A DNA stretch of 33,945 nt, taken from NCBI GenBank assembly GCA_020853405.1, contig JADYYZ010000336.1, positions 1 to 33,945 of the forward strand, in the 5' to 3' direction. Below are positions 1-33,945 of this stretch, piece by piece. The notes beneath the pieces are model-generated. The model did not search any database, had not been told where the DNA came from, and was given only the letters and a program-made list of their open reading frames with translations. This DNA is from Acetobacteraceae bacterium (GTDB taxonomy: Bacteria; Pseudomonadota; Alphaproteobacteria; Acetobacterales; Acetobacteraceae). The position numbers and the translations under genes are program-made. Positions within the stretch are counted from its first letter, which is position 1; each line of letters starts with the position of its first letter.

Positions 1-255
1 GAAACCCTGCTCGCCACGCCGGAGGCGACGGAATTCCTCACCGCCGTCCCCCAGGCCGGCCGCATCCTCCGCCCGCTCTGCCGCATGCTGGGCCTCACCC
101 CGCCGGCGTGCCTCCGCCTGCCCGAACGCCCCCGCCCGCCGCACCAGAAGCCGCGCGCCGAACCCCGCGCCGCACCGCCGCCCCATCCGCCCGCCCGCCC
201 GCTGCCCGCCTATGTCCGCGCCGCCGTCCGCGCCTGGAAGCCAAAATTCGGCTGA
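1..255 (+). CDS. 3' end of an unknown protein with a proline-rich C-terminal tail; the start lies upstream of the window
   Basis: Frame +1 is open from base 1 to TGA at 253-255. It reads ETLLATPEATEFLTAVPQAGRILRPLCRMLGLTPPACLRLPERPRPPHQKPRAEPRAAPPPHPPARPLPAYVRAAVRAWKPKFG*. Third-codon positions are almost all G/C, as in the confident genes. It is absent from the ORF track because it has no start in the window. I recognise no family. Confidence 0.45.
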   Translation, partial: ETLLATPEATEFLTAVPQAGRILRPLCRMLGLTPPACLRLPERPRPPHQKPRAEPRAAPPPHPPARPLPAYVRAAVRAWKPKFG

Positions 256-412
256 CCGCCACGCCGGGCCGGAATGTGCCCCAATTATTACGATTAAGAA
301 ACAAAATCCCTTGGATCATGCGCTCCACCAGCGGCGTCGCGATCGGGCTGATCGCGGGGCCGGCCCGACCGCTCGCATCACTGCCGGCCGGACGCGCCAG
401 GCACGACCGGCG

Positions 413-1225
413 CTACGCGGTCACCAGCGCCTTCAGCAGCGGCCGTCGCGTGCCGGCGACGAACAGCTCGTTGAAGCCGAGGCTGTAGATCGCGTGCGGA
501 TCGGGGTCGTAGTGGTTGGTCGCGAGGTCGAACTCGATCATGGCGATGTCGAAGAAGAACAGCCGGACATCCTCGTACACCATCCCCAGCGCGTCCGGCG
601 TCACCCACACGTCGGACGCGCTGTTGGTGTGTGTCGCCACCATGTTTTCGCTCCAGTGCGCATGGCGGGCCGGGATCTTGGCCGGGGTCGCGCCAGGGAA
701 CAGCTTGAGCTCGACAAACACCATCCCCTCCGGCGCCAGCGCGTTCGCCAACGCCCGCAGGATGTTGATGCGTGTCTGGCGCATCGGGATGTGGTGCAGG
801 CACAGGAAGGAATAGGCGATGTCGTAGCTGCCGGCCGCCACGCCCCCGGCATCGTCGCCCTGCGTCAGGTGCAGGCGCGACGCGGCCAGCGCAGGATTGG
901 CGCGGGCATGGCCCAGCATCGCCTCGCTGATGTCGCAGCCATCCACCTGCCCCACCCCGCGGGCGGCGAACGCCTCCATCACCCTGCCCACGCCGCAGCC
1001 GAAATCCAGCACCCGCAACCGCGACAGGTCAGCCTGGTCGGGGTCGGCCTTCCAGCCACGGCGCTGGAAATAATGTTGCAGGATGAAGCGGCTGTACCCG
1101 TCGGCGATCCGCCGCAGTTCGGCGTAGTCGGGCGCCACCTGTGCCTGCGCCTGTTCCAGGGTGGCGCTGGTGGCGTCGTACTGCGTCCGCTGGTTGTGCG
1201 CGTAGCGCGCGAGCTTGTCGTCCAT
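413..1225 (-). CDS. Class I SAM-dependent methyltransferase
   Basis: This is the lower part of ORF 413..1288. It has the SAM-binding motif I VLDFGCGVGR followed by DGCDIS and a YDIAYSFLCLHH block. I placed the start at the ATG at 1223-1225 (MDDKLARY...) because GGGAGGAAGC lies directly upstream. It sits 16 nt downstream of the preceding gene's stop. Confidence 0.85.
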   Translation of the reverse strand: MDDKLARYAHNQRTQYDATSATLEQAQAQVAPDYAELRRIADGYSRFILQHYFQRRGWKADPDQADLSRLRVLDFGCGVGRVMEAFAARGVGQVDGCDISEAMLGHARANPALAASRLHLTQGDDAGGVAAGSYDIAYSFLCLHHIPMRQTRINILRALANALAPEGMVFVELKLFPGATPAKIPARHAHWSENMVATHTNSASDVWVTPDALGMVYEDVRLFFFDIAMIEFDLATNHYDPDPHAIYSLGFNELFVAGTRRPLLKALVTA

Positions 1226-1241
1226 GCTTCCTCCCGTCGGG

Positions 1242-2288
1242 TCAGCCGCTCCAGCCGGTCCACCGCCGCCACTGCCGTCGCACCGCACCGGCGAGCCCCG
1301 GATGCAGGCTGTATAGCAGCATTGCCCCCGCGCTCACCCACCAGATCCGCCGCAGCGGCAGGCCGGCATAGCGGTGCAGCAGGTAGCGCAGGCTCCGCCC
1401 CGGATCGGATGCCGCCAGCCCCTGCTCCAGCGCCGCGATCGCGGCGCCGTCGTACAGCGTGCCGGCGATCGCCCGCGACGCGGCGAAGCGATCCGGAAAC
1501 ACCACCCCGGACGCCTCCCAAGGCAGCAGCGCGAAATTCGCCGCCAGCACGGCCTCGGACAGCCGAAACCGTGTCCGGTCGCCGTCGCAGGGGTGGCGCA
1601 GTGCCACCGCCGTGCCGTGGCGGGCGAGCCAGGCCAGGCACAGCGCCTGTTCCGGCACCACGCGCATGTCGGTGAAGCCGGCGGCGCTGCCGATCGGGTT
1701 TCGCGTCGGCCGCCGCCGCCGCAGCGTGGCCGCATCGGGCGGCGGATGGTCCCAGTAGTCGCGGATATCGGCCGCCTCGCCGAACTGCGCCATGTCGGAG
1801 GGATGGAACAGCATCGGGTGGCGCAGCGGATCGCGGGTGGCAAGCGTGGTGATCGTCACCCGGCTCCGGAAATGCCGGGCGGGGTGGCGCCGGGCCGGAC
1901 CGCTGTCGGACAGGCTGGCGATCTGCCGGCCCGCCAGCGCCAGGTCGGGCCGCAGTTTCAGCACATAGGGGCGGGTCGCCTGCGCCAGGCCCAGCCGCAC
2001 CGCCGCGATCTGGCGCAGCAGGTTGTTGGCGTTGCCATTGGCATCGCGCAGGGCAGGGGGTGCCGGCTGCGCCACCAGCTGCACGTCGCCACCGAGGGCG
2101 CGCGCCGCCGGCGCCTCGCCGTCCCAGGTGGACAGGATCAGCTGCGCGCCGGGAAGATGCCGGCGCAGCGAGGCCAGGCAGTGCTCCAGATCGGGCGCCG
2201 GCCGACCGGGCAGGGTGGAGCGGAGCGTGCCCGCGATGACCACCGAAATGGCCGATGCGGGAGGGTGGGCAACGCTCTGGCCGGTCAC
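1242..2288 (-). CDS. WavE-like LPS/glycan biosynthesis protein (family assignment tentative)
   Basis: This is the C-terminal 348 codons of ORF 1242..2957. The N-terminus ISVVIAGT...LILSTWDGE resembles my recollection of the WavE family. The upstream part of the ORF is Arg/Ala/Pro junk that overlaps the next gene. The start is a GTG at 2286-2288 forming a GTGA overlap with the stop (2285-2287) of the upstream gene. There is no in-frame ATG until far downstream. Confidence 0.6.
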   Translation of the reverse strand: MTGQSVAHPPASAISVVIAGTLRSTLPGRPAPDLEHCLASLRRHLPGAQLILSTWDGEAPAARALGGDVQLVAQPAPPALRDANGNANNLLRQIAAVRLGLAQATRPYVLKLRPDLALAGRQIASLSDSGPARRHPARHFRSRVTITTLATRDPLRHPMLFHPSDMAQFGEAADIRDYWDHPPPDAATLRRRRPTRNPIGSAAGFTDMRVVPEQALCLAWLARHGTAVALRHPCDGDRTRFRLSEAVLAANFALLPWEASGVVFPDRFAASRAIAGTLYDGAAIAALEQGLAASDPGRSLRYLLHRYAGLPLRRIWWVSAGAMLLYSLHPGLAGAVRRQWRRWTGWSG

Positions 2289-2830
2289 GGCTTCAGCCGC
2301 GTGCGCACGCGGCGCAGCACGGCATTGGCACTGCGGATCAGCAGGTTGGGGCCGAACCAGCGCAGCAGCGCCGCGCGCCGGCGGATGCGCCCCGCCACCC
2401 GGCGACGGTCGGCCAGCGCCAGGCCGACGGCGCGCACCAGGCAGGCATCGGCCAGCGCCTCGGCGAGTGTCGCCACGTCCTCGTCCTGCCCCGCCACCAG
2501 CAGGGCCGGCGGCAGCCGGTCGCGCTGCGCCAGGGCGGAACCGACGGCACCCAGCACCGCCACCGCGTCGCCCGGCTTCAGGCCGGTCAACAGCAGCACC
2601 GGCACGCGGTCGTGGGGGAGGGTCAGCAACGCGTCCGCGAAGGCTTCCGGCCGCATGCCGCTGCGCGCGATCATGGGCGCGAGCGGCCGTGCATCCCCGC
2701 CGGGCGCGAGGTCGCCGCGGCCGAGCATCACCACGGCGCACGGGGCCTGGCCAAGCAAGGGCAGCAAGGCGGCCGGCAAGCGCATTGGCGCCGCCTCGCC
2801 GGGGCGGCGCGGCAGGACGGCGAGGATCAT
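2285..2830 (-). CDS. Hypothetical protein, 181 aa, no recognisable domain
   Basis: This is the terminal part of ORF 2285..4630 (MILAVLPRRPGEAAP...RRVRTRLKP). Its ATG at 2828-2830 overlaps the stop (2827-2829) of the upstream 590-aa gene as ATGA. Its own stop overlaps the GTG of the next gene. It is called mainly from this coupling and from GC3 bias. Confidence 0.55.
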   Translation of the reverse strand: MILAVLPRRPGEAAPMRLPAALLPLLGQAPCAVVMLGRGDLAPGGDARPLAPMIARSGMRPEAFADALLTLPHDRVPVLLLTGLKPGDAVAVLGAVGSALAQRDRLPPALLVAGQDEDVATLAEALADACLVRAVGLALADRRRVAGRIRRRAALLRWFGPNLLIRSANAVLRRVRTRLKP

Positions 2831-4599
2831 GGCAGCGCCGACCGGATGGCGTGCCGCAATCCGCGCCAGCCGCGGGGATGGTAGGTGACGCGCCGGCTGG
2901 CGAAGGCCAGCTGCAGCGCCGCCACCAGCGCACCGAAGCGCGAGCCGGGGGGGGCATATTCCGCCAGGGACTCGTGGAACATCGGCCCGCGCGGGCGTGC
3001 CGCGAACAGGCGCAGCAGCTCCGGCGACTGGTCCAGCAGATGCCGCTTGGCGCCGCTGCCGTTGGCCAGCAACAGGGCCACCAGCTCGCCGCGGCGGTGA
3101 TATCCGACCTGGTCCAGCAGCACCTGCCGTTCCCAGTCGGCGACGAAACGGGCCACCGCTGCCGCCGTGCGCGGCAGGCTGGCCCCGAGCACAGCGGCCA
3201 CGATGGCCTCCAGCCGCAGCGTCACCCCGTGCCGGCCGCGCCAGCCGGCGCCCCCGGGCGGCGGCAATCCTGCCGGCAGATAGGCGGCGGCGAAGCGTGC
3301 CAGCCGCTGCTCGGCCTCGCCGCGCGCCATCTTGATCAATGGCTTGCGCGGCAGCGGCAGCACCTCCAGCGGTGCGCGCACCTGGCGGACGCGTCCGTCG
3401 GGCAGTTCCGCGCGCACCGCGCCGGCAAAGGACAGGATCGGCCGCGACGTCAGCGAATAGGTGACCGTCCACGGATTGCAGCGGCTCGGGATGCCCTGCG
3501 CGGCGGCGCGCAATCCGTGCTCGACATCCTCGAACTCGGTCCAGTGCAATCCCTCGTCCTGCGGGCAGGCGCGCCACACCGCGCGCTTGGCCAGGCACAG
3601 GCTGCCGTTGACGAAGCTGAGATCCGGCACATGCCGGCGCGGATGGGCCAGCGCGAAGCCGGTGCGCTCCACCTCGGGCAGCACCGCGGGGGCGAAGGCG
3701 CTCGGCGCCGTGCCCGCGCGCGGCATCCCGAGCAGGTCGCGGGCGACCGGACGGTCGACGACACCCAGGTCGGAATAGCGTCGCGGCAGGGCATTCCAGC
3801 GGTCGTCGAACCACAGGCTCTGGAACGCCACCAGCGGGTAGGCATCGCCGAAGCGCCGCACCGCATCCATGAAGTCGCGCGGCAGCAGGATGCGGTCGTG
3901 GAACAGGCACAGGTTGGGGTGCGATGCCTCGGCCGCGAGCCGGTTCTTCTTGGCGCTGATGTTGAGCGGCGGCGCCGGCGGCAGGTCCAGTCCCACGATG
4001 CGCACCTTGTCGCGATGGGCGAAGCCCGGCCCCGGCTCGCCGCACAGCAGGATCTCGCAGCGCGGCACGCCGAGCGCCAGCACGCGGGCAACCACCAGGT
4101 TGAGCAGTGTCGCGTCTTCGGGACCCACCGGAATGCCGAAGGTCCAGGCATCGAGCCCCGGTTCGGTCTCGGCCGGAAGTGGCGCCAGCTTGCGCAACAC
4201 CATCGCCCCGGCCTCGTCGGCATCGCGATGCAGATGTGGCGCGAAATACCCTCGTGTCAGCAAGCTCGGCCGCGCTGCCTCTGCCGCCGGCTCCATCACG
4301 ATGGCGGCACCGACCGGCAAGGCATGGGCGAGGTCCCACAGCAGCAGCGGCGCCAGCGGGCTGTCTTGCTCGATGGCATGGCAGACCACATCGCCGGTCG
4401 GCGGGCTGTCGCGAAACGGTCGGGCGAGACCGTCGACCGTCACCGCCCCCCCGCCATCCACCCCGCCAACCGCGGGAGAGCGGAAGCTCAACAGCGCCGC
4501 GCCGCGCGTGCGGGCGACGGCCAGCAGGGCGGGATCGAATGGCGGCAGCGCGGCCGGCGGTGCCATGCCGAGGCCGCGCGCGTGACGCAGCAGCGGCAT
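2827..4599 (-). CDS. Large GT-A-fold glycosyltransferase-like protein with uncharacterised N- and C-terminal regions (590 aa)
   Basis: This is ORF 2827..4599. The central block WTFGIPVGPEDATLLNLVVARVLALGVPRCEILLCGEPG...NISAKKNRLAAEASHPNLCLFHDRILLPRDF follows the GT2/GT-A layout, with HDR where DxD is expected. About 140 aa at the N-terminus and about 200 aa at the C-terminus are unassigned. The start ATG (4597-4599) shares one base with the upstream stop (TGATG). Confidence 0.7.
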   Translation of the reverse strand: MPLLRHARGLGMAPPAALPPFDPALLAVARTRGAALLSFRSPAVGGVDGGGAVTVDGLARPFRDSPPTGDVVCHAIEQDSPLAPLLLWDLAHALPVGAAIVMEPAAEAARPSLLTRGYFAPHLHRDADEAGAMVLRKLAPLPAETEPGLDAWTFGIPVGPEDATLLNLVVARVLALGVPRCEILLCGEPGPGFAHRDKVRIVGLDLPPAPPLNISAKKNRLAAEASHPNLCLFHDRILLPRDFMDAVRRFGDAYPLVAFQSLWFDDRWNALPRRYSDLGVVDRPVARDLLGMPRAGTAPSAFAPAVLPEVERTGFALAHPRRHVPDLSFVNGSLCLAKRAVWRACPQDEGLHWTEFEDVEHGLRAAAQGIPSRCNPWTVTYSLTSRPILSFAGAVRAELPDGRVRQVRAPLEVLPLPRKPLIKMARGEAEQRLARFAAAYLPAGLPPPGGAGWRGRHGVTLRLEAIVAAVLGASLPRTAAAVARFVADWERQVLLDQVGYHRRGELVALLLANGSGAKRHLLDQSPELLRLFAARPRGPMFHESLAEYAPPGSRFGALVAALQLAFASRRVTYHPRGWRGLRHAIRSALP

Positions 4600-5480
4600 C
4601 AGGCGGGACCGGCGGCCTGCACCGGCGCATCGGGGAACTTGTCGTCCGGTGCGCCGGGCACCTTCACTGCCACCAGCAGCACGTCGCTCAATGCCTCGAA
4701 CTCGCTCACCGTGCCGGGCGGCAGCACGATGCCGTCTCCGGGGCCAAGCAGCCGCGCGCCCATCCGGGCCCGCCCCTCCAGCAGCAAGGTCACCTCGGTG
4801 GCGACGCGATGGTGATGCAATGCCTCGCGCGCGCCGGCAGCAAAACGCTTGACCGCCACTTCACAGCCCGGTGTGTGCAGGGCGGTCGGTGTGAACGGGC
4901 CGACGAACCAGCCGCGCATCATGTCTTCGAGCCGGAACCCGGTTGCGCCGGGCCGGACGCGTGCCACCGGATGCTCGGCACTCTCCAGCGACAGCAGCGC
5001 GTCCGCCAGGCCGAACCGCGTGGGCGTCCCATGCGCCTTGAGCAGGCAGCTCCGGCCGGCTGCCACCAGAAGATCCCCTCGCGCCAGCCAGCCGAGATCC
5101 ACAACCGCGGACCCGTTGACCGCGACTGCGGCCCGCTGACCGGACGCCGGCAGTGACCGCAGCCAGGCTGCCAGCGGACCTGGCGCGAGCGGGATGGCCG
5201 CCTGCGCCAGCTCGCCGGCCGCGAGCACCAGAAGGCTGTCATCGGCGTCGATCCGGTCGGCCGCCAGCAGCGCGGCGCACAGGTTGCCGCCGGTGCCGGC
5301 CGGCAGCATGATCCGTTCGATGCCGTCCAGCGCCGCGCCTGCGCCAGCGGCACTCGCCGCGTCGCAGACGGCCAGGATCGCCGCTGGCGCCAGCACCTGG
5401 CGCGCCGCGGCGGCCAAGGCCGCCAATTCGCCGGCCACCGGCGTGGCGAGCGTGCCATCGGCCACCAGCAGCGCCTTCAT
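4599..5480 (-). CDS. Cupin-domain protein with an uncharacterised N-terminal domain (sugar-modifying enzyme candidate)
   Basis: This is ORF 4599..5480. The C-terminal ~110 aa (EVAVKRFAAGAREALHHHRVATEVTLLLEGRARMG...GDGIVLPPGTVSEF) has the two-motif cupin pattern. The ATG at 5478-5480 overlaps the HAD gene stop (5477-5479) as ATGA. Confidence 0.7.
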   Translation of the reverse strand: MKALLVADGTLATPVAGELAALAAAARQVLAPAAILAVCDAASAAGAGAALDGIERIMLPAGTGGNLCAALLAADRIDADDSLLVLAAGELAQAAIPLAPGPLAAWLRSLPASGQRAAVAVNGSAVVDLGWLARGDLLVAAGRSCLLKAHGTPTRFGLADALLSLESAEHPVARVRPGATGFRLEDMMRGWFVGPFTPTALHTPGCEVAVKRFAAGAREALHHHRVATEVTLLLEGRARMGARLLGPGDGIVLPPGTVSEFEALSDVLLVAVKVPGAPDDKFPDAPVQAAGPA

Positions 5481-6106
5481 GCCGCCGCGCGCCCGGCCTC
5501 GGCGATGGCATGATGCAGGCTGTCAAGGTGGATGTCGGCGAGGCCGCGCACCACCATCACATGGGCGCCGGCGGCGCGCGCGGCGGCGATGCCGTTCGGA
5601 TTGTCCTCGACCACCAGGCAGGCCGCCGGCGGCATCTCGAGCAGGGCTGCGGCCTTCAGATAGATCTCCGGGTCCGGCTTCGGCCGGGTCACATCCTCGT
5701 TCGAGAGCGTCACCTCGATCAGCCCGGCGAGGCCGCAGCGCTGCAGCACCAGATCGACGGTGCGGCGCACCGAGTTGGAGGCAAGGCCGATGCGGTAACC
5801 TTCTGCGCGCAGCTGCGCGATCGCCTCGCGGTGGGCCGCCACCGGTACGGCGACCGCCGGCAGCAGTTCCTGGGTGAAGTCCTGCTTCAACTGGTTGATG
5901 AGGTCGTGCAGCCGCACGGGCAGGCCGCGTTCGGCTGACAGGATGGCCAGCTTGTCGCGCGTGGCCAGGCCGTTGAAGCGCGCCACGTGCTGTTCGCGGG
6001 TTATGCGGTGACCGAACAGGGCAAGTGCCCGGTCCAGCGCCTCGAAATGGCAATCGGCGGCATCGACCAGCACGCCGTCCATGTCGAAGACGATACTACG
6101 TATCAT
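5477..6106 (-). CDS. HAD-superfamily hydrolase (beta-phosphoglucomutase/phosphatase-like)
   Basis: This is the lower part of ORF 5477..6322. HAD motif I is FDMDGVLVD, followed by GLASNS, a K-P-PDPEIY block and VVEDNPNGIAAARAAG. The start MIRSIVFDMDG at ATG 6104-6106 has GGGAGA about 13 nt upstream. It is the first gene of the minus-strand operon. Confidence 0.85.
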   Translation of the reverse strand: MIRSIVFDMDGVLVDAADCHFEALDRALALFGHRITREQHVARFNGLATRDKLAILSAERGLPVRLHDLINQLKQDFTQELLPAVAVPVAAHREAIAQLRAEGYRIGLASNSVRRTVDLVLQRCGLAGLIEVTLSNEDVTRPKPDPEIYLKAAALLEMPPAACLVVEDNPNGIAAARAAGAHVMVVRGLADIHLDSLHHAIAEAGRAAA

Positions 6107-6300
6107 GGCGGCGCCGATCTCCCTTGTGTTCGGACCGATGGGCATGGCGTGGACCGTGCCAATGCCGCCTGCGGCGCGGATGCGGTGGCCACCGCGGCCA
6201 ACATATGCGGGGACTGCCCTGCGCTCTGTCAAGCGCCGGCGTGGCCGCGCCACGGTCCGGCAACGAACCCGATATTCGGCCCGCCATGTGCCGGAACGGA

Positions 6301-6323
6301 TTTGCAACACATTGAAGTGCAAA
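6301..6323. promoter_or_regulatory. Candidate operator: TTTGCA-N11-TGCAAA inverted repeat in the divergent intergenic region
   Basis: The sequence tttgcaacacattgaagtgcaaa has perfect 6-bp arms. It sits in the only AT-rich patch between the HAD operon start (6106) and the 6442 gene. I can assign no regulator. Confidence 0.25.
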
Positions 6324-6441
6324 TCTTTTCTTGTGTACCTCGACGCGGATTTCCACGAAATCGGATGCGCATGTCGCTTGCGTCGCTCCGGCCGCTGTGG
6401 TGAAGTGGCGGCATTGGAAGCATCTGGAAGCCCGATTCGCC

Positions 6442-7227
6442 ATGGCGTCCCGCCGCACCCTCCAACGGCGTCTGCTGACTGCGCTGACGGGCGTCGTCAT
6501 GGCTGCCATGACAACGCCTGGCGTGGCGGCGGTTCCGGGAGGCTGTGGCGTGGCATGCCTCGTTCCTGTGCGGCTCGAACGCCTCGGCCGGGATGCGGCC
6601 GTGGTGCACCTTCCGCCCGATGTGCCCCATTCCGCCGCCGCGGCGAAATTCGATGTGCCGACAGGGCTGCCCGAGGTCGCGCACGTCGCCGTCACGCTGT
6701 TCACCGACGCGGTCACGGCGCAGCCCCTCGCGACGACCGATCCCGACGGACGTCTCGGCGCGCTGGTCGCGCTGTTCCGCGACGTTCCCACGCCCGCCTG
6801 GCAGGCGGCGTTGGGGGAAACGGCGCCGGGGGCGGAAATGGCCGCCACCGCCTTGTTCCTGGCACCGCAGGGGCCGTGGCGCCTGCCGGTTCCGCCCGGT
6901 GCGGCCGGTGGTGGCCCGCCGGTGCAGGTGCCGCAGGCCTTCATGCTGGTGCGCCCCGCCGCGGGCTGGCCGTTCGACCGGGTGCTGATGCATGGGGCGG
7001 CCACCCTGCGCCATGGCCTGCGGCCGCGGCCCGGTCTGCTTGCCGAGGCGACGGTCGAAGTGGTCGACGGCCCTCGCGCCGTGGTGGCCGCGGGCAGTTT
7101 CGCCGGCCAGGATGGGCTCTATTTCCGTGCCGTGCTGCCGCCTGACTTCGCGCCGTCGGCGGCGCAGCGTTCCGCGTTTCTTGCCGCCCTCGCGCACGCG
7201 CTGGGCTCCTGCATAACGCCCGGCTGA
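6442..7227 (+). CDS. Hypothetical exported protein (261 aa)
   Basis: This is the inner part of ORF 6331..7227. It starts at ATG 6442 with MASRRTLQRRLLTALTGVVMAAMTTPGVAA, which has twin arginines, a hydrophobic core and an AxA-like site. GC3 bias is consistent with coding. It lies 28 nt upstream of the RTX protease gene on the same strand. No family is recognised. Confidence 0.55.
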   Translation: MASRRTLQRRLLTALTGVVMAAMTTPGVAAVPGGCGVACLVPVRLERLGRDAAVVHLPPDVPHSAAAAKFDVPTGLPEVAHVAVTLFTDAVTAQPLATTDPDGRLGALVALFRDVPTPAWQAALGETAPGAEMAATALFLAPQGPWRLPVPPGAAGGGPPVQVPQAFMLVRPAAGWPFDRVLMHGAATLRHGLRPRPGLLAEATVEVVDGPRAVVAAGSFAGQDGLYFRAVLPPDFAPSAAQRSAFLAALAHALGSCITPG

Positions 7228-7255
7228 GCCGGGGAGACTTTAGGGAGGAATTCCA

Positions 7256-10200
7256 ATGGCCACCGCCACCGCACATACGCCTGTCGCCAACGATGTCACC
7301 CGGGCGGTCGAGGGCAACCAGAAGTGGAGCACCACGACCCTCTCCTATGCCTATGCCGGGGCGGCCGACGCGGCGTTCATGACCGCCGATCTCACGGCCA
7401 AGGGACTTGCGGCCTTTCCCTACAAGGTGCTCGATGCCGGCGGCAGCACCGACGTGTTCCGAAACATGACGCAATGGGCGATGTCGCAGGCCTCGCGCGT
7501 CGCCAATATCGACTTCACCGCGGCCGCCGACTTTGCCAGCGCCGATGTCAAGATCTCAGGCATCCAAGGGCTGAGCTACACCGGCCAGGCCGACTTCCCC
7601 GGCACCAACGCCAAGGTCGGCGGCGGGGACGAGACGGTGGTCGTGCTGCTGACCCACAATGCTGACGGCACGCCCTATTTCGCGGCAGCCCTGCCCGGCG
7701 CGGCCGGGGAATCCGGCTTCTCGCGCTACATCGCGATGCACGAGTTCGGCCACGCCATTGGCCTCGGCCATCCGCACGACACCGGCAACGGCACCACCGC
7801 CATCGCCGCGGTGGCCGCGACCAGCAGCGACGACCCGCTCGACAATGACCGCTACACGGTCATGTCCTACGAGTTCGGCGGCTCCAACGCCTCGAACTTC
7901 CAGGCCTTCGGCAACGCCGCCAGCTACTCGGCGCTCGACATCAAGGCGCTGCAGGATCTCTACGGCTCGCGCGCGGCCAATACCGGCGCCAGCAGCTACG
8001 CCCTGCGCGATGCCGGCGGCGGCGGCACGCTCACCGGCGAGGCCGTGGCGATCTCGCGGTCGTTCTACACGATCTGGGACACGGCAGGGACCGACGCGAT
8101 GGTCTATGCCGGCGCCAACCGCGTGGTGCTGAACCTCAACGACGCCACGCTCGACCGCACCGACGATGCCACCACCACCGAATGGCTCGACATCCTGACC
8201 AGCACGCCGACCTACGCGGCGCTGCCCGACGAGATCAAGAAGGACCTGATGCTGCCGAGCTACCATGCCGGCGGCTTCATCTCCCGCGTGTTCGACATCT
8301 CGGGCAACGTGCAGCTCGGCGGCTATACCATCGCCAATGGCGTCACCATCGAGAATGCCGCCGGCGGCACCGGCGACGACGTGATCATCGGCAACGAGGC
8401 CGACAACTCCCTGCTCGGCGATGCCGGCAATGACATGATGATGGGTGCGGCCGGCAACGATACCATCAACGGCGATGCCGGCGACGACATCCTCGTCGGC
8501 GGCAGCGGCAACGACACGCTGAACGGCGGCGAGGGCCAGGATCTCGCCATCTTCAGCGATATTTGCGCCAACTACGACATCACCCGTGACGACAGCACCG
8601 GCGTGATCACGGTCAAGCACGTGCGTGGCTCCGGCGCCGACGGCACGGACACGCTGGCCGGCGTGGAGAAGGCGCTGTTCAAGGGCTCGACCGTCGACCT
8701 CACCGCCACTCCGCTGGGGTGCCCGCCGATCGACTTCATCTTCCTGGTCGATCTGTCCGGGTCGTACTCCGACGACCTCAGCCGCTTCCAGGCCCAGGCG
8801 CGCGAGATGGCGGCGGCGGTGCGCAGCCTGGATCCCGAGTCGCGGTTCGCGCTGGCCTCCTTCGTTGACCGGCCGGTGTCGCCCTGGGGCTCGACCGGCG
8901 ACTACCTCTACAAGCCGGAACTGGCGCTGACCGACAGCATTCCGGCCTTCGAATCGGCGCTGGGCGGGCTCACCATCTTCAGCGGCAACGACTACCCCGA
9001 GGCCCAGTTCGTCGGCCTGTGGCGCGCCGCCAATGGCTACGGCCTCAACCTGCGCCCCGATTCGCAGAAGATCATCCTGCTCGCCACCGATGCGCCGCCG
9101 CACTCGGCGTCCGATTACGGCCTCAGCGAAGCGACGATCAGTGACTTCCTTGCCAAGGAAGGCATCATCGGCATCGCCTCCAGCGCAACGGCGGATGCCA
9201 CCGCCGCGGCGCCCAGCGACACCACCGTCAGTGCCGGCGACGGCGGCCTCGCCAAATCCGATGTCGAAACCTCCGTCGGGTACGATGTGGATCCCGGCAA
9301 TCCCGATACCCGCGACGTGCTGACCCGGCTGCTCGATACGCTGATGGCCTCGCGCGGTGTCCAGCCGATCTTCGCCGTCACTTCGAGCGTGACCAGCACC
9401 TACTCCGCCTTCAACACCTCTTTCGGCCGTGGCACCACGGTGCCGATCGACAGCAGCAGCAGCGACATCGCCGACTCGCTGCGCCTTGCCCTTGCCGAAC
9501 TCTACGGCGATGTGACCGCCAGGGGTGACAATTCCGACAACATCCTGATCGGCACGCCGGACCGCGACAGGATGTACGGCCTGGGTGGCAAGGACCGCAT
9601 CGAGGGCCGCGAGGAAAACGACACCATCGACGGCGGCAACGGCGACGACCTGCTCTACGGCCAGGAGGGCGACGACCTCATCGAGGGCGGCGGCGGCAAC
9701 GACTTCATACATGGCGATCTCGGCCTGAGCGGGCCCAGCGGTGACGGCAACGACACGCTGCGCGGCGGCCTCGGCAGCGACTTCATCATCGGCGGCGGGG
9801 GCAACGATACGCTCGACGCCGGCGCCGATGGCGGGGCGGCCGACTACCTGTTCGGCGGCACCGGCAACGATACCTATATCGTCAACGGCGTGACCGACCT
9901 GGTCTACGAGGGCGACCTCATCGCGGGGTTTGAGGGTGGTGCCGGAGACTTCGACACCATCATCTCCACCGGTGAGGTCTTCCGCGACTACTACTCGGTG
10001 GGCGAGAAACTGATCATCGCCGAGGCTGCCAATGTCGATTTCCCCGATGGCACCTACATCATTGGCGGCGCGGGCATGGCGCACACCGAGATCGTGGGCA
10101 ACAGCGGCGCCAACTTCATCCTGGCCTATGGGGGCGACAACACCATCAAGTCGGGCGGTGGCGACGACTCGATCTCGCTCAGCCTCTACGACCTTGATGC

Positions 10201-10483
10201 GTCGGCCAACGGGGTGAACACCGTCGTGATGCAGGCCGGCACGGGCCGCGACTTCATCTATGATTTCGAGAGCGGCATCGACAAGGTCGACGTCTCCGCC
10301 TTCGGGCTCGACGCCGCCGGCCTGTTCGGCACCGGCGTCGATGTGGCCGCGGCGGGCGGCAACGCGGCCTACTGCTACTTCTACCTGGGAGAGACCAGCG
10401 GCACCTTCAACTACGTCGCCTTCGTCGATCGCAGCACCTCGCAGATCGCGGCGAACGACTTCATCTACACCTCCGCGGCCTGA
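7256..10483 (+). CDS. Serralysin-type (M10B) zinc metalloprotease / RTX calcium-binding protein with an inserted integrin-beta-like VWA domain; probable type I secretion substrate
   Basis: This is ORF 7256..10483, preceded by GGGAGGAATTCCA-ATG.
- The metzincin signature HEFGHAIGLGHPHD is at aa 162-175 (nt 7739-7780).
- The Met-turn is YTVMSY (aa 200-205).
- The sequence is colinear with serralysin blocks: LSYAY, ANIDF, ALDIKALQDLYG, FYTIWDTAGTD and GVTIENAAGGTGDDVIIGN.
- There are two blocks of GGxGxD nonapeptide repeats.
- The C-terminal GRDFIYDFESGIDKVDVSAFG matches the serralysin/T1SS C-terminal motif.
- There is no N-terminal signal peptide. Confidence 0.95.
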   Translation: MATATAHTPVANDVTRAVEGNQKWSTTTLSYAYAGAADAAFMTADLTAKGLAAFPYKVLDAGGSTDVFRNMTQWAMSQASRVANIDFTAAADFASADVKISGIQGLSYTGQADFPGTNAKVGGGDETVVVLLTHNADGTPYFAAALPGAAGESGFSRYIAMHEFGHAIGLGHPHDTGNGTTAIAAVAATSSDDPLDNDRYTVMSYEFGGSNASNFQAFGNAASYSALDIKALQDLYGSRAANTGASSYALRDAGGGGTLTGEAVAISRSFYTIWDTAGTDAMVYAGANRVVLNLNDATLDRTDDATTTEWLDILTSTPTYAALPDEIKKDLMLPSYHAGGFISRVFDISGNVQLGGYTIANGVTIENAAGGTGDDVIIGNEADNSLLGDAGNDMMMGAAGNDTINGDAGDDILVGGSGNDTLNGGEGQDLAIFSDICANYDITRDDSTGVITVKHVRGSGADGTDTLAGVEKALFKGSTVDLTATPLGCPPIDFIFLVDLSGSYSDDLSRFQAQAREMAAAVRSLDPESRFALASFVDRPVSPWGSTGDYLYKPELALTDSIPAFESALGGLTIFSGNDYPEAQFVGLWRAANGYGLNLRPDSQKIILLATDAPPHSASDYGLSEATISDFLAKEGIIGIASSATADATAAAPSDTTVSAGDGGLAKSDVETSVGYDVDPGNPDTRDVLTRLLDTLMASRGVQPIFAVTSSVTSTYSAFNTSFGRGTTVPIDSSSSDIADSLRLALAELYGDVTARGDNSDNILIGTPDRDRMYGLGGKDRIEGREENDTIDGGNGDDLLYGQEGDDLIEGGGGNDFIHGDLGLSGPSGDGNDTLRGGLGSDFIIGGGGNDTLDAGADGGAADYLFGGTGNDTYIVNGVTDLVYEGDLIAGFEGGAGDFDTIISTGEVFRDYYSVGEKLIIAEAANVDFPDGTYIIGGAGMAHTEIVGNSGANFILAYGGDNTIKSGGGDDSISLSLYDLDASANGVNTVVMQAGTGRDFIYDFESGIDKVDVSAFGLDAAGLFGTGVDVAAAGGNAAYCYFYLGETSGTFNYVAFVDRSTSQIAANDFIYTSAA
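8363..8545 (+). repeat. RTX nonapeptide (GGxGxDxUx) repeat block 1, a coding repeat inside the protease gene
   Basis: The block covers aa 370-430: GGTGDDVIIGNEADNSLLGDAGNDMMMGAAGNDTINGDAGDDILVGGSGNDTLNGGEGQD. Confidence 0.85.
8723..9505 (+). other. Integrin beta I-like / VWA domain, a domain inside the RTX protease
   Basis: The domain covers about aa 490-750.
- PIDFIFLVDLSGSYSDDL contains the MIDAS motif DxSxS at nt 8750-8764.
- The other blocks are FALASFVDRPVSPW, NDYPEAQF, KIILLATDAPPH, QPIFAVTSSV and GRGTTVPIDSSSS.
- All blocks occur in the same order as the integrin beta I-domain blocks I recall: DLSYSMKDDL, FGAFVDKPVSPY, DAPEGGFDA, LLVFTTDA, LIFAVT and PGTTVG..DSSN. Confidence 0.75.
9524..9880 (+). 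repeat. RTX nonapeptide repeat block 2, a coding repeat inside the protease gene
   Basis: The block covers aa 757-875: ...YGLGGKDRIEGREENDTIDGGNGDDLLYGQEGDDLIEGGGGNDFIHGD...GNDTLRGGLGSDFIIGGGGNDTLDAG...LFGGTGNDTYIV. Confidence 0.85.
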
Positions 10484-10549
10484 TTCACGACGGGGCGGGC
10501 TTCGGCCCGTCCCTTCGCCGCCCACCCTTTCCCTGCCGGCAGGTACCCC

Positions 10550-11332
10550 GTGATGCTCAGCATCGTCATCCCGATGGCCGGTGCTGGCCATCGCTTTGCC
10601 GAGGCCGGCTATGCCGCGCCGAAGCCGCTGATCCCGATCCATGGCGTGCCGATGATCCGGTTGGTCATCGCCAACCTGCGACCGGCCGGCGCGCACCGCT
10701 TCATCTTCATTGTGCGGCAGGCGCAGCTCGACGGCACGCCGACACTGCGCGACCAGCTGGCCGAATGGGCGCCCGGGTGCGGCATCGCCGTGGTTCCCGG
10801 CCTGACCCAGGGCGCTGCCTGCACCGTGCTTGCCGCGCGTGCCGCCATTCCCGACGACGCGCCGATGCTGATTGCCAATTGCGACCAGTGGGTGGAAGCG
10901 CCCATCGGCGTGTTCCTCGCCGCCGCCACCGCCGGCCCGGCACCACCCGACGGCGCCATCCTCACCATGCGGGCCACCGACCCGAAATGGTCCTTCGCCC
11001 GCCGCGGCCCCGACGGGTGGGTGGCGGAGGTGGCGGAGAAGGTGCCGATCTCCAACGAGGCGACCGTCGGCCTCTACTATTTCGCCCGCGCCGGCGACTT
11101 CTTCGCCGCTGCGCTGGCGATGATCGCCGCCGAGGAGCGGGTGAACGGCGAGTTCTACGTCGCCCCGGTGTACAACCGGATGATCGCCGCCGGCGCGCGC
11201 ATCGCAGCCGTGCCGATCGGCGCCGAGGGGGCGGGGATGCACGGCCTCGGCACCCCCGCCGATCTCACCGCCTTCCTCGCCACCGCCGAATCGCATCGCG
11301 CCGCGGCCCTGGCCCGGGCCGATCGCCCGTGA
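10550..11332 (+). CDS. Sugar-phosphate nucleotidyltransferase-like / GT-A-fold protein (capsule or glycan biosynthesis type)
   Basis: This is ORF 10550..11332, starting at GTG 10550 or ATG 10553. The N-terminal IVIPMAGAGHRFAEAGYAAPKPLIPIHGVPMI is the G-rich nucleotide-binding loop of NTP-transferase-like enzymes. Later blocks are LIANCDQW, VGLYYF and GLGTPADL. Confidence 0.8.
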   Translation: MMLSIVIPMAGAGHRFAEAGYAAPKPLIPIHGVPMIRLVIANLRPAGAHRFIFIVRQAQLDGTPTLRDQLAEWAPGCGIAVVPGLTQGAACTVLAARAAIPDDAPMLIANCDQWVEAPIGVFLAAATAGPAPPDGAILTMRATDPKWSFARRGPDGWVAEVAEKVPISNEATVGLYYFARAGDFFAAALAMIAAEERVNGEFYVAPVYNRMIAAGARIAAVPIGAEGAGMHGLGTPADLTAFLATAESHRAAALARADRP

Positions 11333-11943
11333 TGATGCTCGCCCATCGCGGCTTCTGGCGCGCGCGGGCCGAGCAGAACACCATGGCCGCCTTTCGCCGC
11401 GCCTTCGAAGCCGGCCACGGCATCGAGACCGACATCCGCGATTGTGCCGGCCGCTTGGTCATCGCGCACGATCCGCCCGGACCGGATGCGCTCGGCCTCG
11501 ATGCCTTCCTCGACCTCGCGATGCGCTACGCCCATCTGCCGCTGGCCATGAACATCAAGGCCGATGGGCTGGCCGCCCGGCTCACCGGGGCGATGCGTGC
11601 GGCCGGGCTCGCCAACTGGTTCGCTTTCGACATGTCGGTGCCCGATACGCTCGCCTGGCGGGACCTGGGGGCGCCGTTCCTTACCCGCCGCAGCGAGTAC
11701 GAGCCGCCAGCCGCGCTCGATGGCGCCGCCATGGGCGTGTGGCTCGACGCGTTTCATGGCGAGTGGTGGGATGCCGGCACGGTGGAGGCGCTGCTGGCAG
11801 CGGACAAGCGGGTCGCGGTCGTCTCTCCCGAACTGCACGGCCGGACACCGGAGCCGGCCTGGGCCGTGCTGCGCAGTGTACGTCCGGACCCGGGCGCGCG
11901 GCTGCTGCTGTGCACGGACTTTCCGGACCGGGCGCGGAGCTGA
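11332..11943 (+). CDS. Glycerophosphodiester phosphodiesterase (GDPD)-family protein
   Basis: This is the terminal part of ORF 10765..11943. MMLAHRGFW...EQNTMAAFRRAFEAGHGIETDIRD..GRLVIAHD matches the GDPD HRG...ENT...E-D...HD pattern. ATG 11332 shares a base with the upstream TGA (11330-11332). An in-frame GTG at 11329 is an alternative start. Confidence 0.75.
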   Translation: MMLAHRGFWRARAEQNTMAAFRRAFEAGHGIETDIRDCAGRLVIAHDPPGPDALGLDAFLDLAMRYAHLPLAMNIKADGLAARLTGAMRAAGLANWFAFDMSVPDTLAWRDLGAPFLTRRSEYEPPAALDGAAMGVWLDAFHGEWWDAGTVEALLAADKRVAVVSPELHGRTPEPAWAVLRSVRPDPGARLLLCTDFPDRARS

Positions 11944-12149
11944 CGCACCAGACCGCGCGCCGCCGCCCGCGGCCGGTTCCACTGCCGCTCCGGCGTTTCC
12001 CGGCGCTGGCGCATCCCCTTGCGCCGTTGCTGACCGAAGTCGCTGATCCGAAGCCAGCTGGGCCGGCCGCACCGGCGTGGCCCGCGGCATCACCGGTGCC
12101 GACCGCCGAAAGCGCCGGAAGCGCCGGTATGTTCGGTCGTGGCACCATA

Positions 12150-12198
12150 CCAGCCCGCATAAAGGTTGACCCATAAAGCATGGGTCAACGCGGGCTGG
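12150..12198. repeat. Palindromic element 1 (compound hairpin) in a convergent intergenic region
   Basis: The element reads CCAGCCCGC-ataaag-GTTGACCCAT-aaagc-ATGGGTCAAC-GCGGGCTGG. The 9-bp outer and 10-bp inner arms are both perfect. The outer arms and flanks (ataCCAGCCCGC / GCGGGCTGGcat) recur in element 2. Confidence 0.5.
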
Positions 12199-12247
12199 CA
12201 TGAGTCCTTGCTTTGCGCGCGGCCACCGGCCAGCCCCGCGCGCGATA

Positions 12248-12292
12248 CCAGCCCGCGAAACGGCCGGAAGAGTCGGCCATTTCGCGGGCTGG
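12248..12292 (-). terminator. Palindromic element 2; probable intrinsic-type terminator of the phaC-ABC-MFP operon
   Basis: The element reads CCAGCCCGCGAAA-c-GGCCG-gaagagt-CGGCC-a-TTTCGCGGGCTGG. It has a perfect 13-bp outer stem plus a 5-bp inner stem. It starts 2 nt after the MFP stop codon (12295-12297). There is no clear U-tract. Confidence 0.55.
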
Positions 12293-12294
12293 CA

Positions 12295-13551
12295 TTACAT
12301 CGGCACCAGCCTGCGGGCCACGCGGGCCCCGTCGGCGAGGCCTGGTGGTGGGTAGAGCACCACCTCGGTGCCCTCGGCGGCGCCGCCGGTCACCTCGGCC
12401 AGGGTGCCGTTGTTGCGGCCGATTCCGACCTTGCGCGCCTGGGCCCGGCCATCCACCACGGCGAAGATCGCCCATCCGTCGCCGAGGCGGAACAGGGCGT
12501 TCGACGGCACGGTCAGGGCCGCCGCCGCCTCCCAGACGATGATCTGCACTTCGACACGAAATCCGTGGCCGAGGCTGGGCGGCACGGCGGCGGGGTCGGT
12601 GAACGCGATGATCACGCGGACCCGCTGCTCCTCCACGCCCAGCGCCGAGGTCTTGGTGAAGGCCCACGGCTCGATGCGCGCGACCATGCCGCGCAGGGTC
12701 TCGGTGCCGCCCCATTTGCGGATCATCACGCCATCGCCGGGCGCGACCTGAACCGCATCGGTGGACAGCAATTCCGCGACAACCTCAAGGTCGTTCGATG
12801 TGTCGCCGATCTCCAGGATCGGCGTGCCCGCCGTCACGGTGGTGGCGCTCTCCTGCAACAGCCGCAGGATCCGGCCGGAGACCGGCGCGGTCAGCGGGAT
12901 GGTGGCCTCGTCCTCCCCCCCGAGGGTCGGCGCGCCTGATCGCGCTTGCGGGTCGGCGGCGGCGAAGGAGATCAGCTGCGCGCGCTGGTTGGCCAGGTCG
13001 GCCTCGCGCATGGCGACGGTGGCGCGGGCCGCGTCGAGTGCCGCCGTGGCGCCGCGGGCCGCGCGCTCGGCCTCGTCGAACGAGGCCTCCGAGGCGACGC
13101 CGCGGCGGGCGAGCACACGCTTGCGCTGCAACTCGCCATCGGTGAAATCCTTCTCGGCGATCGCTTGCCGCAATGCGGCGCGGGCGGCGGCCACCGCGGC
13201 CTCGGCGGCGGTGATGGCGGCGCGTGCCTGCTCGCGGCTGCGCTGGTCCAGGGCCGGCGGATTGACCGGCAGCATGCGCGCCACCACCGTCCGTCCGCCC
13301 TCCACCGCGTCTCCCGGCCGGGCCGCGACGCGCAGCAGCCTTCCGTCGATCGGGGCGGAGACGACATAGGTGTTGCGCACCCGCGTGCGGGCCTCCTCGT
13401 CGATCGTCACCCGCATGTCGGCGCGCGCGACCCGGCCGATATCGACGGCCAGCGCGCGCGGCCAGAACGATGCGGCCAGCCCGCCGCCCACCAGCAGCGC
13501 CACCAGCGAAATGAGCCAGGTTCGCGAGCGCAGACGCGGCATGCGGTTCAC
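12295..13551 (-). CDS. HlyD/MacA-type periplasmic adaptor (membrane fusion protein)
   Basis: This is ORF 12295..13551. It has an N-terminal TM segment (WLISLVALLVGGGLAA), then a lipoyl-like block (VSAPIDGRLLRVAARPGDAVEGG), a long Ala/Arg coiled coil, a second lipoyl half (LTAPVSGRIL) and a beta-barrel tail. GTG 13549-13551 overlaps the permease stop as GTGA. ATG 13542 is an alternative start. Confidence 0.9.
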   Translation of the reverse strand: MNRMPRLRSRTWLISLVALLVGGGLAASFWPRALAVDIGRVARADMRVTIDEEARTRVRNTYVVSAPIDGRLLRVAARPGDAVEGGRTVVARMLPVNPPALDQRSREQARAAITAAEAAVAAARAALRQAIAEKDFTDGELQRKRVLARRGVASEASFDEAERAARGATAALDAARATVAMREADLANQRAQLISFAAADPQARSGAPTLGGEDEATIPLTAPVSGRILRLLQESATTVTAGTPILEIGDTSNDLEVVAELLSTDAVQVAPGDGVMIRKWGGTETLRGMVARIEPWAFTKTSALGVEEQRVRVIIAFTDPAAVPPSLGHGFRVEVQIIVWEAAAALTVPSNALFRLGDGWAIFAVVDGRAQARKVGIGRNNGTLAEVTGGAAEGTEVVLYPPPGLADGARVARRLVPM

Positions 13552-15911
13552 TCCCGGACCTTGAGGGCGGTGACAAGGTCGATCCGATCGACATCGCGCT
13601 TGACCAGCCAGCCCGACGCGAGCGCGGCAACCAGCACCGCGATGGCGGCAAGGCCGTATGCCTCCGGGGTGAAACTGGCCGGCACCTGGTAGAGGTCGGT
13701 GGAGAAGCCGCGAGCAATCGCGCCGGCCAGCGCATAGCCCAGCATGGCGCCAACCGGCAGGGCCAGCAGGGTGATCACCGCCAGCTCGCCCAGCAGCACG
13801 AACGCCGCCTCACCCCTGGTGAACCCGATCACCCGCAGGCTGGCCAGGTCGCGCGCGCGTTCGGCGAAGGCGATGCGGGCACTGTTGTAGACGATGCCGA
13901 AGGTGATGACCGCCGCCATCGCACCCATGACGTACCGAATCGCACCGGCGCCGGTATCCATCAGCCGCTTCAGCGCGTCGCGCGCATCCAGCCGCAGGCT
14001 GACCCCGGCGAGCATCGGCATCCCGCGCAACGCGCGGTACAGGCCGGCGCTGGCGGCGCTGTCGATGCGCAGATGCACGCCCGACACCCGGTTCGGCTCG
14101 CGCATCGCCCGGTTGAGCGCGCCGATCTCGAAATAGGCCGGCGCGCCAAGCAGCGTCTCGGCCACCGCGACCACCGGCACGTGCAACTCGGGGCGCCGTC
14201 CCTCCCGCACCGCCACGGTCAGCACGTCGCCGGGGCCTATCCGCAGGATGTCGGCCAGTGGCCGGGACAGGATGATCCCGTCCGCGCGCAGGCGGATCGG
14301 CTGCGCATCGGCGCCGACCGCGCGGTTCAGCTCCGGCTCGGCGACCAGGCCCTGGAGCGTGCCGCGATAGGTCTGGCGGCCGTGGCGCAGCAAGGCCGGC
14401 ACGGCGCGGAACGGCTCGGCCGCGATCACCCCGGGCAGCCGCCGCAGCCGGTAGGCCGCGGCGTCGCCCAGCGGTTCGATGAACGTCACGGTGACGTCGC
14501 TGCGATCGATCACGCCGAAGCTGAGCTCGATCACCCGGTCGAACGCGCTCATCACCGTCAGCATCGCCACCGCCAGCGCCATGCCGGCGGCGATGCCCAG
14601 CACGGCGGCGCCGGCGCGCATGGGCTGGCGGATCAGCCGGCGCGCCACCATGCGGCTCGGCTGGTCGAGCAGGCGGGTCAGCGCGGCGCCGAGCCTGGCC
14701 GATCGGCTGTAGTCGGCCGGCGCGGGCGGGCGCATGGCCGTTGCCGGCGTCAGCGCGAAGACCTGGCGCAGCACGATCATGCCGCCGGCCGAGGCCGCCA
14801 GGATGCTGGTGGCGATGCCGATGGCGAAGGCGGCCGGGTTGATGCGGAACACCAGGAAGGGGAACTTGAAGTAGTCCAGATAGAGTTCCGCCATGCTGCG
14901 CCCGCCCAGCACCCCCAGCAGGCAGCCCAGCAGCGCGCCGCCGGTGGCGATCGCCAGGGTGAACTGGGCGTAGTGGGTGGCGATCTCCAACCCGGAATAG
15001 CCGAACGCCTTCATCAGCCCGATCTGCTCGCGCTCCGACTGGATCATGCGCGAGATGACGATGTAGAGCAGGAAAGCCGCCACCGCGAGGAACAGCGGCG
15101 GCACGCTGGTGGCGGAGGCGCGCAGCCCGGCGATCTCTTCCGTGACAAAGCGGTTCGACGCCTGGTCCGTCAGCCCATAGGCGCCCAGCCCGCCATAGGC
15201 GTCCAGCAGCCGGTCCACCCGATCCAGCACCGCCGGCAGGCGGGCGTCGTGCGCCAGGGCCAGCAGCGCCTCGTTGAACGCGCCTTTCAGGTCGAACGCG
15301 GCGGCAAGCGCCTCCTGGTTCATCCACAGCACGGCGAACCGCGCGTCGTCGGGCGCCATCGCGCCGGGCGCCACGGCATAGAGCACCTCCGGCGCCTCGG
15401 CGAGGCCGACGACGCTCAGCGTGCGGCGCGCCCCGTTCACGGTTGCCGCCAGCCGCGCTCCCGGCCGCAGCCCGTGCGCCCGCGCAAAGCCGCGCAGCAG
15501 CAGCACCTCGTCGTCGCGCGTCGGGTCGAGCCGCCGCCCGTCGGTCAGGTGGATGTCATTGAGCCGCGGCGCGCGGCCGGCGGGCAACGAGAAGGCGCGG
15601 GCGGTGACCGGCAGGTCCACGCCGGGCAGGTCGATCAGGGCACCGCCATTGATCCGGCCCTCCACCGCGGCCACGCCGGGGATGGCGGCGATGTCGCGCA
15701 GCACGTGCCGCGGCGCCCGCTTCGCCGGGGCGAACACCTCGGCCAGGCGGTAACGCTCGTAATAGGCGCGCCGGGTCTCTTCCAGCGAATTGACCAGCCC
15801 GTCCATCATCACCAGCAACTGGACGCCAAGCGCGATCACCAGGGCGATCGCCGCCGCCTGGCCCTTCATCCGCCGCAGATCGCGCAGCAGCTTGCGGCCC
15901 AGCGGGCTCAT
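13548..15911 (-). CDS. ABC transporter permease with two FtsX/MacB-type domains (YbbP-like, 787 aa)
   Basis: This is ORF 13548..15911. MSPLGRKLLRDLRRMKGQAAAIALVIALGV is the typical FtsX-family N-terminus. There are two periplasmic domains, each followed by a 3-TM FtsX block (…FGYSGLEI… and …IGFTRGEA…). Confidence 0.9.
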   Translation of the reverse strand: MSPLGRKLLRDLRRMKGQAAAIALVIALGVQLLVMMDGLVNSLEETRRAYYERYRLAEVFAPAKRAPRHVLRDIAAIPGVAAVEGRINGGALIDLPGVDLPVTARAFSLPAGRAPRLNDIHLTDGRRLDPTRDDEVLLLRGFARAHGLRPGARLAATVNGARRTLSVVGLAEAPEVLYAVAPGAMAPDDARFAVLWMNQEALAAAFDLKGAFNEALLALAHDARLPAVLDRVDRLLDAYGGLGAYGLTDQASNRFVTEEIAGLRASATSVPPLFLAVAAFLLYIVISRMIQSEREQIGLMKAFGYSGLEIATHYAQFTLAIATGGALLGCLLGVLGGRSMAELYLDYFKFPFLVFRINPAAFAIGIATSILAASAGGMIVLRQVFALTPATAMRPPAPADYSRSARLGAALTRLLDQPSRMVARRLIRQPMRAGAAVLGIAAGMALAVAMLTVMSAFDRVIELSFGVIDRSDVTVTFIEPLGDAAAYRLRRLPGVIAAEPFRAVPALLRHGRQTYRGTLQGLVAEPELNRAVGADAQPIRLRADGIILSRPLADILRIGPGDVLTVAVREGRRPELHVPVVAVAETLLGAPAYFEIGALNRAMREPNRVSGVHLRIDSAASAGLYRALRGMPMLAGVSLRLDARDALKRLMDTGAGAIRYVMGAMAAVITFGIVYNSARIAFAERARDLASLRVIGFTRGEAAFVLLGELAVITLLALPVGAMLGYALAGAIARGFSTDLYQVPASFTPEAYGLAAIAVLVAALASGWLVKRDVDRIDLVTALKVRE

Positions 15912-15930
15912 CGCCCGCCTTGCGTTCGCG

Positions 15931-16659
15931 TCACCAGTCGATCTCCTCGGCGCGTTTCCTGGCCGGATTGACCGTCACCTCGCGGATCGCGCCGTCGGCG
16001 AAGCTGATGACGCGGTCAGCCATCGCCGCGGTGGCGGCGGCATGGGTGATGATCAGCACGGTTGCGCCGGTCCGGGTGTTCACGTCCTGCAACACCTTCA
16101 GCACCGCCCGCCCGGTGGTGCTGTCCAGCGCGCCGGTCGGCTCGTCGCAGAACAGGACGGTCGGCTGCTTGGCGATGGCGCGCGCGATCGCCACGCGCTG
16201 CTGCTCGCCGCCGGAAAGCTGGGCCGGGAAGTGGTCGACGCGGGCGTGCAGCCCGACCAGGGCGAGGGCCTCGGCGGGCTGCAACGGGTTGCTCGCGATC
16301 TCGGTCACCAGCTCCACATTCTCATAGGCGGTGAGGCTGGGCATCAGGTTGTAGAACTGGAACACGAAGCCGACATGCTGACGCCGGTACAGCGTCAGCT
16401 CGCGGTCGTTCATGGCGGTCAGCTCGGCATCGAAGAAATGCGCCGTGCCGGCGGTGGCGCGATCCAGCCCGCCGAGGATGTTGAGCAGGGTGGACTTGCC
16501 GCTGCCCGATGCGCCGAGCAGCACCATCAGCTCGCCCGCCGGCAGGTCCAGGTCAACACCGCGCAGCGCATGCACCGCGGCACTGCCGGCGCCGTATACC
16601 TTGGTGATGCCGCGGGTGCGAAAGGCGGTTCCGGTGGCGCCGGGCCGCGGCGGGAGCAT
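15931..16659 (-). CDS. ABC transporter ATP-binding protein (MacB/LolD/YbbA type)
   Basis: This is the lower part of ORF 15931..16932. It has Walker A (GASGSGKST), a Q-loop, the signature [14 protein letters not shown], Walker B ([12 protein letters not shown]) and an H-loop (ITHA). I set the start at ATG 16657-16659 ([23 protein letters not shown]), only 4 nt after the phaC stop. The longer ORF extension would overlap phaC. Confidence 0.92.
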
Positions 16660-16663
16660 GGTG

Positions 16664-18514
16664 TCAGTTCTGCATGACATAGCGGCCCGGCGCATTGTCC
16701 AGCGGCGGCAGGCCGTCCTGCGGTGCCCCCATCGTCGGCACCGCCCCCGGCGGGCCGGAGCGGGCGGCGAGCCAATCCACCCAAGCCGGCCACCATGATC
16801 CCTCCACCGGTGGCGTCGTCTCCAGCCAGGTGTCCGCGTCCAGGTCCGCGTCCGCCGGCGCCAGCGTACGCACCCGGTGGCGCCGGCGGGCATGGCCGGG
16901 TTCAGAGACAATCCCGCCATTGTGCCCGCCATTGGTCAGCACGAACGTGACCTCGGTATCGGTCAGGCGGCGGATCTTGAAGGCGGACCGCCACGGCGCG
17001 ATGTGGTCGAACTCGGTGCCCACCGCGAAGATCGGCGCGCGGATATCGGTGAGTGCCACCGGCCGGCCGTCGACACGGTAGCGGCCTTGCGCCAGGTCGT
17101 TGTCGAGGAACAGGCGGCGCAGGTACTCGGAATGCATGCGGTACGGCATGCGGGTGGGGTCGGCGTTCCAGGCCAGCATATCGGTCATCGGGCCGCGATC
17201 ACCGGCCAGGTACTCGTGGATCATGCGCGACCAGATCAGATCGTTGGAGCGCAGCATCTGGAAGCTGCCCGCCATCTGCCGCGCATCGAGGAAGCCCCGC
17301 CGCCACATCATGTCCTCCAGGAAGGTCAGCTGGCTCTCGCTGATGAACAGCGTCAGCTCGCCGGCTTCCTCGAAATCGGTCTGCGCCGCCAGCAGGCTGA
17401 GCGAACCCAGCCGGGTATCGCCGTCGCGTGCCATGGCGGCGGCGGCGATCGACAGCAGCGTGCCGCCGAGGCAATAGCCCACGCCATGGACCGGCTGCCC
17501 CGGGACGATATGCCCGATCGCGTCCAGCGCCGCCATCACGCCGAGCGTGCGGTAGTCGTCCATGCCGACATCGCGCGCCTCGGCACCGGGATTGCGCCAG
17601 GAGACCATGAATACGGTGAAGCCCTGGGCCACCAGGAAGCGCACCAGCGAATTGCCCGGCGACAGGTCGAGGATGTAGTATTTCATGATCCAGGCCGGCA
17701 CGATCAGGATCGGCTCCGGGTGGACCGCATCGCCTGCCGGGGCATACTGGATCAGTTCGATGAGCGCGTTGCGATAAACCACCTTGCCCGGGGTGACCGC
17801 CAGCTCGCGGCCGACGGCGAACGCCTCGATTCCGGCCGGGCCCTTGCCGGTGACCATCCGGGCGGCATCCTCGAGCAGATGCTGAAAGCCGCGCACCAGG
17901 TTCATCCCGCCTTCAGCAGCCGTGCGGCGCAGCAGTTCCGGATTGGTGGGCAGGAAGTTCGACGGCGCGAAGACGTCGAGCATCTGCCGGGCCGCAAACG
18001 ACGCCACCTCCTCGTGCCGCTGCGTTACGCCGCGCACGCCGGTGGTGGCGTTGTGCCACCATTGCTGCTGCAACAGGAAGCCCTGGTACATGACGTTGAA
18101 CGGAAACTGCTGCCAGGCGGGGTCGTCGAACCGGCGATCCTGCGGCAGCGGCGTGATGCACGGCTCCGCACTGCCGCCGGACATGCAGGCAAGCACGAAT
18201 TTCGCCATCCGCGCCGACTTGCGCGCGCCCTTGACCGCAAGATGCGTGCGCTTGCCGGGCGAGCTGGCCAGATGGACCGCCCAGTCCCAGTACACTTCCA
18301 TCAGCGCCGCAGGCGCCAGCCCGCCGGTGATGCGCGCGAGTGCCGCGTTCAGTGACCGGTCGAAATCCGCGACGACTTCACCATCCGCGCGAACCACCGG
18401 CAGGGCGCTGGACGCGCGGTCGCGGGAGCGGCCACGCGGTGGTGGCGTGGTGCTGGCCGTCGGAACCGTTTCGAGAGCCGTCGTCTTCTGCATGGCGGTC
18501 ATGGTCGCGTGCAT
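16664..18514 (-). CDS. phaC: Class I poly(3-hydroxyalkanoate) synthase
   Basis: This is ORF 16664..18514. The PhaC N-domain block is [28 protein letters not shown]. The lipase box is GYCLGG with the catalytic Cys, followed by a conserved His block ([13 protein letters not shown]). Its length of about 612-616 aa fits class I. AGGAG abuts ATG 18514 with no spacer, so the in-frame ATG at 18502 (12-nt spacing) may be the true start. Confidence 0.92.
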
Positions 18515-18725
18515 CTCCTGCTTTCGACGGGCGACGTTCGCGGGCGTGGTGGCTGGCTCCCCGCCAACGGCTCGTCATGATCGATCCGGCGCGGCGCGTT
18601 GCCGCCAGCGAGTTCGGCGCGGCGGGTCCAGCGCATATTGGCATGATACACGCCGTCACCAAAACTTTCAATTCTGACAAAACGAACTATATCTCCGCAT
18701 TGGATAGCGATGGGAGTTCGACGGG

Positions 18726-19724
18726 ATGAGCAGGCGCGGATGGTTGATCGCGCTGGCCCTGGCTGCCACCGCCACGGCAGGTGGCGGCTGGTGGTGGCAG
18801 CAGCTTCAGTCGCGGTTGCCGGCGGGAATTGCCTCCGGCAACGGCCGATTGGAGGCCGAGCAGGTGGATGTGGCCACCCGATTTGCCGGCCGCATGGTTG
18901 AAATCCTGGTCGGCGAAGGCGCGCTGGTCGCCGAGGATCAGGTGGTGGCGCGGATGGACACCGGCGAAATCGAAGCCCAACTCCGCCAGGCGGAGGCGGA
19001 GGTGCGCCGCAATCGCGAGGCCGTGGCCGAGGCCCAGGCGCAGACCGCCCAGCGCCAGGCGGAGCTTGAGCTGGTCGGCCGGAATCTCTATCGCACCCTC
19101 CAGCTTGCCGCCGAAGGCCATGTCTCGCACCAGCGCGTGGACCAGGAGCGGATGCAGCAATTGACCGCCCAGGCCGGCGCCGAGGCCGCCTTGCGGCGCG
19201 CCGATGCGGCGCGCGAGGCGGTGGACGCCGCGGTGGCGGCCGCCGACCGGATCCGCGAACAGATGCAGCAGGCAACGCTGCGCGCGCCGCGCGCCGGGCG
19301 CGTGCAGTACCGCCTGGCACAAGCCGGCGAGGTGTTGCCGGCCGGCGGCAAGGTGCTGACGCTGCTGGATCTGACGGACGTCTCGATGGCGATCTTCCTG
19401 CCGACGGCCGAGGCCGGGCGGATCGCGATCGGTGCGCCGGCGCGCGTGCTGCTTGATGCCGTGCCAGGACTGGCGGTGCCCGCGCGGGTGTCGTTCGTCG
19501 CCGCCCAGGCCCAGTTCACCCCGCGCCAGGTCGAGACGCGCTCGGAGCGCGAGAAGCTGATGTATCGCGTGAGGGTGCAGCTGCCGCCGGCCCTGCTCCG
19601 GCGCTACGAGGCGCAGGTCAAGGTGGGCCTGACCGGCGCCGCCTATGTTCCCATCGCCCCCGGCATCGCGTGGCCGGCCGCGCTGGAGTCCGATCTGACC
19701 AGGCAGGACTGGTGGGCGCAATGA
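18726..19724 (+). CDS. HlyD-family secretion/adaptor protein (YhiI/YbhG-like)
   Basis: This is ORF 18726..19724. It has an N-terminal TM segment ([19 protein letters not shown]), the motif [31 protein letters not shown], a coiled coil, LRAPRAGRV and a C-terminal [21 protein letters not shown] block. GGGAG lies 9 nt upstream of the start. Confidence 0.9.
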
Positions 19725-22462
19725 GCGGCGCCGGCCCTGCCGGCGGCATGGTGTGCGCCGCGGACCTGCATCATGCCTATGGCCACACCATTGCGCTGGC
19801 CAATGTCAGCATGGCGATCGCGCCCGGCGCCACGCTGGGCGTGATCGGCCCCGACGGGGTGGGCAAGTCCACCCTGCTGGGCCTGATCGCCGGCGCGCGC
19901 AAGCTGCAGGGCGGCAGCCTGTTCGTCCTCGGCGGCGACATGACGGACCCGACGCACCGCCGCGCCGTCTGCCCGCGCATCGCCTATATGCCGCAGGGGC
20001 TGGGGCGCAACCTCTACTTCGACCTCACGGTGGCGGAGAACCTGCATTTCTTCGGCCGGCTGTTCGGCCAGGGCGAGGCGGAACGTCGGCGGCGGATCGG
20101 CGAATTGTCGGCGGCCACCGGCCTGGCGCCCTTCCTCGGCCGCCCGGCAGGCAAGCTGTCCGGCGGAATGAAGCAGAAGCTCGGCCTGTGCTGCTCGCTG
20201 ATCCACGATCCCGATCTGCTGATCCTGGATGAGCCGACGACCGGCGTGGACCCGCTGGCGCGCCAGCAGTTCTGGGACCTGATCGACGCCATCCGCGCCC
20301 GCCGCCCGGCGATGGGCGTGCTGGTGGCCACCGCCTACATGGAGGAGGCGGGGCGTTTCGACCATCTGATCGCCATGGATGGCGGGCGCGTGCTGGCCAG
20401 CGACACGCCGCAAGGCCTGCGCCGCGCCACCGGTGCGGCAACGCTGGAGGCTGCCTTCATCGCTGTGCTGCCGCGCGACGGCGATGCGGCCGGGCACCGG
20501 CAGCTGGAGATCCCGCCATTGCCGCCGAGCGACGCGGAGCCGGTGATCGTGGCGGAGGGGCTCACCAGGCGCTTCGGCGACTTCACCGCGGTGAGCGACG
20601 TGAGCTTTCGCATCGAACGTGGCGAGATCTTCGGCTTCCTCGGTTCCAACGGCTGCGGCAAGACCACGACGATGAAGATGCTGACCGGGCTGCTGCCGGC
20701 CAGCGAGGGCAAGGCCTGGCTGTTCGGCCAGCCGGTCGGCGACAGCACGACGGCGATGCGCCGGCGCGTCGGCTACATGTCGCAGTCCTTCTCGCTCTAC
20801 GTCGAATTGACGGTGCGGCAGAACCTCGACCTGCATGCCCGGCTGTTCCACCTGGCACCGGCGGCGATCGGGCCGCGCATTGCTGGCCTGATCGAACAGT
20901 TCGGGCTGGGCGACCATGCCGATGCGCTGGCCGACAGCCTGCCGCTGGGCGTGCGCCAACGCCTGTCGCTGGCGGTCGCGGTGATCCATGCGCCGGAAAT
21001 GCTGATCCTGGACGAACCCACCTCGGGGGTCGATCCGATCGCGCGCGACGTGTTCTGGCAATTGCTGATCGGCCTGTCGCGGGACGAGGGGGTGACGATC
21101 TTCATCTCGACCCATTTCATGAACGAGGCGGCGCGCTGCGACCGCATGTCGCTGATGCATGCCGGGCGCGTGCTGGCCAGCGGCACGCCGGAGGAACTGC
21201 GCATCGCACGCGGCGCGGCCACGCTGGAGGAGGCGTTCATCGGCCATCTGCGTGAAGCCTCCGGCGAGACCGTCGCGGATGCCGCCGCGGATGCCGCCGC
21301 CCTGGGTGAGGCCGCCGCCGGCGCCGCGACCCGCCCGATACGCTCGGCTGCGGTGCAACGAGCCTTCGCCTATGCCTGGCGCGAGGTGCTGGAATTGCGG
21401 CGCGACCCGATCCGCCTGACCGTGGCCGTGCTCGGCACCGCGATCCTGATGCTGATCTTCGGCTTCGGCATCACCACGGACGTGAACCGTCTGAACTTCG
21501 CAGCACTGGACGGCGACGATACGACGGACAGCCGCGCCTATGTCGAATCCTTCGCCGGCTCCGGCTATTTCCGGGAGGGCCCACGGCTGCACAGCCGCGC
21601 CGAGATGGAGCGGCGGATGCGCGGCAACGAGATATCGCTGGCACTGGAGATCCCACCGGGCTTCGGCCGCGACCTGCGCGCCGGCCGCCCGACGGAGGTT
21701 GCCGCCTGGATCGACGCCGCCATGCCGTTCCGGGCCGAGACGATGCAGGGCTATGTGCAGGGCGTGCACCAGCACTTCCTCGCCGAACGCGCCGGCCCCG
21801 CGCGCCAGATCCTGCCGCCGGCCGATATCGAGGTGCGCTACCGCTACAACCAGGACTTCGCCAGCCTGTATGCCATGGTGCCGAGCACGATCGCGCTGCT
21901 GCTGGTGTTCATCCCGGCGATCCTGACCGCGCTCGGCGTGGTGCGCGAAAAGGAGTTGGGTTCGATCACCAACCTGTACGTCACGCCGGTGACGCGGCTG
22001 GAATTCGTGATCGGCAAGCAACTGCCCTATATCGGGCTCAGCATGATCAACTTCTTCGCCATGCTCGTCATGGCGGTGTTCGTGTTCGATGTGCCGCTGA
22101 AGGGCAGCCTGGTCGGGCTCACGCTTGGCGCGCTGCTTTATGTCACCGCCACCACCGGGCTGGGCATGCTGATGTCGGTGTTCACCCGCACCCAGATCTC
22201 GGCCCTGTTCGGCACCGCCATCCTCACCATGATGCCGGCGACCCAGTTCTCCGGCATGCTCCAGCCGGTCTCCAGCCTGGAGGGCGCGGGGCTGTGGATC
22301 GGCACCTTCTTCCCCACCACCTATTTCATCAAGATCTGCGTCGGCGCCTTCACCAAGGCGCTGCCGCTTCACGACCTGGTCGGCTTCATGCTGCCGCTGG
22401 CCGCGTTCATCCCGGTGTTGACCGCGGCCAGCGCCATTCTGCTGCGCAAGCAGGAGGCATGA
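19721..22462 (+). CDS. RbbA/YhiH-type fused ABC protein: two ATPase domains plus a C-terminal ABC-2 permease domain
   Basis: This is the inner part of ORF 19670..22462, and ATG 19721 overlaps the HlyD stop as ATGA.
- The first cassette is Walker [10 protein letters not shown], signature LSGGMKQKL and Walker [12 protein letters not shown].
- The second cassette is Walker [10 protein letters not shown], signature LPLGVRQRL and Walker [12 protein letters not shown].
- About 370 aa of multi-TM ABC-2 domain follow these two cassettes.
- The architecture and neighbours match E. coli yhiI-rbbA-yhhJ. Confidence 0.9.
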
Positions 22463-23589
22463 GCATGCGCGGCCTGTCCAACGTGCTGTGGCTGGCGGTC
22501 AAGGAATTGCGCAGCCTGCGCCACGACCGCTTCCTGCTGCTGTTCGTGGTCTATTCGTTCAGCTTCGCGATCTACAGCCAGGCCACCGGAATTTCGCACA
22601 ACCTGCGCAACGTGGCGGTGGCGATCGCCGACGAGGATCGCTCCGTCCTGTCCGGGCGCATCGCCGATGCCTTCCTGCCGCCGGAGTTCAAGCGGCCCGC
22701 GCCGATTGCGGTGCGCGACATCGACCCGGCAATGGACAGCGCGCAGTATACCTTCGTCATCGACATCCCGCCGGGCTTCGAGGAGGACCTGCGCCATGGC
22801 CGCCGCCCGGCCGTGCAGGTCAACGTCGATGCCACCGCGATGATGCTGGCCGGCATCGGTGCCGGCTACATCCAGAACATCCTGACCAGCGAAGTGGCGC
22901 GCTATGTCGGCGGCGACGCGGCGCTGGTGCCCCAGGTTCCGCCGGTGGCGCTGCAGCCGCGCATGGCGTTCAACCAGACGATGGACAGCGCTCGCTTCTC
23001 CGGCGTGATGGGCATCATCAACAACGTCAGCATGCTCGGCGTGCTGCTGAGCGGGGCGGCGCTGATCCGCGAGCGTGAGCACGGCACCATCGACCACCTG
23101 ATGGTGATGCCGCTGACGCCGCTGCAGATCATGGCCGCCAAGGTGCTGGCCAACGGGGCGGTGATCCTGGTGGCGGTGGCGTTGTCGCTGCTGCTGGTGG
23201 TGCGCACGGTGCTCGGGCTGGACACTGCCGGCTCGCTGCCGCTGTTCCTGGCCGGGGCGGCGTTGTACCTTTTCTTCGCCACCTCGCTGGGCGTGTTCCT
23301 GGGCACGGTGGCGCGGTCGATGCCGCAGCTCGGGCTGCTGTTCATCCTGATTGTGCTGCCGATGAACATGCTGTCCGGCGGCAACACGCCGCAGGACAGC
23401 ATGCCGGACCTGTTGCGCTATGCCATGCAACTGGTGCCGTCCACCCACTTCGTCTCGTTCGCCCAGGCGATCCTGTTCCGTGGCGCCGGGCTGGATATCG
23501 TCTGGCCGGCCTTCCTGGCGACCGGGGCGATCGGCGCCGCCTTCATGGCGTTCAGCCTGTGGCGTTTCCGCCGGGCGCTGGAGGCGTGA
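22459..23589 (+). CDS. ABC-2-type transporter permease (YhhJ-like)
   Basis: This is the inner part of ORF 22294..23589. ATG 22459 ([25 protein letters not shown]...) follows AGGAGG and overlaps the RbbA-like stop as ATGA. A large periplasmic loop is followed by 5 TM segments, as is typical of ABC-2 permeases. Confidence 0.88.
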
Positions 23590-23705
23590 TCGCCACCCGG
23601 ATGGAACCGTGATCGCGGAAGGTGGACCCACACGCGCAGGCCTGGCTCACGCGATCAAGCAGGGGCGACCGCGTGATGGCCGGCTTCGTCAGCGTCCGTC
23701 CCGCA

Positions 23706-24179
23706 CTACTCCGGCTCGTCGGGCCGGTGCGACGGCTCCCCGGCGATACGGGACAGCGCAGTGCTGGTCTGATCGTAGAAGGCGGCAAGGGCGCCGAGCC
23801 GGCCCCGCACCCCCGTCAGTTCCGGCGGAAGCTCGTCCTTGGTGCGGACGACGACATCCCGCACCTTGATCATCCGCTCGATAAGGCCGCGAAGCAGCCG
23901 GATGTAGGGATCGCGCGTAAGCCGGAAATAATCCTGGCGGTCGCCGGATCGCGAGGCACGTTCGAGAACGCCGAGCTGTTCCAGGATGCGGGAATTCGTG
24001 CTGATGCTGCCGCGGCTGACCTGAAGGCGGGTGGCAAGGTCATTGAAGCTGAGCGGCCCTCCCTCGATCACCAGCAGCCCGAGGATCCGCCCTGCAATCC
24101 GCGGCAATCCGTCCGCCTGGGCGGCAAAGCCCATGCGCTCCACGAACTCATCGATGACATCCTGGGCATCACGCTTCAT
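23706..24179 (-). CDS. MarR/GbsR-family winged-helix transcriptional regulator
   Basis: This is ORF 23706..24179. GLPRIAGRILGLLVIEGGPLSFNDLATRLQVSRGSISTNSRILEQLGVLERA is a typical wHTH. It is convergent with the ABC-2 permease gene. Confidence 0.85.
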   Translation of the reverse strand: MKRDAQDVIDEFVERMGFAAQADGLPRIAGRILGLLVIEGGPLSFNDLATRLQVSRGSISTNSRILEQLGVLERASRSGDRQDYFRLTRDPYIRLLRGLIERMIKVRDVVVRTKDELPPELTGVRGRLGALAAFYDQTSTALSRIAGEPSHRPDEPE

Positions 24180-24186
24180 GTCTTCA

Positions 24187-24214
24187 ATGATATGCGCATT
24201 AAATATTCAGTCAA
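24187..24214 (-). promoter_or_regulatory. Candidate sigma70-type promoter of the MarR gene (possibly a leaderless mRNA)
   Basis: On the minus strand, TTGACT (24214-24209) is followed by a 16-nt spacer and TATCAT (24192-24187). Seven more nt lead to the ATG at 24179, with no Shine-Dalgarno between them. The element lies in a conspicuously AT-rich patch. Confidence 0.3.
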
Positions 24215-24473
24215 GATTAAACAAACAACCATCCCTCTGGTACATGCCGCGGTATCGGGTCTTGCTGAAGCTGAAGCTGAAGCTGACCGGACTCCGGCCA
24301 ACGGCGGCCTTGATGTGCTTGCGGATGGACAACCCGATCGCGCGGCCGGCATGGTGGCCCGTTCGCGCTTCGATGGCCGCGGGCCAAGACCGATGAACCG
24401 CTGCCGTGGTGCGCGGCTCCACCGCGCAATGCCCGATCACCATCCTCAGACTCCGGCGATCGCCGGAAATCAC
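24207..24473 (-). pseudogene. Frame-shifted, 3'-truncated remnant of the C-terminal half of a uroporphyrinogen-III methyltransferase domain (the tail of the CysG-like gene)
   Basis: This is ORF 24207..24473, in a different frame from ORF 24497..25462. Several blocks align with NirE in this same window:
- SLRMVIGHCAVEP aligns with GVRFVTGHCRGDG.
- SWPAAIEARTG aligns with NWASLADPDTT.
- RAIGLS aligns with IYMGLS.
- GRSPVSFS aligns with AETPAVAI.
GC3 bias is still coding-like. The reading frame ends before the conserved ...PVLMVIGRVV block, inside the AT-rich marR promoter region. Confidence 0.4.
24264..24286. repeat. Hexanucleotide tandem repeat (GCTGAA) x3.8
   Basis: The sequence is gctgaagctgaagctgaagctga. 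On the minus strand it encodes SFSFSFS within the methyltransferase remnant. Confidence 0.9.
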
Positions 24474-24496
24474 TCATGCACGGCCGCATCCGTCCG

Positions 24497-25462
24497 TCAT
24501 TGCCCGACGCCAAGCCTGGACAAGCCCTGGATGCGCTCAAGATCGTTGGCTCGTTCCATGCCAGTGGCGAGGCCTGGTACGAAGGCGGCCGGAATCCCCT
24601 GCCGCCGCACCTCCGGCGCCTCTCGCGCCCACACCGCTGCGCCATCGCCGGCACAGAGCCGGATGACCTTGCGACCGTCCTGTGCCTCGCGCAGCGCGGC
24701 CGCGAGGCAATCAGCCGGCTCGGCAAGGCAGAGCAGGGGCGCGTCGCGCCGGGCGAGCGCGAGGACGCCAGATGGGATATCGGGCGCATGCACCACCACG
24801 TCGGCCTCGCCCAGAAGGCGCTGCGCGCGCATCGTGACCAGATCCGCATCGCCAGGGCCCGCGGCCACGAAATGAACGGCGCCGCCGCCGTCAGCCCCGG
24901 CGGCGATCTCGGCCTCGATGATTGCGGCCGCTTCCGCCTCCTCGCCGGCGAAGACGCGCTCGGCCGCCGGCCCGGTGAAGATGCGTTCCAGCACCCGCCG
25001 GCGCAGCCTGGTGTCCGGCAGCGACTGGCGCAGCCGGCCGTTGAATGTCGCAACCAGCGCGGCAAGGCGGCCGAACAGCGGCGGGACGGCGGCTTCGATG
25101 CGCGCGCGCAGCAGGCGGGCCAGCAGCGGTGCCGCGCCACCGGTGCCGACGGCGATGGTCACGGGATCGCGGTCGATGATGGCCGGCATCAGGCAGGTGC
25201 ACAACGCGGGGTGGTCAACGACGTTGACCGGGATATTGCGCGCCCTGGCGGCGGCGGCCAGCGCGGCCAGTTCCGCCTCCTCGGCATCGGCGCCGATCGC
25301 CAGGGCACATCCGTCCAGCAAGGCAGGGTCGAAGCGCGTGGCGTGGACGATTCTGGCGCCGGCTGCGGCGATCGGCGCCGCCTTGCGCCGGGCCACCTCG
25401 CCATCGCCCAGAACCAGGACCGTTCGGCCCTGCAGGATGAGAAAGACCGGCAAGGTCCGCAT
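24497..25462 (-). CDS. cysG: CysG-like siroheme synthase: an intact precorrin-2 dehydrogenase/sirohydrochlorin ferrochelatase half plus a degenerate, interrupted methyltransferase half
   Basis: This is ORF 24497..25462.
- The N-terminal half matches E. coli CysG blocks as I recall them: LPVFLILQGRTVLVLGDGEVARRKA and NVVDHPALCTCLMPAIIDRDPVTIAVGTGGAAPLLARLLRARIE.
- The methyltransferase domain begins at VHFVAAGPGDADLVT.
- That domain has AGDG where GGDP is expected.
- It also lacks about 10 aa before that block.
- It stops 23 codons after VPGL. Confidence 0.8.
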   Translation of the reverse strand: MRTLPVFLILQGRTVLVLGDGEVARRKAAPIAAAGARIVHATRFDPALLDGCALAIGADAEEAELAALAAAARARNIPVNVVDHPALCTCLMPAIIDRDPVTIAVGTGGAAPLLARLLRARIEAAVPPLFGRLAALVATFNGRLRQSLPDTRLRRRVLERIFTGPAAERVFAGEEAEAAAIIEAEIAAGADGGGAVHFVAAGPGDADLVTMRAQRLLGEADVVVHAPDIPSGVLALARRDAPLLCLAEPADCLAAALREAQDGRKVIRLCAGDGAAVWAREAPEVRRQGIPAAFVPGLATGMERANDLERIQGLSRLGVGQ

Positions 25463-25504
25463 CGGCGATTCCGTTCTGTCGCAACTCGGTCGGCCGGAGG
25501 GCCG

Positions 25505-26509
25505 TCACGTGTGTCCGATCCGGACAATCCTGCCATCATGGCGCACCAGGACGGCGCCTTCCAGCGCCGCGCCCCGGCCGGCGTCGAGGAGTGCGAGGCC
25601 CAGCGACTCGGGCAGCACGGCCAATGCGGTGGACCAGCCATCCGCCTCCGCCGCCGTGGCGGCGAGAACCGAGGCCGAGGCCCAGGAATGGGCGCTGCGC
25701 CCGGTCGCGGGATTGAAAAGATGATGGTGGCGGCCATCCGCGCTGAACGTGGTGCCATAGCCGCCCGATGTGGCCAACGCCCGGTTCTCCAGCCCGATGC
25801 TGGCGATGGTGTGCCGCGCGTGGCGTGGATCGCGCAGCCCGATATGCCAGCCTGGCGCTTCGGTCGTGGCATATGGCCCGGCGCCGAGGGCACGGTGCTC
25901 GCCGAGCGAGACCAGCGCGCGGGACAGGCCGCGACGCGCGAGCAGGCCCGTGATGCGATCGGTGATGTAGCCCTGGGCGACTCCATTGAGCGTGATGGCC
26001 ATGCCCGGCTGATCGAAGCTGATCCGCCCGGCAGCGACGGCAACATGGCGCCAGCCCGTGCGGCCAAGCGCGGCGTCGATCGCAGCTTGTGGCGGACCGT
26101 CGCGATCGGTGGGCGCGCGGGCGAAGTGGTCTGCGTAAAGCTGCCACAGCGGCTGCACCGTGATGTCGAAGGCCCCATCGGTCAGCCGGGCGAGATGCAG
26201 GCTGCGCTGTACCAGCAGCACGAGCTCATGCGAAGGGTCGGCGAGCGATCCCTCGCGGTTCAGCCGGCTGATCTCGGACTCCGGGCGCAGCAGGCTGAAC
26301 ACCTGTTCAAGCCGCGCAACCTCGTCCAGCACTTCGGCCGTCACCGCCTCGGCGGTCGCGCGGTCGGGGTGCATCAGCGTCATCTCGGCGGTCGCGCCCA
26401 GCAGGCTTCCTTGCCAGCGCCACATGGCGTCGGCCGCGCGGCCGGTTGTGGCGGGCATGGACATCGCGGCGCCGACATACAGGAAGCGGCGGCGGGGCAG
26501 GCGGGTCAT
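25505..26509 (-). CDS. nirX: ApbE-family FAD:protein FMN transferase (NirX/NosX)
   Basis: This is the inner part of ORF 25505..26638. It has a Tat signal (MTRLPRRRFLYVGAAMSMPA) and ApbE blocks (GAFDITVQPL, LNGVAQGY, LVSLGE, ATSGGY, HHLFNPATG). ATG 26507-26509 overlaps the nirI stop (26506-26508) as ATGA. Confidence 0.88.
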   Translation of the reverse strand: MTRLPRRRFLYVGAAMSMPATTGRAADAMWRWQGSLLGATAEMTLMHPDRATAEAVTAEVLDEVARLEQVFSLLRPESEISRLNREGSLADPSHELVLLVQRSLHLARLTDGAFDITVQPLWQLYADHFARAPTDRDGPPQAAIDAALGRTGWRHVAVAAGRISFDQPGMAITLNGVAQGYITDRITGLLARRGLSRALVSLGEHRALGAGPYATTEAPGWHIGLRDPRHARHTIASIGLENRALATSGGYGTTFSADGRHHHLFNPATGRSAHSWASASVLAATAAEADGWSTALAVLPESLGLALLDAGRGAALEGAVLVRHDGRIVRIGHT

Positions 26510-28701
26510 CGCGGGTCTCCCGCACTGCTCTCGGCCACTGCCTCGCGCCGGGCAGCGCGGCGGCGCCGGCGCTCCATCAATGGCGGGCAGGTGCGGTCGT
26601 CGTAGTAATTGACCTGGCAGCCGAGGCAATGGATGCATTCATTCGGGTTGATGTGGCCATCGGGGTGGATCGCCTGGACCGGGCAGTTCCTGGCGCAGAT
26701 CTGACATTGCGTGCCGCAGGCGGCGCGGCGGCGCAGCCATTCGAACATCCGCATCCGCGCCGGGATGGCCAGCGCCGCGCCGAGCGGGCAGAGGTAGCGG
26801 CAGAAGGCGCGCTCGACGAACAATGCGGCGACGAACAGGACCGCGAGATACAGCAACACCCAGGTCAGCGCGCCGGGGCGGCGCTCTACGCGCAGCAGGA
26901 TCGCGGCCTTGAACGGCTCGACCTCCGTCCAGGGCAGGGCGCCTTCGAGCGATTGCAGGGACAGCGCGAGCAGGCCCAGAAAGATGATGTATTTCAGCGG
27001 CCATAGCCGCTCATGCAGCAGGAACGGCACGCGCAGCTGGACAATGCCGGCGCGGCGGGAGACCGCGTTGGCGAACTCCTGCAACGCGCCGAACGGGCAA
27101 AGCCATCCGCAAAATACGCCGCGCCCGAGAAACAGCAGCGCCACCGCAACCGCGCTCCACAGGATGAAGGCCATCGGATCGACCAGGAAGAATTCCCAGC
27201 GAAAGCCGGTGAGCACGGCATTGACGAACGTCAGTACGTTCACCACCGACAGCTGCGCGCCGATGTACCAACCGAGCCAACCGAGCGTGAAGGCAAGGAA
27301 GCCGAAGCGGACGAGGAGGTGGCGCGTGCGGCTGCGTACCAGCCAGTCCTGCACCACCAGCAGGGCGCCCAGGATGGCGAGGGCGGCGGTGAGCACAGCG
27401 ATGCGTCCCGGCGCGGCGCGCCAGGTGAGTTGCCACAGCGGCCGTTCGCCCGAAGGCGGATCCGGCGCCAGGATGTCGAGCAGCGTTGGCACCGTCGGCA
27501 CGGTGACCGGCGGGCTTGGGCGGTAGAGCGCGGGCAATCGGTATTCCAGCTCGAATCCCGCATGCGCCACACCGCCCTCCCGGGAAGGGCGCGAAATCAT
27601 CAGGGCAAGCTGCCAGGGGCGGGCAAGATCGAGGCCGGGCGTCGCGGGCAGGGTGAACAGCCCGATCTCGGCGAAATCCGGCGCGCCGCTGGCCTGCAAC
27701 CGCGCCAACCGGCGGTGCCGCGGTGCCGTCAGTTCCATGCTGTGCTCGCCCTGCACCAGCCGCACCCGGTCGAACACGCCTGTGCGCACGAACCGGGTAC
27801 CCTTGAATGACACCAGGCCGGACGCGGCGATAAGGATCGGCTGTTCCCCAGGCGCCAGGCCGGCCATCAACGCGGCATAGTCGCGGTCGCCGAGCAGGTT
27901 GCGGCCGATGCGCGCCGGCGCGATCGGGGCGACGAAGAGATCGATCACCAGGCTGTCGGGATCGGCCGGGCGTTCCATGTCCGGCGCGCTGCGGGCAAGG
28001 TCGCCGGCGGTGAGGCGCAATCTTGCGATCGAGCCCTCGGCGAGCAACTCGGTCCAGCTGCGTGGGGTACTCGATTCGAGGTCGATCGTCCCTGCGGCCG
28101 GGTCGGCAATGATGCCGTAGGCGCGCGCAACCTTGCGCGCGGTGCGCAGGATGGCGTCGTCCAGCACCGCACTGCTGATCGTCGCCCCGCTGATCGCGTC
28201 GAACCCGCGCGCGCGCGCCGCTCCTTCGCCCAAGGGCACCGCGCCGGCGGCGTGGATGTCGCGCCCGCGGTAGCCGGCAAGGAAGGCGTGCAGCCGCGAT
28301 TCCGCAATCCCGGCGCCGAGGATCGGCTCGTGATGCTCGGCGAGCAACGCTCCGGCAATCACGCCATCTTTTCGCAGCCCGACCCAGACATCGACGGGCC
28401 GGCCGGAGAAGCCGGTGGAACCGACCGCGGCGGCGCTGGAAAAGACATAGCCGAGCACCTCCCCGCCCCTGCGCGCCACCAGCACCGGCGGCCGCGCGGC
28501 GGTATCGTCGGCTGGCGCGGGGGCCAGCATGTCGGCCCCGGGGAACAGCTCCGCCAGTTCCGCCGGGGTTGGCTGCAACGGGCGCGCCAGCCCAGGGCCC
28601 GTCGCCAGGACGCACAGCATCACCAGCGCCTGCACGACGCCGCGGCCACATGCCCACAGGGCGGGTGCGCAGGCCACGCGCGAACTCATCGGCCACGTCA
28701 T
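26506..28701 (-). CDS. nirI: NosR/NirI-family membrane FMN-binding iron-sulfur protein
   Basis: This is ORF 26506..28791.
- The periplasmic FMN_bind domain carries the flavinylation motif DAISGAT (nt 28200-28180).
- It is followed by multiple TM helices.
- It has CxxxCP motifs (CGWLCPFG, CRYLCPLG).
- It has C-terminal ferredoxin-type clusters (CGTQCQICARNCP, CIHCLGCQVNY).
- I moved the start to ATG 28701 (MTWPMSSRV...) because the 5' end of the ORF runs into the FNR-type palindrome at 28778-28791. ATG 28689 is also possible. Confidence 0.9.
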   Translation of the reverse strand: MTWPMSSRVACAPALWACGRGVVQALVMLCVLATGPGLARPLQPTPAELAELFPGADMLAPAPADDTAARPPVLVARRGGEVLGYVFSSAAAVGSTGFSGRPVDVWVGLRKDGVIAGALLAEHHEPILGAGIAESRLHAFLAGYRGRDIHAAGAVPLGEGAARARGFDAISGATISSAVLDDAILRTARKVARAYGIIADPAAGTIDLESSTPRSWTELLAEGSIARLRLTAGDLARSAPDMERPADPDSLVIDLFVAPIAPARIGRNLLGDRDYAALMAGLAPGEQPILIAASGLVSFKGTRFVRTGVFDRVRLVQGEHSMELTAPRHRRLARLQASGAPDFAEIGLFTLPATPGLDLARPWQLALMISRPSREGGVAHAGFELEYRLPALYRPSPPVTVPTVPTLLDILAPDPPSGERPLWQLTWRAAPGRIAVLTAALAILGALLVVQDWLVRSRTRHLLVRFGFLAFTLGWLGWYIGAQLSVVNVLTFVNAVLTGFRWEFFLVDPMAFILWSAVAVALLFLGRGVFCGWLCPFGALQEFANAVSRRAGIVQLRVPFLLHERLWPLKYIIFLGLLALSLQSLEGALPWTEVEPFKAAILLRVERRPGALTWVLLYLAVLFVAALFVERAFCRYLCPLGAALAIPARMRMFEWLRRRAACGTQCQICARNCPVQAIHPDGHINPNECIHCLGCQVNYYDDRTCPPLMERRRRRAARREAVAESSAGDPR

Positions 28702-28777
28702 CCGACCATCCGATCCGCCCGGAAGCGGGGTTTGCGAACTGCAGGGCGAATTTTCGTCGATCGCTGCGGGATCGACG

Positions 28778-28791
28778 TTGCGCCAACGCAA
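28778..28791. promoter_or_regulatory. FNR/CRP-family (NNR/NnrR/Dnr-type) binding site candidate between nirI and nirS
   Basis: TTGCGCCAACGCAA is a perfect 5-N4-5 palindrome (TTGCG-N4-CGCAA). Flanking partial symmetry extends it (cgacg...aagtcg). Its centre lies about 92 nt upstream of the nirS ATG and about 83 nt upstream of the proposed nirI ATG. That placement is compatible with class II activation in both directions. Confidence 0.55.
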
Positions 28792-28849
28792 AGTCGGACA
28801 CGCGCAGAACGTCTAGCTTGGCCGAGTGGAAGGCCGCGGCTCGCCGTGA

Positions 28850-30616
<1,767 letters not shown>

Positions 30617-30630
30617 GGTGCCGTGGGCTT

Positions 30631-30657
30631 GTGCGGAGCGGCAAAGCTGCTCCGCAC
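30631..30657 (+). terminator. Stem-loop downstream of nirS (attenuator or mRNA-stabilising hairpin candidate)
   Basis: GTGCGGAGCgGC-aaa-GCtGCTCCGCAC forms a 12-bp stem with one mismatch. It starts 15 nt after the nirS stop and has no U-tract. It lies within the long upstream extension of the nirE ORF, which argues for a downstream nirE start. Confidence 0.5.
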
Positions 30658-30703
30658 GGATCCGCGCACTGGGGAGGATGCGGTGGCGGGCGGGACAGCG
30701 GCG

Positions 30704-31522
30704 ATGACAGACAGCGCGATGGGCCAGGTGTTTCTGGTCGGCACCGGGCCGGGTGATCCCGACCTTCTGACCGTCAAGGCATACCGGCTGCTGCGCGAGG
30801 CGGATGTCGTGGTGCATGACCGGCTGGTGTCCCCCGGCGTGATGGCGCTGGTTCCGCCCGGTGTTCACCGTGTCTCCGCCGGCAAGGAAGCGGGGCGCCA
30901 CCAGATGGCGCAAGAAGACATCAATGCCCTGCTGCTGCACCTCGCGCGGGCGGGCAAGCGGGTGGTGCGGCTGAAGGGCGGAGATCCGTTCATCTTCGGC
31001 CGCGGCAGCGAGGAGGCGGCATATCTCGTGGCGCATGGCGTCGCGGTGGAGGTGGTGCCGGGCATCACCTCGGCCTCGGGCTGCACGGCCGAGCTTGGCA
31101 TTCCGCTCACCCATCGCGGCGTTGCCAGCGGCGTGCGGTTCGTCACCGGGCACTGCCGTGGCGACGGGCCGCTCGACCTCAACTGGGCGAGCCTGGCCGA
31201 CCCGGACACCACGCTGGTGATCTACATGGGGCTGTCGAACGCCGCGGAAATCGCCGCGAACCTGATCCGCCATGGGCTGCCGGCGGAAACCCCGGCGGTT
31301 GCGATCGCCAACGGTACCACGGCGGCACGCCGTGACTGCCGCGGCCCGTTGCGCGATATCGCCGCGCGCATCGCCATGGCCGGGTTGCAGTCGCCGGTCC
31401 TGATGGTGATCGGTCGGGTTGTCGCCCTGGCGGGCGTGCCGGAAGGCGCGATCCCGGCGAGTATCCCTGGCGGTGGGTGGGAAAATGCGTTGGTTGCGAA
31501 TGCGCTGGCGGCGGGCGGCTGA
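30704..31522 (+). CDS. nirE: Uroporphyrinogen-III C-methyltransferase (SUMT) for heme d1 synthesis
   Basis: This is the inner part of ORF 30623..31522. Blocks present are VFLVGTGPGDPDLLT, VVHDRLV, VVRLKGGDPFIFGRGSEE, VVPGITSA, GIPLTHRG, VTGH, VIYMG and VLMVIGRVV. The start is uncertain. Candidates are ATG 30704 (used here), GTG 30683 (5 nt after GGAGG) and ATG 30719. Confidence 0.9.
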   Translation: MTDSAMGQVFLVGTGPGDPDLLTVKAYRLLREADVVVHDRLVSPGVMALVPPGVHRVSAGKEAGRHQMAQEDINALLLHLARAGKRVVRLKGGDPFIFGRGSEEAAYLVAHGVAVEVVPGITSASGCTAELGIPLTHRGVASGVRFVTGHCRGDGPLDLNWASLADPDTTLVIYMGLSNAAEIAANLIRHGLPAETPAVAIANGTTAARRDCRGPLRDIAARIAMAGLQSPVLMVIGRVVALAGVPEGAIPASIPGGGWENALVANALAAGG

Positions 31523-31841
31523 GGCGCTGGCAATGCTGGCCCTCTCCTGCGGTGCCGCGGCGGGCCAGGATGGTCCACCGGGCGCGCGGCAGGACGAGTT
31601 GCTGCATCTGCTGCGCCAGGATTGCGGGTCCTGCCACGGCCTGACCTTGCGCGGCGGGCTTGGGCCCGCGCTGACGCCATCGATGCTCCAGCCGCGCAGC
31701 GATGAGGTGCTGGTTGCCACGATCCTGCACGGCCGGCCTGGCACGCCGATGCCGCCCTGGCGTTTCGCCATTGCGCCGGACGAAGCGCAGTGGCTGGTGA
31801 TGCGCCTGCGCGCGGGGGATGTCGGTCATGAGCAGCAGTGA
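31485..31841 (+). CDS. nirC: Monoheme cytochrome c55X
   Basis: This is the inner part of ORF 31419..31841. It has a signal-like N-terminus (MRWLRMRWRRAAEALAMLALSCGAAAG), a heme c site (CGSCHG) and a distal Met block (GTPMPPW). It overlaps the end of nirE by 38 nt, or by 23 nt if ATG 31500 is used. Confidence 0.85.
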   Translation: MRWLRMRWRRAAEALAMLALSCGAAAGQDGPPGARQDELLHLLRQDCGSCHGLTLRGGLGPALTPSMLQPRSDEVLVATILHGRPGTPMPPWRFAIAPDEAQWLVMRLRAGDVGHEQQ

Positions 31842-33045
31842 TCGCGGATCGACCGTTTCGCGCCGCCGGCTGCTCGGCACCGGCGCGAAAGCCACGGTGC
31901 TGGGGCTGGCCCTGCTGGGCGTGGCCGCGGCGCCGCCGCGCGGCACCGGCGACCTGGCGCTGGTGGTCGAACGCGCGAGCGGCACGGTGCAGATCGTCGA
32001 CACCACGGCGCGGCAGGTGGTGTCGCGGGTGGCCGGGCTCGGCGACCTGTCGCACGCCACCGCGGTATTTTCCCGCGACGCGCGCCACGCCTTCGTCTTT
32101 GGCCGCGACGGCGGGCTCAGCAAGATCGACCTGCTGGCCGGCGAGGTGGTGGCGCGGGTGGTGCAGGCGGGCAATTCCATCGGCGGTGCCATCTCTGACG
32201 ACGGCACCATCGTCGCGGTCGGCAACTACGCCCCGGGCGGCGTCAAGCTGTTCGCCACCGGCTCGCTGGCGCCGCTGGCCGATATCCCGGCGCTGACCGC
32301 CGGCGGGGCGATGCGGTCCAAGGTGGTCGGCCTGGTCTCGGCCCCCGGCCGCCGCTTCGTCGTCGCACTGTACGATGCCGGCGAGATCTGGCTGATCGAC
32401 TGTGCCGACCCGGCCGCGCCGCTTGTGCGCAAGTATCCCGGCATCGGCCGGCTGCCATACGATGGCAACATCACCTCCGACGGCCGCTTCTACATCGCCG
32501 GGCTGTTCGGCGAGGACGGGCTGGCCTTGCTCGACCTGTGGAATCCCGATGCCGGGGTGCGCCGCATCCTTGACGGCTACGGCCGCGGGGAGGAGCCGCT
32601 GCCGGTCTACAAGATGCCCCATCTGGCCGGCTGGGGCCGCGCCGGCGGCTTGCTGCTGGTGCCCGCGGTGGGCCGGCATGAGGTGCTGGTGATCGACACG
32701 GCGCAGTGGCGCGAGGTCAAGCGGATCCCGGTGCGGGGCCAGCCGGTGTTCATCGTCGTGCGGCCCGACGGGCGGCAGGCCTGGGTCAACTTCGCGCTGC
32801 CCGACAGCGGCACGGTGCAGGTGATCGACATGCTCACGCTGGCGCCGATGCGCGACCTGCAGCCGGGCAAGGCGGTGCTGCACATGGAGTTCTCCCCGCG
32901 CGGCGAGCAGATGTGGGTGTCGGCGCGCGACTCCGGCAAGGTGGTCGTTTACGACAGCCGAACCTTCGCGATCCTCGCCGAATTGCCGTCGCAAAGCCCG
33001 AGCGGCATCTTCATGGCCGCGCGCGCCCATACGATGGGCCGCTAG
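31819..33045 (+). CDS. nirF: NirF, a cd1-like beta-propeller protein of heme d1 biosynthesis
   Basis: This is ORF 31819..33045. It resembles the NirS d1 domain (LALVVERASGTVQIVD, HATAVFSRDARHAFVFGRDG, LFATGSL, EIWLID, PHLAGWG, GRHEVLVID, LHMEFSPRGE, VVVYD). The N-terminus has a twin-arginine-like signal (STVSRRRLLGTGAKATVLGLALLGVAAA). It overlaps nirC by 23 nt. Confidence 0.9.
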   Translation: MSVMSSSDRGSTVSRRRLLGTGAKATVLGLALLGVAAAPPRGTGDLALVVERASGTVQIVDTTARQVVSRVAGLGDLSHATAVFSRDARHAFVFGRDGGLSKIDLLAGEVVARVVQAGNSIGGAISDDGTIVAVGNYAPGGVKLFATGSLAPLADIPALTAGGAMRSKVVGLVSAPGRRFVVALYDAGEIWLIDCADPAAPLVRKYPGIGRLPYDGNITSDGRFYIAGLFGEDGLALLDLWNPDAGVRRILDGYGRGEEPLPVYKMPHLAGWGRAGGLLLVPAVGRHEVLVIDTAQWREVKRIPVRGQPVFIVVRPDGRQAWVNFALPDSGTVQVIDMLTLAPMRDLQPGKAVLHMEFSPRGEQMWVSARDSGKVVVYDSRTFAILAELPSQSPSGIFMAARAHTMGR

Positions 33046-33048
33046 GGC

Positions 33049-33534
33049 ATGGACATGGTGCCGCCGCCGGCCGACGAACCCGGCACCGACGCGCTGGACC
33101 GGGCGTTGCTCGACCGGTTCCAAAGGGGATTCCCGCTTCAGTCGCGCCCCTTCGCGGTGCTGGGGGACTGCCTGGGCATATCGGAGGCCGAGGTGATTGC
33201 CCGGCTGACGCGGCTGCGCGCGGCCGGGATGGTGGGCCGGGTGGGCGCGGTGATCGCGCCGCGTCGTGCCGGGGCCAGCACGCTGGCGGCGATGTGCGTG
33301 CCGGAAGCGCGGCTGGATGAGGTCGCCGCCATCGTCAGCCGCCATCCGGCGGTGAACCACAACTATTCCCGCGAGCACGCCTTCAACCTGTGGTTCGTGG
33401 TGACCGCCACCGATGCCGCCGCAGTGCAGGCGGCGCTGGACGACATCGGCCGCGAGTCCGGGATCGTGCCGCTCGACCTGCCGCTGGTCGAGGCGTTCCA
33501 CATCGACCTGGGGTTCCCGCTGCGATGGAACTGA
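33049..33534 (+). CDS. nirD: Siroheme decarboxylase subunit (AsnC/Lrp-like NirD family)
   Basis: This is ORF 33049..33534. The N-terminal wHTH is LDRALLDRFQRGFPLQSRPFAVLGDCLGISEAEVIARLTRLRAAGMVGRVGAVI. It is followed by HPAVNHNYSREHAFNLWFVVTA, the NirD/AhbA signature. Confidence 0.85.
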   Translation: MDMVPPPADEPGTDALDRALLDRFQRGFPLQSRPFAVLGDCLGISEAEVIARLTRLRAAGMVGRVGAVIAPRRAGASTLAAMCVPEARLDEVAAIVSRHPAVNHNYSREHAFNLWFVVTATDAAAVQAALDDIGRESGIVPLDLPLVEAFHIDLGFPLRWN

Positions 33535-33945
33535 CCGCCGATGACCACCGGCTGCTGGAACTCGTCGGCGCCGGGCTGCCCTTGGTGGCGGAGCCGTACC
33601 GCGCGGTGGCGGCGGCGCTGGGGCAGGGGGAAGACGCCGTGCGAACGCGGCTTGCCGCCCTGATCGAGGCCGGAGTGATCGCGCGCTTCGGCGTGGTGGT
33701 GCGCCACCGCGCGCTGGGATACGTCGCCAACGCAATGGTGGTGTGGGACATCGCGGACAACCTGGTGGCAGGTGTGGCGGCGAGGCTGGCCGGCGAGCCC
33801 GGCGTGACCCTGTGTTAGCGCCGGCCGCGCCGGCCGCCGCTCTGGCCGTACAACCTGTTCTGCATGATCCATGGCCATGACCGCGGCCGGGTGCTGGCGC
33901 AGATCGAGGACATGGCGGCACGGCTGGCGCTCGGCGACGTGCCCC
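33525..33945 (+). pseudogene. Second siroheme decarboxylase subunit gene (NirL/NirG/NirH family) interrupted by an in-frame TAG at 33816-33818; the 3' end runs off the window
   Basis: ATG 33525 overlaps nirD by 10 nt and opens MELTADDHRLLELVGAGLPLVAEPYRAVAAALGQGEDAVRTRLAALIEAGVIARFGVVV...GEPGVTLC. A TAG follows. The same frame then continues without further stops to the window end as [42 protein letters not shown]. This is the conserved continuation (C-Y-xRP...WPYNLFxMxHG). The TAG sits exactly where NirD in this window has the Tyr of NHNY. Confidence 0.75.

What the first reader, a model, noticed from the sequence alone, without database searches (positions are those of the whole stretch)
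8723..9505. A complete integrin-beta I-like domain sits inside the RTX region of a serralysin-type protease
**Sequence evidence.** The 1075-aa protein is colinear with classical ~470-aa serralysins at both ends.
- Its N-terminal half has the protease domain (HEFGHAIGLGH, Met-turn VMSY) and the first RTX block.
- Its C-terminus has the GRDFIYDFESGIDKVDVS secretion-type motif.
- Between the two lies roughly 550 aa that serralysins lack.

**Why I think the core is integrin-like rather than a generic VWA.** Every block I remember from vertebrate integrin beta I-domains appears in the same order:

| This protein | Integrin beta I-domain (from memory) |
|---|---|
| IDFIFLVDLSGSYSDDL | DLYYLMDLSYSMKDDL |
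| FALASFVDRPVSPW | FGAFVDKPVSPY |
| NDYPEAQF | DAPEGGFDA |
| KIILLATDAPPH | LLVFTTDAKTH |
| QPIFAVTSSV..Y | LIFAVTENV..Y |
| GRGTTVPIDSSSS | PGTTVGVLSMDSSN |

**Inference.** A eukaryote-type adhesion or ligand-binding module fused to a secreted Ca-dependent protease suggests a targeting or substrate-capture function. The domain's origin is also open: horizontal transfer or an ancient bacterial lineage.
Basis: partly seen in the sequence, partly recalled or inferred. Interest (0 to 1): 0.75.

Follow-up and report, generated by a model that had tools for sequence, protein, structure and literature searches.

The report
Integrin-beta-like domain in secreted protease
A bacterial zinc protease carries a metal-binding adhesion domain of the same type as the ligand-binding head of animal integrin beta chains; the domain is real, but it belongs to a large, little-studied bacterial family and is not a one-off import from animals.

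Summary
ORF 7256-10483 (+) encodes a 1075-aa protein: serralysin-type zinc protease, RTX block, a 263-aa VWA-fold domain (aa 491-753, nt 8726-9514), a second RTX block and an RTX cap.

The domain is specifically integrin-beta-I type:
- Pfam Integrin_beta scores 68.5 bits; generic VWA models score about 20, below cut-off.
- A profile of bacterial homologues hits integrin beta3 at 3.7e-38, and all 60 listed PDB hits are integrin beta chains.
- All top 50 Foldseek hits of the AlphaFold model are integrin beta chains.
- MIDAS, ADMIDAS and 4 of 5 SyMBS residues are conserved.

It is not a complete integrin head. The specificity loop is 18 residues shorter and has no disulfide, the alpha-subunit contact insert is replaced by a partly disordered one, and there is no hybrid domain.

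It is not unique. About 40 cluster representatives and 11 reference genomes (overlapping sets), mostly Rhodobacteraceae, share the architecture under generic names. The domain family has hundreds of prokaryotic clusters, and the protease-linked clade is its least integrin-like branch.

Most likely it is a metal-dependent targeting module on a type I-secreted protease; this is inferred, not tested. I rate it a new variant of known kinds, of moderate interest.

The parts
7242..7249 (+). Shine-Dalgarno AGGGAGGA, 6 nt upstream of the start codon
   Evidence: sequence read directly
7256..10483 (+). Whole gene: 1075-aa protease-RTX-betaI-like-RTX protein (stop codon included)
   Evidence: GC3 0.89; P0022 is this protein
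7256..8305 (+). Serralysin-type (M10) zinc metalloprotease domain, aa 1-350; no N-terminal signal peptide
   Evidence: Peptidase_M10 scores 19.6 bits (below cut-off 24), while relatives pass
7739..7771 (+). Zinc-binding motif HEFGHAIGLGH (HExxHxxGxxH), aa 162-172
   Evidence: conserved in most of the family members checked
7856..7870 (+). Met-turn with Tyr (TVMSY), aa 201-205
8318..8575 (+). RTX block 1 (six GGxGxDxUx nonapeptides at aa 370-423); colinear with the start of the serralysin beta-roll
   Evidence: (aa 354-422 = PrtC 329-397)
8576..8725 (+). Bridge, aa 441-490 ('...GADGTDTLAGVEKALFKG...'); probably the cap of RTX block 1
   Evidence: the same motif ends the protein in P0046; the cap role is inferred
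8726..9514 (+). Integrin-beta-I-like VWA-fold domain, aa 491-753
8750..8776 (+). MIDAS DLSGS (D499, S501, S503) plus ADMIDAS D506, D507 (= beta3 D119, S121, S123, D126, D127)
   Evidence: (invariant or nearly so)
8867..8869 (+). D538 = beta3 D158 (SyMBS ligand), in SFVDRP
   Evidence: invariant
8870..8908 (+). Shortened specificity-determining-loop equivalent (RPVSPWGSTGDYL, aa 539-551); 18 residues shorter than beta3, no disulfide
   Evidence: alignment; (loop between strands 52-58 and 75-81)
8984..9001 (+). GNDYPE, aa 577-582: G577 (= beta3 N215, substituted), D579 (= D217), P581 (= P219), E582 (= E220, shared by MIDAS and SyMBS)
9086..9094 (+). TDA, aa 611-613; D612 = beta3 D251 (MIDAS)
   Evidence: (T and D invariant)
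9095..9319 (+). Subfamily-specific insert replacing the integrin alpha-subunit-contact insertion, aa 614-688: conserved 'DYGLSExTIxxFLxxEGI' helices, then a variable low-complexity stretch
9173..9298 (+). Predicted disordered core of the insert, aa 640-681 (pLDDT below 50); length varies among relatives
   Evidence: (absent in P0002 and P0023)
9515..9955 (+). RTX block 2, aa 754-900 (at least 8 nonapeptides)
9956..10480 (+). C-terminal RTX cap and putative type I secretion signal region, aa 901-1075 (DFIYDFESGIDKVDVSAFG ... NDFIYTSAA)
   Evidence: AlgE6 R-module 2ml2, E=1.3e-4; the secretion role is inferred

Best explanation
The gene encodes a calcium-dependent zinc metalloprotease of the serralysin type. 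It is probably exported unfolded through a type I secretion system encoded elsewhere in the genome and folds outside the cell when its RTX repeats bind Ca2+.

Between its two RTX blocks sits a VWA-fold domain of the integrin-beta-I type. It has three adjacent metal sites: MIDAS, ADMIDAS and a slightly modified SyMBS.

I propose that this domain is a metal-ion-dependent binding module, or exosite. A carboxylate (Asp/Glu, or an acidic polymer) on a ligand would complete the coordination of the MIDAS cation. That would tether the protease to a substrate protein or to a surface such as a matrix, another cell or a host.

Shown: domain identity, fold, conservation of the metal ligands, and the recurrent architecture.
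Inferred: secretion, metal occupancy, ligand binding and the targeting role.
For: Identity of the domain
- Integrin_beta scores 68.5 bits; generic VWA models reach at most 20.6, below cut-off.
- The bacterial-family profile hits beta3 at 3.7e-38, and all 60 listed PDB hits are integrin beta chains.
- The AF2 model has pTM 0.77 and core pLDDT 85-98. All top 50 Foldseek hits are integrin beta chains, E about 5e-15.

A functional metal site
- D499, S503, D506, D507, D538, D579, E582 and D612 are invariant, and S501 nearly so, across 32 sequences that share only 29-54% identity with the window domain, apart from one at 78%. These align to beta3 MIDAS, ADMIDAS and SyMBS residues. The beta3 residue roles come from established integrin structural knowledge.

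A binding role
- Homologous proteases carry other binding modules at the same position after RTX block 1: NIDO at aa 517-682 in P0103, and cadherin-like/Big_9 at 503-597 in P0063.
- 31 of the fetched proteins have the homologous protease without this domain.
- VWA domains that bud from RTX beta-rolls of type I-secreted adhesins are experimentally shown binding modules. AhLap vWFA binds diatoms and biofilms (PMC12077191). LapA vWFa is needed for peptide-dependent biofilm (PMC9180339).
- A MIDAS mutant of the beta-integrin-like CglD impairs Myxococcus gliding.

An active protease
- HExxHxxGxxH plus TxMSY are conserved in most of the 25 family members checked.

Secretion
- RTX repeats score 124 bits, there is no signal peptide, and the C-terminal cap resembles those of type I-secreted AlgE R-modules.

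Maintained combination
- 28 protease-linked domains form one clade with 190/200 bootstrap support, so the combination is old and retained.
Against: - No ligand is known and nothing here was tested biochemically.
- No HlyB-type type I secretion genes lie in the window. The neighbours are MacB-type and ABC-2 exporters.
- No neighbour is conserved among orthologous loci.
- The integrin ligand pocket is incomplete: the specificity loop is shortened, no alpha-subunit partner is evident, and SyMBS Asn215 is Gly.
- The invariant residues are mostly the metal ligands themselves. That would also fit a purely structural metal cluster.
- AhLap's vWFA was not among the 60 PDB matches listed for the family profile, so that comparison is an analogy.
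- The window's Peptidase_M10 and Zn_serralysin scores are below curated cut-offs.
Confidence: 0.55

Rival explanations
1. The betaI-like domain pairs with a bacterial beta-propeller (FG-GAP) protein or another bacterial partner, as the integrin betaI domain pairs with the alpha-subunit propeller. Its job would then be complex formation or retention on the producer's surface, not capture of a foreign target.
For: A family member, P0024, has six FG-GAP-type repeats with DxNxDG loops downstream of the same domain. In L081 a fragmented copy of the gene lies about 5 kb from an FG-GAP+RTX gene. Bacterial FG-GAP propellers are documented (PMC3192720).
Against: No FG-GAP match was found in any window ORF scanned. 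No neighbour is conserved among the 11 orthologous loci. The window subfamily has replaced the segment that contacts the propeller in integrins. Only one of the family members scanned against Pfam here carries FG-GAP repeats.
Confidence: 0.15
2. The domain has no ligand. It is a Ca2+/Mg2+-loaded structural spacer or folding nucleus that helps the long RTX protein fold or ratchet out of the type I secretion channel.
For: The strictly conserved positions are the metal ligands. RTX proteins depend on extracellular Ca2+ for folding (established knowledge, PMC7493085, for adhesins).
Against: 31 homologous proteases do without the domain, and some carry unrelated binding modules in the same slot. 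A 263-aa alpha/beta domain with three metal sites is an expensive spacer. Every characterised relative of this fold binds ligands at the MIDAS.
Confidence: 0.15
3. The domain was recently acquired from a eukaryote (an integrin beta gene) and lets the bacterium bind host RGD-type matrix ligands.
For: The Trichodesmium case was interpreted as horizontal transfer in the literature (citing Sebe-Pedros 2010). An RGD tripeptide lies just after the domain at aa 756-758.
Against: There are hundreds of prokaryotic clusters across many phyla. The protease-linked clade is the branch least similar to beta3: median 28.8 bits against 64.5 for other bacterial members. It sits inside the bacterial diversity on the NJ tree. 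GC3 is 0.89, like the neighbouring genes. Without an alpha subunit and the specificity loop there is no Arg pocket. The RGD is not conserved beyond the closest relatives.
Confidence: 0.04
4. It is an ordinary bacterial VWA domain whose resemblance to integrin beta is a model artefact.
For: Some distant relatives, such as P0155, score higher with generic VWA models than with Integrin_beta. A continuum therefore exists.
Against: For this protein, Integrin_beta scores 68.5 bits against at most 20.6. Only 62 distinct PDB sequences pass E<=1e-3 with the family profile, and the 60 listed are all integrin beta chains. The Glu in place of the VWA MIDAS Thr, the ADMIDAS DD pair and the SyMBS Asp are betaI hallmarks.
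Confidence: 0.02

Closest known systems
BetaI (betaA) domain of eukaryotic integrin beta subunits (Pfam PF00362), e.g. human beta3 residues 105-359
   Same: Same fold and the same specific family: profile E=3.7e-38, and all top 50 Foldseek hits. It shares MIDAS DxSxS...E...D, the ADMIDAS DD pair, the SyMBS Asp/Asp/Pro/Glu, and the blocks FVDxPVSP, DxPE, TDAxxH and IFAVT.
   Different: The specificity-determining loop is 18 residues shorter with no disulfide. Asn215 is Gly. The alpha-subunit contact insert is replaced. There is no hybrid, PSI, EGF, transmembrane or cytoplasmic part and no alpha subunit. The domain sits between RTX repeats of a protease.
Cyanobacterial integrin-beta-like proteins (Trichodesmium erythraeum; Johnson et al. 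2009 as cited in PMC3192720; Yutin et al. 2009, PMC2651865)
   Same: A prokaryotic betaI-like domain. Cyanobacterial members in my set (L013, L017 Okeania) belong to the same family.
   Different: They are closer to integrins (about 96 bits to beta3, against 45.9 for the window) and have no protease. The Trichodesmium protein is reported to match more than 450 integrin residues.
[quoted passage not shown]
   Same: A bacterial VWA domain matched to the beta3 betaI domain. Its MIDAS is functionally important, and it acts at the cell surface in a Ca2+-dependent way.
   Different: CglD is a Cys-rich lipoprotein with EGF-like and COMP-like parts. Its proposed MIDAS uses Thr. It has no RTX repeats and no protease. 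I did not test its sequence relationship to this family.
vWFA ligand-binding domains budding from the RTX beta-roll of type I-secreted adhesins (AhLap, PDB 9DAS; LapA)
   Same: The same logic and topology. A VWA-fold domain with its own mid-fold insert lies between RTX repeats, upstream of the type I secretion signal, and binding roles are shown experimentally.
   Different: It is not the same sequence family as far as the listed hits show: 9DAS is not among the 60 listed hits of the family profile. The hosts are giant adhesins with retention and extender modules, not proteases.
Serralysins (M10B): Serratia protease, AprA, PrtC
   Same: HExxHxxGxxH, a Met-turn with Tyr, and an RTX beta-roll after the catalytic domain. 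The window is colinear with them through aa 422.
   Different: The window protein is about 600 aa longer. It scores below the curated cut-offs (Zn_serralysin 122.6 against 500; Peptidase_M10 19.6 against 24). No inhibitor or secretion genes are adjacent. The C-terminal cap matches generic RTX modules better.
Sister modular proteases of Rhodobacteraceae ('nidogen-like domain-containing protein' of Shimia, Salipiger, Maritimibacter; P0063 with cadherin-like/Big_9)
   Same: A homologous protease and first RTX block (36-44% identity), with a module at the same position.
   Different: A different module (NIDO, cadherin-like) occupies the place of the betaI-like domain.

Membership tests
Integrin_beta betaI domain (PF00362) | Score above the Pfam gathering threshold and above generic VWA models | tested here: met
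   61.1 bits (whole protein) and 68.5 bits (domain) against a cut-off of 24.8; VWA_2 scores 20.6 and VWA_4 19.7, both below 27
Integrin_beta betaI domain (PF00362) | MIDAS of betaI type: DxSxS + Glu (beta3 E220, in place of the VWA Thr) + Asp (D251) | tested here: met
   D499, S501, S503, E582, D612 aligned to beta3; invariant or nearly so in 32 sequences
Integrin_beta betaI domain (PF00362) | ADMIDAS Asp-Asp (beta3 D126, D127) | tested here: met
   D506, D507; invariant
Integrin_beta betaI domain (PF00362) | SyMBS/LIMBS ligands D158, N215, D217, P219, E220 | tested here: inconclusive
   D538, D579, P581 and E582 are present. N215 is G577, which is nearly invariant as Gly in the bacterial family. 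Metal occupancy was not tested.
Integrin_beta betaI domain (PF00362) | Three-dimensional fold closest to solved betaI domains | tested here: met
   AF2 pTM 0.77; all top 50 Foldseek PDB hits are integrin beta chains, E about 5e-15, TM about 0.6
Integrin_beta betaI domain (PF00362) | Long specificity-determining loop with a disulfide (beta3 ~159-188, C177-C184) | tested here: not met
   18-residue gap in the alignment and no Cys
Integrin_beta betaI domain (PF00362) | Insertion that contacts the alpha-subunit propeller (beta3 ~253-290, 'AGIVQPNDG...DYPS') | tested here: not met
   Non-protease bacterial relatives keep 'AGIxxPNNGD...EDYPS'. The window subfamily has a different, longer and partly disordered insert.
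Integrin beta subunit (whole receptor chain) | BetaI nested in a hybrid domain, plus PSI, EGF repeats, transmembrane helix and NPxY tail, heterodimerised with an alpha subunit | tested here: not met
   RTX repeats flank the domain directly, and Pfam finds none of these parts. Other bacterial members do show a hybrid-like sandwich. Heterodimerisation cannot be tested here.
Serralysin (M10B) | HExxHxxGxxH zinc site plus Met-turn SxMSY with Tyr | tested here: met
   HEFGHAIGLGH at aa 162-172; TVMSY at aa 201-205
Serralysin (M10B) | C-terminal RTX beta-roll directly after the catalytic domain | tested here: met
   aa 354-422 align to PrtC 329-397 and Serratia protease 317-389; Peptidase_M10_C scores 28.6 against a cut-off of 20.7
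Serralysin (M10B) | Curated family thresholds (NCBIfam Zn_serralysin; Pfam Peptidase_M10) | tested here: not met
   122.6 against 500; 19.6 against 24. It is a divergent serralysin-like M10 protease, not an equivalog.
Serralysin (M10B) | Linked type I secretion genes and/or inhibitor gene | tested here: not met
   Only MacB-type and ABC-2 exporters are nearby. The upstream ORF has no family match and is not conserved.
Type I secretion substrate (RTX protein) | RTX nonapeptides, no N-terminal signal peptide, uncleaved C-terminal signal | tested here: inconclusive
   HemolysinCabind scores 124 bits and the C-terminal cap resembles AlgE R-modules. Actual secretion cannot be tested with these tools.
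RTX-adhesin ligand-binding vWFA (AhLap/LapA type) | VWA-fold domain with an internal insert, placed between RTX repeats upstream of the secretion signal | tested here: met
   order of parts; insert; description of AhLap
RTX-adhesin ligand-binding vWFA (AhLap/LapA type) | Same sequence family; N-terminal retention module and long extender repeats | tested here: not met
   9DAS is not among the 60 PDB hits listed for the family profile. The N-terminus is a protease.

The most novel reading that the evidence does not exclude
The integrin-beta head is a prokaryotic invention. Bacteria, and at least one archaeal MAG, hold a large and diverse family of betaI-type domains with MIDAS and ADMIDAS intact and SyMBS nearly so. 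Some are nested in a hybrid-like sandwich (P0014 group). Some sit in the same polypeptide as FG-GAP propeller repeats (P0024), and many are deployed on type I-secreted RTX proteins. The window protein would then be one derived use of a pre-eukaryotic adhesion module as a protease exosite, and the 'lone horizontal transfer into Trichodesmium' view in the literature would be wrong in direction and scale.
Probability: 0.3. Interest if true: 0.75.

Novelty: new variant of a known kind. Interest (0 to 1): 0.5.

Why it matters
1. For protease and secretion biology. It defines a recurrent, uncharacterised family of modular serralysin-like proteases, mostly in marine Rhodobacteraceae. An interchangeable binding module sits after the first RTX block. 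This gives a testable model of how secreted proteases are aimed at targets.

2. For integrin biology. A betaI-type domain that apparently folds without an alpha subunit or hybrid domain, and keeps MIDAS, ADMIDAS and most of SyMBS, would be a simple system for studying the three-metal-site mechanism.

3. For evolution. A 2023 preprint still described Trichodesmium as the lone prokaryotic beta-integrin detection until CglD homologues were found in delta-proteobacteria. The breadth found here (at least 152 reference genomes from one peptide pattern; 767 clusters with E<=1e-10) shows the family is far larger than that. This bears on where the integrin head came from.

The window protein itself is one ordinary member of that family.

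Tried and rejected
- Genome scan with the untrimmed alignment A1 failed because no conserved stretch was found. I redid it with the trimmed A2.
- Synteny. No window neighbour is conserved next to the 11 orthologous genes. No neighbour is conserved among those loci either. There is therefore no operon-level clue to a partner, inhibitor or secretion system.
- Promoter and terminator scan of 6000-11500 gave nothing above the shuffle expectation.
- Taxonomic placement. Plasmid megablast gave only about 73-75% identity to Azospirillum and Paracoccus rbbA. PhaC tops out at 71% with mixed alpha- and betaproteobacterial hits. The organism stays an unsampled Pseudomonadota lineage, and I cannot claim it is marine.
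- The 55 Burkholderia plasmid hits at 95-99% are 39-bp matches to a conserved ABC-ATPase motif and are trivial.
- P0020 alone against the PDB found nothing. The hybrid-like flanks needed a structure prediction.
- Same family as AhLap's solved vWFA? It is not among the 60 PDB matches listed for the family profile, so I kept it as an analogy only.
- RGD at aa 756-758 as an intrinsic ligand. It is shared only with the closest relatives and lies at the opposite pole from the MIDAS, so I judged it chance.
- 'Fusion of a serralysin with a stand-alone betaI-RTX protein'. The domain order fits proteins such as P0191, L040 and L018. However, the C-terminal tail matches generic RTX cap units whether or not a betaI domain is present. 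The idea is not specifically supported.
- Closest relative. P0023's contig DNA could not be fetched. P0001's contig holds a frameshift-fragmented copy.
Full report
**The gene.** ORF 7256..10483 on the + strand encodes 1075 aa. Codon-position GC (GC3 0.89, GC2 0.49) marks this strand as coding, so the overlapping 1246-aa antisense ORF is a high-GC artefact. A strong Shine-Dalgarno (AGGGAGGA, 7242-7249) precedes the ATG by 6 nt. The finding's coordinates (aa 490-750) match the domain I delineate at aa 491-753.

**Domain content.** Pfam finds RTX repeats (124 bits, six stretches), Integrin_beta PF00362 (61.1 bits in the whole protein, 68.5 bits for the excised domain, cut-off 24.8) and Peptidase_M10_C (28.6 bits). 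Peptidase_M10 is sub-threshold at 19.6 bits. The generic VWA models reach only 15-21 bits, below their 27-bit cut-offs. NCBIfam's serralysin model scores 122.6 against a cut-off of 500. The order of parts is:
- protease, aa 1-350 (HEFGHAIGLGH 162-172; TVMSY 201-205);
- RTX block 1, aa 355-440;
- a bridge, aa 441-490;
- the VWA-fold domain, aa 491-753;
- RTX block 2, aa 754-900;
- a C-terminal cap, aa 901-1075.

**Is it integrin-beta type or a generic VWA?** Four independent tests agree that it is integrin-beta type.
1. The Pfam score ratio given above.
2. phmmer of the domain against all PDB sequences lists 60 hits, all integrin beta chains. Beta3 is best at 2.5e-12.
3. A profile built only from 32 bacterial homologues (A3) hits beta3 at 3.7e-38 in one stretch covering beta3 residues 105-359. 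Only 62 distinct PDB sequences pass E<=1e-3, and the 60 listed are all integrin beta chains. None of the many solved alphaI or VWA domains appears among them.
4. An AlphaFold2 model (32-sequence alignment, pTM 0.77, core blocks pLDDT 85-98) has the full six-stranded VWA fold. All top 50 Foldseek hits in the PDB are integrin beta chains, with E about 5e-15 and TM about 0.6. The TM-score is held down by a 42-residue disordered insert and the flanks.

**Metal sites.** The alignment to beta3, read with the established roles of beta3 residues, gives this mapping:

| Site | Window residues | Beta3 residues |
|---|---|---|
| MIDAS | D499, S501, S503, E582, D612 | D119, S121, S123, E220, D251 |
| ADMIDAS | D506, D507 | D126, D127 |
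| SyMBS | D538, D579, P581, E582 | D158, D217, P219, E220 |

Beta3 N215 is replaced by G577, and that Gly is nearly invariant in the bacterial family. The coordinating Asp, Glu and Ser residues are invariant or nearly so across sequences that share only about 30-54% identity. The Glu in place of the VWA MIDAS Thr, the DD pair and the SFVDxP Asp are betaI hallmarks.

**What is missing relative to an integrin betaI domain.**
- The specificity-determining loop is 18 residues shorter and has no Cys pair.
- The second integrin-specific insertion contacts the alpha-subunit propeller in integrins. It is recognisably kept in non-protease bacterial relatives ('AGIxxPNNGD...EDYPS' against beta3 'AGIVQPNDG...MDYPS'). 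In the window's subfamily it is replaced by 'DYGLSExTIxxFLxxEGI' plus a variable low-complexity stretch, and aa 640-681 have pLDDT below 50.
- RTX repeats flank the domain directly, so there is no hybrid domain.

'Complete' is therefore true of the fold and the metal sites, not of the integrin-specific elaborations.

**How common is it?**
- The domain alone, searched exhaustively against 1.84 billion cluster representatives, gives 2673 hits at E<=1e-3, 767 at E<=1e-10 and 36 at E<=1e-30. Beta3's 50 bits would correspond to about E=1e-8 at that database size. The 767 are therefore all better matches to the query than beta3 is.
- One degenerate peptide pattern found relatives in at least 152 of 185,579 reference species genomes. 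These include Rhodobacteraceae and other Alphaproteobacteria, Cyanobacteria, Ideonella/Rubrivivax, Polyangiaceae, Thermus, and one Halobacteriales MAG.
- Of the top 150 representatives, 97 carry at least three RTX cores, 15 have two to five tandem copies of the domain, and 14 also have the protease.

**The exact architecture.** Protease-RTX-betaI-RTX recurs in all 11 closest genome loci: Sagittula marina, Ruegeria aquimaris, Sediminimonas, two Pelagimonas, Aquicoccus porphyridii, Rhodovulum iodosum, Aestuariivita, Jhaorihella, a 'Mastigocoleus' MAG and a Pseudomonadota MAG. In each, HExxH lies at about aa 150-180 and the domain at about aa 490-800. It also occurs in about 37 further cluster representatives at 40-75% identity over the full query, and on one Rhodobacteraceae plasmid. 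The genome loci and the cluster representatives overlap as sets. The names given to these proteins are generic ('M10 family metallopeptidase C-terminal domain-containing protein', 'Ca2+-binding RTX toxin-like protein', 'matrixin family metalloprotease'). One MAG protein is named 'Integrin, beta chain'. The precomputed Pfam list for the window protein itself already includes PF00362. The zinc motif and Met-turn are conserved in most of the 25 members checked, while the C-terminal tails differ.

**Position within the family.** Using the beta3 sequence printed, phmmer scores are a median of 28.8 bits for protease-linked proteins (the window, at 45.9, is the maximum). Other bacterial members score a median of 64.5 bits and up to about 100 per domain, with cyanobacterial members among the highest. 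In a bootstrapped NJ tree (171 sequences, 217 columns), 28 protease-linked domains form one clade with 190/200 support. That clade also contains four shorter proteins in which no protease match was found, possibly N-terminally truncated. The two remaining protease-linked sequences join in the next enclosing clades (a first run with a numerical overflow gave the same topology). The fusion thus seems to have arisen essentially once, inside the bacterial radiation, and its domain has since drifted away from the integrin-like consensus. GC3 of the gene equals that of its neighbours. I conclude that a direct eukaryote-to-this-gene transfer is unlikely. The deeper direction of transfer between prokaryotes and eukaryotes is not resolved here.

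**The protease half and the tail.** Residues 354-422 align to residues 312-397 of solved serralysins (PrtC, Serratia protease, AprA), with a second matched stretch reported in each. The last 196 residues match the R-modules of the type I-secreted AlgE epimerases best (2ml2, E=1.3e-4; 'DFIYDFESGIDKVDVSAFG' against 'DLILDFDPTQDKLDVSALG'), and no serralysin is listed. Colinearity with serralysins therefore holds for the N-terminal 420 aa only.

**Context.**
- Upstream, on the minus strand: a methyltransferase, a WavE-type LPS gene, an unknown 677-aa ORF, a cupin-like ORF and a HAD hydrolase.
- Immediately upstream, on the plus strand: a 298-aa ORF with a twin-arginine-like leader and no family match.
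- Downstream: a nucleotidyltransferase, a MacB-type ABC exporter with HlyD, phaC, an RbbA-type ABC-2 exporter, sirohaem and ApbE genes, and a nirS/nirE/nirF/nirD cluster.
- There are no HlyB-type type I secretion genes, no protease inhibitor and no FG-GAP protein.
- No neighbour is shared with the orthologous loci.
- The organism is an unsampled Pseudomonadota lineage. PhaC reaches at most 71% identity to anything, and rbbA about 75% to Azospirillum and Paracoccus.

**Mechanism (inferred).**
- The absence of a signal peptide, the two RTX blocks and the RTX cap point to type I secretion and Ca2+-driven folding outside the cell.
- The invariant three-site metal cluster points to a working MIDAS face.
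- Homologous proteases place other binding modules at the same position: NIDO at aa 517-682 in P0103 and cadherin-like/Big_9 at 503-597 in P0063. Thirty-one of the fetched proteins have the homologous protease without the domain. This looks like a module slot for targeting domains.
- The closest functional analogues are the vWFA domains that bud from the RTX beta-roll of type I-secreted adhesins and carry their own mid-fold insert. AhLap vWFA binds diatoms and biofilms. LapA vWFa is needed for peptide-dependent biofilm. A MIDAS mutation in the beta-integrin-like CglD impairs gliding.

I therefore favour a metal-dependent exosite that tethers the protease to a substrate or surface through a ligand carboxylate (confidence 0.55). 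The rivals are pairing with a bacterial propeller partner (0.15), a purely structural metal-loaded spacer (0.15), a recent eukaryotic import for RGD binding (0.04) and a mislabelled generic VWA (0.02).

**Literature.** Prokaryotic integrin-beta-like sequences have been noted since 2009 for Trichodesmium and other cyanobacteria. [quoted passage not shown] A 2020 preprint found the cyanobacterial homologue hard to place in trees. I found no paper describing an M10/serralysin protease fused to this domain.

**Side findings.**
- P0024, 50% identical to the window protein over aa 1-768, adds a cadherin domain and six FG-GAP-type repeats with DxNxDG loops after the betaI-like domain.
- The signal-peptide subfamility represented by P0014 (named as coming from Actinomycetota MAGs) gives a moderate-confidence model (pLDDT 69.6). 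It aligns to integrin beta headpieces over about 382-392 columns, E about 1e-19. That is the length of betaI plus hybrid domain, so the nested two-domain head seems to exist in bacteria too.

**Verdict.** The protein is nevertheless one member of a recurrent, auto-annotated and experimentally untouched bacterial family. Its domain is a derived bacterial version, not a eukaryotic import. I rate it a new variant of known kinds (serralysin-like RTX proteases; prokaryotic betaI-like domains; RTX-embedded VWA binding modules), of moderate interest. The wider family is more interesting for the origin of integrins than this single gene.

Noticed in passing
P0024 (metagenome protein, 1296 aa; not in the window), aa 508-640 and 1010-1296: A family member 50% identical to the window protein over aa 1-768. 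It combines the betaI-like domain with a cadherin domain and six tandem 49-aa FG-GAP-type repeats, each with a DxNxDG Ca2+ loop. Integrin-beta-type and integrin-alpha-type modules therefore sit in one bacterial polypeptide.
   Followed up: partly
P0014 and relatives P0010, P0015, P0020, P0021, P0012, P0017 (not in the window): These are signal-peptide-bearing bacterial proteins. Their AF2 model aligns to integrin beta headpieces over about 382-392 columns (E about 1e-19), the length of betaI nested in a hybrid-domain-like beta-sandwich. Model confidence is moderate: pLDDT 69.6 from a 7-sequence alignment.
   Followed up: yes
P0103, P0107, P0113, P0063 (not in the window): Homologous M10+RTX proteases of Shimia, Salipiger and Maritimibacter carry a NIDO (nidogen-like) domain at the position where the window protein has the betaI-like domain. 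P0063 carries cadherin-like/Big_9 there. This suggests an interchangeable module slot after RTX block 1.
   Followed up: partly
P0149, P0155, P0171, P0154, P0176 (not in the window): These proteins have three to seven tandem betaI-like/VWA domains. In P0155 the generic VWA models outscore Integrin_beta, so there is a continuum from betaI-like to ordinary VWA within prokaryotes.
   Followed up: partly
L079, 6001-6462 (Halobacteriales archaeon MAG): A 504-aa ORF in an archaeal MAG matches the N-terminal half of the betaI-like domain (38% identity over residues 4-136). I did not check for contamination or for the completeness of the domain.
   Followed up: no
window 6331-7227 (+): A 298-aa ORF ends 29 nt before the protease gene. 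An internal Met is followed by a twin-arginine-like leader (MASRRTLQRRLLTALTGVVMAAM...). It has no Pfam match and is not conserved next to the orthologous genes. GC3 is 0.79, lower than the neighbours.
   Followed up: partly
window 9521-9529 (aa 756-758): An RGD tripeptide lies directly after the last helix of the betaI-like domain (TARGDNSD). It is shared only with the closest relatives P0023 and P0002; other members have AGTDGDD and similar. It is probably chance.
   Followed up: partly
window 9173-9298 (aa 640-681): A low-complexity Ala/Ser/Thr/Asp-rich stretch inside the domain's insert is predicted disordered. It is absent from the 75%-identical relative P0023 and varies in length across the family. 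Its role is unexplained.
   Followed up: partly
L081, about 7733-12425 and 44-2551: A 41-kb metagenome contig holds a copy of the same gene broken into about eight short ORFs, possibly by frameshifts or long-read errors. It is flanked by an FG-GAP+RTX gene and a 478-aa classical-size M10+RTX protease.
   Followed up: no
window 416-6322 and 10550-11943: The protease gene is embedded among surface-polysaccharide-type genes: a methyltransferase, WavE, HAD and a nucleotidyltransferase, plus a 677-aa ORF (2830-4860, minus strand) with no family match.
   Followed up: partly
window 28850-33534: A denitrification cluster: cytochrome cd1 nitrite reductase NirS, a NirE-type methylase, a NirF-like d1 protein and a NirD/L-type regulator. 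On the minus strand just upstream (24497-28812) lie an FMN-binding/4Fe-4S ORF, ApbE and a sirohaem synthase.
   Followed up: no
window 16179-16217 (query positions 11180-11218): A 39-bp stretch in the ABC ATPase gene matches 55 Burkholderia plasmids at 97%. It is a conserved ATPase motif and not a mobile element.
   Followed up: yes

Follow-up and report, generated by a model that had tools for sequence, protein, structure and literature searches.

How a TAG triplet came to stand inside nirL, within a nirS operon, is the question raised by the window, by which we mean the whole stretch of DNA that was analysed (33,945 nt, an entire NCBI contig). The triplet lies at 33816–33818, in frame with the ATG at 33525 (local codons GGC GTG ACC CTG TGT TAG CGC CGG CCG), and beyond it the nirL frame runs on without a further stop through 42 codons, as far as the window extends. 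A sequence-only reading had described the TAG as in frame and followed by at least 42 further codons of family sequence, which was confirmed in every detail, and had offered three explanations for it: a recent nonsense mutation, a sequencing or assembly error, or a codon that is read through. The features concerned are collected in Table 1.

Table 1. Features of the nir genes in the window, with coordinates on the window.
Feature	Coordinates	Strand	Basis or remark
nirS, cytochrome cd1 nitrite reductase, 579 aa, intact	28877..30616	+	ORF; no disruptive differences from other populations
nirE, uroporphyrinogen-III C-methyltransferase, 279 aa as called on contig L002, intact	30683..31522	+	NCBIfam TIGR01469/NF004790; gene call on L002 moved by offset
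nirC, small c-type cytochrome, 102 aa	31533..31841	+	Pfam Cytochrome_CBB3 on the L002 gene call; weak cytochrome c550/c551 matches
nirF, Cytochrom_D1 beta-propeller, 405 aa	31828..33045	+	ends in TAG at 33043-33045
nirD, AhbA-like siroheme decarboxylase subunit, 159 aa, VNHNYSR motif intact	33055..33534	+	NF040708, 113.7 bits
nirL before the stop	33525..33815	+	NCBI annotation: 97-aa protein (P0121)
In-frame TAG in place of Tyr98	33816..33818	+	third base G private to the window contig; T or C elsewhere
nirL codons 99-140, including the essential Arg100	33819..33945	+	127 bases identical to the first 127 of JADLHF010000136.1; shared de Bruijn junction k-mer
Perfect GC-only hairpin, GCCGGC-CGC-GCCGGC	33820..33834	.	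inside an all-G/C run (33819-33841), directly after the TAG

By family score, domain architecture and operon context, the gene is an ordinary nirL, encoding the AhbB-type subunit of the siroheme decarboxylase NirDLGH, and the proposal that a nirL-type siroheme decarboxylase gene follows nirD was thus borne out. When a tyrosine is placed at the stop, the resulting 140 residues score 149.7 bits against NCBIfam NF040707 (siroheme decarboxylase subunit beta, AhbB), the curated equivalog cutoff of which is 125 bits, and the match is one stretch, residues 10–136, that crosses the TAG. Precomputed Pfam matches place a NirdL-like HTH domain (PF22451) and an AsnC_trans_reg2 domain (PF17805) on a 99%-identical full-length protein (P0001) and on all homologues listed. 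The gene sits between nirD and nirG in the nirS operon, with nirS-E-C-F-D-L in the window and nirG-H-J-N on contig L002 and on a neighbouring contig, and its start overlaps the nirD stop codon (33532–33534) in a 10-nt overlap of the typical coupled kind. The exact 159-aa NirD protein is present on nine other contigs. The gene resembles known NirL/AhbB proteins (NF040707; chain B of 4CZD and 4UN1; the L-half of NirDL in 4CH7 and 4CZC) in its family score, both domains, the motif arginine and its position between nirD and nirG, but the window contig has a TAG where these have the codon of the motif tyrosine. NirD, NirL, NirG and NirH decarboxylate siroheme to didecarboxysiroheme (12,18-didecarboxysiroheme) en route to heme d1 (PMC7242693, PMC12505453), and from its family and these reports nirL of the window is predicted to take part in the same step. 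The host is an uncultured alphaproteobacterium, common in wastewater systems, with a standard nirS-E-C-F-D-L-G-H-J-N operon. The organism is markedly clonal, with ∼99.9% identity among metagenomes of activated sludge, wastewater, bioreactors, biofilm, soil and wetland from more than ten studies (2020–2025); in the species-representative genome collection, the best NirS match, from an Alphaproteobacteria MAG of Lac Pavin, reaches no more than 84% identity, and an exact look-up of NirS gave no record.

The residue replaced is one that the family keeps. The TAG had been said to align with the conserved motif tyrosine, and alignment of orthologues agrees: tyrosine occupies the TAG column in all 25 aligned homologues (55–99% identity, 158–183 aa), none of which ends there, as well as in the aligned PDB chains (AhbB, 4CZD and 4UN1 chain B; NirDL, 4CH7 and 4CZC). 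Its context in homologues is V-T-L-C-Y-R-R-P-R-R-P-P. In AhbB, Palmer et al. (2014, PMC4145669) describe the conserved HXYXR motif (His98, Tyr100, Arg102) as facing the active-site cavity between the subunits, suggest that Tyr100 may donate a proton, and report no activity for the R102A mutant. The TAG replaces Tyr98 of NirL, the equivalent of AhbB Tyr100, and Arg100, past the stop, is the equivalent of AhbB Arg102. The conspecific motif, L-C-Y-R-R, keeps the tyrosine and the arginine; in contrast to AhbB, its first position is leucine rather than histidine, as it is in all close alphaproteobacterial relatives.

A different view of the same stop would be that family members usually terminate at this point and that the similarity beyond it is that of a second, independently started gene. 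The NCBI annotation, which has a 97-aa protein in the window and a 68-aa partial protein (P0122, ...QAATA, a cluster mate of the 97-aa protein) as the first gene of the neighbouring contig, is what speaks for it, but this split is the mechanical result of the stop codon and the contig break. A protein search (5.8 billion proteins) gave 2,022 hits, and the 120 listed are all 158–183 aa long; the NCBIfam and PDB matches cross the site as single, unbroken stretches; and near-identical contigs encode nirL as one 166-aa protein. We thus consider the chance of a separate downstream gene to be next to nil.

The TAG is also confined to a single contig. The ten near-identical contigs that were fetched (99.3–100% identity to the window; JGI 3300009540, NCBI metagenome GCA_020054605.1, ENA ERZ27275381 and seven Logan assemblies) read TGT TAT in five cases and TGC TAC in the other five, and never TAG. 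Eleven runs, drawn from at least eight studies and overlapping as a set with the ten contigs, supplied contigs that differ from the window at 33818 wherever they cover it, and always by T or C: the change is G>T in seven runs (X1, X3, X7, X9, X12, X17 and others) and G>C in three (X4, X6 and X27), each of the latter with a synonymous T>C at 33815. Among ∼15 billion catalogued proteins, the truncated 97-aa product was found from one contig only. An exact pattern scan with N at the variable base matched only the TAC contig L001 in metagenome_contigs and gave no match in genome_contigs. The 31-mers spanning the TAG occur in no indexed run, which is weak evidence: no run shares more than 0.98 of the adjacent 10 kb, so the source run itself is probably not indexed. 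Over the 33,945 bases of the window, the G at 33818 is the sole allele shared with no sampled population, the window's allele at every other variable site being shared with at least one. Taken on these comparisons, the TAG appears to be a single T-to-G transversion (TAT to TAG) confined to one metagenome-assembled contig.

Variation elsewhere in the species gives this singleton its scale. Conspecific populations differ from the window by about 10–16 SNPs per 20 kb, and other samples carry about 1–7 private SNPs each over the stretches examined (20–34 kb), so that one private SNP in the window is unremarkable. Relative to other populations, the window has no indels or frameshifts except one shared 6-nt polymorphism. 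Within nirL, polymorphism across the species is limited to third codon positions, with five synonymous changes and one Glu/Asp change, and purifying selection thus acts on nirL in the species. From sample to sample the haplotypes look like mosaics; that of the window is X17-like over 1–14 kb and unlike X17 over 14–20 kb.

An in-frame stop in a conserved gene could also be one that the cell reads through, whether by near-cognate pairing of tRNA-Tyr or tRNA-Gln or with a suppressor tRNA, so that some full-length NirL is made. Weak termination contexts in bacteria include TAG followed by C, which is the base that follows the stop here, and insertion of tyrosine would restore the wild-type protein. 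However, the stop is conserved in no relative or other population, with in-frame stops at the tyrosine position in 0 of 25 homologues, 0 of 10 near-identical contigs and 0 of 11 runs. TAG moreover serves as an ordinary terminator in this organism: it ends nirF (33043–33045, 770 nt upstream of 33816) and a methyltransferase gene (413–1333) in the window, and nirH, nirJ and a UbiA-family gene on the neighbouring contig. A search with ARAGORN over 44 kb, the window plus 10 kb of the neighbouring contig, detected no tRNA genes, and neither pyrrolysine machinery nor a suppressor tRNA was seen in the same DNA. Nothing beyond background leakiness is suggested, and we regard production of full-length NirL by read-through as very unlikely. 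The stronger proposition, that the G is real and fixed in the strain and that the UAG is decoded often enough for heme d1 synthesis to continue, whether near-cognate tRNAs place Tyr or Gln there in the weak TAG-C context or a suppressor tRNA outside the DNA examined does so, seems more improbable still; if it were true, a natural denitrifier would supply a catalytic tyrosine by stop-codon read-through. Known cases of amber suppression or stop-codon reassignment (suppressor tRNAs, pyrrolysine) resemble the window only in having an in-frame UAG in a conserved gene; unlike in those cases, its stop is not conserved, other genes of the operon end in TAG, and the DNA examined shows neither a suppressor tRNA nor pyrrolysine machinery. 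Of the three explanations first offered, then, the recent nonsense mutation and the sequencing or assembly error stay open, and read-through or suppression is unsupported.

The position of the TAG in the assembly bears on both of the explanations that stay open. The last 127 bases of the window are the first 127 of NCBI contig JADLHF010000136.1 (assembly GCA_020848935.1), and 127 is the longest exact suffix/prefix overlap of the two. The second contig begins at the equivalent of window position 33819, one base past the G, and continues with the remainder of nirL, which equals wild type, followed by nirG (147 aa), nirH (162 aa), nirJ (398 aa, radical SAM), nirN (494 aa) and a gene for a Crp/Fnr-type regulator, the last five being called as complete genes. 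In a de Bruijn assembly at k = 127, two contigs that meet at a junction vertex have exactly 127 bases in common. From this overlap and the shared NCBI origin, we infer that the window and JADLHF010000136.1 come from one assembly. Because the junction vertex starts at 33819, the edges entering it must differ at 33818, and the overlap thus implies that the source reads disagreed at that base. Such disagreement is consistent with the T/C polymorphism of the species at 33818, and the breaks of Logan contigs of other strain-mixed samples at 33814 and 33871 are consistent with it as well.

Two further observations concern assembly in this region. Word depth in other metagenomes rises 10- to 70-fold over 33842–33876 in nirL and over parts of nirS (29295–30624); denitrifiers of higher abundance share the high-depth k-mers of these two genes, and breaks in Logan contigs fall in the same stretches, as at 33871. 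In general, short-read assembly of metagenomes is fragile in this high-depth region. An exact repeat of 33819–33883 (65 nt) ∼946 nt downstream was also considered and rejected, as the fetched contig holds no exact second copy and has at that place a similar, non-identical motif region of nirH.

The G at 33818 may therefore be a base-call or assembly artefact, or a minority allele taken from a branch of the graph, in which case the real nirL would read TAT or TAC and be intact; we put the likelihood of this a little short of even. The start of the continuing contig at 33819, together with exactly 127 shared bases, means that the assembly graph branched at 33818, and contigs of other strain-mixed samples are broken nearby. 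All other populations have T or C at the site, and the absence of TAG words from the indexed runs points, weakly, in the same direction. The window haplotype is mosaic, as is expected of a consensus from mixed strains. The GC-only hairpin and several GGC motifs directly flank 33818, and GC hairpins and GGC motifs are reported triggers of sequence-specific Illumina errors; their relevance to an error at this base would be by analogy. On the other hand, de Bruijn assemblers require that several reads support a path and as a rule retain the deeper one, which ought to keep a sporadic error out of a 34-kb contig; a mixture of T and C cannot give a G; no other sign of error was found over the 34 kb of the contig; and the contig break is already accounted for by the T/C polymorphism, so that the G need not be wrong.

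The alternative, which we favor with confidence resting at the midpoint of the scale, is that the TAG is a real, very young, strain-private nonsense allele, causing loss of function in one strain of a mixed population. General assembly sloppiness is absent over the 34 kb, and because de Bruijn assemblers drop low-count paths, several reads probably backed a G that made it into the contig. We lean toward the view that the G was carried by real reads in the source sample and that it is biological rather than technical. Against a real allele, it is suspicious that a contig of 34 kb should have just one private allele and that this one should put a stop codon at a catalytic residue, and the G precedes the contig-terminal 127-mer, in strain-mixed data, at a T/C polymorphic site and beside an all-GC hairpin, the kinds of places in which errors concentrate. 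Compared with strain-level nonsense polymorphisms or young pseudogenes in other MAGs, the window is alike in having a single-base lesion in a conserved gene with an intact frame and intact neighbors that is absent from conspecifics; it differs in that the lesion adjoins the contig-terminal k-mer and is inseparable from an artefact. Taken at face value, translation would stop after residue 97 of NirL, and a strain that relied on this NirL would presumably be left without heme d1 and, as a consequence, without NirS activity.

A lesion in nirL might have been one of several in a pathway already being lost, and the sequence-only reading had suggested that the intact nir genes would be on their way to decay. 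No second lesion was found in the heme d1 genes, nirS, nirE, nirC, nirF and nirD being intact in the window and nirG, nirH, nirJ and nirN being called complete on the neighbouring contig, so the several independent lesions of a decaying (pseudogenised) heme d1 pathway are not present and the suggestion of decay was not upheld. With these genes whole and nirL under purifying selection, the lesion, as judged from the DNA, looks young.

Elsewhere in the window, a CysG-like siroheme synthase gene (24497–25462, minus strand) lies next to ApbE (nirX-like) and NosR/NirI-like genes and encodes the NAD-binding, central and dimerisation domains with only the N-terminal half of TP_methylase (profile positions 2–117 of 212). 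A frameshift or assembly error was considered for this gene and set aside, as three-frame translation gave no continuation and the sequence is identical in other populations; the half domain is a shared natural truncation, and nirE presumably supplies the methyltransferase activity in its place. Between the CysG-like gene and a MarR-like regulator gene, apparently in intergenic DNA, three populations (X17, X4 and X12) have a 6-nt insertion polymorphism, GCTGAA, at 24263. Run X9 has an in-frame 183-nt deletion (19398–19580) with 6-nt microhomology near the 3′ end of an HlyD-family gene (18708–19724), where that gene overlaps a fused ABC transporter gene. The gene at 7244–10483 (plus strand) encodes 1,079 aa that include RTX calcium-binding repeats and an integrin-beta-like VWA domain, and a nearby set of HlyD, MacB/FtsX permease and ABC ATPase genes at 12295–16935 (minus strand) may serve to secrete this protein. 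A class I PhaC polyhydroxyalkanoate synthase gene at 16664–18574 (minus strand) fits a storage-polymer lifestyle in activated sludge.

We thus view the lesion either as a commonplace nonsense substitution of one base or as a mistake of assembly where the contig ends, and not as a new way of reading the genetic code, as in the DNA examined it shows none of the marks of programmed read-through, codon reassignment or a decaying operon. Either outcome leaves what is known of the genetic code and of heme d1 biosynthesis unchanged. If the G is an artefact, the locus calls for caution in annotation, because the 97-aa "complete" NirL and the 68-aa fragment at NCBI would then both stem from one doubtful base, 33818, and the contig break at that junction. 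Should the allele be genuine, heme d1 synthesis, and hence NirS activity, would just have been lost from one strain of a widespread wastewater alphaproteobacterium; the locus would then illustrate on a small scale that strains vary in denitrification capacity, which bears on how nitrite reduction is read from the gene content of MAGs.
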